Positions 1 through 52,483 are shown, counted from the stretch's first letter. The stretch: DNA of 52,483 bases from Anaerolineales bacterium (GCA_036011785.1 DASCOB010000217.1:1-52483), one strand, 5' to 3'. Made by a program: numbers and translations. The notes: generated by a model from the letters alone, not told the origin.

Positions 1-258
1 GGCGGCTGCTCGGTGACGGGCGGGTACGTGTACCGGGGAGGAAATCTCAAGGGCCTGCAAGGCGTCTATGTGTATGGGGATTACTGTTCGGGCCTAATAT
101 GGGCATTGTTCCACACTGCCCCTGACGAATGGACGAACAAACTACTTATCGAAAGCGGGTTGAAAATCAGTTCGTTTGGAGAAGACGAATCGGGTGAGGT
201 TTATGTAGTGGATCATGCCGGCGGAATTTACCGGTTGAAGCACGTAATGGAGCCGTAG
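1..258 (+). CDS. PQQ-dependent sugar (glucose/sorbosone) dehydrogenase-like protein, C-terminal fragment; the 5' end lies outside the window
   Basis: The reading frame is open from base 1. The C-terminal sequence GGYVYRGG...GVYVYGDYCSGLIWAL...SFGEDESGEVYVVDHAGGIYRL matches the last beta-propeller blades of the GSDH family. Confidence 0.6.
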   Translation, partial: GGCSVTGGYVYRGGNLKGLQGVYVYGDYCSGLIWALFHTAPDEWTNKLLIESGLKISSFGEDESGEVYVVDHAGGIYRLKHVMEP

Positions 259-273
259 CACTGTAAAATCACT

Positions 274-2169
274 ATGGTGTCTTCCAATTTACGCCGCATA
301 ATGGCAGGTGCGTGGGCGCCCGCGCTCGCGGTAATGGTTGTCGCCGTTTGCTACCTCTCGACCCTGATGTGGCGGATTAACGGCAGCGACAGCGTCTACG
401 CCGATGACGTGGGCGAGTATCAGGTCGCGCTGCCGCTGTGGGGCACGGTGCACCCCACCGGCACGCCGCTGTATATGCTGCTGGGTTCGCCTTTTGTGAG
501 CGCGTTGCGCGGGGTGGGGTTGGCTCCGTCGGCGGGGGCATCGCTCTTCTCGCTGCTTTGGGCAGCCGCAGGGGTAGCCCTTCTGGCTGCCATTCTGATC
601 AGGCTGGCTGTGCCGCCGGTGCTGAGCGCGCTGGCCGCGCTCGCGATCGGACTGACCCGTTCAATCTGGATACATGGATCCATCGCCGAGGTTTACAGCC
701 TGTGGATGTTCATCACGCTGCTGGCGCTGCTGCTGGCGCTAAAGCTCGATGCGCGCTGGTCGGACGGCGGCGGGTGGCTGCTAGCCCTGCTCGCCGGGCT
801 GGGCGTGGCGCACCATCGCCTGTTTGCGCCTCTACTGCTTGTGCTGGCGCTGTGGCTGTGGAGGCGCGCGCCGCGCGGAAAAGCACTCTGGCGCTGGGGA
901 GTGTTCGCCGCGCCGGCCTTCGCGGGCGGATTTTTTCCATATGCCGATATGGTGTTGCGCGCTCGGCTGGGGGCGGAATGGATTTACGGCGATCCGGGCT
1001 CCTGGGCGGGATTCTGGTCGCTTTTCTGGGCGCGCGAGTACAGCGGCCTGCAGGGCCTGCCGGGTGGCCTGCGGGAACTGGCGGATGCGCTCGCTCGCAG
1101 CGGCAGTGTTTTGTGGGGGGAGTTGCGCTGGCCAGGGTTGCTCTGGGCGCTGCTGGGTGTTCTCCTCGCGATGCGCGCGCCGCTGCGCCGGCCGGCAACA
1201 CTCTTGCTGGGCACGGCGCTAGCTTACTTGCTGTTTGCCATTGCGCTTCCGCGCGCAAACTTTTTTGAGATGGCTGCCATGCCGGTGGCGGCCGCCGTGC
1301 TGCTGACGGCGACGCTCGGCATCGGCAGCGTCGCCGATTCAGCCCTCGGTCTGCGCGTGGCCGCCGCCGCAGCGCTGGCTGTGGTGACTGGCTGGTATGT
1401 GCTTAATAATCGGCCCGCGGTGCTGCAGATTACACGTGACCCGGCCGGAGTGCAGGCAATCGCTCAACTCGATGATCTCAATGCTCCCGCCGCGGCCACT
1501 ATCATGTCGCCATGGGGTCGGCGTCATTTCGCGCTGGCGTACTCCACGCGCGTGGAGCGTCGTTTTCCCGGCTGGCGCGTGGCGCATCATGCCGAGGACT
1601 GGCGCGAGATTTTGCAGCGAGAATCCACGGTTTACACCAACGCCGATTCGATATACGGATTCGGGTCGGAATGGTGGCGCGAAACTCTGCGCGCAGAGCC
1701 ATACTTTAGCGCCGCCGGCCCGGGCTGGGTGGCCATCAGCCTGAGCCCGCTGCCGATGGATGCCGAGCGACCGGCTCACCTCGAGCTTGCGTCCGGGATG
1801 CACCTCAAGGGTTGGACGTTTAAGGAACAGGACGGCGCTTTTAAGGCGACCCTATGCTGGCAAGCGGTGCAATCCCCGATGGCCGATTACAGCACCTTTG
1901 TGCATCTGGGCAGCGTGGCGAAGATTGTGCTGCCAGAGCAACTAGTGGCATCTTCCGACCACTCCACCCCGGTAGACGGGTGGCGTCCGAGCGGCGGCTG
2001 GCAGCGCGAAGAGGTGGTCTGCGATGCGCATTCGATTGCGCTTCCGCCCCAAGCTGGGTTCAGCCATGTGATCGCGGGGATGTACACGCGCACAGAGTCA
2101 GGAGGTTTTGAGCAGCTGGGGGCGTTGCGCTGGGCGCGCGCGGGGCGCCGATGGAGCGTGGTGCGGTGA
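274..2169 (+). CDS. DUF2723/TMEM260-like polytopic GT-C membrane glycosyltransferase with one C-terminal LYW/PPG module
   Basis: 631-aa ORF. N-terminal motif DDVGEYQVALPLWGTVHPTGTPLYMLLG matches the D.GE...HPPGYPLY signature of DUF2723. Many hydrophobic helices follow. The soluble C-terminal tail starts near 1798 and carries the shared module. Confidence 0.75.
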   Translation: MVSSNLRRIMAGAWAPALAVMVVAVCYLSTLMWRINGSDSVYADDVGEYQVALPLWGTVHPTGTPLYMLLGSPFVSALRGVGLAPSAGASLFSLLWAAAGVALLAAILIRLAVPPVLSALAALAIGLTRSIWIHGSIAEVYSLWMFITLLALLLALKLDARWSDGGGWLLALLAGLGVAHHRLFAPLLLVLALWLWRRAPRGKALWRWGVFAAPAFAGGFFPYADMVLRARLGAEWIYGDPGSWAGFWSLFWAREYSGLQGLPGGLRELADALARSGSVLWGELRWPGLLWALLGVLLAMRAPLRRPATLLLGTALAYLLFAIALPRANFFEMAAMPVAAAVLLTATLGIGSVADSALGLRVAAAAALAVVTGWYVLNNRPAVLQITRDPAGVQAIAQLDDLNAPAAATIMSPWGRRHFALAYSTRVERRFPGWRVAHHAEDWREILQRESTVYTNADSIYGFGSEWWRETLRAEPYFSAAGPGWVAISLSPLPMDAERPAHLELASGMHLKGWTFKEQDGAFKATLCWQAVQSPMADYSTFVHLGSVAKIVLPEQLVASSDHSTPVDGWRPSGGWQREEVVCDAHSIALPPQAGFSHVIAGMYTRTESGGFEQLGALRWARAGRRWSVVR

Positions 2170-4742
2170 TGGCTCTTTCCACAGCCCTAGCTTTGTTTGG
2201 TTTGGCGGTGTTCGCGGCCTGGCCTCTACTGCGTGCCGGCGCTACCACGGTCATTGACGGGACAAACCACTTTTATCGGTTGGCCGAACTCCACTGGGCG
2301 CTGCAGAACGGAAGCATCTATCCACGTTGGTTGCCGGATTTCGCCTACGGGTTTGGAGTTCCGACCTTCAATTTCTACCCGCCGTTGAGTTACTGGGCCG
2401 CAGAGGTGTGGGCGCTGCTGGGGATGCCCCTTTCCCGGGCGCTCGAGATAGGCTATTTCTCTGCGCTGCTCACGCTAGTTGTTGGAGCATACCTATGGGC
2501 GCGCGCGGTGTTCCACTCAGAGGCGGCGGCCCTGGCCTCGGCCGCCTCGTATGGCCTGTGCCCGTATCTATTTGTAAACTTACTGCGGCGAGGTGCGTAC
2601 CCCGAGCTTTGGGGTATGGCGCTGGCGCCGTGGGTGCTGCTGGCGGTTTTACGGCTGGCACGGAATACATGCGCCCGATCAATGCTTTTCCTGGCGGCTA
2701 CGGTTGCCATCCAGATCTTGGCTCATCCGCTCTCCGCTTTCATGCTCATTCCGTTCCTTCCCTTGTATCTGGTCGGCTTGATTCAAGTTGATTGGCGGCG
2801 GTGGTTATGGGCAGGTGGCGCGCTGGTACTTGCAGCAGGGTTGGCGGCTATTTATTGGTTTCCGGCGCTGGCTGAAGAACGCTTTGTGCAGATGTCGCGT
2901 ACTGTGAGCCACCCGCTGCTGGATTTCCACAACCATTTTCTCTCCTCGAGCGCATTGCTAGCCTCGCCGTACGTGCTCGATTCTTTGCGAATATTCATGC
3001 CCATGCAGCCCAGCCTTAGTTGGGTCGTGGTCGTGTTAGCCCTTGTGGGGTGGTGGGCGCAACGACGGCGCCTATCCATCCTTGTAATTGGGGTGATTGC
3101 GTTAATTATGGTTTTTCTAGTCACGCCCGCGTCAATGGTGGTGTGGGAATCGGTGCCTAAGATGCCCATGGCCCAGTTCCCTTGGCGTTTTGTGGGGCCG
3201 CTGAGTCTGCTGGCCGCGATGTTGGCTGGATGCGGCGTGGCTGCACTCAGACAACGGTGGGTCTTACCACTGTTTGTGCTGGGGGTCGCGCTGTTTTCGA
3301 TGGGTTGGATGTTTGGCTATCCAGCTGCCAGCCTGGAGGGGAAAACGCATGCGGACATTCCAGTGTTTGAACGGAAAACCGGCCTAGTTGGTTCAACCGT
3401 GTTCGGTGAGTTCCTGACCGTGTGGATGCCCGAGCTGCTCTCGTATGGCGTATTCGAGGATAGCTACGCAGCCCGCGAGCTGCCGCCACCTCGCCTGGAC
3501 GTGGCGTCGCTGCCCCCCGGCGTGCAGGTGCTGCGCGAGAGGCCGCGGTTCGATTCCACTTCGATCGAGTACGAGACGAATGCACCTTTCGATGCCCGCC
3601 TGCACTGGTTGATCTTTCCCGATGTCCGGGCTGAAGTGGACGGCGTGTCTTTGCGGGTCGGGCCGGAGCCGGGTACCGGCCTGGTGCTTGTTTCTGGGCT
3701 GCCTGCCGGGCGGCACACGTTCACCGTCGGGCAGGTGCTCTCCGGTCCGCAGCGCCTCGGCACGGCGATCAGCTTGGCAAGCCTGGTGATACTGGTCGGC
3801 GGCTGGCTGTTGACACGGCGCATCGTGCGGGGGCGGCGCGCCACACCTTCACGATGGTCGGGCATTTCGGTCGCGCTGGTTGCTGTTGGCTTGATTGTGA
3901 TGCGGGTGACCTGGCTGGACATACGACCGTCGCCTTTCTATCGCTCCAGCTTCGACGGAAAGTACGTGGAGGGAGCGGAGCCGCGTGCAGTCGATTTTGG
4001 CGCGAAGATGCGGCTCGTCGGTCTGCGTGTGAATGAGCGCAAGAACGAGGTTCGGCTCTACTGGCGACCGCTGCAGAAGCTGAGAGTTGATTACAGCACG
4101 GCCTTGTATTTGGAAGATGCAGAGAGGTATCGCTATGGCCAAAAGGACAGCCAGCACCCCGGGGAGGTGCCCACCAGCCGCTGGGAGGTGCAGCAGTACG
4201 CGGACGACGTGCACGCGTTGCATCCCTTGCCAGGGACGCCCCCCGGGGAGTACCGTCTGGTGACCGGCGTTTATTCGGTGGATGGCGGCTTGGATGTGCT
4301 TACGCCGCAGGGGCCAGCCGGCCACTATGTGGACGTCGGCGCGTTCACGGTGCCGCGCGCCGGTCGCCCACCCAGCATCGCGGAGCTGGCGCCGCAGGTG
4401 GTGAGCGAGAGGTCTTTTGGAGATTTCACCTTGCTGGGTTACGACATTGACCGGCCGGCGGTCGAGCCAGGAACGCCGTTCTATGTGACGCTTTACTGGC
4501 AGGCAACCCGGGCGCTTCCCGCCGGCACTCTTTTGGAGTTGGTCTTGCGGCGGGGAGATGATGTGCTGGCGAGCGTGACCGCACCCCTGACCACCCGCTC
4601 TGTGGGTTGGGTGGTGGACGAGGTGGGGCGGGGCCCGCAGCGCGTTCCCGTGCCGGCTGAGACGCCGCCCGGCAAAGGCATTATCCTGTTGCGCCTGGGT
4701 GGGCGGGAGATGGTTCTGGGCGAGATTGATGTGGCGGATTGA
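2169..4742 (+). CDS. PTPS-related (PF10131-type) large membrane protein, putative GT-C glycosyltransferase, with two C-terminal LYW/PPG modules
   Basis: Motifs YPRWLPDFAYGFGVPTFNFYPPLSYW and FPWRFVGPL. Clear paralog of the 6831-9956 protein. The ORF track starts at 2151, but the ATG at 2169 overlaps the upstream stop (TGATG), so a coupled start is preferred. Confidence 0.7.
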   Translation: MALSTALALFGLAVFAAWPLLRAGATTVIDGTNHFYRLAELHWALQNGSIYPRWLPDFAYGFGVPTFNFYPPLSYWAAEVWALLGMPLSRALEIGYFSALLTLVVGAYLWARAVFHSEAAALASAASYGLCPYLFVNLLRRGAYPELWGMALAPWVLLAVLRLARNTCARSMLFLAATVAIQILAHPLSAFMLIPFLPLYLVGLIQVDWRRWLWAGGALVLAAGLAAIYWFPALAEERFVQMSRTVSHPLLDFHNHFLSSSALLASPYVLDSLRIFMPMQPSLSWVVVVLALVGWWAQRRRLSILVIGVIALIMVFLVTPASMVVWESVPKMPMAQFPWRFVGPLSLLAAMLAGCGVAALRQRWVLPLFVLGVALFSMGWMFGYPAASLEGKTHADIPVFERKTGLVGSTVFGEFLTVWMPELLSYGVFEDSYAARELPPPRLDVASLPPGVQVLRERPRFDSTSIEYETNAPFDARLHWLIFPDVRAEVDGVSLRVGPEPGTGLVLVSGLPAGRHTFTVGQVLSGPQRLGTAISLASLVILVGGWLLTRRIVRGRRATPSRWSGISVALVAVGLIVMRVTWLDIRPSPFYRSSFDGKYVEGAEPRAVDFGAKMRLVGLRVNERKNEVRLYWRPLQKLRVDYSTALYLEDAERYRYGQKDSQHPGEVPTSRWEVQQYADDVHALHPLPGTPPGEYRLVTGVYSVDGGLDVLTPQGPAGHYVDVGAFTVPRAGRPPSIAELAPQVVSERSFGDFTLLGYDIDRPAVEPGTPFYVTLYWQATRALPAGTLLELVLRRGDDVLASVTAPLTTRSVGWVVDEVGRGPQRVPVPAETPPGKGIILLRLGGREMVLGEIDVAD

Positions 4743-4743
4743 T

Positions 4744-6813
4744 TCAGTCCGTTGTCACCACCCCCACCGGCACTGCGTCTCTTCCGTCCGGCGTGGCATA
4801 ACGCGTGCCGTTATCCAAACGATATAGCCCCAGAGAGACGCGATAATCGCCGGGCGCGGCGTTGGGGGGAAGGCGCAACGTGTGCCGCTGCGCAAATCGT
4901 AAGCCCGGGCGCCACAGTTCGGGCGGAATGTCCAAGCCATCATCTCCAACCAGGAACTCGCCCGCCGGACCAAACAGGTGCGCAGAAATGCTGATAGGCG
5001 GCGGCAGGAGGGCATCCACCTGCCATAGGGCGCTAATGTTCATTGTTTCGCCTGCGCGCGTCACTGTCGCCCCCAGCAGTGTCAGGCCCTCTCCCAGCGT
5101 GGCCGCCGGGAGAGGGTCAACGGAGGGCATGACCCGGGCTCCGACGAGCCGATAGGGCAGCACCATATCTTGCGCCGAACCTCTCTCCACTCCGGGAAGG
5201 TTTTCGATGGTCACTACGGCTCCGTCCGGGATCATGGCAATCAAGTCGCTTTCACGGGCTGGCACAATGATCAGGTAGTTGTCCGGGAGTGGGGGAATGG
5301 GAGCATCTTTGTGCAGTACTAAGAGCAACTCTTCATTTGTGGCAGTGGGCGGCAGCGGTGCAGCGGGTTGGAGCAGCCGCAGTGCGGGCGTGGCGTCGGG
5401 CACGAGTGGAACCAGGAATCTCACAGCCGGATTCTCGCTCCAGACAGAGGCTTCCATCCACGCCTGCCGTTTCGGTGCGGGGTAACTCGAGCTGGCGAGC
5501 ACGCCCTTGTCCTGCCAGCCCACATTCAGGAAACGGTTGACTGCCGTGGCGACCACGGTGATAGGGTGATCAAAAGATGTCGCAATCTGGGGCCGTGCCA
5601 GGTGCCGCTCGAGCCAGAAATCGCGCGTCGTGATGAATGCCGAGCCGAGCAGCATTGCACCGACAACCAGCAGTGCTAGCAGCGGTTGTACCAGAGTGGT
5701 CAGGCGACGATAAATCCAATCTATCCCTATCGCGGGCCAGATGAAAAGCACTGGCAATATCGTGCTGGCGCGGCGAAAATGTGGCGCGGAATGAGAAAAG
5801 ATCGTCACCAGCAGCCCAGCACCTACCCATATACTCAGCAATAGCATTTTCGTTCGCCACCGCCTGCGTAGCGAAAGGCCCAGCGAAATCAGGAATGGAA
5901 CAGCCATGATTAGGTCGAAGACTGGCCGGCCAGCAATGTTCTGGCGCCAATTCCAGTCCCCTTTAGATTTCATCACGAACATTCGCAACACAATCAGTGT
6001 TTGCTTTCCTGTTGTAGTCATGACCGTATTGAAGTCATCTCCGGCACTGAAGACAGAAACATCTTCGCTGCGTTCGATCACTGCCGTCCAGTTGCCCGAT
6101 GCGTAGAGGAGGAGGGGTGTAGCCGCGAGAAGAAACGCGGCCACAAAGAACAGTGCACCTGGCCACAAGCGCCGGGCAGCGCCGCCCATTGCCAGCAGCA
6201 GCGCCCACAGTGGAAATATCAGCGGGACCACACGCGCCGCCTCGTATGTGTATAAAGCCAGGCCAATCAGCAGGCCGGACAGGGTCCAACACCACCATCG
6301 GCGGCTTTGCCACCCTCTGACGCCCAGCCATAAGCCAAATGACAATAAGAGCGCTGACATGGCTGGATTGTCGCCTAGGCGTCCGAGAAGGATCATCCAA
6401 ACGGAAAACGCGCCGGTAAACGCGGCCAGGAGGCCAATTCGCCGGCTGAACAGGCTCCGCGCGACCAGGTAAACGCCGAGAACAGTGCCGCAGCTGGCAA
6501 GGATCGCCGGTAGGCGAATTGCTGCCGGGGTTCTCCCCAGGATGGAGACGGAATGCGCAACCGCGTAGGTGAATAGTGCCGCCCGGCTGTTTTCACCCGC
6601 AAAATAGATCGGTCTTGCGCCACGGATGATCTCAAGCGCGTCCAACCCCTCGACTGCTTCGTCGTAATACAGCCCGGCAGGCAGCGAGGCGAAATCAACA
6701 AAGCGCAGCAAGGTAGCCAGTGACAATGTCAAGCCGATCGCGAGTACCGCTGCGCGGGTAGCGCCCGGGTTACCTCGCGCTGACATTGGCGGGCGAAGGT
6801 GGTTTGACTTCAT
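4744..6813 (-). CDS. ArnT/PMT-like (GT39/GT83-type) GT-C membrane glycosyltransferase with one C-terminal LYW/PPG-type module
   Basis: 689-aa ORF. The N-terminal motif LRFVDFASLPAGLYYDEAVEGLDALEI contains the DE acidic motif after TM1 that is typical of polyprenyl-phosphate-sugar-dependent GT-C enzymes. About 12 hydrophobic segments, then a soluble C-terminal tail. Confidence 0.75.
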   Translation of the reverse strand: MKSNHLRPPMSARGNPGATRAAVLAIGLTLSLATLLRFVDFASLPAGLYYDEAVEGLDALEIIRGARPIYFAGENSRAALFTYAVAHSVSILGRTPAAIRLPAILASCGTVLGVYLVARSLFSRRIGLLAAFTGAFSVWMILLGRLGDNPAMSALLLSFGLWLGVRGWQSRRWWCWTLSGLLIGLALYTYEAARVVPLIFPLWALLLAMGGAARRLWPGALFFVAAFLLAATPLLLYASGNWTAVIERSEDVSVFSAGDDFNTVMTTTGKQTLIVLRMFVMKSKGDWNWRQNIAGRPVFDLIMAVPFLISLGLSLRRRWRTKMLLLSIWVGAGLLVTIFSHSAPHFRRASTILPVLFIWPAIGIDWIYRRLTTLVQPLLALLVVGAMLLGSAFITTRDFWLERHLARPQIATSFDHPITVVATAVNRFLNVGWQDKGVLASSSYPAPKRQAWMEASVWSENPAVRFLVPLVPDATPALRLLQPAAPLPPTATNEELLLVLHKDAPIPPLPDNYLIIVPARESDLIAMIPDGAVVTIENLPGVERGSAQDMVLPYRLVGARVMPSVDPLPAATLGEGLTLLGATVTRAGETMNISALWQVDALLPPPISISAHLFGPAGEFLVGDDGLDIPPELWRPGLRFAQRHTLRLPPNAAPGDYRVSLGLYRLDNGTRYATPDGRDAVPVGVVTTD

Positions 6814-6830
6814 TTCTTGCCTACAGATTG

Positions 6831-9800
6831 CTAGGGAATCACGGTGAGCAGGCCGAGCAGCGCGCGGCTATCGGTGTGTTCGCCTGCGCCCGTGATTGGA
6901 AGCCGCTCGCCGGTCACTCGGTCTACAAGGCCGGCGTGCAGGCGATATGCGCCCGGTTGCGCGTCGACGGGGATAGTAAACGCATGGGGGTCGTCCACAT
7001 ATTCTCCCGCCACCCAGCCAGCAGAAGGGCGCGTCCAATTCAGTGGAACGCCATCATGTTGGGTGACCAGTTCTCCGGCTAAACTTTCCAGATGCACGAA
7101 GACGCTCACGTCTTCGGTGGGCGTGGCCAAGGCGTGCCAAAGGAGGCGGATTTCTAGCACTTCACCTGGATGCGCCTGTGGCTGGCTCCAATCATAGCCG
7201 CTGAGAAGGATGTCGTTGCCGAATGCGAGCCGTACTGGATGGATGACCTTCGGTGGCTCAAAGATGCGCTCGGGGGCGGTGACGCGCAGCTTCACCAAGT
7301 ATGTGATAGCGCTTCCCTCGGAACTCGCTCGTACCGTCCAGCTGTGCTCTCCGTCCGGCAGGTCGGCCGGCAGGCGCAGCAAGTGTTGACCGCGCCAGAC
7401 GTCGCCCGTGCGCCACTGACTGGTCGGGAAGCCGGGCGTTGGGTCGAGTCTGAGCGCGAAATCTGTTCCGCCCAATGCGAGGGTGATGTGCTCATCGGAG
7501 CTAGGCGCAGTTTGCGCGTGAAAGAAGAGAGTGACAGTCATCAAACCGCCGGGGCCGGCCTGCCGGCGGTCAGCGCTTCCGCCGAGCAGAGTAATCTCCG
7601 GGGTCAGGCGGGTTCCTGTTTCGATCTGCATCTCCAATGCGGCCGCCGATGCCGGCGTTGGTGGGCGCACAACTTTCACCGTCCCTAGGTCAATGCGGTC
7701 TGTCTGCGGCACGCCTTCGGGTGTGACGGCTTTTGATGTCTCCAGAGTGGCGTAGTCGAAGAAGGTCCCATACAGTCGGTATTCGCCCGGCGGTGTTCCG
7801 GGCAGGAGCTGGTATTGGCGCGCGAACTGGGCGTACTCTTCCACTGGCCAGTACTGTGTGCGCGGCGGCTCGCGATGCCAGCGCGGCGGCACGGTCTCGT
7901 GCGGGTTGATGTTCCAGATAAGGTTGTCAACACTCTGCAGCCGGAAGAGTGGCCGGTAATCGCGCTGGGGCGTGCTGCGCGGGGTCAGGTACAGGACTAC
8001 CTCGAACGTGCCGCCGCTCGGCACCGGATCGGGCCTGACGCTGTAAGCGAGCGTGTCCAGGCCGTTGTCGAGCGAGACCGCCAGCGGAGTGCCGAGCGAA
8101 GCCGCCTCGATCGAGGTGCGCTGAAACGCGTTGTCGCTGCGGTCAATCAGCAGCAGCTTAGCCGCGAGCAGCGCGAGCGGCAACGCCAACAGCAGAGCAG
8201 GAGCGCGCGCGTGGCGCCACGCGCACGCTGCCGGACGCGGCGAGGCAGCAAGCAGCGCGGCGATAGTTGCCAGCAACGCAGCCACTGCAATACTGGATGC
8301 CAGCGCGCGCAACGGGGTGACGCCAAAATAAACGCGCAATTCGTGTTCGCCGGCCGGGACTTCGAACTTTATCAGGCCCGTGCCCGCCGCCACCTCGAGC
8401 GGGCGTGGCTGTCCATCGACGCTGACGCGCCAGCCGAGGTAGTAGAACATCTGATAGGCAGCGCTGAAGGCCTCGGGGGTGCGCAGGGTTGCGCGGAAGT
8501 CCAACGGGTCCGGGTCGAGGATATCGAGCGTTGCCCCGGCGGGAAGCCCGTGCAGCCGCTCGGGCGTGTCGCCCGCCTGAAGCGCCTCGGCCAGCGTGTT
8601 TTCCTGCGGCAAATAACGCACGGTCTTTGGAAGAAACTCGCCTTTGGCAGAGGTACCCACGGTGAAAGTGTTGTACTCGTATTCCAGCATGGTGCCTATA
8701 GTGGCCTCTGCGAACTCGGCGCAGTAGCGCGGATACCACCAGGATAAGTGACCGAGCGTGGCTACGGTGGCGATGACTGCGGCCGCAACCCAGGAGCGAT
8801 TCGAACTTGCGAGCCAGCGCACCGCCGCCCCGGCCAGAGTGGCAGCGCACAGCGTGGCGACGCCAAGCATGCGCCACGGGAACTGCACGAATGGCAGCAG
8901 CGGGAGCGCATCCCAGAGCGTGCGCGTTAGTGGGAGGGTGAGCGCGCCGTAAAGCAGCAGGGCGCCAAAGAAGAACAGCGGACGCGCCGCGCCACGTTTC
9001 GGCCGGCGCGTGTCCGCGCGAGCGGGTCGCAGCGTCACAGTGGCCGTCCCCAGCAACGCCATCCCGGCGGCGATGGCCCCGAGCGCCTTTGGTGGCGACG
9101 GGTTAATTAAGCGCGGCTGCGTGGCTACCGGTGGAGCCAGTAATTCGGCGCTGGTCAGGAAATTGGTGTAATAGGTGAAAACCGGCGGGACGAGCAACTG
9201 CTCGGTCTGCACCAGGCCGCGTTCTGCCAGCGCCGGCATCCAGAAATGGGCGCTGAGCGCCAGCCCTGCCAACATGATGGCAGCAGCGCGCGCCAGCAGC
9301 TGCCGGCGTCTTTGTTCGCCGGAGATAAACGCTGCGTATCCCGCAATGAGTGGCGTGGCGAGGAGTGCTGAAGCGTTGTGGGTGTAAATCAGGGCAGCAA
9401 AACACAGCGCCGCGAGCGCCCCCCAGCGCAGCGATTCGCGCCGCAGCGCCCGGTCCAGCGTCCACAATATCAGCGGCAGCCAGACCAGCGCCAGGGTCTC
9501 GGCGAGCGCGCCGCGAAAGAGTATATTGAAAGCCAGATACGGTGAGGTCTGGTACACGACTGCGGCGGCCAGCCCTGCCCACGGGCCCCACCAATCGCGC
9601 ACTAGCGCAAACACCGCCAGCCCGGCCAGCAGTATGCACAGCGCCAACGCGATGTGCAGCGCAAGCGGATAGATGAAACCCAGCGCGTGCAGCCCGGCGA
9701 GCATGTATGAACCCAGCGGGGCGTAAAAATTGTAGAGCGGATAGCCGAAGCCGTGCGCCATGTGTGGCGACCAGCGCGGAAACCAGTGACCCAGCTGGAT

Positions 9801-9956
9801 GGCGGCTTCAAGACCGAGGGCTTTGTGCATGTGGAAGACGCCGTCGTCAGAGCAGGTGGTGCGCGCCTGCAGCAGCGGCCAGATTGAAAACAAGCCAAAG
9901 AGCAGCGTGGTTACTTGCGGCAGGCTTCGCCGCGCCCGCCGCGCGGCTGCGCTCAT
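6831..9956 (-). CDS. PTPS-related (PF10131-type) giant membrane protein, putative GT-C glycosyltransferase, with three C-terminal LYW/PPG modules
   Basis: 1041-aa ORF. Motifs WFPRWSPHMAHGFGYPLYNFYAPLGSY, FPWRMLGV and YYLGWRVSVDG...VPAGEHELRVYF. Paralog of 2169-4742. Three tandem modules lie at about 8096-7668, 7613-7278 and 7232-6834. Confidence 0.7.
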   Translation of the reverse strand: MSAAARRARRSLPQVTTLLFGLFSIWPLLQARTTCSDDGVFHMHKALGLEAAIQLGHWFPRWSPHMAHGFGYPLYNFYAPLGSYMLAGLHALGFIYPLALHIALALCILLAGLAVFALVRDWWGPWAGLAAAVVYQTSPYLAFNILFRGALAETLALVWLPLILWTLDRALRRESLRWGALAALCFAALIYTHNASALLATPLIAGYAAFISGEQRRRQLLARAAAIMLAGLALSAHFWMPALAERGLVQTEQLLVPPVFTYYTNFLTSAELLAPPVATQPRLINPSPPKALGAIAAGMALLGTATVTLRPARADTRRPKRGAARPLFFFGALLLYGALTLPLTRTLWDALPLLPFVQFPWRMLGVATLCAATLAGAAVRWLASSNRSWVAAAVIATVATLGHLSWWYPRYCAEFAEATIGTMLEYEYNTFTVGTSAKGEFLPKTVRYLPQENTLAEALQAGDTPERLHGLPAGATLDILDPDPLDFRATLRTPEAFSAAYQMFYYLGWRVSVDGQPRPLEVAAGTGLIKFEVPAGEHELRVYFGVTPLRALASSIAVAALLATIAALLAASPRPAACAWRHARAPALLLALPLALLAAKLLLIDRSDNAFQRTSIEAASLGTPLAVSLDNGLDTLAYSVRPDPVPSGGTFEVVLYLTPRSTPQRDYRPLFRLQSVDNLIWNINPHETVPPRWHREPPRTQYWPVEEYAQFARQYQLLPGTPPGEYRLYGTFFDYATLETSKAVTPEGVPQTDRIDLGTVKVVRPPTPASAAALEMQIETGTRLTPEITLLGGSADRRQAGPGGLMTVTLFFHAQTAPSSDEHITLALGGTDFALRLDPTPGFPTSQWRTGDVWRGQHLLRLPADLPDGEHSWTVRASSEGSAITYLVKLRVTAPERIFEPPKVIHPVRLAFGNDILLSGYDWSQPQAHPGEVLEIRLLWHALATPTEDVSVFVHLESLAGELVTQHDGVPLNWTRPSAGWVAGEYVDDPHAFTIPVDAQPGAYRLHAGLVDRVTGERLPITGAGEHTDSRALLGLLTVIP

Positions 9957-9971
9957 GGTGGGGATTGGCGG

Positions 9972-11144
9972 TCAGGCCGCATCGTGCGCGTGAGTGTCGC
10001 TGCGGTCTTTGCTTTCGCGGACCTCGGTGGAGGATGTGTCGAGCCGAAAGTCGTCCTCTGGCAGTTCGTCGAACAGGTCTGCGAAAGCAGCTGGAATGGA
10101 GAGGTCGCTCGCTGTGCGGAAGCGGCCCTGCCAGCGGCGCCCGGCCACCAGGAAGCGGCAGCCCGCTGCTTGGGTGGTCGCCAGCGCGGCGTGCATCTTG
10201 GATTTATCATCGTCGTAATAGCGTGATTGCAGCAAGCGCAGCGCGGTGTCGTAGCCGACCACGAAAACCGAATCTCCAAAACTGGCCGCTTTCTGAACGA
10301 AAAGCGGCCGGCGGGTGAGCACCAGCTGCCATGGCCGACGGAACTGGCGCAGTCGCCGGATAATCTCAGCGTGACTGAGCGCGCCTTTGTCGGCGTTCTG
10401 CACCGAGAGTTCGAATACCACGCGGCGCTGTAAGCGGGCAGCGGCGGCGCGGGCCAGCCGTATGTGCCCAGCGTGCAGCGGGTTGAAAGCTCCGGAGAGC
10501 ACCGCCATGCCACCTAGTGACCGGTCAGCAGCCATGTCGCCATCGGGGCGTATCGTCACTGTATTAACTTTGCCCGCCAGTAAGCTGTCGAGCAGGTCTC
10601 TGCACGCCTCGGAGCTCGTCTTCAGCGCTTCCGTTTCTCCCAGCTGCAGCTCGAGGGCGGGTTCCAGCCCGCATGCTCGCGCCAGCCCTTGCAGCACGAT
10701 TCTGCTGACTAGGACTTCCTCTCCATGGCGCGCACGCGCGCCCTTTTGCAGCGTGATTGCGTATTGGCTGCAGCGCGTGCGCTCGATTACGCACACGCGG
10801 CATCCGTGCTTGCCGCGTTTGGCGTAATCGGTGGCGATGGTGGCGGTGCAGCCGATGCCCACCACCGGCGCGTCGCCCGCGCTCAGGCGCAGCCCGCGCT
10901 GGTAGGCATGACCGGCCATCGACCGAGCCGTCTTCGCGGTGACAAAGCGCCGTGGCTGCGTGCCAAGAAGATCGATGGTGGAGAGCGCGGCGTAACGGTC
11001 AACCGCCTCTAGCACGGTGCGGGATGAGCCGCCCTGGCTGTGCAGCCAGAAGAGCGCTAAGCTGCCCGCTCCGGCAAACTCCAGCACTGCCTGCTGCGGA
11101 GTGGCGTGAATCTCTGCGACCAGTTGCTCTATTTCAGGATGCAT
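9972..11144 (-). CDS. Two-domain protein: CinA-C/PncC-like N-terminal domain fused to a NadD/NMNAT-like cytidylyltransferase-fold nucleotidyltransferase
   Basis: C-terminal half has GAFNPLHAGH (the HxGH motif) and DTSSTEVRE (ISST-type motif). N-terminal half has VLEFAGAGSLALFWL..GGSSRTVLEA, which resembles the CinA C-terminal domain but lacks its ESCTGG motif. The ATG at 11144 is preferred over the GTG at 11147. Confidence 0.6.
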   Translation of the reverse strand: MHPEIEQLVAEIHATPQQAVLEFAGAGSLALFWLHSQGGSSRTVLEAVDRYAALSTIDLLGTQPRRFVTAKTARSMAGHAYQRGLRLSAGDAPVVGIGCTATIATDYAKRGKHGCRVCVIERTRCSQYAITLQKGARARHGEEVLVSRIVLQGLARACGLEPALELQLGETEALKTSSEACRDLLDSLLAGKVNTVTIRPDGDMAADRSLGGMAVLSGAFNPLHAGHIRLARAAAARLQRRVVFELSVQNADKGALSHAEIIRRLRQFRRPWQLVLTRRPLFVQKAASFGDSVFVVGYDTALRLLQSRYYDDDKSKMHAALATTQAAGCRFLVAGRRWQGRFRTASDLSIPAAFADLFDELPEDDFRLDTSSTEVRESKDRSDTHAHDAA

Positions 11145-11401
11145 CACGATTCCGTATTATACGGCGCAATTACAGCTCTGCCGGTACTGCGCACCGTAGG
11201 TGGCCACAAAGCCAAATTCGTCCGCAGCGCATGGCGTGCTGCGGGCCGCTGAAGTACAATTAACCACAGGAGAAAATGCATTCTCGCAAGTGATTCTGTG
11301 GCTAGAACGCCGCCCTTCCGGATGGCGCAATTACTGTGCTCAACTGCCCTGCCGGAGAGATCTACTAAACGGTGTCACTCGGTGGGCCGCAGAGGAAAAC
11401 T

Positions 11402-14086
11402 ATGGAAATTGGCCTAGTAAAACGGATTGACATAGACGGCCAGATGCGCGATGCGTATTTGGATTATGCCATGAGCGTGATCGTGGCGCGCGCGCTCCCG
11501 GATGTGCGCGATGGCCTCAAGCCCGTTCACCGCCGCATACTCTACGCTATGCACGACATGGGCCTGCGCTCCAATGGCCCGTTCAAGAAATCGGCGCGCA
11601 TTGTTGGTGAGGTGCTGGGCAAATACCACCCGCACGGAGACCAAGCTGTTTACGACGCCATGGTGCGTATGGCGCAGGATTTTTCCATGCGCTACCTTCT
11701 CGTCAGCGGACAAGGAAACTTCGGTTCGGTGGATGGCGACGCGCCCGCGGCCATGCGCTACACCGAGGCCAAGATGGCCGCCACCGCCGAGGAGATGCTG
11801 CTTGACATAGACCAAGACACGGTGGATTGGAGCGCCAATTTTGATGACTCGCTGCAAGAACCGCTGGTGCTGCCCGCCCGGCTACCCAACCTACTGCTCA
11901 ACGGCGCCGCCGGAATCGCGGTGGGAATGTCCACCAACATCCCGCCACACAACCTGGGCGAACTGACCGCCGCAATCCGTTATCTGATTGATCGCGATGA
12001 CATCCTTGCTGTCATTGAGGCGCAGGGAGACAAAGCGCCAACCAAATTGGCCAAGAAGTTCGGCCTGACGAAAACGCAGGCCGAGGCCATCATGCGTATT
12101 ATCTTGCACGGCGAAGACGGCCTTGGGAGCCTTGAGGCCGCCGCTGAGGAGAGCGGTCTCGATTTGAGCGAGGAGGCTGGGGATGCCTCGGTGGCCGAAC
12201 TGATGACATTCGTCAAAGGGCCAGACTTCCCCACCGGCGGAGTCATTGTGGGCAGCGATGGCATTTTGGCAGCCTACAGCACCGGCAAGGGTCGCGTGGT
12301 AATGCGCGGGCTGGCACAGATAGAGGAACCGTCCCCGGCGCGACATCAAATCGTCATAACGCAGATTCCTTACCAGTTGAACAAAACCGTGCTAATTGAG
12401 CGCATTGCCCAACTAGCGCGCAGTGGGCGTCTGAAAATGATCGCCGACATGCGCGACGAATCGGACCGGTGTGGCATGCGCATTGTCATCGACCTGAAAC
12501 GCGCGGCGCACCCGCAGGCGGTGCTCAACCAGCTCTACAAATACACCAGCCTGCAGAGCACCTTCGGCGTGCAGCTGCTCGCGCTGGTGGGCGGCGAACC
12601 ACGACTGCTTTCCCTACGGCGGGCGCTGCAACTGTATATCGGCCATCGCCAGGAAATCATCACGCGCCGATCGGAGTTTGAGCTGCGTAAGGCGCTAGAG
12701 CGTGCGCACGTGCTGGAGGGATTGCTCATCGCAATCTCTAACATCGACGCTGTTATCAAGACCATTCGCAAGGCCAAGGATGCTGATGTCGCCCGGGGCG
12801 CGCTGATGAAGCAATTTGACCTGACTGAGGTGCAGGCGCGCGCTATCCTCGACCTGCAACTTCGCCGCCTGGCCGCGCTGGAACGCCTGCAGATTGAGCA
12901 GGAGTATGAGCAGAAGCAGAAACGTATCGAAGAGCTGCAGGACCTGCTGGCGCACCCCAAGAAAATCCTCGGGTTGATAAAAGACGACCTTGAGGTAACG
13001 GCGAAAAAGTACGGTGACGAACGCAAAACGCGTATAGCCTACGATGCCAGCGACGAACTGAGCATCGAAGACATGGTTCCTGATGAGGCCATACTGGTCA
13101 CGATCACCACGCGCGGTTTCATCAAGCGCATGCCGCCGCGCGAGTTCCGGGCGCAGCGTCGTGGCGGCAAGGGCGTCATCGGTCAGGACATGCGCACCGA
13201 GGACGAAATCGATCATCTGTTCTCGACGCGCTCGTTGAAGCCCATTTTGTTTTTCTCAGACAGAGGGAAGGTGTATTCGCAGAAGGCCTATCGCATCCCG
13301 GCCGCGCGCCGTACCGACAAAGGAGTCTCGCTGCACAATATCCTCCCATTGGAAGCCACGGAAAGGATCACAGCTGCCGTGCCGGTTCCCAGCTTCGCTG
13401 AGGCGGAATTCTGCACCATGGTGACGCGCAACGGGAAAATCAAGCGCGTGGCGCTCAGCCAGTTCGAATCGGTGCGCCCCTCCGGGCTGATTGCAATCGG
13501 CCTGGCACGTGATGATGAGCTCGGCTGGGTGCACTTGACGGTCGACAAACAACACATAATCATAATCACCGAGCAGGGGCAGGCGCTGCGTTTCAACAGT
13601 AGTCTGGTGCGCAGCATGGGCCGGCCGGCAGCCGGCGTGAAGGCGATAAACTTGCGCAAAGGCGACCGCATCAGCGGCATGGTGACAGTTACGGAAGACG
13701 GAGAGCTGCTGGTGGTGACCGCAAACGGCTACGGCAAGCGCACGGCCATGGCAGCGTACAATCCCAAAGGCCGCGCCACTATGGGCGTGGCCACCTTTTC
13801 GCGCAAGGCCGTCGCTAAGCTCACGGGGCCTATTGTGGCCGTGCGGAGTGTGCAACCCGACGACCAGATAACCATCATCTCTGTCAACGGGCAGGCTATC
13901 CGCACCACTGTTTCCGATATCCGTCTGCTGGGTCGCGCCACCAAGGGCACGCGCCTTATGAACCTGAAGCCGGGCGATACGGTCGCCTCGGTGGCGCGCC
14001 TTTTGATGGCCGACCTGCCCGATGACGGCGGTGACCAACCTGCGCCCGATGCCGCCAAACTGATAACTGAACCAGCAACCGAGTGA
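11402..14086 (+). CDS. gyrA: DNA gyrase subunit A
   Basis: Motifs [22 protein letters not shown] and AMRYTE (catalytic Tyr region), GPDFPTGG, and repeated C-terminal beta-pinwheel blades. The ATG at 11402 is preceded by AGAGGA. The ORF track starts at 11372. Confidence 0.97.
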
Positions 14087-14090
14087 GGGC

Positions 14091-15449
14091 GTGAACGAAC
14101 TACTCCTTTCCGAGCCGTTGACCACCTATCTGCCGGAAGCCGACCCGGCATTGCTGGCGGAGGTGATGGTCGCGTTTGCCAACAGCGATGGCGGCGCAAT
14201 TGTGCTCGGCGTGGACGAAGCCGGTCGGCTAACTGATGCCCCGATTCACGGGGAGGAACTGGATGGTGCTCTGCTTGCCGCCGAGCAGCGCTGCCGGCCG
14301 GTGATTCCGACCGGATGGGAGCAATTCGAAGCTGCAGAGGGGTCGGCATTCGTGGTGCGCGTGGCGCGCAGCCCCGAGCTGCACGCGCTGGATGATGGCC
14401 GTGTTCTGATTCGTGCCGGTGCCGAGAATCGGCCGCTGACTGGCGAACAGATCCGGATACTGGCCGCCACCAAATCCACCGGCGATTTCGAAGCTGAGGC
14501 GGTGATCGGAGCCACTCGCGCGGATCTGGACGAAGAAGTCGTTGCCGAATATTTGCAAAAACGCGAGTCGCGCTGGCGTCGACCGCTCTCCGGTATGGCC
14601 GACGAGGTGCTGATGGAAATCGGGGCGCTTACGGCGCAGGGGATGCCCACAGTGGCCGGGTTGTTATTGTTCGGGGCCGCGCCGCAGGCGTTATTGCCGC
14701 AGAGCGGGCTTGTCTTCGTTAAGTTTGTTGGTACAGATCCGCGCGGTTCTGATGGACAGGCGGGTTATGGCCGCCGCGAGGAAATCAACGGCCCGCTGGC
14801 GCGCATTATTGAAAATGCATGGCAGCTTGTGCACGAAGAAATGGCGGTCGGTGCAGTGGTGGAGGGGTTAGAGCGGGAGGAAAGGTTGGAATACCCGTCT
14901 TTCGCCGTGCGCGAGGCGCTGGTTAACGCGGTCTGTCATCGGGACTATCGTTTGCAGGGCCGCCGCACAGAGATGCGCATGTTTTCCGATCGCCTGGAGG
15001 TCATCAGTCCGGGCGGGCTGCCCGGCTTCATCACAGTGGACAACATCGTGGAGGAGCATTTTTCACGCAACCCACGCCTAGTGGCGGGAGTGTTCCAGTG
15101 GGGCTATATCGAGGAGCTTGGGCTGGGCGTGGACAGAATGATTGAGACGATGGTGCAGGAAGGCCATCCGCCACCGCATTTCAAAGCGCGGCCGCATGCT
15201 TTTACGGTGACATTGCAGAACAGCCGTGACCGCAAGGTTGCGCCCAGATGGGAAAGTAACATGAACGAGCGCCAGATGCGCGCGCTCACGCACATCCGTG
15301 AGAGCGGCAGCATCGCGAATCGTGAATATCGGCAGCTGTGCCCCGACGTCACCCCGGAGACACTACGCCTGGACCTGGCTGACCTAGTGAGCAAAGGCGT
15401 GCTGCTAAAAATCGGCGCAAAAAAAGGCACCTATTACATCCTGAAATAG
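14091..15449 (+). CDS. AlbA_2 (Schlafen-like divergent AAA) + HATPase_c_4 + C-terminal winged-HTH protein. This class is often mislabelled RecG-like or transcriptional regulator.
   Basis: N-terminal AEVMVAFANSDGGAIVLGVDEAG fits AlbA_2. REALVNAVCHRDYRLQG...EVISPGGLPG fits HATPase_c_4. The tail RQMRALTHIRESGSIANREYRQL...LVSKGVLLKIGAKKGTYY fits a wHTH. The start lies 4 nt after the gyrA stop. Confidence 0.75.
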   Translation: MNELLLSEPLTTYLPEADPALLAEVMVAFANSDGGAIVLGVDEAGRLTDAPIHGEELDGALLAAEQRCRPVIPTGWEQFEAAEGSAFVVRVARSPELHALDDGRVLIRAGAENRPLTGEQIRILAATKSTGDFEAEAVIGATRADLDEEVVAEYLQKRESRWRRPLSGMADEVLMEIGALTAQGMPTVAGLLLFGAAPQALLPQSGLVFVKFVGTDPRGSDGQAGYGRREEINGPLARIIENAWQLVHEEMAVGAVVEGLEREERLEYPSFAVREALVNAVCHRDYRLQGRRTEMRMFSDRLEVISPGGLPGFITVDNIVEEHFSRNPRLVAGVFQWGYIEELGLGVDRMIETMVQEGHPPPHFKARPHAFTVTLQNSRDRKVAPRWESNMNERQMRALTHIRESGSIANREYRQLCPDVTPETLRLDLADLVSKGVLLKIGAKKGTYYILK

Positions 15450-15466
15450 CTGCGTGCACCCCTTAA

Positions 15467-15508
15467 ATATATCCCAAATTTATCCCAACTGACTTGTTTG
15501 GGATATAT
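15467..15508. repeat. AT-rich 12-bp inverted repeat (ATATATCCCAAA / TTTGGGATATAT) with an 18-nt spacer; contains three copies of the 8-mer TATCCCAA (two direct, one inverted)
   Basis: Read directly. Arms lie at 15467-15478 and 15497-15508. An extra direct copy of TATCCCAA lies at 15481-15488. The element sits 18 nt downstream of the AlbA_2 gene stop and is a sharp AT-rich island in GC-rich DNA. Confidence 0.6.
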
Positions 15509-15871
15509 GCGGCTCCCGCGTCACACCCCGCTGTGCTCTAGTCGCTAATTGCGCTGCAGCGCCTAGCCATGATGCTGATACGTCCGACAGAATACACAGC
15601 CAGGCTTTGCAGGATGGCTTGGTTTTGTTACGCCTCCCTGTAGCGGTCGATGTGCTGTTGTTTAGTGGCGGTGAGGGGTGTGGTGACGTCCTGTTTAGTC
15701 TTCCACCAATACCGCCCTCGCCGTTGCTGGATTGAAGCCATCAGGGTACCGTGTCGTGGTGGCACTATATTTGATCCCGGTTAGGTTGACAATTCGCGAG
15801 TCCGCATATCTGTTTTTCGCGCGGCAGATTTCTGCCGGGGAATCAGTTGCTCTCGCCATCTCGATCTGGTG

Positions 15872-16699
15872 CTAGGTTTGTTTCACCGCTCGTACTTGCA
15901 CCGGCTCATCTAGCAGCGCGTGCGCCTGCGCGGAAAACCGTGTCTCCAGTGAGCGGGCAGTGGTGCAAACGACGATGGGCGCGGCAGTTTCCGCGGGTGT
16001 GCTGTGGGCCAGTCCATGTGCGGAAAGTACACGCATGACCTGATCCGCCACAGCCGGCGCCAGGTCGATGATGGTGACGCCGAGGCCAACCATATACTGC
16101 AGTTGCTTTTTCAGAAACGCGTAGTGCGTGCAGCCGAGCACGAGCGTGTCCACGCCGCGTTCCAGCAGCGGCTGCACATAGCGCAGCAGCGCTCGGTGCG
16201 ATTCATGTAGTCATCCCGCGCTACAATCATCTCCACCAGTTCCACTATCCCCGGGCACGCCTGCGTCAGCACGGCGGCGTTGCGCGCGAAACGCTCGAGC
16301 AGACTTGAAAAGAGTTCGCCCTGAAAAGTGGCCTCGGTGGCCAGCACTCCCACCGCTCCGGTTCCAGTGCTGTGCACCGCCGGTTCCATGCCCACGAAGG
16401 GCGTATCGGGGAAGGCCTCCCGCAGCTGGTGCAGGGCGGCCGTGGAGGCGGCGTTGCAGGTGACGGTAATGAGTTTTACGCCCTCTGCGCGCAGCCGGCG
16501 TGTGAACTGCGTGGCGAATTTGCGCACGTCGGCCAGCGGGCGGGTGCCATAGGGAAAGTGCGCGTGGTCTGCTAGATACAGCAAACGTTCTGCGGGCGCG
16601 CTGCCTTATTTCGCACAATACACACAGCCCACCCAGACCGGAATCGAACACGCCCACCGAGCTATCGTTTCCGACGTGATTTCTCTGCCTATCGCTCAC
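15872..16699 (-). pseudogene. murI: Glutamate racemase interrupted by two frameshifts
   Basis: Three consecutive minus-strand ORF pieces in different frames together make a full MurI. Piece 1 (16699-~16600): VGVFDSGLGGLCVLCEIRQR. Piece 2 (16584-~16210): ERLLYLADHAHFPYG...ITVTCNAASTAAL...GVLATEATF...TQACPGIVELVE. Piece 3 (~16205-15872): HRALLRYVQPLLERGVDTLVLGCTHYAFL. The frame changes lie near 16597 (GCGCGCCC run) and near 16210. Confidence 0.8.
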
Positions 16700-16729
16700 C
16701 GCGGAGTACGTTGCGGTGCGGACACGTGG

Positions 16730-17461
16730 CTAGATATGGCCGTTGCCGCAGGCGCTCACTAGCCCGGCGAACAGACCCTGTTGGTCGGGAGTGTTTTGAA
16801 TCCACTCGGGGTGCCATTGCACCCCCACCGCGTATGGATGGTTGGGGATTTCGGCCGCTTCCACTATGCCGTCAGGCGCCACAGCCACCTGCCTCATTTC
16901 GGGTGCGACTTCGCGACAGGCCTGATGGTGCAGGCTATTCACCTCCACGGAGGTGGCTTGCAGCAGCTGCGCCAATCGTGAATCGGGCGTCACATTCAGA
17001 CCGTGCGTGCGCTTGTTGCGCGGGTAGTCGGGGTAGTAATTATGCTTGGCTGCGTTCGGCATCTCAGTGGCGAGGTCACGCCAGAGCGTGCCACCGAGCG
17101 CGACGTTCATGCTCTGGACACCTCGACAGATGGCCAGCATGGGCTTTTCCTCCTCCGCCGCCCAGCGCACTAGTGTAAACTCCATCTCGTCGCGCTCGGG
17201 GTCAATCCGTGTGCAATGGTCTGTGAGGGTGTACCCGTAATGTTCAGGGTGAATGTCTCCACCGCCGGAAAAGACCAAGCCGTCGACGCGGTCGTACAGA
17301 TCGCGTAGCTCAACCGCCTGCAGCCCGAGCGGGATTAGCACTGGCAGCCCGCCTTGGCCACGCACGGCGTCGACGTAGGGATATAGCACGCCGTACAGGT
17401 CTCTTTCGCCGCTGCTGGATTTTCGCCGCGACACGGTGATGCCAATCAGGGGACGGGGCAT
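16730..17461 (-). CDS. Peptidase C26 / gamma-glutamyl-GABA hydrolase-like class I glutamine amidotransferase family protein
   Basis: Motifs RPLIGIT, DGLVFSGGGDIHPEHYG, KPMLAICRGVQSMNVALGGTL (nucleophile Cys) and SLHHQA. The ATG at 17461 (MPRPLIGIT) is preferred; the ORF track offers a GTG at 17512. Confidence 0.8.
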   Translation of the reverse strand: MPRPLIGITVSRRKSSSGERDLYGVLYPYVDAVRGQGGLPVLIPLGLQAVELRDLYDRVDGLVFSGGGDIHPEHYGYTLTDHCTRIDPERDEMEFTLVRWAAEEEKPMLAICRGVQSMNVALGGTLWRDLATEMPNAAKHNYYPDYPRNKRTHGLNVTPDSRLAQLLQATSVEVNSLHHQACREVAPEMRQVAVAPDGIVEAAEIPNHPYAVGVQWHPEWIQNTPDQQGLFAGLVSACGNGHI

Positions 17462-17530
17462 GTTATCTTGCTCTGAGAAAAGAAAAATGGGCGTGAAACC
17501 GGTCGGCGCCACGCCCTGTGGGTGCCCGTA

Positions 17531-17884
17531 CTAATTTGTGCGCTTTTCTTTCAGGCGCGCTTTCTTGCCGGTCAACCCGCGCATGTAATACAGTTTGGCG
17601 CGGCGCACTTTCGCCCGGCGCGTCACGGTGACCTTCTCGATACGCGGTGAGCGTAAAAGGAAGGTTCGCTCCACGCCCACGCCGTGCGAAGCGATGCGGC
17701 GCACCGTGAAGCTGGCGTCGTTGCCACCGCCGCGGGTCTTTATGACTGTGCCTTTGAATTCCTGCACGCGCTCCTTACCACCCTCGTGGATGTGCACATG
17801 CACCGCCACGGAATCGCCGGGATTGATGGCGGGGATGTTCTTGTTTGCAGGCGCTTCCACCGCCTTTCGAATGTGGTTCTTCAT
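17531..17884 (-). CDS. rplS: 50S ribosomal protein L19
   Basis: 117 aa. [27 protein letters not shown]...[27 protein letters not shown] is canonical L19. Confidence 0.95.
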
Positions 17885-17957
17885 GGGAAACCTCTGGTGG
17901 TTCTGCCGCTATCGCAATGGCGTGTCGCTTGACCTGCGTTTTCGAGCGACGCGGCGA

Positions 17958-17984
17958 ATTATAGCATAAACTGACACCTGTCAG
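17958..17984 (-). promoter_or_regulatory. Candidate rplS promoter: cTGACA, 15-nt spacer, TATAAT on the minus strand; the -35-like hexamer lies inside a CTGACA-cc-TGTCAG palindrome
   Basis: The reverse complement of 17958-17963 is TATAAT. The reverse complement of 17979-17984 is CTGACA. The palindrome spans 17971-17984. The site is about 70 nt upstream of the rplS ATG. Confidence 0.35.
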
Positions 17985-18045
17985 CGGATGAAAGGCGGAC
18001 ATGTTCGCTGCCGGACGCACCCACGGCTCGCTCCGTGGCGGCAGT

Positions 18046-18054
18046 TGGTATAAT
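18046..18054 (+). promoter_or_regulatory. Candidate uvrA promoter with an extended -10 (TGgTATAAT)
   Basis: TATAAT at 18049-18054 preceded by TG at 18046-18047, 44 nt upstream of the uvrA ATG. No good -35 hexamer was seen. Confidence 0.35.
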
Positions 18055-18097
18055 GGCTGTTTGGATATTATAGAGGCGGTTTCGCGATGGTACACCA

Positions 18098-21031
18098 ATG
18101 GCTCTTGATAAAATTATCGTCGTCGGCGCGCGGGAACACAACTTAAAAAATATCAGCGTGGAAATCCCGCGCGACAAACTGGTGGTGATAACCGGCCTCT
18201 CTGGCTCGGGCAAATCTTCGCTGGCATTCGATACCATTTTCGCTGAGGGTCAGCGCCGCTACGTGGAATCGCTTTCGGCTTACGCGCGCCAGTTCCTCGG
18301 GCAGCTTGAAAAGCCCGATGTGGATCACATCGAGGGGTTGAGTCCGGCGGTCTCCATCGACCAGAGAGGCGTGAGTAAGAATCCGCGCTCCACTGTGGGT
18401 ACTGTCACCGAGGTTTACGATTATCTACGTCTGCTTTATGCGCGCGTGGGCACGCCGCATTGTCCGCAGTGTGGCCACGCTGTCAGCCGGCAATCGGCAC
18501 AAGAGATAGTGCAGGCCATCCGCGGGCTCCCCGGTGACAGCCTCATCCTGCTGCTTGCTCCGCTGGTCAAGGATCGCAAAGGGCATCATCAGGGTGTTTT
18601 CGATGAAGTGCGCAAAGCCGGCTTTTTGCGTGTGCGCGTAGATGGACAAACTTACGATGTGAATGACCTAACTGGCGATGCCGGGGCGCAGTCAACCACG
18701 CCGAAGCTGGATCGTTACAGAATGCACACCATCGAGGCGGTGGTGGACCGGCTGGTACTGCGCGCAGCCGATGAGCTGGGCGGCGAAGAGGAACAGGAAT
18801 TCATCTCGCGCCTGACTGATTCTGTGGAGACCGCGCTGCGTGTGGGGAACGGGATGCTGCTGGTGCAGCCGGTTTCGCCCATGGATACGAGCGCTGATTC
18901 CGGCGAAAACCTGCTTTTTTCAGAGCAAAACGCCTGCGCCCACTGCGGCATCAGCCTGCCGGATTTTGAGCCACGATCCTTTTCGTTCAACTCTCCTCAC
19001 GGGGCCTGCGCGGAATGTCAGGGCTTGGGGCACAAACTTGAAATCGACGCGGCACTGATTATTCCAGACCGCAGCCGCACACTTGAAGAATCCGCCATTG
19101 CGGTGATGGAATGGCGCGCCCGCCCGCTCGGCGAAGGGGGCGGCTATTACTGGCAGGCGCTACAGGGCGCCTGCGCACATTACGACATTCCCATGGATAG
19201 GCCGCTCGCTGAACTTTCGCAAAAGAAGATAGATGTGCTCCTCCATGGCAGTGATGGCGAGCACATCCCTATTCAATATCTCACCCGTCAGGGAAACCAG
19301 GCCGTGTGGCACAATCCGTTCGAGGGCGTAATTGGAAACTTGCGCAGGCGCTACCGCGAGACCGGCTCTGAGTATATTCGTCGCAAAATCGAACACTATA
19401 TGACGCAGCGCGACTGTGACAGCTGCCACGGGTGGCGGCTGCGCACGGAAGCGCTGGCCGTGACAATCGGGGAGGACAACATTGTGCAGGTCACGCACTG
19501 GCCAGTGACGCGACTGCTGGAATGGGCGCAGGCGCTGCCGGAATCCATCCTGAACGTGCGCCAGCGCGCCATTGGGCGGCAGGTCTTGAAGGAAATCACC
19601 TCGCGGCTACAGTTTATGGTGAATGTCGGGCTGGATTATCTCACTCTGGCTCGCTCGGCGGCGTCGCTTTCCGGCGGCGAGGCGCAACGCATTCGTCTCG
19701 CCACCCAGATTGGCTCGCAGCTGACCGGCGTGCTTTATGTGCTCGATGAGCCCTCCATCGGGCTGCATCAACGCGATAATGGCCGGCTGATTTGCACGCT
19801 GAAATCAATGCGCGATTTGGGCAATACGCTGCTGGTGGTGGAGCATGATGAAGAGACCATCCGCGCGGCGGATTGGGTGGTGGACTTGGGACCGGGGGCG
19901 GGCAGCCACGGCGGCGAGGTGGTGGCTCAGGGTACCGCCGAAGCCATCATCGCCAATCCCGATTCGCTCACAGGCGCGTATCTATCCGGCCGGCGCTCCA
20001 TCGCCGTTCCGCCGTCGCGGCGGGCAGGCAACGGGAAACACTTACTGGTGCGCGGCGCCCGAGAGCATAATCTCAAAGGCATTGACGTGCGCATCCCGCT
20101 CGGCAAAGTGGTTTGCATCACCGGCGTATCCGGTTCGGGAAAATCCACTTTGATGAATGACATTCTCTACCGCGCCGTCGCGCGGGAATTGCACCGCGCA
20201 CGCACCCTGGTGGGTGCGCACGATGGCATCGAGGGACTGGAACACATCGACAAGATCATCAATATTGACCAGTCGCCCATCGGGCGCACGCCGCGTTCCA
20301 ACCCGGCGACTTATGTGGGCCTGTTTGACCATGTGCGCAAACTGTTTGCCGAGCTACCCGAGAGCAAAATACGAGGCTATAAGCCCGGGCGCTATTCATT
20401 CAACGTGAAGGGCGGTCGTTGCGAGGGCTGTCAGGGGCAGGGGCAGCTGCGCATAGAGATGCAGTTCCTGCCGGATATATATGTGTCGTGCGATGTCTGC
20501 AATGGTGCGCGCTACAACCGCGAAACGCTGCAGGTGCGCTTCAAGGATTTTACGATTGCCGATGTGCTCTCGCTGAGCATCGACGCGGCGACGCAGGTTT
20601 TCGAGAACTTCCCGGCAATGCAGCGCAAGCTTTCCACACTGCTGGCGGTCGGGCTGGGCTACATTAAGATTGGGCAGCCGGCCACGACGCTATCTGGGGG
20701 CGAGGCGCAGCGGGTGAAAATGAGCAAGGAACTTTCTAAGCGTTCCACTGGTCGCACCCTTTACGTGCTGGATGAGCCTTCGGTGGGGCTGCACGCCGCC
20801 GATGTCGACCGGCTCATCGATGTGCTGCAGCGCTTTGCCGATCAGGGCAACACTGTGGTGATTATTGAGCACCATCCTGACATCATCAAGGTCGCCGACC
20901 ACGTCGTAGATCTGGGGCCGGAGGGCGGCGACCTCGGAGGAGAGATAATGGCCGAAGGTACCCCCGAGCAGGTGATGGCGGTGAAGGCGAGCTACACCGG
21001 GCAATTCCTGCTGAAGTATTTAAAGAATTGA
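18098..21031 (+). CDS. uvrA: Excinuclease ABC subunit A
   Basis: 977 aa. Two ABC ATPase modules ([32 protein letters not shown] twice), zinc-finger Cys clusters, and the N-terminus [16 protein letters not shown]. Confidence 0.97.
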
Positions 21032-22221
21032 ACTCGCAGAATGGCCACTTGCTTGCTGAGCGCATCAAGGCGCGCGCCCGTGCGCTCGGTTTTGCTCTGT
21101 GCGGAATCACCACGCCCGACCCACCTAAGAACTTGCCTGTGTACCAGTGCTGGCTTTCGGATGGGCTGCACGCGGACATGGAATACATGGCCGGTGAGCG
21201 CGCCCGCGAGCGTCGTGCCGACCCCCGCGCGCTTTTCCCCGATTGTGAATCCATTCTGGTGCTGGCAGCGAATTACTTTCAGGGTGAGCCACCCTCACTG
21301 GAACCGGTTTCCCTGACCGGCAGAGTGGCACGCTATGCGTGGGGTCGCGATTATCATGACGTCTTGCTGCATCGCCTGAAGGAATTGATTACTTTTGCGC
21401 AGGCGGCGGCGGGGCGACCGGTGCGGCACCGGCTGTACACCGATACTGGCCCATTGCTGGAGCGCGAGCTGGCGCAGCGCGCCGGACTAGGCTGGATCGG
21501 CAAGAACACCATGCTCATCAACGCGGATGTTGGCTCGTGGACGCTGCTGGCGGAGGCCATGTTGGACTTGCCGCTGCCTCCGGATGAACCCTTTCGCGCC
21601 GACCGCTGTGGCAGCTGTACGCGCTGCCTGGATGCCTGCCCGACTGGCGCCATTCTGTCTGACCCACGGCGCGTGGACAGCCGATGCTGCATTTCCTATC
21701 TCACCATCGAGCACCGTGGGGCGCTGCCAGCCGAACGCCGTGAATCTCTGGGCGACTGGGTATTCGGTTGTGACGTTTGCCAGCAGGTCTGCCCATGGAA
21801 CGAGCGCTTCGCGCGGCCGCTGCGTGACCCTGATTTCGCGCCCCACGCACCGTTGCCCCATCCACGGGCGGGAGCGCTGCTTGCTCTTTCGCAGCCGGAA
21901 TTCAGTAGCGTGTTTCGGGGAAGCGCGCTGAAACGCGCCAAACGCAGCGGCCTCTCTCGCAATGTCGTGGTGGCGCTGGGCAACAGCGGCGAAAACGGCG
22001 CTGTTCCATATCTGGAACGCGTGCTCCGCAGCGACCCTGACGTGGTGGTGCGCGGCCATGCGGCCTGGGCACTGGGCCGCAGTGGCGCAGACATGGCGCA
22101 AAGCGCCTTGCGTGCCGCGCGGGAATCGGAGACCGAGCGCGTGGTGCTGCAGGAGATTGAGGCCGCGCTCGCAGGGTGGGGCGGGGTCAAGGAGTCGGCG
22201 TCGCCGACGGCTGCGGAGTAG
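21028..22221 (+). CDS. queG: tRNA epoxyqueuosine(34) reductase with a C-terminal HEAT-repeat region
   Basis: Motifs GLGWIGKNTMLIN, CGSCTRCLDACPTGAI, CISYLTIE, CDVCQQVCPWN and a HEAT-like VVVALGNSGE...VVRGHAAWALGR. The TTG start overlaps the uvrA stop. Confidence 0.85.
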   Translation: MNSQNGHLLAERIKARARALGFALCGITTPDPPKNLPVYQCWLSDGLHADMEYMAGERARERRADPRALFPDCESILVLAANYFQGEPPSLEPVSLTGRVARYAWGRDYHDVLLHRLKELITFAQAAAGRPVRHRLYTDTGPLLERELAQRAGLGWIGKNTMLINADVGSWTLLAEAMLDLPLPPDEPFRADRCGSCTRCLDACPTGAILSDPRRVDSRCCISYLTIEHRGALPAERRESLGDWVFGCDVCQQVCPWNERFARPLRDPDFAPHAPLPHPRAGALLALSQPEFSSVFRGSALKRAKRSGLSRNVVVALGNSGENGAVPYLERVLRSDPDVVVRGHAAWALGRSGADMAQSALRAARESETERVVLQEIEAALAGWGGVKESASPTAAE

Positions 22222-22894
22222 CGGTGGCCGAAGGTTGGCGTGTTGGCGTGGCCGGAGTCAGTGCTAGGAGGTCCACAGGTATGCGTACTTTCTGCCCGAC
22301 GTTGAGCACGTCCGGATTTTCGGCCAGGTCTTCATTCTCCTCCAGAATGGCGTCGAGGGTGGTGTTGAATTTCTCCGCCAGTAGTTGTAGGATGTCTCCG
22401 GGCCGCACGGTGTGTTCAATGATGGTGCCGGGGCTGATGTCGCTGGGCATTGGCGTCAGAGTTGGCAGCTTGAAATCGGTCGGCGGAATCAGTATCTCCT
22501 GATCTACCTGCAGGAGAGAAGTCAGGTCGATGCCCTGTTCCAGGTTGTAGGCGATGAGGGCTTCTATGTCGATTTCATATTCGTCCGCCACAAAATAAAG
22601 CGTGTCGCCTTCCTGAATGACGTAACTCACAGGGCCGCTGCGCGTGGCGGTAGGCGTGAGCGTGGCGGTTTCGGTGGGCTCAAAATGGGTGGCGGTCGGC
22701 AGCACGGGCGTGTGCGTGAAAGTTGGCGTGGCGGTGGGTGTGGCGAACAGGGTCCATTGCCCGGCGGTGTAACGTTGCGCCGCGTAAGCCGCCGCTCCCA
22801 ACACTCCCACGACCATCACCAGCAGCGCAACCACGCGCCAGGTTTTGCTCGCCTGGCCCTTCTCGTCCAGTGTCAGAGCGGTATTTTCCTTCAT
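22187..22894 (-). CDS. Membrane-anchored protein with two LysM domains and Thr/Pro-rich linkers
   Basis: TM helix WRVVALLVMVVGVLGAAAYAA. Two LysM-like repeats: YVIQEGDTLYFVADEYEIDIEALIAYN...ILIP and HTVRPGDILQLLAEKFNTTLDAILEEN...VRIP. The ATG at 22894 is preceded by AGGAAAGGA. The ORF track extends to 23005. Confidence 0.75.
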   Translation of the reverse strand: MKENTALTLDEKGQASKTWRVVALLVMVVGVLGAAAYAAQRYTAGQWTLFATPTATPTFTHTPVLPTATHFEPTETATLTPTATRSGPVSYVIQEGDTLYFVADEYEIDIEALIAYNLEQGIDLTSLLQVDQEILIPPTDFKLPTLTPMPSDISPGTIIEHTVRPGDILQLLAEKFNTTLDAILEENEDLAENPDVLNVGQKVRIPVDLLALTPATPTRQPSATATPQPSATPTP

Positions 22895-22939
22895 GCCCGC
22901 ATCCTTTCCTCGAGCGGATGCCTTCCTAATTGTACCCGA

Positions 22940-22947
22940 ATTATAAT
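22940..22947. promoter_or_regulatory. Self-complementary ATTATAAT element that reads TATAAT on both strands; a possible shared -10 for the divergent LysM and methyltransferase genes
   Basis: Read directly. The element lies about 45 nt from each divergent start codon (22894 and 22998). The -35 elements are weak. Confidence 0.25.
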
Positions 22948-22997
22948 GCGGTGATGTGATTGATTGGAACCGCGCTGCGAGAGAGAATGGTGGCTGC

Positions 22998-23768
22998 ATG
23001 ACCAAAGAATTGATTCAAGCGCAATTCGGCCCCCCCGCGGCGGATTATGTGCGCAGCCCCGTGCACGCGCGGGGCGAGAGCCTGGGCGCACTGCTGGCCC
23101 GGCTGCAACGTGACCCCATTCAGCTGGCGCTCGACATCGCCACCGGCGGCGGCCACACCGCGCTGGCGCTCTCCCCACTGGCCAAAATAGTGGTCGCCAG
23201 CGATATCACTGCGCCTATGCTTCGCGCAGCGCGCGATTGGCTCGCGGAAAATGGCGCAGAGAACGATCACTTCTGTCAGCACGACGCCGGTCTGATTCCC
23301 TTCCTGGAAAGCACGTTTGATGTGGTGACCTGTCGTCTGGCTCCGCATCATTTTGCGGATATTGGTGCCTTCCTGCGCGAATGCGTGCGTGTGGTGCGGT
23401 GCGGTGACCGCGTGGCCGTCATCGACAACGTCATCCCGCCGGAACCTCTGGCCATGCGCTTCATCAATGCGTTTGAGCGATTGCGGGACCGCAGCCACAA
23501 TTTCGAGCACAGCGTGTATGACTGGGAGGCATTTTTCCATGCCGCAGGTATGCGCGTTGAACACCGGCAGCAATTTCGCAAGCCAATTGATTTCGGCGCA
23601 TACTGCGACCGTATGGGCGTCTCCGAGCGCATGCGCACGCGTTTGCGGGTCATGCTGCTGCAGGCGCCGGCGGCGGCGCGAGCCGCGCTTAACCCACGCG
23701 TGGTTGACGGCCGTATGACGTTTGATCTCGGAGAGCTCCTCATTGTTGGGCGGCGGGCCGCCCGTTGA
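22998..23768 (+). CDS. Class I SAM-dependent methyltransferase (Methyltransf_11-like)
   Basis: LDIATGGGHTALAL is motif I. FDVVTCRLAPHHF and GDRVAVID are downstream motifs. The start at MTKELIQ is preferred over 22956. Confidence 0.75.
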   Translation: MTKELIQAQFGPPAADYVRSPVHARGESLGALLARLQRDPIQLALDIATGGGHTALALSPLAKIVVASDITAPMLRAARDWLAENGAENDHFCQHDAGLIPFLESTFDVVTCRLAPHHFADIGAFLRECVRVVRCGDRVAVIDNVIPPEPLAMRFINAFERLRDRSHNFEHSVYDWEAFFHAAGMRVEHRQQFRKPIDFGAYCDRMGVSERMRTRLRVMLLQAPAAARAALNPRVVDGRMTFDLGELLIVGRRAAR

Positions 23769-23817
23769 CCGCGGTCGCGCGGGTTGGTAGAATGCCCTCG
23801 GGTATAATCTGCGTGCC

Positions 23818-25179
23818 ATGAAATACCACATCCATACGATTGGCTGTCAGATGAATGTGGCCGACAGTCTGCGGCTGGCTTCCGAGTTGGAGAAACTTGG
23901 CGGCGCGTCGACAGATGAAATCGGCGAGGCCGATGTGGCCGTGCTGAACACTTGCGTTGTGCGGCAAAGCGCCGAGGATCGGGCCAATGGTTGGCTGCAG
24001 CGCGTGGGGCGCCTGAAGAATGGCGACCACACCGGCCTTGTGGTCGGGTTGATGGGCTGCCTGGTAGGGGTAAAAGGCAACCCGAAACTCGCGCGCGCTT
24101 TCCCGCAGGTGGATGTCTTCTTGCCTCCTTCTGACCCGACCGCGCTGCTGAATCGCATCGCCGACCGGAATCACCTGCACGCTGAGCGCGCGGCTGTCGC
24201 GCGCCGCCATGCGGCCCAGGTAGGCGAACTCACCTTGCCGCTGGCGCAGCGCGGTCGACTGGTCAGCGCGCATGTGCCGGTGGTCTATGGCTGCTCGCAC
24301 GCCTGCACGTTTTGCATCATCCCGTTCCGACGGGGAGTGGAACGCTCGAGGCCTGTCGGCGAAATCACGGCCGAGACGCGTTCGCTGGCGGCACAGAGCG
24401 TGAGAGAAATCACCCTGCTCGGGCAGATTGTCGACCGCTACGGCTGCGATGTCGAAGACGGCCCTGACCTCGCGCAGCTTTTGCGGGTGGTGCATGAGAC
24501 GCCCGGCCTCGAGCGCATCCGCTTTCTGACCTCGCACCCGAACTACATGAACGATGACCTTCTGCGCACAGTGGCCGCGCTGCCGAGGATATGCGAGCAC
24601 ATTGAAGTGCCAGTGCAGTCCGGCAACAACACAATACTGCAGAACATGCGCCGCGATTACACCGTGGAGCAATATCGCAGCCTTGTCGGACGCATCCGCG
24701 AGCATATGCCGGCGGGGTCAATCGCGTGCGATGTCATCGTCGGTTTTCCGGGCGAGAGCGAGGCGCAGTTTCAGGACACTCACGACCTGTTGGCCGAATT
24801 GAAACTGGATAAGGTACACATCGCCAAATACTCGCCGCGGCCGGGCACACTTTCCGCACGGCATATGGTGGACGATGTGCCCGCGGAGGAGAAAGAGCGT
24901 CGCCGCAAAGCACTGGATGACTTACAGGCTGGTATTGTGGCCGACATTAATAATCGCTTGCTCGGAGAGCGGGCGCAGGTTCTGGTAGAGGATTTTCACC
25001 GGGGGAAGTGGCGCGGCCGCACGCGCACGAACAAGCTGGTGTTTTTCGAGGATGAACGCGACCGCACGGCTGAACTCGTTGATGTGGAAATCACTTGGGC
25101 TGGGCCATGGTCGCTGCGTGGCCGGCTGCCTGATGCCTCCGTGGATGCCCCGCCCCCGCTCGCTGTGACGGTTGCGTGA
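23818..25179 (+). CDS. miaB: tRNA-2-methylthio-N6-dimethylallyladenosine synthase (radical SAM methylthiotransferase)
   Basis: N-terminal UPF0004 motif IHTIGCQMNVADS, radical SAM motif GCSHACTFCIIPFRRG, and a C-terminal TRAM-like domain. Confidence 0.85.
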   Translation: MKYHIHTIGCQMNVADSLRLASELEKLGGASTDEIGEADVAVLNTCVVRQSAEDRANGWLQRVGRLKNGDHTGLVVGLMGCLVGVKGNPKLARAFPQVDVFLPPSDPTALLNRIADRNHLHAERAAVARRHAAQVGELTLPLAQRGRLVSAHVPVVYGCSHACTFCIIPFRRGVERSRPVGEITAETRSLAAQSVREITLLGQIVDRYGCDVEDGPDLAQLLRVVHETPGLERIRFLTSHPNYMNDDLLRTVAALPRICEHIEVPVQSGNNTILQNMRRDYTVEQYRSLVGRIREHMPAGSIACDVIVGFPGESEAQFQDTHDLLAELKLDKVHIAKYSPRPGTLSARHMVDDVPAEEKERRRKALDDLQAGIVADINNRLLGERAQVLVEDFHRGKWRGRTRTNKLVFFEDERDRTAELVDVEITWAGPWSLRGRLPDASVDAPPPLAVTVA

Positions 25180-25264
25180 ACTTCGGCGGCCCGACTCATT
25201 AGGAGAGCGTGCAACCGCGAATCCCTGAGGCGGCTGCTTACAGCGAACGAAGTTTGTGCTACGT

Positions 25265-25507
25265 TTATGTTGGGGGTTTGCGCCCGCTTGGATAGCGGTA
25301 GATGATGCGGCCACGCGTCAGGTCATAGGGCGAAACTTCTACCTTCACGCGGTCGCCCAGCAGAATGCGAATGTAATAGCGGCGCATCTTTCCAGATAGG
25401 TATGCCAGCAGCTCGTGCCCGTTTTCGAGCTTGATGCGAAACTGGGTAGCGGGCAGGGCCTCGGTGACCGTGCCCTCCATTTCGAACTTCTCTTCTTTTT
25501 CCGCCAT
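25265..25507 (-). CDS. infA: Translation initiation factor IF-1
   Basis: [63 protein letters not shown] is canonical IF-1. Confidence 0.95.
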
Positions 25508-25574
25508 TTGAAGTGCTCCTCAATTACCGCGTTTTGGTAAGGGTTGCGCACCATGTGCTGGCATCGTTGGCGCC

Positions 25575-25775
25575 CTATCTGCGTGTGTGCTGTCGCCGCC
25601 GAATGCGGCGAATGGCTTTCTTCTTCTCGATGCGGCGCACTTCGCTTTTTGAGATAAACCAACGCTTCTGGCGTACAGCAGCCAGGCGCCCGCTGCGCAT
25701 GACTTTCTTGCGGAAGCGTCGTAGCAGCTCTTCGGGCGATTCGCTGGGTTTGATTGTCACCTTAGTCAGAGTCAT
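25575..25775 (-). CDS. rpsU: 30S ribosomal protein S21
   Basis: MTLTKVTIKPSESPEELLRRFRKKVMRSGRLAAVRQKRWFISKSEVRRIEKKKAIRR fits S21. The start at 25775 overlaps the upstream S1-gene stop by 14 nt. Confidence 0.8.
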   Translation of the reverse strand: MTLTKVTIKPSESPEELLRRFRKKVMRSGRLAAVRQKRWFISKSEVRRIEKKKAIRRIRRRQHTRR

Positions 25776-27024
25776 CACCCCCTTTTTTTTCCGGCAATTG
25801 GCCGACCGTCTCGTCGACATTTGATACATCTTCCGGCTCGACCCTCTCCGCTTCCTCGGGCGTTTCCGATATTAGCGCTGCTTCGGTATCGGCCTCAAGC
25901 GTCGGTTCAGCATCGTCGCGCTGCTCCTGCACGTCGGCCAGATCTTGTAAGCTCAACCCCACGCGTTGCCGCTCCACATCCAGACTGACCACTCGTAGCG
26001 TGAGTTCGCAGCCCGGGACAACTTCCGCACCACCCTCAGATGGGATTTCAGTGCTGTGCAACAGGCCCTCAATGCCATTGCCCAGATCGACAAACGCGCC
26101 AAATTGAAGCACGCGCGTGACATGCCCGACAATCGTTTCTCCGGGAACAATCCAATCCTCCACTGAATCCCACGGGCTGGGTAAAAGCTGTTTTATGCTC
26201 AGGCCAATGCGTTGTCGATTGCGGTCGATTCTAATGACCATGACATCGACCTCATCGCCCGGCTGAACGGCATGACGCGGGTGCTCGACTTGCTTCCAGG
26301 CTAGTTCAGATACGTGCACCAGGCCATCCGCCGCGCCAAGGTCCACGAAGGCACCGAACTCCCGCACGCCACTGACCGTTCCACGCAGCACCTGTCCTTC
26401 GTGCAACTCCGCGAGCAGCTGTTCTTTTTTCTTTTCTCGTGAGGCGCGCTGAGCCGCGCGCTGCGAAAGTACCAATCGGTGGCGCTGCCGATCCACCTCA
26501 ATCACTCGCACAGTGATTTCCTGGCCGATTGCCTGCTCCAGCTTGTCCATGCGTTCGGGCTCTGGCATGCCGCGGGTGACGCTGACAAGATGTGATGCTG
26601 GCACAAAACCGGGCAGACCATGATATGAGACCACGACCCCGCCGCGATTGCAGCTTTCCACCGCGCCAGTGAAGACTTCCCCGGTTTCCATCAGCGCCTC
26701 GGCATCCAGCCATGCCTGATGTTGACGTGCCTGAAAGACCGAGAGGATGGGGCTTTTCGCGCCGTGACCTTGTACTGTAACCAGCACCTCGATGTCCTTT
26801 CCGGCGCTGTATTCGTCCAGCCGCTTACCCGCGCGTTCTAAGTCGGAAAGCGGCACTAACCCTTCGCGTTTCAACCCGAGGTCCACCAGAACGCCGTCTG
26901 AACGCGCGTCAATTACGGTGCCGTGCAGCAATTCGCCATGCCCCGGTCGTACCACATCCACGTAGTCCTCCAGCAGGGTGGCGAAGTCATCTATTGGCGC
27001 GTTTGCGACCGATGGTTCTTTCAT
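25762..27024 (-). CDS. rpsA: 30S ribosomal protein S1-like protein with four S1 domains and an acidic C-terminal tail
   Basis: Repeated S1 OB-fold signatures (G.V......G..VDLG...GL.H.SE) occur four times across 420 aa. Confidence 0.85.
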   Translation of the reverse strand: MKEPSVANAPIDDFATLLEDYVDVVRPGHGELLHGTVIDARSDGVLVDLGLKREGLVPLSDLERAGKRLDEYSAGKDIEVLVTVQGHGAKSPILSVFQARQHQAWLDAEALMETGEVFTGAVESCNRGGVVVSYHGLPGFVPASHLVSVTRGMPEPERMDKLEQAIGQEITVRVIEVDRQRHRLVLSQRAAQRASREKKKEQLLAELHEGQVLRGTVSGVREFGAFVDLGAADGLVHVSELAWKQVEHPRHAVQPGDEVDVMVIRIDRNRQRIGLSIKQLLPSPWDSVEDWIVPGETIVGHVTRVLQFGAFVDLGNGIEGLLHSTEIPSEGGAEVVPGCELTLRVVSLDVERQRVGLSLQDLADVQEQRDDAEPTLEADTEAALISETPEEAERVEPEDVSNVDETVGQLPEKKGGDDSD

Positions 27025-27308
27025 AACCTTTTGATTAAACTAAAACCGGCACCTCCATGTGACACTGGCGCCGATATGCATTGAGTATTGGGAATGCGGA
27101 CTGTCGCCGCACGGTTTACTTAACCCAACATTTCTCCGCTCAATCCAATCCCGCCCCCGGCAACCGACTGCCCACCGGGTAACCTGCCGCTGCGCACTGA
27201 CACCAACATCAGGTCCGAGTATTCACACTTTAGACTACAAGTGACCACGGAATAATACCCCCCGCAGTCACGCAACCCCGCGTGCAATCGCGCGGGAGTT
27301 CAGGCTGG

Positions 27309-27337
27309 CATTATACCTCCGCCCGGTTAAGTCGTCA
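27309..27337 (-). promoter_or_regulatory. Near-consensus sigma70-type promoter (TTGACG, 17-nt spacer, TATAAT) for the S1 gene, implying a leader of about 275 nt
   Basis: The reverse complement of 27332-27337 is TTGACG. The reverse complement of 27309-27314 is TATAAT. The spacer is exactly 17 nt (27315-27331). Confidence 0.55.
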
Positions 27338-27353
27338 AACCACATTACTGCCA

Positions 27354-30122
27354 TCATGGTTGGGCCGTAAAGGTGAGCCGCACTTTGCCCGCTTCAGGCG
27401 GCACAATGAGCCAGCCAGCCTCTGTTTTTGTACCGCTCGGCCCGGAGATGGCGGTAGGTCGCACGGGCAGTCTCCAGCGGAATCCGGCTGGAGGCGTTGC
27501 GCCTGACAGGGTCAGGGTGAGCGTACCGTTCCACCCATCCTCCGATTGGAAGAGTTCGTTTTCGGTGCTAAGATTGAGCGCGCCGAAGTGCGTGGGTGCG
27601 CCCTTCACAGAGATGGTGCGACCGTCTGCCAACCACCAATCCGGAACGCCGCTGAGTAATTCGAGCGTATCGCCGCGCTCGGAGAGCAGCATCTCGCGCA
27701 CCAGGGTGACATAACTGGCGGCCGTCCACGCGTGCGGCATGTCGCCTCCGGAGAAACTACCATTGGCGGGATTGACTTGCTCGGCCCAGGCGAAGGATCC
27801 CGGTATGGTCTGATTCTGTAGAGTCCAACCCAGTATCTGATGCAGCACGTCAGTGCGGCCCAGCCGAAGGTAGGCGTGGGCTAATTCAAGCCCGCCGTAA
27901 GGCCAAAACTGGCCGCCCAGATGACGGAAACCTCCGTTGTCCGGCTGCAGCCAGAGGCGATGATAATAATCAAATGAGCGAGCGAGCAACTCCATATCTC
28001 GAGGGAACACCTCAGTCGGCCAGAGCGCAGGCACTGTGCCGCGCGCCATGGCCGAGTCCGTTGTGTTTTCCACCGCACCCGGGATGAAGGCTGGCTCCGG
28101 GCCCATCACGGTCACAACTGAATCCAAAATGGCTGCACGTAGTGCGTCCGCCTCGGATTGCATCCAGACGGCATCAACGCTCTCCCCCAGCGCTGTCGCG
28201 ATGAAAGCCGCGTGCTCCAATCCGGCCAGCCCCCAGAAATTGTCCCAGTAGTGGTGCCACTCGGGCGGGCCAAGGTCTTCCGCGCTCTTGCTTGGGGGCA
28301 GCAGGCCGCGCGCAGCGCTGGCGGTTGCGACTGTGCTCGCTCGCAATTCAGACAGGAAGTGTGCGGCTGCGCGCAACTGCGAATACCATTCACGCAGCTG
28401 GGTTTCGTCGCCGGTAAAGCGGTAATATGCGCTCGCCAGAAAAATGGCTTGTCCCTGCGAATCCCATTCGTCATCGTGCCAAGGAACGTTATCGCCTCTG
28501 ATGGGAGGCACCCGTCCGTCTGGCTCCTGCGAAGTAAGTGTGGCGGCGACGGTGGCGCGCACGCTTTCGGCGTGGCCGAATTGCAGCAGCGCCAACCCGG
28601 TGTACGCGGCGTCGCGCACCCAGACGGCGTCGTGCGCCAGCGGCCCGGGGTGGGGGCCGTCGGGGTCAAGCGCGAGCAGCAAATAGCCCAGCGATGCGGC
28701 CACCCCGGCTTCCACGGACTTGTCGGGCAGCGCCATGGTCACCGTGCTGGTCACTTCCAGCCACAATTGGGCGGTCTCTTGCATGCGGTCATCGACGGGG
28801 ATGTCTGTCGCCGGGAAGCTTTTTCCTGGTGCGCCGGGAAAGGCAAAGTGGAACGCAGTGGATTGACCCGGATCAAGGTCAATAGGATAGGCCCATACGG
28901 CTACGCCATCTGCCGCGGACGCGGCGCTCACACGCTCCCTGGTAGGTACCTTGCCGCGTAATGCTGCCGCCATGGATTCTGCCAGCAGCCCCACACCGGT
29001 TTCGCCTGCCGCGGTTGCGGCGGCCATGAATGGCATGTCGTTGATCCACAGTCGGCGGCCGTGCTGGGTGCGGATGGCGCATATCGGCGCGAGATTCTGA
29101 TTAATGGCAAAAGGTCGTATTGCCAGCAGCAGGGTCAGGCTGCGCGGCTCGGCGTCCGTATTTTGCAGCGTCATTTTCCAGCGGACGGCTGCCTGCCCGC
29201 CATCTCCAAAGAGGGTGTTTCGCACTGATATGCCGAGGGCTTCCCATTCCCATTGTGGCATGGGCAGACGTCCGTCCGTTAATGAGAAGCGCACGTCTGC
29301 CGGGCCGGCTGTGCCCAGCCTGCCTGTGTCAGGATCGTAGAGCCAGACTTCCGCTCTGGGCGCTCTCGCCCAGGGGGCCACTGCGCCATCTGAAGAGACC
29401 AACGCCTCCTCGGCGGAATCCATGTTTCCGGTCATCGTCCACGCAAAAGCTTTTGCTGTTGCCCATGCGGGCATGGGCCAATCTGGGTGAGAACTGACAA
29501 GCCATTCCACATGTTGCGCGCCGGTCATCACTGCGCGGCGCTCGGCCCCGAGGCGCACCGGCTGCTTGATGCCGCCAAAACCACCCTGGTCGAGGACCCG
29601 CAACGCAAGCTGCAACTCCTCGCCTGCTGTGCCATATTGCAGAATATCCACGAGAGCAGCCCGCGAACCGAGGTCGTCCCAGTTGCCTGCGTGTTCGCCG
29701 TCTATCCACAGCGCGGCGGAATCATCGACCTTCCCGAAACCGAGGAAAACGGCCGGCCAGTCTGGTACGGTGATGCGTGTGCGGTACCACGCCGCTCCGT
29801 CGTATTGCAGCCCACTCGCCTCCCACGGGTATCCCGGCGCGAGCTCAGTCCATTCATCCGCAATGGATTCGGACGAGTGCCAGCCTTCTACTAGGCCGAT
29901 GTCATCTGGGTCGGTGCGGAAGCGCCAACCGGTGCTGAGCGCATGCGAGAGCGCGTCGGCCGCTTCGCAAGGCTGAGGCGTCTTGCCGAATGGTGCTGGG
30001 CCGATGTCCGCGCACGCGGCCAGCAGCAGGAGAACGCTGCCCAGTACGGCCCGCACTGCCGTCAGTTTTCGCGCTGGCCAGTGTGGCCATAGCGCGTGGC
30101 GCGGGCACATGGGTTCACTCAT
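27354..30122 (-). CDS. Predicted lipoprotein with an N-terminal galactose-binding-like (GH2-N-type) domain and a C-terminal (alpha/alpha)6 six-hairpin glycosidase-like domain
   Basis: Lipobox LLLLAAC after MSEPMCPRH...; start taken at 30122. WRFRTDPDD...W..L.PGYPWE...YDGAAWYRTRITVP...VFLGFGKVDDSAALWIDGEHAG resembles the GH2 sugar-binding domain. DAVWVRDAAYTGLALLQFGH...WDSQGQAIFLASAYYRFTGD...HYWDNFWGLAGL resembles GH15/GH78/GH63-type barrels. The exact family is not resolved. Confidence 0.6.
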   Translation of the reverse strand: MSEPMCPRHALWPHWPARKLTAVRAVLGSVLLLLAACADIGPAPFGKTPQPCEAADALSHALSTGWRFRTDPDDIGLVEGWHSSESIADEWTELAPGYPWEASGLQYDGAAWYRTRITVPDWPAVFLGFGKVDDSAALWIDGEHAGNWDDLGSRAALVDILQYGTAGEELQLALRVLDQGGFGGIKQPVRLGAERRAVMTGAQHVEWLVSSHPDWPMPAWATAKAFAWTMTGNMDSAEEALVSSDGAVAPWARAPRAEVWLYDPDTGRLGTAGPADVRFSLTDGRLPMPQWEWEALGISVRNTLFGDGGQAAVRWKMTLQNTDAEPRSLTLLLAIRPFAINQNLAPICAIRTQHGRRLWINDMPFMAAATAAGETGVGLLAESMAAALRGKVPTRERVSAASAADGVAVWAYPIDLDPGQSTAFHFAFPGAPGKSFPATDIPVDDRMQETAQLWLEVTSTVTMALPDKSVEAGVAASLGYLLLALDPDGPHPGPLAHDAVWVRDAAYTGLALLQFGHAESVRATVAATLTSQEPDGRVPPIRGDNVPWHDDEWDSQGQAIFLASAYYRFTGDETQLREWYSQLRAAAHFLSELRASTVATASAARGLLPPSKSAEDLGPPEWHHYWDNFWGLAGLEHAAFIATALGESVDAVWMQSEADALRAAILDSVVTVMGPEPAFIPGAVENTTDSAMARGTVPALWPTEVFPRDMELLARSFDYYHRLWLQPDNGGFRHLGGQFWPYGGLELAHAYLRLGRTDVLHQILGWTLQNQTIPGSFAWAEQVNPANGSFSGGDMPHAWTAASYVTLVREMLLSERGDTLELLSGVPDWWLADGRTISVKGAPTHFGALNLSTENELFQSEDGWNGTLTLTLSGATPPAGFRWRLPVRPTAISGPSGTKTEAGWLIVPPEAGKVRLTFTAQP

Positions 30123-30153
30123 AGTTCTTTCCCACCCGTTGCCGGCGGGAGAC

Positions 30154-31593
30154 CTAATTGACTGTGATTGGAATCGTGTCGGAGAGGTAGTACCAGTTGG
30201 CAGCCGGCGGGGTTGTTGTTCCGCAATCAGTGGATGTACCCAGACAAATGACCATACGCAAGTCATACGTGCCGGCGGCCGAGATTTCAATGTGGTCGCG
30301 CCAAACGTATTCGGTGCCAGCTGCAACCTTGTCGGCGTCTCCGTCCCCGTTGAAAAAGCGGAAGATGTGTGGGTTAGCGTACACGCCCCACGCGCCGAAC
30401 TTCTGGTCGCTGCCGCCCGGGTTGTGTATTTTCAGATTCACCCAGATAGATTCATTCACTGCGTAGCTGGCCGCGCAGGCGCTGCCGGATGTGCATATTT
30501 TCTCAGCCGAAAAGTAGGTGCCCGTTATCGGGCTGCCATCCGGGGTGACTGGAGAAAGCCTGGATTCGCTGATAGTTACTGGAATGGCCTCTGATAGGAT
30601 GAACCAGTTGGTGCCCGGCGCTTTCGAGGCCAAGCAATTAGCGGCGTCATCCAGGCAAATACCCATCTGCAGATGGTGTACGCCGGCGTTGAGAATGCTG
30701 ACAGAATCTCTCCAACTATATTCAGTGTTTGCGCCGATTTTGTCGGCTGCGCGGTCGCCGTTGAAAACATAGAGAAAGTTCGGGTACAGGTTGGTGTGCA
30801 CGCCCCATGCGCCGAAACTAACATCGGAGCTGCTCGAATTCGCAATGCGCATGTTGACATAGAACGGATCGCCGACAAGGAAGCGGGGCTCGGTGATACC
30901 CGGAACGAATTGGGTCTCTACGCTGAATGTTTTTCCGGAAATCGAGCTGCTGGAGGCTGTGGTCAGAGCGGCTGATGTTGCTGTTGGATCTGCAGCCATT
31001 GTGGCGGTCGTCGCTGGAGTGGCACTCGCTTCCGAGATGGGGGTGGCCGGCGCTTCCACGATTGGGATGTCGGCCGCGTTCGCGCGCAGAGATGACCATA
31101 GCGCCGAAACCCAGACTCGATTGCGGGTGCCATACGCAATTTGATACCATTGCCCGTCCGCAGATTGTCCGGTGACCGGCGCGATATACCCGGTCGGCTC
31201 GCTGCCCAGAATCGCGTATTCTGTGCCCGGACCGGCGCGCAAGTACACGCCGTCCGTGAGTTCCAGGGTGCTGTCCCCGAGGGGCAAATGGTCTGCTGAC
31301 GGAGCGGGGGTGTGATCCGCGATCTGGACGGCTGCAGGTGTGGGAACCGGCGTTTCGGCGTCAACCACACTGGCGGCAGCCGCGGTCGGTTCCGCGGTGG
31401 CGCTGGCGGCAACGTCGGCTGTGGCTGTCGGTGTCGGTGCTGGTAAAGCGGCTGCGGCGGGTTGTGGCGCCGCTGAATTAAATTCGTTTAGCGCGTATCT
31501 GATTGCCGTAACCCCACCCGCCGCGAGGCCTACAATCAGGGCTGTAACGAGCGCTGTCTTTGGGGGAATTTCTCTCAGCTGCCTAATCGTCAT
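30154..31593 (-). CDS. Membrane-anchored secreted protein: Ala/Thr/Pro linker, SH3b-like domain, and two tandem copies of an unrecognised Cys-containing domain of about 125-135 aa
   Basis: TM helix ALVTALIVGLAAGGVTAI. SH3b-like segment GVYLRAGPGTEYAILG...GQWYQIAYG.RNRVWV. The tandem repeats share FGAWGV..N....F..FNGD..ADK..A.TEY.WRD...I..AG...L.M.ICL......C.......NW..LS..IP.T. Confidence 0.65.
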   Translation of the reverse strand: MTIRQLREIPPKTALVTALIVGLAAGGVTAIRYALNEFNSAAPQPAAAALPAPTPTATADVAASATAEPTAAAASVVDAETPVPTPAAVQIADHTPAPSADHLPLGDSTLELTDGVYLRAGPGTEYAILGSEPTGYIAPVTGQSADGQWYQIAYGTRNRVWVSALWSSLRANAADIPIVEAPATPISEASATPATTATMAADPTATSAALTTASSSSISGKTFSVETQFVPGITEPRFLVGDPFYVNMRIANSSSSDVSFGAWGVHTNLYPNFLYVFNGDRAADKIGANTEYSWRDSVSILNAGVHHLQMGICLDDAANCLASKAPGTNWFILSEAIPVTISESRLSPVTPDGSPITGTYFSAEKICTSGSACAASYAVNESIWVNLKIHNPGGSDQKFGAWGVYANPHIFRFFNGDGDADKVAAGTEYVWRDHIEISAAGTYDLRMVICLGTSTDCGTTTPPAANWYYLSDTIPITVN

Positions 31594-31662
31594 CGTGCCA
31601 TTCTGTGGGTCTGGACGGAACTACTGAACCGGCGTTCGGTAGTATAGCACGGGTGGTTGCGC

Positions 31663-32175
31663 TTAGCTCACCATCTCCGGCTCGCGCAGCGCGAAATCCG
31701 CACCGCGGTCGATTTCCCACGGATATACGATGTAGGCGTTGGTGACGGCGCCATAGTAATCAGGACGCGTCTGGCCGAAAAGTGAGCGCGCCGGGTTGAA
31801 GTGGAGCACACATAGTTTCGGCAGGCCGGCGGCTCCGAGGATACGGTCCTTCACCGAGGTGATGGTGCGGCCGGATGCCCAAACGTCGTCCACTACCAGA
31901 ATGCGTTTGCCGGCGATCACATCCTCGTGCGGGAACTGCAGGAATTCGGGCCAGGCGAGCAATTTGTGGTCGACATCAATGGGTGGGAATTGCACGGAGG
32001 CGGTTAGGATGTCCTTCACTTCCAATGCCTCGGCCAGCAAACCGCCGGGCACAATCCCGCCTCGGGTTACAATCACCATCGCTTCAATATCATGTCGGAA
32101 CTGTGGAATGAGTTCGTCAACTAGTTGTTCGACATCTCCCCAGCGCAACAGTTCCTTACGTATAGGGTTGGACAT
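31663..32175 (-). CDS. Purine phosphoribosyltransferase family protein (Gpt/HGPRT-like)
   Basis: PRPP-binding motif ILVVDDVWASGRTI and the upstream IVTRGGIVPGGLLAE. The start at MSNPIRK (32175) is preferred over 32220. Confidence 0.7.
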   Translation of the reverse strand: MSNPIRKELLRWGDVEQLVDELIPQFRHDIEAMVIVTRGGIVPGGLLAEALEVKDILTASVQFPPIDVDHKLLAWPEFLQFPHEDVIAGKRILVVDDVWASGRTITSVKDRILGAAGLPKLCVLHFNPARSLFGQTRPDYYGAVTNAYIVYPWEIDRGADFALREPEMVS

Positions 32176-32265
32176 GCGGCCAGTCAGGCTGGCATCGGGA
32201 ACGGTGCCAGTGAACGCCATAACTGTGGTACATAGCGGCCCGAGAGGGGGTAGGTGGCTGCCTGT

Positions 32266-33420
32266 CTATACATGTGAACCCGCGAAGCTGCTGTAATGAT
32301 ATTGAATGCGCCCTTCGCGCAAGCCGAGGGTATCCTTGCCCCCCACCATTTGCCCGGCTGGGCTGTGAAAAGTCCAGTTGAAAGTCCACGAGGCGCCTTT
32401 GCCGCGCACATGATCGATGGCAAAATTGCCCGACGGCAGCAATTCGTCCAGCATTTTCCTGTACCATTCTCGGATGGCTTGAATCCCGAGAATCATGCGC
32501 TGCGCATTCACATGGCCGGCATTCTCATGATAGAGACTGACAAGCAAGTCAATGTCTCGATTGTTAAGCGCATCCACATAATGTTGCAGCGGGTCGTTCG
32601 GCACACCCGGCGGCATCGGTGCCGGAGCGGGCACGGTGGGCGCTGCTTCGGCCAGTGGCCACCGGAATCCGGCCACGGCATCCCATAGGTCGTGGTGGCC
32701 CGGGCTGGTGGACCAGTCCCATGAATAGGTGTTCGCAGCCGACAGACCCAGTTCAAGCGCCTTCTGATAAAAGCGGCGCTGGTCTTCTGCCGTTGCGACC
32801 CAGCCACCGGCCCCGTACGCAGAACCGGTGGGTATCACCGGGCGAGCGTGACCGACCAGGCGTGTGTCAGCGAACTCGCCTACACTACGCTCCAGTTGCG
32901 AGCCGGGGTTGTGCGCCTGTTCCCAGTAAACTTGTGGCATGTTAAAATCACATTTCTCTAAGAACGCCGCCCAGGGTAATTCGCGATGGTAGGTCGGAAA
33001 GCGATAGGAGCTTAGCGCGATTGGATGATTGGGCAATGACTGGCGCAGCTCGGTCATGAAGAGGCGGGCGGCGGCGTCTTTGCCGCGCCATTTGTATTCG
33101 TGTTCCGCATCGATTACGTAGCCATCCAGCTGCAGTTCTCTGGTGCGCGCGATGGCCACGCGCGCCTCCCCTGCCGGGTCGCTGCCTTTCACGTAATGCC
33201 AGCCCCATACCTGCATGCCACGGTTTTTTAGTGCCTGGCTGACTGCGGGCACGAGATCATTGTTGTTGCGGTCGTAACCGAAGGGATATCGCGTGTCTGC
33301 AATCTTTATTAGTACGTGCGTCAGCTGTGCGGCTTCTGCCTTGCTCGCAATGGCGTCCGTGTCGCCACCCTCACAGTTTAGAATGCGCCAGATGAAAAAC
33401 CCTTTTCCCTCAAGTGCCAT
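32266..33420 (-). CDS. Two-domain cytoplasmic protein: TIM-barrel glycoside-hydrolase-like N-terminal domain (tentative) fused to a C-terminal SnoaL/NTF2-like domain
   Basis: No signal peptide. The N-terminal pattern KGFFIWRI...HVLIKIADTRY...GMQVWGWHYV...LDGYVIDAEHEY...MPQVYW shows alternating beta-alpha, lysozyme/GHL-like features. The C-terminal sequence YVDALNNRDIDLLVSLYHENA...IREWYRKM...WTFNWTF...GKDTLGLREGRIQYHY is typical of SnoaL-like proteins. The start is at MALEGKG. Confidence 0.5.
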   Translation of the reverse strand: MALEGKGFFIWRILNCEGGDTDAIASKAEAAQLTHVLIKIADTRYPFGYDRNNNDLVPAVSQALKNRGMQVWGWHYVKGSDPAGEARVAIARTRELQLDGYVIDAEHEYKWRGKDAAARLFMTELRQSLPNHPIALSSYRFPTYHRELPWAAFLEKCDFNMPQVYWEQAHNPGSQLERSVGEFADTRLVGHARPVIPTGSAYGAGGWVATAEDQRRFYQKALELGLSAANTYSWDWSTSPGHHDLWDAVAGFRWPLAEAAPTVPAPAPMPPGVPNDPLQHYVDALNNRDIDLLVSLYHENAGHVNAQRMILGIQAIREWYRKMLDELLPSGNFAIDHVRGKGASWTFNWTFHSPAGQMVGGKDTLGLREGRIQYHYSSFAGSHV

Positions 33421-33508
33421 CGAATTCTCGCAATGGGTGTTAAAATGGGTGATGCTTGCAGGTGGAAGAAGCAATAAGTGTGCCTGAACATCGCGAAAGC
33501 ACTATCAA

Positions 33509-35770
33509 ATGAAATTCAAGACATTCGTTGAGAAGCTGCCCGAAACGCTGGCGAGATCGGACCGCCTGTTGGTTGAGCGTGCATATGCGTTCGCGCAAAA
33601 GGCTCATTCCGGCCAGACGCGTGCTTCGGGTGCGCCATACATCGAGCATAGCCTGTCCGTGGCAGACATTCTGGCCACCCTTGGGCTGCCGCCGGCGGTG
33701 GTCGCGGCGGCGCTGCTGCACGATGTGGTGGAGGACTCCGCCAGCTCGGTCACCGAGTTGAAAAAGCAGTTTGGTGCGGAGGTGGCAGCGCTGGTGGATG
33801 GCGTGACCAAACTGACTAAGCAGGTGCAGCGTGTGGAGCAATCTAGGTCCCCTACTGACGGGGCTGGTGAGGCTGCCCGTGACCCTGAGCACCTGTCCAC
33901 TGACCAGGCGGAGACCATCCGCAAAACCTTCTTGGCGATGGGGGACGATGTACGCGTAGTGCTGATAAAACTGGCCGATAGATTGCACAACATGCGCACG
34001 CTTTCGTTCTTGCCTGTGGAGAAACAGCGTCGCATCGCGCAAGAAACGCTGGACATTTTCGCCCCACTGGCTAATCGGCTCGGAATATGGCAGGTCAAGT
34101 GGGAGCTGGAGGACCTTGGCTTTCGCTATGTGGACCCGAAGAGGTACAAGGAAATCGCAATGGCGATAAACCGACGACGTGTGGAGCGTGAGACGCGCAT
34201 TGCGGCCATTGTAGCGTGCCTGCAAAAAGAGCTGCGTGATCATGGCATTGACGCGGAGGTGACCGGTCGCCCGAAACATATTTATTCTATCTGGCGGAAG
34301 ATGCGCCGCAAGGACGTGCCGTTTGAGCAGGTTTATGACATACGGGCAGTGCGGGTGTTGCTCAAGCATCGCGAGGAGGCCGCGCCGCAGGATTCAAAGG
34401 CGAGCGAGCGTTCCGAGAAACAGGCTGTCGCAGATTGTTACCTTGCACTCGGTCTCGTGCATCAGCTTTGGAGCCCGATTCCCGGCGAATTCGATGATTA
34501 TGTCGCCACCCCGAAAGACAACTTTTATCAATCTCTCCACACTGCTGTCGTCGATGATGACGGCGATACGCTGGAAGTACAGATTCGAACTGAGACCATG
34601 CATGAGGGCGCCGAATATGGCATCGCGGCGCACTGGCGCTATAAAGAGGGCGGACGTAAGGAGGACAAATCCTTTGAACGACGCATTGAATGGCTGCGTT
34701 CAATGATGGATTGGAGGCAAGAGGTCACCGATGGGCAGGAATTTGTGGATGCGCTTAAGTCGGACCTGTTTCCGGACAGAGTGTATGCCTTCACCCCGCG
34801 CGGTGACATTATCGACCTGCCAGCCGGCGTCACCCCTGTGGATTTTGCTTATCACATCCACACCTCGGTGGGCGAGCGCTGTCGCGGCGCGAAAGTGAAC
34901 GGGCGGCTGGTGTCGCTCAACCACGCATTGGAATCAGGGGATCAGGTTGAAATACTTACTTCCAAAAGGGGCGGCCCCAGCCGCGACTGGCTGAATGCAG
35001 ACCTTGGATACGTGCGCTCTGCGCGTGCGCGCGAGAAAATCCGCAGCTGGTTTAAGAAACAAGCCCGTGAAGAAAATATCTCCACGGGCCGCAGCATCAT
35101 CGATCGCGAAGTGAAACGTCTGAACATCAGAGGGCTTTCCCGCGAAGCGACGGCGAAGATGTTCGGCCATGCTAAGGTCGAGGATTTTCTTGCCGCTGTG
35201 GGCTGTGGTGATGTCCACGAGCAAACGGTGATTAACCAGATGGTCGCCTGGCTGCGCAGTCAGTCCAAGGAGGATGCCGAAACACTTCCGCCGCCGGACA
35301 CCAAACCTGCTCGCCAGATTCAGGCCGATGAAGTCAACGTTTACGGGACACGCGGGCTGCTTACGCATCTCGGGCGCTGCTGCAATCCGGTGCCGGGAGA
35401 TGAAATTGTCGGCTACACCACGCGCGGGCGCGGCGTGACAATCCATCGTAAAGACTGCCCTAACGTGCTGCGCGTGCGCGAGGCGGAGCGCTTTATCAGT
35501 GTGGCTTGGGGCGCAAAACCGGCCAAAATTTACCCGGTCTCAGTGCACATTGTCGCATTCGATCGGGAGGGGCTGATGCGGGACATCTCCACTATTGTGG
35601 CGGATGAACACGTTAATATGAGCGCGATCTCGATGCTACCCGGCCAGGGACACGAGGTGGACGTCAATGTCACGCTGGAGGTTTCGCATCTGACACAATT
35701 GGGTAAGGTGCTCAGCCGGTTAGAGCAATTGACAAACGTCACTCAGGTGCGGCGTTTGCAGCCGGGTTGA
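33509..35770 (+). CDS. rel: Bifunctional (p)ppGpp synthetase/hydrolase (RSH long form)
   Basis: HD domain (HSGQTRASGAPYIEHSL, LLHDVVEDS, DRLHNMRT), RelA/SpoT synthetase domain (HIYSIWRKM, YQSLHTAV, EVQIRT..MH), TGS domain (VYAFTPRGDIIDLPAGVTPVDFAY) and a C-terminal ACT domain. Confidence 0.95.
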   Translation: MKFKTFVEKLPETLARSDRLLVERAYAFAQKAHSGQTRASGAPYIEHSLSVADILATLGLPPAVVAAALLHDVVEDSASSVTELKKQFGAEVAALVDGVTKLTKQVQRVEQSRSPTDGAGEAARDPEHLSTDQAETIRKTFLAMGDDVRVVLIKLADRLHNMRTLSFLPVEKQRRIAQETLDIFAPLANRLGIWQVKWELEDLGFRYVDPKRYKEIAMAINRRRVERETRIAAIVACLQKELRDHGIDAEVTGRPKHIYSIWRKMRRKDVPFEQVYDIRAVRVLLKHREEAAPQDSKASERSEKQAVADCYLALGLVHQLWSPIPGEFDDYVATPKDNFYQSLHTAVVDDDGDTLEVQIRTETMHEGAEYGIAAHWRYKEGGRKEDKSFERRIEWLRSMMDWRQEVTDGQEFVDALKSDLFPDRVYAFTPRGDIIDLPAGVTPVDFAYHIHTSVGERCRGAKVNGRLVSLNHALESGDQVEILTSKRGGPSRDWLNADLGYVRSARAREKIRSWFKKQAREENISTGRSIIDREVKRLNIRGLSREATAKMFGHAKVEDFLAAVGCGDVHEQTVINQMVAWLRSQSKEDAETLPPPDTKPARQIQADEVNVYGTRGLLTHLGRCCNPVPGDEIVGYTTRGRGVTIHRKDCPNVLRVREAERFISVAWGAKPAKIYPVSVHIVAFDREGLMRDISTIVADEHVNMSAISMLPGQGHEVDVNVTLEVSHLTQLGKVLSRLEQLTNVTQVRRLQPG

Positions 35771-35799
35771 TCGGTGCGCAGAGTGGTTGGCATCTGATC

Positions 35800-36663
35800 T
35801 CAGGCGGCGCGCACAAGGGCGTCGGTCATGCGCGCCACGCGCGCCATCGCGCGCACATCATGCACGCGCACCATGTCTGCGCCACGGGCGATGCCGATGG
35901 CGACGGCGGCGGCCGTGCCCTCCATCCGATCCTCTGGGGGAAGATCGAGCGTGTATCCGATGAATGATTTTCGCGATGGCCCAATCAGCAACGGGTACCC
36001 CAGCTCCTTAAAGTGACCCAGTTCGTTCAACAATAGCCGGTTTTGTTTCACCGTTTTGCCGAAACCAATGCCGGGGTCGAGGATAATCTTTTTGTCGGCG
36101 ATGCCGGCATCGAGCGCAAGCGCGATTGACTCTTCCAGCTCGCTGCACACGTCGGCGAGCAGCTCGTCATATTCGCTTTCTACGTAGCGGCCGCCGAGGC
36201 GTCTATCGCGGCTGGCCTCGGCGATGCGACTGCGGTTGTGCATCAGGATGAGGGCAGCGCCGTGCGCGGAAACTACGTCGGCCAGCGCACCGTTGCGTTT
36301 CAAGCCCCAGACGTCATTGACAATGGATGCGCCCGCAGCCAGCGCAGCCTCCGCTACGGATGCCTTGCTTGTGTCCACCGAGATGGGCACGTCCACTGCC
36401 GCTGCCAGAGACCGGATCACCGGCGTCACCCGCCGCAATACGAGCTCGGCCGCTACCGGCGCGGCTCCCGGACGGGTGCTCTCGCCGCCCACATCCAGCA
36501 GGTGCGCGCCGTCGGCGACGAACTGCCTTCCAAGTTCAACCGCGGCATGCACGGGATCATCGTCTAAATCCAACCCGTCGCCGGAAAAGGAATCAGGCGT
36601 GGCGTTGATGACGCCCATCACATATGTTCGTGTTCCCCATTGAAAAAAATCAGGAAGGAGCAT
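35800..36663 (-). CDS. folP: Dihydropteroate synthase
   Basis: VMGVINATPDSFSGDG, LLDVGGESTRPGA, IVNDVWG and DPGIGFGK. Confidence 0.92.
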   Translation of the reverse strand: MLLPDFFQWGTRTYVMGVINATPDSFSGDGLDLDDDPVHAAVELGRQFVADGAHLLDVGGESTRPGAAPVAAELVLRRVTPVIRSLAAAVDVPISVDTSKASVAEAALAAGASIVNDVWGLKRNGALADVVSAHGAALILMHNRSRIAEASRDRRLGGRYVESEYDELLADVCSELEESIALALDAGIADKKIILDPGIGFGKTVKQNRLLLNELGHFKELGYPLLIGPSRKSFIGYTLDLPPEDRMEGTAAAVAIGIARGADMVRVHDVRAMARVARMTDALVRAA

Positions 36664-36745
36664 GGCACTTTCGCAGTTTCAAGCGTTGCCGCGTGAAAAG
36701 TGTTCCTGAATCGGCCGGTTGCAGCGGCTTAGGTTGCCAGCGGGC

Positions 36746-38401
36746 TCACCCGGAGGCTGGCGGGCGCGCTACGGCCTTAGTCTGCGCGGCGGCATGCTCC
36801 GCAGCTGCTGCCACAAAAGCGGCGAAAAGCGGATGTGGCCGATTGGGGCGCGAGAGAAATTCAGGGTGGAACTGGCTGCCCACCATGAAGGGGTGGTCCT
36901 CAATTTCGGCGATTTCAACTAGCCGGTCATCGGGTGAGAGACCGGAAAACACCATCCCGTTTTCTGCGAGAACCTCGCGATAGTCGTTGTTGAACTCAAA
37001 GCGATGGCGGTGCCGTTCCGAGACCGGGATGCCGTTCGCAATGCCGTAAGCCGCCGACGCCCGCGTGCCGGGCACGAGCGTGCACGGATAAACTCCCAGT
37101 CGCATGGTACCGCCCATCTCGCTGATGTCGCGCTGGTCGGACATCAAGTCAATGACAGGATGCTCGGTCTCATTGTTGAATTCGGTCGAGTTGACGTCCT
37201 CCGATCCCAGCACGGTGCGCGCGAACTCGATGCACATCACCTGCATACCCAGACATAACCCAAGGTAAGGCACGCGTTGCCTGCGCGCCCAGTGGGCCGC
37301 CAGCACTTTACCCTCAATGCCACGCTCGCCGAACCCGCCCGGAACTACGATGCCATTGCACTCCTGCAGCTTTTCGGCGCAACCGTTCTTTTCTAGTTCG
37401 GTGGAGTGCACCCAGACGATTTGGACTTCGCGGCCGTGCGCTAACCCAGCGTGCTGCAGCGCCTCTTTCACACTGATATAAGCGTCCTCGAGCTCGATGT
37501 ATTTTCCCACTAAGGCGATGCGTACCAGCTTCCCCGACTGACGCACTGCATCAATCATGGTCTGCCAGTCTGACCAATCTACATCGTGACAGCTATCCTG
37601 CAGTTGCAGTCGCTCAACGAGAAATTGGCCGAGAGCGCGTCCCTCTAGCAGCAGTGGCACCTCGTAAGTCACCTTTGTTGTGGTCACCGGGATGACGGCC
37701 TCTTCCGGCACGTCGCAGAAAAGGGCGATTTTCTCGCACAACTCCTGCTGAATGAGGTAGTCGGCGCGAGCCACGATCACGTCTGGCGAGATACCGATGG
37801 AGCGTAATTCGCGCACCGAGTGCTGCGTCGGTTTGGTTTTCAGTTCACCGGTGGCGCCGATGTGCGGTAGCCAGGTAACATGCACATAGACGGTGTTCGC
37901 GCGTCCGAGGTCGTTACGCATCTGCCGCAGCGCTTCCAAAAAGGGCAGGCTCTCGATATCCCCGATGGTGCCGCCCACTTCCACAATGATTACCTCAGCG
38001 CCTGTTGCGCCGGGAACCAACTGGATGTGGCGTTTGATTTCGTTGGTGATGTGCGGGATGACTTGAATGGTGCCGCCGAGGTAATCGCCACGGCGCTCGG
38101 CCGCGATTATGTCAGAATAAAGTTGGCCGGTGGTTACGTTACAGACCTGCTGCAGGTTGATGTCGATGAAGCGCTCATAGTGGCCAAGATCTAAATCGGT
38201 CTCCGCGCCATCATTGGTGACGAAAACCTCGCCATGCTGGTAAGGAGACATAGTGCCCGGGTCGACGTTCAGGTACGGATCCAACTTTTGCACCGAAATG
38301 GCCAACCCTCTTTCCTTGAGCATGCGACCCATGGCTGCTGCCACTATGCCCTTTCCCACTGAACTGACCACTCCGCCCGTGACGAAGATGTATTTGGTCA
38401 T
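36746..38401 (-). CDS. pyrG: CTP synthase
   Basis: MTKYIFVTGGVVSSVGKG, YLNVDPGTMSPYQHGEVFV, the GATase Cys in LGLCLGMQ, and RHRHRFEFN. Confidence 0.97.
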   Translation of the reverse strand: MTKYIFVTGGVVSSVGKGIVAAAMGRMLKERGLAISVQKLDPYLNVDPGTMSPYQHGEVFVTNDGAETDLDLGHYERFIDINLQQVCNVTTGQLYSDIIAAERRGDYLGGTIQVIPHITNEIKRHIQLVPGATGAEVIIVEVGGTIGDIESLPFLEALRQMRNDLGRANTVYVHVTWLPHIGATGELKTKPTQHSVRELRSIGISPDVIVARADYLIQQELCEKIALFCDVPEEAVIPVTTTKVTYEVPLLLEGRALGQFLVERLQLQDSCHDVDWSDWQTMIDAVRQSGKLVRIALVGKYIELEDAYISVKEALQHAGLAHGREVQIVWVHSTELEKNGCAEKLQECNGIVVPGGFGERGIEGKVLAAHWARRQRVPYLGLCLGMQVMCIEFARTVLGSEDVNSTEFNNETEHPVIDLMSDQRDISEMGGTMRLGVYPCTLVPGTRASAAYGIANGIPVSERHRHRFEFNNDYREVLAENGMVFSGLSPDDRLVEIAEIEDHPFMVGSQFHPEFLSRPNRPHPLFAAFVAAAAEHAAAQTKAVARPPASG

Positions 38402-38601
38402 TTAACGCTCCGCTGAGCCGGTTAACAGCAGTGGGGAGGACGGTTTATCTGGGCCCTGACCACTGATTCATTCTCTGAAAAGCCGCGCTCACGCGAGATG
38501 CATGGCCTCATCGCATTATAGTGACACTGGCGGAATATACCATAATGTACGCCGCCGGGGCAGTAAGCATTGCGTTTATGCAACATTGTGCGCCCGAAGT
38601 C

Positions 38602-38937
38602 TCAATTGGAATCGTCCAACAGTGCGTCAATCTTGCTGGTGTACATCGCGGCTGTGTTAGCACCGACCACGCGGTCAACCTCTTTTCCGTCCTTTACAAA
38701 AAGCATGGTGGGTATTCCTTGCACACCATATTTCATTGCCCACTGCGAATTCTCGTCGGTGTTTACCTTGGCGATGGTGATTTTGCCTGCGTATTCTGCC
38801 GCGAGGTCGTCCAGAATGGGGGCGACCATTCTGCACGGCCCGCACCAGGGCGCCCAGAAATCCACGACCACCGGAGTGGTAGATTGCAGCACTTCCTGTT
38901 CGAATGCCGCGTCATTTACTTCAATTGGTGCTGTCAT
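38602..38937 (-). CDS. trxA: Thioredoxin
   Basis: 111 aa with [13 protein letters not shown] and [11 protein letters not shown]. Confidence 0.95.
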
Positions 38938-39036
38938 TTCCTATGATATCTCCTTTTGCGATGCGACTCTGGGGGCAACAGTGTTGGTTACCAGATGTGC
39001 CTGTGGACAGGCCGACGGCCTGCATCAGCAGTTGGC

Positions 39037-39240
39037 TCAGGTGAAGCCGGAGCGCGGCGTTCGGGTTGCGCGATGCGCAGAGATGGAAGACTGGCTGCCC
39101 AATGCAAATGTGGACAACATCTTTTCTGCGTGCGCTTTTCCACAGGTGGGACAGGGCAGCTTGGCATCGGCCTTGGAAAACGGCAAGCGACGCTCAAACT
39201 GTGCGCCGCATTCGAAACAACGATACTCGTACACCGGCAT
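39037..39240 (-). CDS. FmdB-family zinc-ribbon protein (CxxC_CxxC_SSSS)
   Basis: MPVYEYRCFECGAQFE...LPCPTCG. Only the last 67 codons of the 174-aa track ORF look coding. Confidence 0.7.
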   Translation of the reverse strand: MPVYEYRCFECGAQFERRLPFSKADAKLPCPTCGKAHAEKMLSTFALGSQSSISAHRATRTPRSGFT

Positions 39241-39347
39241 CAGCGTCAAACTCCAACCATCATTTTGCGGGAAGTATACGCTATGTGTGCCCAGTTGTCG
39301 ATGATGGGTGTCAATTTCTAAGGGATTCATAACAATTACGCCCGGGT

Positions 39348-39641
39348 TCAGCGAGCGATGGCAAGCAGCACGAGTAGCAGGGTGATGAGCGCGAAAGGCG
39401 CGAGTAGCCCGACGAGCGCGTTCAGCGTATGGTTTTCGCGCCGGGTAATGAGACGTCCGACCGCGTGCAGGCTGCCCAGCGAACCAAACAGGCCGCCAAG
39501 GGCGACGCCCCACAGGATTGCCCCGCCCCAGCCGCCAACGGCTTGACGGATGTGCGGCCAAAAATTGGCGGTCATCAGTGCACCCACCAGCCCGACAATG
39601 ATGCCCATGAACTGGTTCAGGCGCAGCCCGGCGCGGTTCAT
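39348..39641 (-). CDS. Small integral membrane protein (3 predicted TM helices), unknown function
   Basis: The start MNRAGLRLNQFMGIIVGLVGALM lies 3 nt downstream of the upstream SCP2 gene stop. Gly-rich hydrophobic helices follow. No family was recognised. Confidence 0.5.
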   Translation of the reverse strand: MNRAGLRLNQFMGIIVGLVGALMTANFWPHIRQAVGGWGGAILWGVALGGLFGSLGSLHAVGRLITRRENHTLNALVGLLAPFALITLLLVLLAIAR

Positions 39642-39643
39642 GG

Positions 39644-39985
39644 TTATCCGCCGGAGAGGTCGAACATGGTCTGCATCTTCATCGCCATGCCCATGTCGCC
39701 ACTTACGCGGATTTTCCCTTGCATGAAAAGCGCCATCGAATTGGCCTCGCCATTGGCGATGTCCAACCAGTCGCTGGCCTGCATAGACATGGTCACATCT
39801 GCGTCTGCGCGCGCGCCGGCGGTGACAGAGAAGGCGCCGTTCTTCACCTGCAAAGTCCACAGGCCACCATCGTCGCCGCTCAAGTCCATTTGAATCACGG
39901 CGTCCATGTCGCCAGCATGGTCTGGCAGGAACCGTTCCGGCATCAGGTCGAACACCTGCTCTATGTTTCCTGCTCGTTCAGTCAT
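39644..39985 (-). CDS. SCP2 sterol-carrier-like domain protein
   Basis: 113 aa. VIQMDLSGDDGGLWTLQVKNGAFSV......ADVTMSMQASDWLDIANGEANSMALFMQGKIRVSGDMGMAMKMQ is the typical SCP2 pattern. Confidence 0.8.
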   Translation of the reverse strand: MTERAGNIEQVFDLMPERFLPDHAGDMDAVIQMDLSGDDGGLWTLQVKNGAFSVTAGARADADVTMSMQASDWLDIANGEANSMALFMQGKIRVSGDMGMAMKMQTMFDLSGG

Positions 39986-40098
39986 TTTCTCACTCCTCTG
40001 AAAAGTGTGTTCCCAGTATAAGATTGCCGCTCGCGGCTGTCAATGCGCGTGTGAGCGCCGGGCAGGGGCCGTGATATACTCGCGCTTGCGCGGCGGTT

Positions 40099-41535
40099 AT
40101 GAGGCAGCGACCCAACACCACATTGTTTGAATGGACGGCCATCTCGCTGGTGCTGGCCACTGTGCTGGCGCTTGTGCTGCAGCTAGTTGCTTTTCAAAGA
40201 GTGCGGGCCACGTTTCCACCCGGCATGATGATTGCCAATGTGCCTGTGGGCGGTCTGTCTCTTGAGCAATCCGAGGCCACGCTTTCACAGATTTACGCTA
40301 CCCCTGTGGAACTGCACTTTCAGGATGAGGTCTTTTTCTTGGAGCCGGCCGAAATAAGCTTTCGGCTCGCACTCGAAGGCATGTTGGCCCGCGCGGATAC
40401 CTACCGCACAGATACAAGTTTCTGGTCCGGATACTGGAACTATCTCTGGCGGCGATCGGGGTACCCGGTTGTGGTGCCGGTAGTGGCAGAGTATTCCACC
40501 GCGCAGCTGCGTGAATTCCTAGAGGATGTCGCCGCGCGCTATGATCTGCCGCCCACTCCTGCCCGCATCGAGCCGGGCTCATTGCGCTTGCGCTCCGGCT
40601 CGCCCGGATACAGCTTAGACGTAGAGTCATCTCTGGCGGTCATCGATCTGGCGCTGCGTGTGCCTACAAACCGACGGGTGGTGCTAACGATCCGAGACGG
40701 CGCAAGCGTTTCTCCTACAACCGGGACGCTCGGCGATTTGGTCAACCGTTATATTGAGCATCTGGATTTTGAGGGCATTGTCAGTCTGGCAGTTGTCGAT
40801 CTGCAGACTGGGGAGGAGCTTAATCTCAACCCGGATGTTGCCTACGCCGGACTGAGCATAATGAAAATACCCATTGTGCTTGACATGTACAGAGTGCTGG
40901 ATTTCGAGCCGTTCGCGGAGACAACTAGGGTGATTGAGGGCACGATTGTGCAATCATCTAATCTGCACGCCAACATTCTGCTGGCGGAGCTGGGCGGCGG
41001 GGACCCGAGCAGCGGCGCCTCGGTGCTGACCGCAGACTTGCAGCGCCTAGGCCTGCTTGATTCGTTCATGGCCGGCTATTTCGATCAAGAAGTGGAACCG
41101 CCAGTAGTGCGCACCCCGGCCAACCAGCGCACGGATATCAACACCAAACCCGACCCGTTCATGCAGACTACGCCGGCGGATATGGCCGCGCTGCTCACAA
41201 TGCTTTACCAGTGCGCGCAGCATGGCGGCGGCGGGTTGGCGGTGGCGTTCGCCGGCGAGGTCACCCGGGCGGAATGCGACGCGGTCATCGAGCTGTTAAG
41301 CCGCAACAAAACGGCCACACTGATTGAGGCTGGCGTACCGGAGGGCACTACGGTGGCGCACAAGCATGGCTTCGGGTCCGGCGACACAATTGCCGATGCA
41401 GGCATTGTGTTCTCGCCCGGTGGCGATTACGTCGTTGTTATTTATCTGTGGCACCCAGTTTATCTGGAATGGGAGCAGAGCGCGCCGATGGTCGCGAACA
41501 TCTCGCGCATGGTGTACATTTATTTCAACCCCTGA
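40099..41535 (+). CDS. Membrane-anchored class A beta-lactamase-like serine hydrolase with an N-terminal VanW/YoaR-type (PG_binding_4-like) region
   Basis: N-terminal TM helix. IANVPVGGLSLEQSEATLSQIY..PVELHF resembles the PG_binding_4 repeat. The C-terminal half has SIMK (SxxK), SSN (SxN) and HKHG (KxG-like) in the right order. Confidence 0.65.
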   Translation: MRQRPNTTLFEWTAISLVLATVLALVLQLVAFQRVRATFPPGMMIANVPVGGLSLEQSEATLSQIYATPVELHFQDEVFFLEPAEISFRLALEGMLARADTYRTDTSFWSGYWNYLWRRSGYPVVVPVVAEYSTAQLREFLEDVAARYDLPPTPARIEPGSLRLRSGSPGYSLDVESSLAVIDLALRVPTNRRVVLTIRDGASVSPTTGTLGDLVNRYIEHLDFEGIVSLAVVDLQTGEELNLNPDVAYAGLSIMKIPIVLDMYRVLDFEPFAETTRVIEGTIVQSSNLHANILLAELGGGDPSSGASVLTADLQRLGLLDSFMAGYFDQEVEPPVVRTPANQRTDINTKPDPFMQTTPADMAALLTMLYQCAQHGGGGLAVAFAGEVTRAECDAVIELLSRNKTATLIEAGVPEGTTVAHKHGFGSGDTIADAGIVFSPGGDYVVVIYLWHPVYLEWEQSAPMVANISRMVYIYFNP

Positions 41536-42941
41536 GCTAGACGTGTGGCTGCCAGGGTCAACCCGACCAGCAGCCAGAAGAACGTCTGCGCCGCCTGAAA
41601 TTCCAGATTGACGAAGTAGTGATCCAGTAGGCCGATAACGAGCGCGGCGATTAGCGCCGCGTGGACCCCCAGCCACCCTGCCGCCAGAGCTGATTCTGAC
41701 AGCGCCGCGCGGCGGTGATGCAGCCCCCATCCCAGTACAACGGAGATTGCCAGCACAAAGACCCCTAACCCTACCAGACCCATCTGCTCGGCCAGAAGTA
41801 GGTATGCGCTCGATACTCCGAGGTAGATGTCCACGTCGGGCGTGCCGCCGAAGCCGACCCCGAAGAGTGGATAGCGGCTGATGAGTGTGCGCGCATCCCT
41901 GTATTCACCGAAGCGCATGCGCGTAGCCAAATCCTGCCCTTGCAGACCGGCGGAAAAATGGCTGCTGTATTGCTGCGCAATTGGAAGGAACATGAAGAGT
42001 ACGATGGCCAGCGCGACCAGCCAGAGCAATTTGCGGCGGCGCAGCGCCGTGACAAACAGTATGGCTGCCAGCAGTGCGGCCATGGCCGTGCGAGAGAAAG
42101 TGAGAATCAGCGTCGCGACAATGAGGGTAAACATCGCCCATGAGGGCCAGCGCCGGCCGAAGAGCGGACGAGCTATCGCCAGCTGTGGGGCGGCTAGGGC
42201 ACCCACAATCGCCAGCAGCCCACCGAAGGCGTTCGGGTCCACTGAAGTGCCGATCGCACGCAGCGCGTTGGCGGGGTTGTCTTCGATGTAGCGCAGCACA
42301 GCGCCGGTCGGGTAATTGACGATGCGCAGTGCGTTTAAACCACGTTCGGCCAGATCTGCTGGAATGAAATACAGCGTCAACCCCAGCAGCGCCGCGGCGG
42401 ACCCGGCGAGAAGCATCACCCGCAGCAAACGAGCGAGTTTTTCGCTGTCGGCGACGTGGTCTGCTACCAAGAACGCAAGGGCGACATTGAGCATGAAACC
42501 GGCGAACTTGCGCAACAAATTGGGAGTGAGCACGGCGTTGCCGCTGCCGGCTATAAAAGAAAACAGCGCCAGCAACATGAACGCCATAATCGGGGTGTGC
42601 GCTGGGGAGGCAGCCAGCCTGCGGCGCTGGCCGGTCATCCACTGCGTGAGATACACCAGAAAAACCCCGGCGAGGGCTATATCGAGTAATGTGGGCGTGA
42701 GCACGAACTTAAAAGGCATGGTGCCAAAGGGCAGCAGTGCGACGATGACAATCACGCCCCACAGTCCGAATTCCACGTCGCTCACGGCCCAAACCGCGAG
42801 AGCGAGGCCGAGCAGCACGGAGGCCGCAATCAATGGCCCGAGAAATCCCAGCAATGCGCCGACGATTGTGGAAACCACGGCGAGAGCAATGCCGACAACC
42901 AGCGCGGGCTGTCGCGGGCGGACGAGTGCAAGCCGCATCAT
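41520..42941 (-). CDS. O-antigen ligase / Wzy_C family polytopic membrane protein
   Basis: 473 aa with about 12 TM segments and the TFSRTAMAALLAAILF motif region typical of Wzy_C. The start overlaps the yfhO-like stop (ATGA). Confidence 0.7.
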   Translation of the reverse strand: MMRLALVRPRQPALVVGIALAVVSTIVGALLGFLGPLIAASVLLGLALAVWAVSDVEFGLWGVIVIVALLPFGTMPFKFVLTPTLLDIALAGVFLVYLTQWMTGQRRRLAASPAHTPIMAFMLLALFSFIAGSGNAVLTPNLLRKFAGFMLNVALAFLVADHVADSEKLARLLRVMLLAGSAAALLGLTLYFIPADLAERGLNALRIVNYPTGAVLRYIEDNPANALRAIGTSVDPNAFGGLLAIVGALAAPQLAIARPLFGRRWPSWAMFTLIVATLILTFSRTAMAALLAAILFVTALRRRKLLWLVALAIVLFMFLPIAQQYSSHFSAGLQGQDLATRMRFGEYRDARTLISRYPLFGVGFGGTPDVDIYLGVSSAYLLLAEQMGLVGLGVFVLAISVVLGWGLHHRRAALSESALAAGWLGVHAALIAALVIGLLDHYFVNLEFQAAQTFFWLLVGLTLAATRLAQGLK

Positions 42942-45163
42942 TCCGGGGGCTTATGGTTCCAAAAACACAATATGAGAGTCAACAAGAGACCGATGGCGCT
43001 GGCGGCGAGGCCCCAACGCAGCGCGGACGGCTGATACTCAAGCAGCACGCGCTGCGGTCCGGGCTGCAGCAGACGCACGCCTTGAAGATACCCACTCACC
43101 AGTTCGGTCGGCGTGCGGCCGACTCCGGTGGTGGCCATCCAGCCGGGATACCAGGCCTCGCTTACCACCAGCAGCGCGGGTTGTGCGTTTTGTACTAGCA
43201 GCTCGATGCGACCGGGCTGTTCAGCGAGCAATTGCACGCTGCCGCCGCTCGAATCCATGTTCTGCGCGGGCGGCAGCAGCAGCGCGGTCTGACGGGCGTC
43301 GATACCTTCGGCGCCCATCAGTTCCCACAGTGCCTGCTGTGACAACGCCGGCTGCGCCTGCTCTGCCAGCCAGGCACGCTGAGCTTCCCCGGACAAGCGG
43401 TACACCTTGGCCTCTCCGGAGGGCGCTGGGCCGTGATAGAGCGTCTCGGCCTGCAGCGGGAAACCCTCGCGCGTGACCAATTCCATTTTCCACGAGACTA
43501 GATAGTCGATGCCGAGCAACTCAAAGCGCGCGCGTTCGGGCGCGTGGCTGTCGAAATCCATCCAGGTTTGCAGGCGGATGGGCGAAATGCCGCCCCATTC
43601 CTGCAGGCCATAAGCGCAAGCCCAGTGGCCCTGCATGCGCGCGTCGTCCTGCACGCGGAACCAGCGCCCGCTGGCAGTATCAGATTGAATGGCTTCGAGC
43701 AACGCGAGATCGGGATAGGGCTCAAACGGAGGCGCTGCGTTGGTGGGCATATTGGCTGAAAACAGTTCCAGAGCTACCACTGTTACCAGCACGGTCGGGA
43801 ACCAGCGCCGGAAAGGGCGCGTGGCCAATGCAAGGATGGCGAGCAATAGGCCCAAAACCAGTAACCCAAACCGGGGCGGCAAGTGTCCCCATAGGCCAGA
43901 GTCGTGTTGCGCCAGTAGCATTGCCAGAATCAATAGTGCCAGCGCAAGCGGCGTCAGGTTGTGTAGCCAGCGCCGCATGCGGCGCAGCGTGCTGAGCTGC
44001 TCCCGCCGCATCGGGCCAGTGAGGGCGCCCACCGCGAGCGATACCAATGTTGCTGCAGCCATGGCTATCAGCACAGCGGCGTGCTCCTGTCCGCGAAAGA
44101 GGCGAAAGACCGGCAGCAGCCAGTACGCCAAGTGGTAAAGCGCCATGTTGCTGCCAAATGACACCAGCAGCGCGACCACGCCGGCTGCCAGCCAAAAGCG
44201 AGTGGTTGCGTCGCGGCGCAACGGCAGCGCGACGAACACTAGCGTCAAACCGAGTACACCCACATAAAGAGGCTGCCACAAGTCGGCGCTGCCTATTTTT
44301 GTCACCACGAATTGGACGATATCCTGCGGTGTGAAGCCGTGCGCAAGCTGATCGAACGGTAGCCTGGTGCGCGTGGAAAGCGAAAGGAACTGTGTCTGGG
44401 GTAGTAATTGCACTCCGACCACCAATGTCAGCAGCCCGAAGATTACGACCAACCATCGCAAGACCCAACCCCAGCTGCGTCCGAAGGTTCGAGCCCGGAA
44501 GAGAAAATACGCCACGCTGAGATACGTGATCAATAGAAACGTCTGTGGGTGCCCAGCCAGAAAGGCCAGCGCGTAAACGCCAACAGCCGCCGAGGCCGCG
44601 CGGCCGCTACCGGTGAGGGTGAAGCGGCGCAAGGTCAGCAGCAATAGCGGCATCCAAGTGGTGGTTTCAAGGTTGCCGGTTTGCAGCGGCGGGTATCCGG
44701 TGAGATATCCACCGTATGCGAGAACCACCGCGCCCACCAGCGCGCCGTCACGGCTTCCGGATTCATCCTTCAAGAACAAATATGCAAAAACACTGATGGC
44801 AAGATAATGAGCGATGGCTTCGGTCGTCAGCGCGATGAGCGGGAAATCGCTGAAGCCCAGCAAGCGCAGCGCGCTGAAATTTATCCAGACCGGTGGGTAA
44901 AAAAGCTGCGCCTGCGGGTCGGCGTGGAAGGGGTATCCTCCAAAAAAGCAATTGGCCCAGAGCGGGAAATGCCCGGAGACGAACTGTTGAAAAGCGACAG
45001 CTCGAAAGATGAAGAATTGCTGCGTGAAGTCGCCATCCGGAAAAACCACGGTGTTGGGGGCCGGCGCGAAGAAGCGCCAGAAAAAGAGCAGCCACAGGCC
45101 GAACAGAATGAGCAGGTGCGTGGCGACCGGTTGGGAGCGAAACCGGCGGTAGAGAGAAGTCAT
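42938..45163 (-). CDS. yfhO: YfhO-family GT-C membrane glycosyltransferase
   Basis: The N-terminus DGDFTQQFFIFRAVAFQQFVSGHFPLWANCFFGGYPFHADPQAQLFYPP and the C-terminus AWYPGWMATTGV...LLEYQP followed by a final TM are the YfhO hallmarks. Confidence 0.75.
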   Translation of the reverse strand: MTSLYRRFRSQPVATHLLILFGLWLLFFWRFFAPAPNTVVFPDGDFTQQFFIFRAVAFQQFVSGHFPLWANCFFGGYPFHADPQAQLFYPPVWINFSALRLLGFSDFPLIALTTEAIAHYLAISVFAYLFLKDESGSRDGALVGAVVLAYGGYLTGYPPLQTGNLETTTWMPLLLLTLRRFTLTGSGRAASAAVGVYALAFLAGHPQTFLLITYLSVAYFLFRARTFGRSWGWVLRWLVVIFGLLTLVVGVQLLPQTQFLSLSTRTRLPFDQLAHGFTPQDIVQFVVTKIGSADLWQPLYVGVLGLTLVFVALPLRRDATTRFWLAAGVVALLVSFGSNMALYHLAYWLLPVFRLFRGQEHAAVLIAMAAATLVSLAVGALTGPMRREQLSTLRRMRRWLHNLTPLALALLILAMLLAQHDSGLWGHLPPRFGLLVLGLLLAILALATRPFRRWFPTVLVTVVALELFSANMPTNAAPPFEPYPDLALLEAIQSDTASGRWFRVQDDARMQGHWACAYGLQEWGGISPIRLQTWMDFDSHAPERARFELLGIDYLVSWKMELVTREGFPLQAETLYHGPAPSGEAKVYRLSGEAQRAWLAEQAQPALSQQALWELMGAEGIDARQTALLLPPAQNMDSSGGSVQLLAEQPGRIELLVQNAQPALLVVSEAWYPGWMATTGVGRTPTELVSGYLQGVRLLQPGPQRVLLEYQPSALRWGLAASAIGLLLTLILCFWNHKPPE

Positions 45164-47499
45164 TGCCGTGTCTGTTCCTCGCTCACTCTGATGCGGCTCA
45201 GGGAGAGATAGCTGTGAGTCCAGCGCCCGTCGGCCGTGATGATTTGCAGGCGTTGGCCAACGCTGTCATATAGACCGATTTGCAGCCCGTATGTGCCGGG
45301 CGGGACGTCAGCTGCTAATGTGAGAGGATGCATGTCGCGCACCACTGCCCCTGGATTCCAACTGCTTGTGGGCGTCGCGCCGGCAGCCGGCCACGAGTCG
45401 TGCTGTCCCCACACCCGGTCGCCCTCTCCACGCACCTGTGCGAAGACCGTGTAATCCTGCCGCAACGGGCGCTGGCCGCGCCAATACAGCGTCAGCTCAA
45501 GCCCCTCGCCGGGCACAAGCACACGCCTGTCGATTTCGTAGCCGACCAATTCTATCCGATTCTGGAAATTCGTTCTCTGGCGATTAGGGTGTTGGCCCGC
45601 ATTGGCGACAAGTTCCACTGTGGCCAAGTGCGCGTTGTCAAAGTTGTCGCGCGTGCGCATGCGCTCACCGGTGCTGTAGTCGTAAAGTCCGATATTCAAG
45701 TGCAGTTCTGCGGGCGCGTAGGCTGTGGCTGGTACGGGCAGCACATAGCGGTCTGCGAAGGTTCGTCCGGGCTGCATCTGGCTCGTGGGCAAAAGGCCCA
45801 TCCCCGGATAGGTGTCGCGCTGCGCCACCAGCGTGACCGCCGAATCTTGCAGGTGAATGAAGACGCTCCAGTCCTCGTCCGTGGCGGCTAGTGACTGCCA
45901 GTACAGGGTTAGCTCAAGAGCTTCGCCTGGGCGGAGGGATTCTGACGGCATGGTGTAGCCCAACAAGCGCATTTGCGCTGTTTGGGGTGATTTGCCGAAA
46001 TCAATTTGGTGGGCGGTGATCATGGTTTCAAGGTCTGCCGGTGGCGGTGGAGCGTAGGCGGGTGCAATCACCCAACGGGGCGCGCTGGCTGACAGCACAA
46101 AGAGAAAGAGTACCACAAGCATTATGAGCAGCTGACGCCCGAGCGGCCAGCGGCGCGGCAGCAGGCTGCTCAGTCCAATCGTGAAGAGCACTACCAGACT
46201 TTGCAGGGCAGTGAACACCAGGCGACCCTGCGATGACCAGGTTTCGGTGGCCCAACGCAGCAGTGAGAATATCACCGCACAACTGAAAGTGACCACCACC
46301 CCCAGCGGCAGCCAACGGCGGGCTGACCAGCGGTCGTCCAACCATTTCCGTATAAGGAATATCGCCAGTCCCACGATGGAGAGTGCGGAGAGGGTGTTTA
46401 GCGCGGTGTACACCCAGTGCGGAAAGGGCACATTGACTGCGCCGAAAAGCCCCCAGAATGATTGCATGAAACCGGCGTGTTCGCTCCACAATTGTGCTAG
46501 CGGTGCGGGATGGGCGCGCCGGCCGAGCACGTCCACGAAGGCGTTTATGCCAGTCAGCGTGCCGTAATGCCGCAAGTTGCGGCGGAACCACCATCCGGAA
46601 ATCGTTGCGGCAAACCCGAAGGTGACACCGCACTGTAGTAGCAGAATTAGCGCGTGCAGCCAGAAAACATGCGTGCGGGTGCGGTGCGGAGTGCGCCACC
46701 AGCGTGCTGCCTGGTTGTAGGCGATGATAGCGGCGGCCACCGGAAACAGCGCCAGCAGTGAGAGTTTCGTCAGTGCGCCAAGGCCCAGCAAGCCCCCGAG
46801 AGTCAGGTGCGCAATACTGATATGCCCGCGCACCCGTGTCCATTGCCAGTTGAGCGCGAACCTGAACTTTTTGCCCGTATCCGCGCGCGTACTCATGCGC
46901 GTGATGAGCAGCACGGCCGCGCTGGCGAGCAGCATGGCCAGATTGTCATTGTTGACTGCGGCAGAGATAAACGCGAACATCGGCGTGAATGCCAGCACCC
47001 CGGCGGCACCCACCGCGAGCCAGTGCCAGCCCGGGCGAATCTGTAGCGCGAGAAGATAGGTAAGATAGACCGTGCCGGCGCCGAGCAGCACCGAAAGCAG
47101 GCGCACCAAGCGTACGGCCAGCACGGTGCCGCGCCAGGGGAAGTTCTCGGCCACGCTGTGAATGGCGAGATTGGTGTTGCCGTCTGCGGTCACCACGCCA
47201 TTGTCCACATGCGCATTCAGCCGACGCACGACGCGCATGTCGGTCGTGTCAATCCAGCCGGTGGCCAGAGCCATGATGTAATAGTAGAGCGGAGGTTGTC
47301 CGGCTTCCTGTCTCCAAGGTCCAGGGTCGTTCGCGTCGAGCACAGGCATCCCTTGCCCGCGCGCCAGTCGCCATATTACCGGGTAATGCCACAATTCATC
47401 CGAAGCCTCGAAAAGGGGCGTCGTCACCGCGAACGTGCTGCCGACAATGATGAATAATGAAAGCACCAGCGCAATCGGCAATCGGGAGATGGCAGGCAT
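45160..47499 (-). CDS. ArnT/PMT-like GT-C membrane glycosyltransferase with two C-terminal LYW/PPG modules
   Basis: N-terminal motif TPLFEASDELWHYPVIWRLA is the acidic motif after TM1. Many TM helices follow. Modules lie at about 45975-45607 and 45561-45163. There is an ATGA overlap with the yfhO-like gene. Confidence 0.72.
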   Translation of the reverse strand: MPAISRLPIALVLSLFIIVGSTFAVTTPLFEASDELWHYPVIWRLARGQGMPVLDANDPGPWRQEAGQPPLYYYIMALATGWIDTTDMRVVRRLNAHVDNGVVTADGNTNLAIHSVAENFPWRGTVLAVRLVRLLSVLLGAGTVYLTYLLALQIRPGWHWLAVGAAGVLAFTPMFAFISAAVNNDNLAMLLASAAVLLITRMSTRADTGKKFRFALNWQWTRVRGHISIAHLTLGGLLGLGALTKLSLLALFPVAAAIIAYNQAARWWRTPHRTRTHVFWLHALILLLQCGVTFGFAATISGWWFRRNLRHYGTLTGINAFVDVLGRRAHPAPLAQLWSEHAGFMQSFWGLFGAVNVPFPHWVYTALNTLSALSIVGLAIFLIRKWLDDRWSARRWLPLGVVVTFSCAVIFSLLRWATETWSSQGRLVFTALQSLVVLFTIGLSSLLPRRWPLGRQLLIMLVVLFLFVLSASAPRWVIAPAYAPPPPADLETMITAHQIDFGKSPQTAQMRLLGYTMPSESLRPGEALELTLYWQSLAATDEDWSVFIHLQDSAVTLVAQRDTYPGMGLLPTSQMQPGRTFADRYVLPVPATAYAPAELHLNIGLYDYSTGERMRTRDNFDNAHLATVELVANAGQHPNRQRTNFQNRIELVGYEIDRRVLVPGEGLELTLYWRGQRPLRQDYTVFAQVRGEGDRVWGQHDSWPAAGATPTSSWNPGAVVRDMHPLTLAADVPPGTYGLQIGLYDSVGQRLQIITADGRWTHSYLSLSRIRVSEEQTRQ

Positions 47500-47504
47500 G
47501 CACG

Positions 47505-48653
47505 CTAATCCTTACACCGACCAAGCGTTTGCTCGAAAAACGCTTCCAACCGTTCGGCGATGTGCGGCCACTCAAACTGCTTTGAAAACCGCAGCGCACC
47601 CGTTTCGATGTTTTTCTGCAGGACGGGATCGGAGTGCAGTTCCCGCACGGCTGTTGCGATGGCGCCGGCTTCTGGCCGCGCCAGCATCACGTTCTCGCGC
47701 GGCCGCAGCCCCGCCAGCCGCAACGGCGGCCGCGTGGTGACTGTGGCTCGGCCATGAGCCAGGCAGGCAAGAAAAGACCCGCGCCGGAAGGAAACGCCGT
47801 CGAGATAGGGCATCACCATCAGGTTGCAACTGAGCAGCGCAGCCGATGTTTCCGGCGGGGTGAGATAACCTGTACGCAGTATGTGATTAGCGACGCCAAG
47901 TTCTTGCGCAAGATTATCTATGCGCTGCGTGTAGGCCGTGTTAGTGAGGTCGCTGCCGCCTATGAGCACCAGGCGAGCCGGCAGCCCATCGGAGCGCAGC
48001 GTGGCCAGCGCGTGCATGAGCGTTTCACCCCCTTTGCTGGCGTAAAGGAACCCGAAGTAACCGAGCAGCAAATCCTCCGCGCCTATGTCGCGTTCGGCGC
48101 GCCATGTTGATGCCGAAAACGTTTCCGGCGGCGCGCAGGGAATGTTGCTGCCGATGGGGATTTCGGCCAGCGGCGGCAGTTGGTCGCGGGCGCGGCAACG
48201 CCGGTAATCCTCCACGTTTGTCAGCACCACCCCGGCTGTGCCGGACGCAAGGTGCCAGATTGCGCGTTCACGCAGCACGCCCGCTTTCGGGAACAGATAT
48301 GGCGACCGCAGATCGTGAAAGGTGACCGCAGCCGGCGGGACGGTGAGGCGCGGCAGAAAATGAACCGGCAGGCGCATAGCGCCGTACGCGGCGGCTTGGT
48401 ATTGAATGTTGACGATGTCGAGGTCCGCGCTGGCCCGGCGTACGCGCCATAAATCCAGCCAGTCCCAGCGGGCGGAAACTACCGGTCGCACGCTCGGTCG
48501 CTGCGCATGGCTATCAGGTTGCACACAGCGCTGGTCGGTGATGACGCGGACGCTGTGCCCGCGCTCGCTCAGGCTGACGGCAATGGCGCGTGTATAGTCA
48601 CCGACCCCACCTTTCATAGGTGGGTATTCGCCGGTGACGAGGCCTATTTTCAT
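47505..48653 (-). CDS. GT4-family (GT-B fold) glycosyltransferase
   Basis: MKIGLVTGEYPPMKGGVGDYT at the N-terminus and a C-terminal Glycos_transf_1-like region (LVLIGG...MPYLDG.SFRRGS). Confidence 0.8.
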   Translation of the reverse strand: MKIGLVTGEYPPMKGGVGDYTRAIAVSLSERGHSVRVITDQRCVQPDSHAQRPSVRPVVSARWDWLDLWRVRRASADLDIVNIQYQAAAYGAMRLPVHFLPRLTVPPAAVTFHDLRSPYLFPKAGVLRERAIWHLASGTAGVVLTNVEDYRRCRARDQLPPLAEIPIGSNIPCAPPETFSASTWRAERDIGAEDLLLGYFGFLYASKGGETLMHALATLRSDGLPARLVLIGGSDLTNTAYTQRIDNLAQELGVANHILRTGYLTPPETSAALLSCNLMVMPYLDGVSFRRGSFLACLAHGRATVTTRPPLRLAGLRPRENVMLARPEAGAIATAVRELHSDPVLQKNIETGALRFSKQFEWPHIAERLEAFFEQTLGRCKD

Positions 48654-48672
48654 TTCAGTAGGTTGCGGCGAT

Positions 48673-49662
48673 TTAGAAATCTCGCTCTACCACATAATCA
48701 GCAATGGCGTGGAGTGTGGGCAGGTGTTCGCCCGCCGTGGCGGCGGAAAGGGCGGATTTCGCGCTGGTCACATAATCGCGGGCCTCGGTGCGCGCCACCT
48801 CGATTGAGTCGGAGGCGCGGATGGATTGCAGCAGGCGCTCGCGCACCTTGCGGCCGCTCTGGTGTCCGTTTAGCAGTGCGGCCACGTCCGGGTCGGTGGG
48901 ATTGGATTCGATGTAGTGCAGCGCCGGCAGCGTGAGCAGACCTTGCTGCAGGTCGCTGCCCACCGGCTTACCAATGCGGTCCGCGCTGCCGATGAAATCG
49001 AGCACATCATCCACAATCTGGAACGCCATGCCGGTTTCGCGCCCGTAGCGGCGCATGCCCCTGATAGCGGCCTCGCTGGCGCCGCCGAGCACCGCGCCGG
49101 CCTCGGCGGCCAGCGCGAACATCGATGCAGTTTTGGCGTGGATGCGCTGGAAGTAAGCCTCGCGGCTGAGGGTGGGCTCATCGGCGAACTTCTGTCGGAT
49201 TTCCCCGTTGACGATGACCATCAGCGTCTCCGCGAAAAGGTTCATCACGCGCACGCTCTCGGTCTGCGCTGCGAAACTGGCGGCACGAGCAAAAAGGTAA
49301 TCGCCGGTGAGCACGGTGGCGTCCGGCGACCATTTGGCATTGAGGGTGGGGATGCCGCGGCGCAGCAGTGCTCCATCGATGAGGTCATCATGCACAAGTG
49401 TAGCCGTGTGCAGCATTTCCACCGCTGCTGCCAGCGATACGGCGTTATCGCAATCTGCGGCGAACAATCTGGCGCTGAGCAGCGCCACGGCAGGGCGCAC
49501 GCGCTTTCCGCCGGAGTCTAGCAAGTGCTTGGTGGCTGCTGTCAGGGCATGGTGCTGCCCGCTGAGCGATTCGCGCAGCCGCGCTTCCATCGCCGTCAGT
49601 TGCCCCTTGACCGGCGCGAGAAGCTCAGCATTAGTACTCACGGTGGTGCTCTCTAAATGCAT
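48673..49662 (-). CDS. trans-Polyprenyl diphosphate synthase (hepta-/octaprenyl-type)
   Basis: FARM motif LVHDDLIDG and SARM motif QIVDDVLDF. The start at MHLEST (49662) immediately follows the tatD stop. The ORF track extends to 49716. Confidence 0.8.
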   Translation of the reverse strand: MHLESTTVSTNAELLAPVKGQLTAMEARLRESLSGQHHALTAATKHLLDSGGKRVRPAVALLSARLFAADCDNAVSLAAAVEMLHTATLVHDDLIDGALLRRGIPTLNAKWSPDATVLTGDYLFARAASFAAQTESVRVMNLFAETLMVIVNGEIRQKFADEPTLSREAYFQRIHAKTASMFALAAEAGAVLGGASEAAIRGMRRYGRETGMAFQIVDDVLDFIGSADRIGKPVGSDLQQGLLTLPALHYIESNPTDPDVAALLNGHQSGRKVRERLLQSIRASDSIEVARTEARDYVTSAKSALSAATAGEHLPTLHAIADYVVERDF

Positions 49663-49663
49663 C

Positions 49664-50446
49664 TCAATCATCCCACCCGAAAAGTCGGTCGGCGTTTTCG
49701 GTGCTGGCGCGAGCAATTACCGCGGTCGTCGCGCCGCGCACCCTGGCGATCTGTTCAGCCACCCAGCGCACATGCGCGGGCTCATTGCGTTTCCCGCGCC
49801 GTGGCTGCGGCGCAAGGAAGGGCGCATCCGTCTCAATGAGCAGGCGCTCTTCAGGTGCTTGCGCTACGATATTGCGCAGCCCATATGCCTTGGGATACGT
49901 CACCGGCCCGGTAATCCCCAGATAGAAACCCAGTTCACGCGCCGTCTCGGCATGCATGGCCGCCCCGCTAAAAGAGTGAAAAACGCCCGCGTTCACTTTT
50001 GCTCCGCCGCTTGCCTGCCACGCGCTGATGATACCAAGTGCGTCGGCGTACGCATCGCGGCAGTGAATTATCACCGGTAGCTCCAGTTCGGCTGCAAGAT
50101 CGAGTTGTGCGCGAAAACGGCGTTGCTGTTCGCCGGGCGGCGTTGTATGGCGATAATAATCCAACCCGATTTCACCGATAGCCACCACGGCTGGTTCCGC
50201 GGCCAGCGCGCGCAATTCCCGCAATGTTTCCGGCCCCAATTGTACATACTCATTCGGATGTATGCCCACCGCCGCGTACACGGGTTGGCAACGGACTGCC
50301 AACTGGACGGCTGCCCGACTGCTTTCCAGATTCATGCCGGGATTGAGCATTCTGCGCACTCCGTACTCCTCTGCGCGAGCCAGAACCTGACCCCGGTCCT
50401 CATCGAAAATGCGGAAATCCAAGTGGCAGTGCGTGTCGGTAAGCAA
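49664..50446 (-). CDS. tatD: TatD-family metal-dependent hydrolase
   Basis: MLTDTHCHLDF, GEIGLDY, ELPVIIHCRDA, FHSFSG and ETDAPFL. Confidence 0.88.
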   Translation of the reverse strand: MLTDTHCHLDFRIFDEDRGQVLARAEEYGVRRMLNPGMNLESSRAAVQLAVRCQPVYAAVGIHPNEYVQLGPETLRELRALAAEPAVVAIGEIGLDYYRHTTPPGEQQRRFRAQLDLAAELELPVIIHCRDAYADALGIISAWQASGGAKVNAGVFHSFSGAAMHAETARELGFYLGITGPVTYPKAYGLRNIVAQAPEERLLIETDAPFLAPQPRRGKRNEPAHVRWVAEQIARVRGATTAVIARASTENADRLFGWDD

Positions 50447-50452
50447 ACCAGA

Positions 50453-51871
50453 CTACTGCAGACCGGCAATGTGCAGCCCGTCTTGAAGGATAGGATGCAC
50501 CCGTTTCTCGTCATCGGTTTCGCAATACACGCGTATGATCGGTTCGGTTCCGGAAAAACGGATGAGGAGCCAGCTGCCTCCCTGCAGTTTGAATTTGAAA
50601 CCATCAGTTTTGTCCACCGTGAGCAGCGCCAGTCCCCCCACGCTTTCAGGCGTGGCACTTTCTACCCGCGCTATTATGCTTTCCTTCTGGTCGCTAGGAA
50701 AATCACTGTCGATTCTGTGGTAATAAGATTGCCTTCCCGTTCGGGCAAAGAGGGTTGCTATTAGCTCCGAGGGGCTCTGGCCGAGGCTACGCATCAGGTC
50801 GAGGATAAACAGTCCCGCCAGAATACCATCTCTTTCAGGCACGTGGTTCTGAAAGGCGAAGCCACCTGATTCCTCTCCGCCGATGAGCGCGTCGGTGGCA
50901 GTCATCTTTGGCGCGATGTATTTGAAGCCCACCCCGGTTTCGTATACAGGGACATCGTACAGTTCGCCTAATTTGTCTAGAAGCGAGGTGGTGGAAAGCG
51001 TTTTCACTATCGCGCCGCGCTGGCCGCGCACCTCCAGCAGGTAATAAGCCAGCAGCCCGAAAACGCGGAGCTGGTTGATGAACTGGCCGTTCTCGTCTCC
51101 AACACCCAACCGGTCGGCGTCGCCATCGGTTATGATGCACACATCTGCATTATCTGCCACTGTGGCACGCAGGCCGATATCCACGTTGGGTGGTATGGGT
51201 TCCGGCCGGCTCATTTCCGGGAAAAGCGGATGGCGTGCGGTGTGCACCTCGGATATTTGGGTGCGCCCGCCCTGAAGTAGGCGCGGGAACCAACCCGCGC
51301 CGTTTCCCCACATGGCGTCAACCATGACCTTGAAGCCGGCATCCTTAATCGGCGCGAGGTCAATGATGTCATTTATATGTTCAATGTATGCTGGCGCGGC
51401 GTCGAATGTCTGCACGCTGCCGGTTTCCGTAGCCTCCGGCAGCGGAATGCGCTCCACTGCACCCGGGGGCGGGATGTGCGCCTCAATGGCTTTCAACCCG
51501 TCCGGAGCGATTGCGCCGCCAGTGTGGTCGCGTACTTTGAAGCCGTTGTCGGTGGGAGGATTGTGAGATGCGGTGATATTTATCGCGCCGACGGCTTGCG
51601 TATCGAGCACCGCATAAGCAATTACGGGCGTGGGGGTGGCTGTATCGGTAAGCCACACCCGCAGATTGTGAGCAGCCAACACCTCGGCTGCCGCGATGGC
51701 GAAATGTTCGGAGGCGAAGCGCTTGTCGTAACCGATCACCACTGATTCGCCGAGGTGACCATCTTCCAATATGTAGCGCGCGAAACCCTGCGCGCAGCGG
51801 CGCACGTTGTCAAAAGTGTAATCCTCCGCAATGCGGCCGCGCCAGCCGTCCGTGCCGAACTCGATTGTCAT
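50453..51871 (-). CDS. Phosphoglucomutase/phosphomannomutase family protein
   Basis: FGTDGWRG, active-site loop [13 protein letters not shown], metal loop TDGDADR and GGEESGG. Confidence 0.88.
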
Positions 51872-51890
51872 GGCCAGTGGGCGGTGCGGG

Positions 51891-52483
<593 letters not shown>

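Follow-up and report, generated by a model that had tools for sequence, protein, structure and literature searches.

An unnamed C-terminal beta-sandwich module shared by several GT-C membrane protein families in Chloroflexota

Why should neighbouring membrane proteins with different N-terminal families end in a similar soluble tail, and what might such a tail do? The question is raised by a stretch of 52,483 nucleotides from an Anaerolineales bacterium (GCA_036011785.1 DASCOB010000217.1:1-52483), here called the window, in which an earlier note had picked out four large membrane proteins ending in a recurrent module. The window encodes five GT-C membrane proteins, carriers A to E, whose C-termini are made up of one to three module copies each. 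The fifth lies beyond the range of that note and was found by a six-frame HMM scan. The carriers are as follows:

274..2169, plus strand: carrier A, 631 aa, TMEM260-like/DUF2723 core, one C-terminal module
2151..4742, plus strand: carrier B, 863 aa, PTPS_related core, soluble domain and TM hairpin, two modules
4744..6813, minus strand: carrier C, 689 aa, PMT_2 core, one module
6831..9956, minus strand: carrier D, 1041 aa, PTPS_related core, soluble domain and TM hairpin, three modules
45160..47499, minus strand: carrier E, 779 aa, divergent PMT_2/DUF2142-like GT-C protein, two modules

The end of A and the start of B overlap by 19 nt. Pfam matches above cut-off confirm the N-terminal families given earlier for the first four reading frames and place them among the GT-C proteins: A matches PF11028 (9.9e-11), B PF10131 (1e-7), C PF13231 (3.9e-13), and D both PF10131 (9.3e-14) and PMT_2 (2.2e-8); the soluble domain and hairpin of B and of D were read from hydropathy. 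Carrier E itself has no match in the Pfam scan, and we count it as a GT-C carrier because its homologue P0144 (phmmer 1e-87) matches PMT_2 at 1.3e-7. Foldseek searches with a full-length AF2 model of C (pTM 0.79) return AglB, STT3, PglB, ArnT and Pmt4, as well as Emb and AftD, the last two at the level of the whole GT-C protein only. A D51-E52 motif lies in the first outer loop of C, and both residues are nearly invariant across the C family. PMT_2, PMT, PTPS_related and STT3 belong to one Pfam GT-C clan, CL0111 (PMC7801869), and TMEM260/DUF2723 has been described as having the GT-C fold (PMC10214176). The cores therefore do represent several different GT-C families, but to call them unrelated, as had been done, overstates the case, since they are different families within one GT-C clan or fold.

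The module is about 130 residues long, and the window contains nine copies, seven in 1798-8096 and two in E. The copies were compared with a test profile built from 429 external copies only, and E-values were computed for 1.84e9 sequences (Z=1.84e9); the value obtained closes each line below.

1768..2148, plus strand: copy A1, A residues 499-625, terminal-type, divergent; 3e-9
3978..4358, plus strand: copy B1, B residues 610-736, first-position type; 5e-21
4404..4739, plus strand: copy B2, B residues 752-863, degenerate middle-type; 1.5e-8
4750..5112, minus strand: copy C1, C residues 568-688, divergent; 6e-11
7665..8090, minus strand: copy D1, D residues 623-764, first-position type; 2e-15
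7281..7625, minus strand: copy D2, D residues 778-892, middle-position type; 4e-10
6834..7241, minus strand: copy D3, D residues 906-1041, terminal type; 2e-34
45604..45993, minus strand: copy E1, E residues 503-632; 2e-28
45178..45585, minus strand: copy E2, E residues 639-774, the copy used for the AF2 model; 3e-39

The first HMM, which was built without E1 and E2, had already recovered both in the six-frame scan (5e-19 and 1e-23, respectively). Pairwise BLASTP similarity among the window copies has D3 as its hub (A1 9e-12, C1 4e-10, B2 8e-8, D1 2e-7, D2 2e-5), and hhalign against external positional profiles gave a probability of 97.4-100% for every copy, for instance 98.7% for A1 with the terminal-position profile, 99.8% for B1 with position 1, 98.6% for B2 with position 2, and 99.2% for both D1 and D2. 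By these comparisons the window copies form one homologous domain family. The seven similar C-terminal copies reported in 1798-8096 thus all match the external-only profile (1.5e-8 to 2e-34), and the by-eye alignment behind them, far from collapsing, is borne out by BLASTP, profile and hhalign alike; its motif agrees with the consensus of the external copies, LRLLGYDL..RPGETLRLTLYWQAL...DYTVFLHLVD..G..WAQRDSLP.GG.YPTSRWEPGEVVRDRHELPVPAGTPPGEYRLEVGLYD. A1 and C1, which it was feared might drop out, hold on the strength of their external-profile E-values and hhalign probabilities. A frame check showed that the start given for B1, 4003, was one base off frame, and the envelope in the list is the corrected one. 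The copy number of one to three per protein is right for the window, but database members have up to four.

The earlier failure to match the module to a named domain also stands, for neither Pfam-A nor NCBIfam has a match for the copies or the consensus, even at E<=10. A Pfam-A scan of the nine copies at that threshold returned noise only (best MalQ_N, 0.028), and neither the copies nor the consensus matched a Pfam CBM family. The consensus shows a weak likeness, on the PPGxYxL hairpin, to ML (0.025), NPCBM_assoc (NEW3; 0.053), MG2 (0.098) and DUF4832 (0.13), all below the curated cut-offs and none spanning the whole module; to our knowledge none of the four occurs as a GT-C tail. DUF4832 is also matched by two database members at 3.6e-5, again below its curated cut-off. 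In NCBIfam there was no match for the consensus or for the whole of A, B, C, D or E, save weak noise outside the module, and a profile search of the PDB gave a marginal match (E 0.007) to residues 392-468 of the Micromonospora sialidase, the stretch that forms its Ig-like linker domain. The module is nonetheless very common in Chloroflexota: 28,966 representative proteins carry it at E<=1e-3 in a database profile search, and every organism-named match comes from that phylum. The carriers' core families are PMT_2 (40 of 50), PMT, TMEM260-like, STT3-like, DUF2079 and PTPS_related, and the public names of the homologues refer to the core alone.

The AF2 model of E2 (pLDDT 91.5, pTM 0.84) is an eight-strand beta-sandwich, and in the full-length model of C the beta strands at 571-688, corresponding to C1, follow the same strand pattern. 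The fold is thus confidently predicted to be an Ig-like/E-set beta-sandwich. Foldseek of the E2 model against the PDB gave 61 matches at E<=0.001, and small beta-sandwich domains make up most of the best 50 of these. The matches listed are headed by three structures of the Wzt carbohydrate-binding domain, 6o14, 8dky and 2r5o (E 2e-5, TM 0.59-0.62), in a superposition (identity 12-13%, rmsd 4-7 A) that amounts to fold-level resemblance only. Among the same matches generic E-set sandwiches reach TM 0.44-0.54, and such unrelated sandwiches as NPC2, RhoGDI and GH3 C-domains score nearly as high as Wzt. Because the best structural neighbour is a Wzt carbohydrate-binding domain, the analogy with sugar-binding accessory domains gains some weight.

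The module always occupies the extreme C-terminus, with a median of one residue beyond the last copy (150 hits), and the N-terminal part of the carriers is always polytopic. For C, the AF2 helices and the positive-inside rule (the inner loops are K/R-rich) point to 11 TM helices, the chain starting inside and ending outside; the linker at 400-570 of this model is of low confidence. In B and D, hydropathy shows a TM hairpin, and the short loop that links its two helices is rich in K/R, which presumably places it in the cytoplasm. The topology of these three proteins makes it most likely, as had been suggested, that the module is extracytoplasmic. The C-terminal region of TMEM260 is luminal and has been proposed to recognise substrate (PMC10214176).

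The copies are not interchangeable. In 144 proteins with three copies, a copy at position 1, 2 or 3 has its nearest neighbour at the matching position in 132, 129 or 142 cases, respectively; judged from sequence, each position forms a subtype of its own, even across core families. D1 and D2 follow the rule, with best identities of 0.46 to external position-1 copies and 0.47 to external position-2 copies. Conservation is highest in the terminal copy (mean identity 0.425 vs 0.32 and 0.31 at the other positions), which retains F48, H50, Q61, D63, T73, W76, E80, D84, Y106 and R113 at 0.92-1.00, whereas H50, Q61, D63, Y106 and R113 fall to 0.2-0.3 in the middle copy. Eight of these residues (H50, Q61, D63, T73, W76, E80, D84 and R113) make up a near-invariant set on strands beta4-beta5 and the PTSxWxxGE loop; D3 has most of its polar and aromatic members, with S rather than T at position 73. 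In the single-copy carriers A and C the conserved sites are partly degenerate, so binding cannot be universal. The mobile module first suggested appears, on this pattern, to move or persist as a position-specific array and not as one freely shuffling unit.

The gene neighbourhood is one of glycan biosynthesis. In the second locus of the window, E forms an operon-like run with a GT4, a polyprenyl synthase, the polytopic protein F and Wzy_C, and the locus also contains a PGM/PMM. Across 77 Chloroflexota loci, GT2, GT4, module-less PMT_2 and Wzy_C are over-represented among the neighbours. Carrier genes are often in tandem, with up to six per 12 kb, and core classes are mixed in 28 of 42 multi-carrier loci.

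Other GT-C enzymes also have C-terminal domains after the last TM helix (the TPRs of TMEM260 and the TMTCs, and the tails of ArnT, PglB, AglB and STT3), and these are periplasmic or luminal, the side of the membrane that we infer for the module. However, such tails are TPR or mixed alpha/beta, whereas the module is a small beta-sandwich, repeated in one to four position-specific copies and common to several GT-C families within one phylum. The Wzt domain, like the module, is a C-terminal beta-sandwich added to an envelope-glycan machine, but it lies in the cytoplasm behind an ABC ATPase, so the resemblance is not like-for-like in role; no Wzt-type Pfam match appeared for the copies or the consensus at E<=10, and the likeness is at fold level only. 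The analogy drawn by the earlier note was with the mycobacterial enzymes EmbC/EmbB and AftD, GT-C enzymes that reportedly have extracytoplasmic beta-sandwich modules binding the acceptor polymer. It survives as an architectural resemblance, a probably extracytoplasmic beta-sandwich C-terminal to a GT-C core, and the sugar-binding neighbour Wzt lends it some weight; but host phylum and core families differ, and specific similarity to the Emb/AftD CBMs in sequence or fold was not found, their chains being absent from the best 50 of the 61 fold matches and from the Pfam matches.

We propose, in a reading that seems to us about evenly balanced, that this tail is an extracytoplasmic array that recognises the acceptor, its last copy binding and the inner ones acting as spacers. 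The polytopic core would take up a polyprenyl-phosphate sugar on the membrane's outer side, and the array of one to four C-terminal sandwiches would recognise and hold the acceptor, either an envelope glycan or a glycoprotein. The eight near-invariant residues would form a putative binding site in the last copy, and the inner copies, where much of the set is gone, may serve mainly as spacers.

The array might instead be a structural stalk or docking device, spacing or anchoring the enzyme at the wall or S-layer, or assembling the many GT-C paralogues of adjacent genes, with no direct recognition of an acceptor. Serial Ig-like sandwiches are typical spacers, many non-binding sandwiches appear among the fold matches listed, and the conserved polar residues are missing from the middle copy; tandem carrier runs with mixed core classes would suit hetero-complexes. 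Such a role is nevertheless unlikely, as the eight residues are near-invariant across core families and conservation peaks in the terminal copy, a pattern more in keeping with a shared ligand than with a passive spacer, and a single-copy A or C would have almost no stalk length. It is also unlikely, and slightly more so, that the acceptor recognised is a protein rather than a glycan, that is, an envelope protein, folded or unfolded (S-layer, sheath or archaellin-like), presented to O-mannosyltransferase-like cores. Sugar sites typically combine W with acidic and amide residues, which the conserved set resembles; the closest fold among the matches listed is a sugar-binding domain, and the run around E, with its GT4, polyprenyl synthase and Wzy_C polymerase/ligase-like gene, points to a glycan polymer. 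What speaks for a protein is that the core families seen most often, PMT_2, PMT and TMEM260-like, have protein O-mannosyltransferases as their characterised members, and that the luminal C-terminal domain of TMEM260, a TPR region that the module would parallel, has been proposed to recruit protein substrates (PMC10214176).

A different objection is that the tail is not mobile at all and was ancestral to one Chloroflexota GT-C lineage whose cores have diverged beyond family recognition. All the cores do fall in one GT-C clan, named matches are confined to one phylum, and a position-specific three-copy array is what old block inheritance would be expected to leave. However, PMT, PMT_2, TMEM260-like, PTPS_related and DUF2079 proteins have tail-less members far outside Chloroflexota (TMEM260 has TPRs in place of the module tail; PMC10214176), so the core families are older than the tail, and modules are 30-45% identical across core classes whose cores have no phmmer similarity, which argues rather for neighbouring paralogues having exchanged the tail, probably as an array, by recombination. 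We therefore consider common descent of tail and core distinctly improbable. The chance that high-GC, Pro/Gly-rich tails merely look alike is negligible: the window is 58-66% GC and the motifs are rich in P, G and L, but an artefact is refuted by the external-only profile (E down to 1e-39 at billion-sequence scale), by hhalign, by the recovery of the two E copies left out of model building, and by the confident fold prediction.

Acceptor recognition by a terminal sandwich held out on inner ones thus remains our preferred reading, and on it the module tail of these Chloroflexota GT-C proteins would help the enzyme to locate its glycosylation target.

The earlier note described a module recurring in seven copies (1798-8096) at the C-terminal ends of four GT-C membrane proteins. 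The window in fact holds five such carriers, four in locus 1 (A to D) and one in locus 2 (E), each with a polytopic N-terminal core; copies are named by carrier letter and order.

Carriers of the module in the window
274-2169, plus strand: carrier A, ORF of 631 aa, core TMEM260-like/DUF2723, copy A1
2151-4742, plus strand: carrier B, ORF of 863 aa, core PTPS_related, copies B1 and B2; its first 19 nt are shared with the end of A
4744-6813, minus strand: carrier C, ORF of 689 aa, core PMT_2, copy C1
6831-9956, minus strand: carrier D, ORF of 1041 aa, core PTPS_related, copies D1 to D3
45160-47499, minus strand: carrier E, the fifth ORF, copies E1 and E2, from a six-frame HMM scan

The Pfam assignments of the cores of A, B, C and D all exceed the curated cut-offs and bear out the families first named for them from the sequence, whilst the C-terminal 110-430 residues of the same proteins receive no Pfam assignment and NCBIfam adds none. 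B and C meet tail to tail, one base separating their stops (4742-4744) and leaving no room for a terminator between the convergent units. Fifteen nucleotides upstream of D, on the same strand, lies a 391-aa ORF (9972-11147, minus) with a cytidylyltransferase-like C-terminal half (PF01467, 1.3e-6) and an N-terminal half without assignment; co-transcription of this ORF with D and C is possible.

The repeat in locus 1 is real. Translated segments give significant pairwise BLASTP matches with D3 as the hub (A1-D3 9e-12, C1-D3 4e-10, B2-D3 8e-8, D1-D3 2e-7, D2-D3 2e-5), and profile tests agree. The start first proposed for B1 was one base off frame, giving stops in the translation; in the correct frame it makes a good copy. 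Scanning the six-frame translation of the whole window with an HMM of the seven copies recovered two more in carrier E (E 5e-19 and 1e-23), which confirms the module independently and brings the total to nine. All nine are found by an external profile built from 429 database copies with the window copies left out (E 1.5e-8 to 3e-39, database size set to 1.84 billion), and hhalign of each against external positional profiles gives probabilities of 97.4-100%. The fear that A1 and C1 would drop out proved groundless, since both hold against the external profile (3e-9 and 6e-11). Chance similarity is excluded by the external-profile E-values and by the recovery of copies absent from the HMM. Recent gene conversion among the window paralogues is ruled out too, as copies within the window are just 23-36% identical.

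The first reading could not match the module to a named domain, and neither could we: the nine copies have no match in Pfam-A even at E ≤ 10. A consensus of the 429 copies has no match in NCBIfam, and in Pfam reaches beta-sandwich families below threshold (ML 0.025, NPCBM_assoc 0.053, MG2 0.098, DUF4832 0.13). A profile search of PDB sequences gave a marginal match (E 0.007) to residues 392-468 of a Micromonospora sialidase, the Ig-like linker domain of that enzyme, and otherwise noise with profile or consensus alike. Every sequence test for a named family failed, so membership of the Wzt, Emb/AftD, NPCBM_assoc, ML, MG2 and DUF4832 families is rejected. The names given to public homologues (‘glycosyltransferase family 39 protein’, ‘DUF2723 domain-containing protein’, ‘hypothetical protein’, ‘ArnT-like glycosyltransferase’) cover the core alone, and a full-text literature search found no description of the tail.

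The AlphaFold2 model of E2 (13-sequence alignment; pLDDT 91.5, pTM 0.84) is an eight-strand sandwich with one short helix, and its top Foldseek matches in the PDB are Wzt carbohydrate-binding domains, 6o14 and 8dky from A. aeolicus (E 2e-5 to 5e-5, TM 0.61-0.62) and the Wzt C-terminal domain 2r5o (TM 0.59), at 12-13% identity and an rmsd of 4-7 Å. NPC2/ML, RhoGDI, GH3 C-terminal and Spo0M sandwiches follow (TM 0.39-0.54). These matches to the model support an Ig-like/E-set sandwich, and the Wzt-like predicted fold makes a sugar-binding role plausible. The domain in Wzt is cytoplasmic, however, and the resemblance is one of fold, not evidence of homology.

A profile search run exhaustively against 1.84 billion representative proteins returned 28,966 matches at E ≤ 1e-3, 19,762 at ≤ 1e-10 and 4,860 at ≤ 1e-30. 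The best 150 of the 28,966 have two to four copies each; in all 150 a polytopic N-terminal part precedes the array, and the array stands at the extreme C-terminus, the median number of residues past the last copy being 1. Pfam assignments for 50 matches with cores unlike those of the window were 40 PMT_2, 17 PMT, 3 TMEM260-like, 3 STT3, 1 DUF2079 and 1 DUF6056; individual scans confirmed TMEM260-like, DUF2079 and PTPS_related carriers. The cores, which the earlier note called unrelated, do come from different families, but all belong to the GT-C clan, which takes in these several families (PMC7801869). Of 50 three-copy database carriers, one has a further match to NosD (4.6e-10) and one a match to the Chlam_PMP repeat, which suggests that some carriers have extra beta-helix domains.

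A scan of GTDB, one genome per species, gave at least 584 confirmed stretches, the best 80 of which are all in Chloroflexota MAGs (Anaerolineae, Caldilineae, Thermoflexales, Chloroflexia and Dehalococcoidia). The query was a narrow alignment of terminal-type copies and the ranking, by similarity to E2, favours relatives of the query, so the family may also be present outside Chloroflexota. The database clusters that give an organism name, four in all, are likewise from Chloroflexota. A tblastn search with the consensus found no match in PLSDB plasmids or GenBank phages. Short-word homology searches returned 5, 13 and 17 short metagenomic fragments, without architecture; the closest homologue of D3 among them is labelled marine metagenome. 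Two JGI metagenomes and an NCBI assembly contain carrier E in identical form.

The copies within an array are not interchangeable. For 144 three-copy proteins, the nearest neighbour of a copy in another protein shares its position in 132, 129 and 142 cases (first, middle and terminal copy, respectively), and in 95, 103 and 142 when the comparison is limited to proteins of another core class. This analysis, together with positional identity, was used because outliers dominated an average-linkage clustering of the full set of copies. The window conforms: D1 to D3 match positions 1 to 3 in turn, B1 is of the position-1 type, the match of B2 to position 2 is weak, and A1, E1 and E2 resemble terminal copies. 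Conservation is highest in the terminal copy (mean identity 0.425, versus 0.32 and 0.31 for the other positions), with F48, H50, Q61, D63, P66, P72, T73, W76, E80, D84, Y106 and R113 at 0.91-1.00; in the middle copy H50, Q61, D63, Y106 and R113 fall to 0.2-0.33. Modules are 30-45% identical across core classes, and the cores have no phmmer similarity except for B with D. As the core families have tail-less members elsewhere in life, the simplest reading would be that the array has been exchanged between neighbouring GT-C paralogues; inheritance from a single ancestor appears less likely.

Carrier genes also occur in tandem elsewhere. In 77 related loci they form tandem runs, with 2-6 carriers within ~12 kb in 47 loci, and where a locus has two or more full-length carriers, core classes are mixed in 28 of 42 cases. 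The arrangement of locus 1, where four carriers drawn from three families stand side by side, is thus typical. The non-carrier neighbours are enriched in GT2, GT4/GT1, module-less PMT_2, LPG_synthase_TM and Wzy_C. On a complete 3.9-Mb Chloroflexota chromosome (OZ244845.1, 2282871-2306039), two overlapping loci (L012 and L014) between them encode about eight GT-C proteins with the module in ~23 kb, most of them in the C-like PMT_2 class. Locus 2 (41520-51871, minus strand), a second glycan locus of the window, is a one-strand gene run whose members are separated by very small gaps or overlap by 4 nt (ATGA), and in which carrier E (45160-47499) lies between GT4 and protein F.

Other genes of locus 2, in order
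50453-51871, minus strand: PGM/PMM, first
49664-50446, minus strand: TatD
48673-49716, minus strand: polyprenyl synthase
47505-48653, minus strand: GT4
42938-45163, minus strand: protein F, 741 aa, polytopic, between E and Wzy_C
41520-42941, minus strand: Wzy_C, last

The order polyprenyl synthase-GT4-E-F is repeated in three metagenome contigs. Protein F lacks the module and has no match in Pfam or NCBIfam; its layout of many TM helices, a soluble stretch of ~260 aa and one last TM helix is YfhO/PTPS-like, and F may represent one more GT-C-like protein that has yet to be classified. A protein with PG_binding_4 and Beta-lactamase2 domains (40099-41535, plus), possibly a wall-associated enzyme, is divergent from the Wzy_C end of the locus. 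The remaining window holds housekeeping genes (UvrA, QueG, RelA/SpoT, CTP synthase), an ORF that from its sequence we take to be GyrA (11372-14086) and, directly after it, an ORF with Schlafen AlbA_2 and HATPase_c_4 domains (14091-15449, plus). A 479-aa SH3_3-domain ORF (30154-31593) is overlapped at its end by a 990-aa ORF (27354-30326, minus) for which Pfam gives nothing at 1e-4.

The side of the membrane on which the module lies can be predicted. The full-length model of C (16-sequence alignment, pTM 0.79) matches AglB, STT3, PglB, ArnT, ALG9, Pmt4, AftD and Emb. Its helices, taken from the AF2 helix list since a crude hydropathy scan over-split them, together with the positive-inside rule give 11 TM helices with the N-terminus and the RR/RRWRTK loops inside, and the D51-E52 loop and the entire tail (401-689) outside; D51 and E52 are nearly invariant in C-like proteins. 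Hydropathy places an extra soluble domain of 145-200 aa, then two TM helices with a short K/R-rich loop, before the modules of B and D, and this hairpin puts the modules on the same side as the extra domain. Residues 505-544 of D match the C-terminal end of the YfhO model at 4.7e-5, below the cut-off. These topology predictions consistently place the module outside the membrane. For the TMEM260 family, 11 TM helices are described, with a C-terminal region that is luminal and has a proposed role in substrate recognition (PMC10214176).

With a chance artefact excluded, we give about an even chance to the module being an extracytoplasmic acceptor-recognition array. At the outer face of the membrane the core would use a lipid-linked sugar, the terminal sandwich would bind the acceptor via its conserved polar and aromatic set (the putative site), and the inner copies would mainly space the terminal one. 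The acceptor might be a glycan, which the Wzt-like fold and the Wzy_C/GT4/polyprenyl context favour, or a protein, as the PMT- and TMEM260-type cores would favour. The main rival to acceptor recognition is a purely structural or docking role. In its proposed function the module resembles the outer variable C-terminal domains of other GT-C enzymes; the analogy drawn earlier with the carbohydrate-binding modules of Emb and AftD survives as a resemblance of this kind, and the sequence tests reject it as family membership. A more specific version of acceptor recognition, which we hold only tentatively and think rather unlikely, is that the module is a new Chloroflexota-specific carbohydrate-binding module family, the terminal copy binding one shared envelope polymer and the tandem GT-C paralogues forming a battery that decorates it. 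If this were true, the tail would be a sequence marker for an uncharted Chloroflexota cell-envelope glycan pathway.

In conclusion, what is new is a nameless, very abundant, apparently Chloroflexota-centred domain family with a position-specific array. GT-C enzymes with variable, acceptor-picking outer domains are already established, and the module extends, rather than overturns, that biology. Its occurrence in ~29,000 representative protein clusters, nameless in Pfam and NCBIfam, is an annotation gap, current carrier names being silent on one third of each protein, and a Pfam or CBM entry could be made from the family straight away. Abundant as Chloroflexota are in oceans, soils, sediments and wastewater, their cell envelope is poorly understood. 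A tail common to several GT-C families, tandem runs of carriers and a strongly conserved putative site in the last copy provide handles on the Chloroflexota surface, making the family useful in annotation and as a way into the envelope glycobiology of the phylum.
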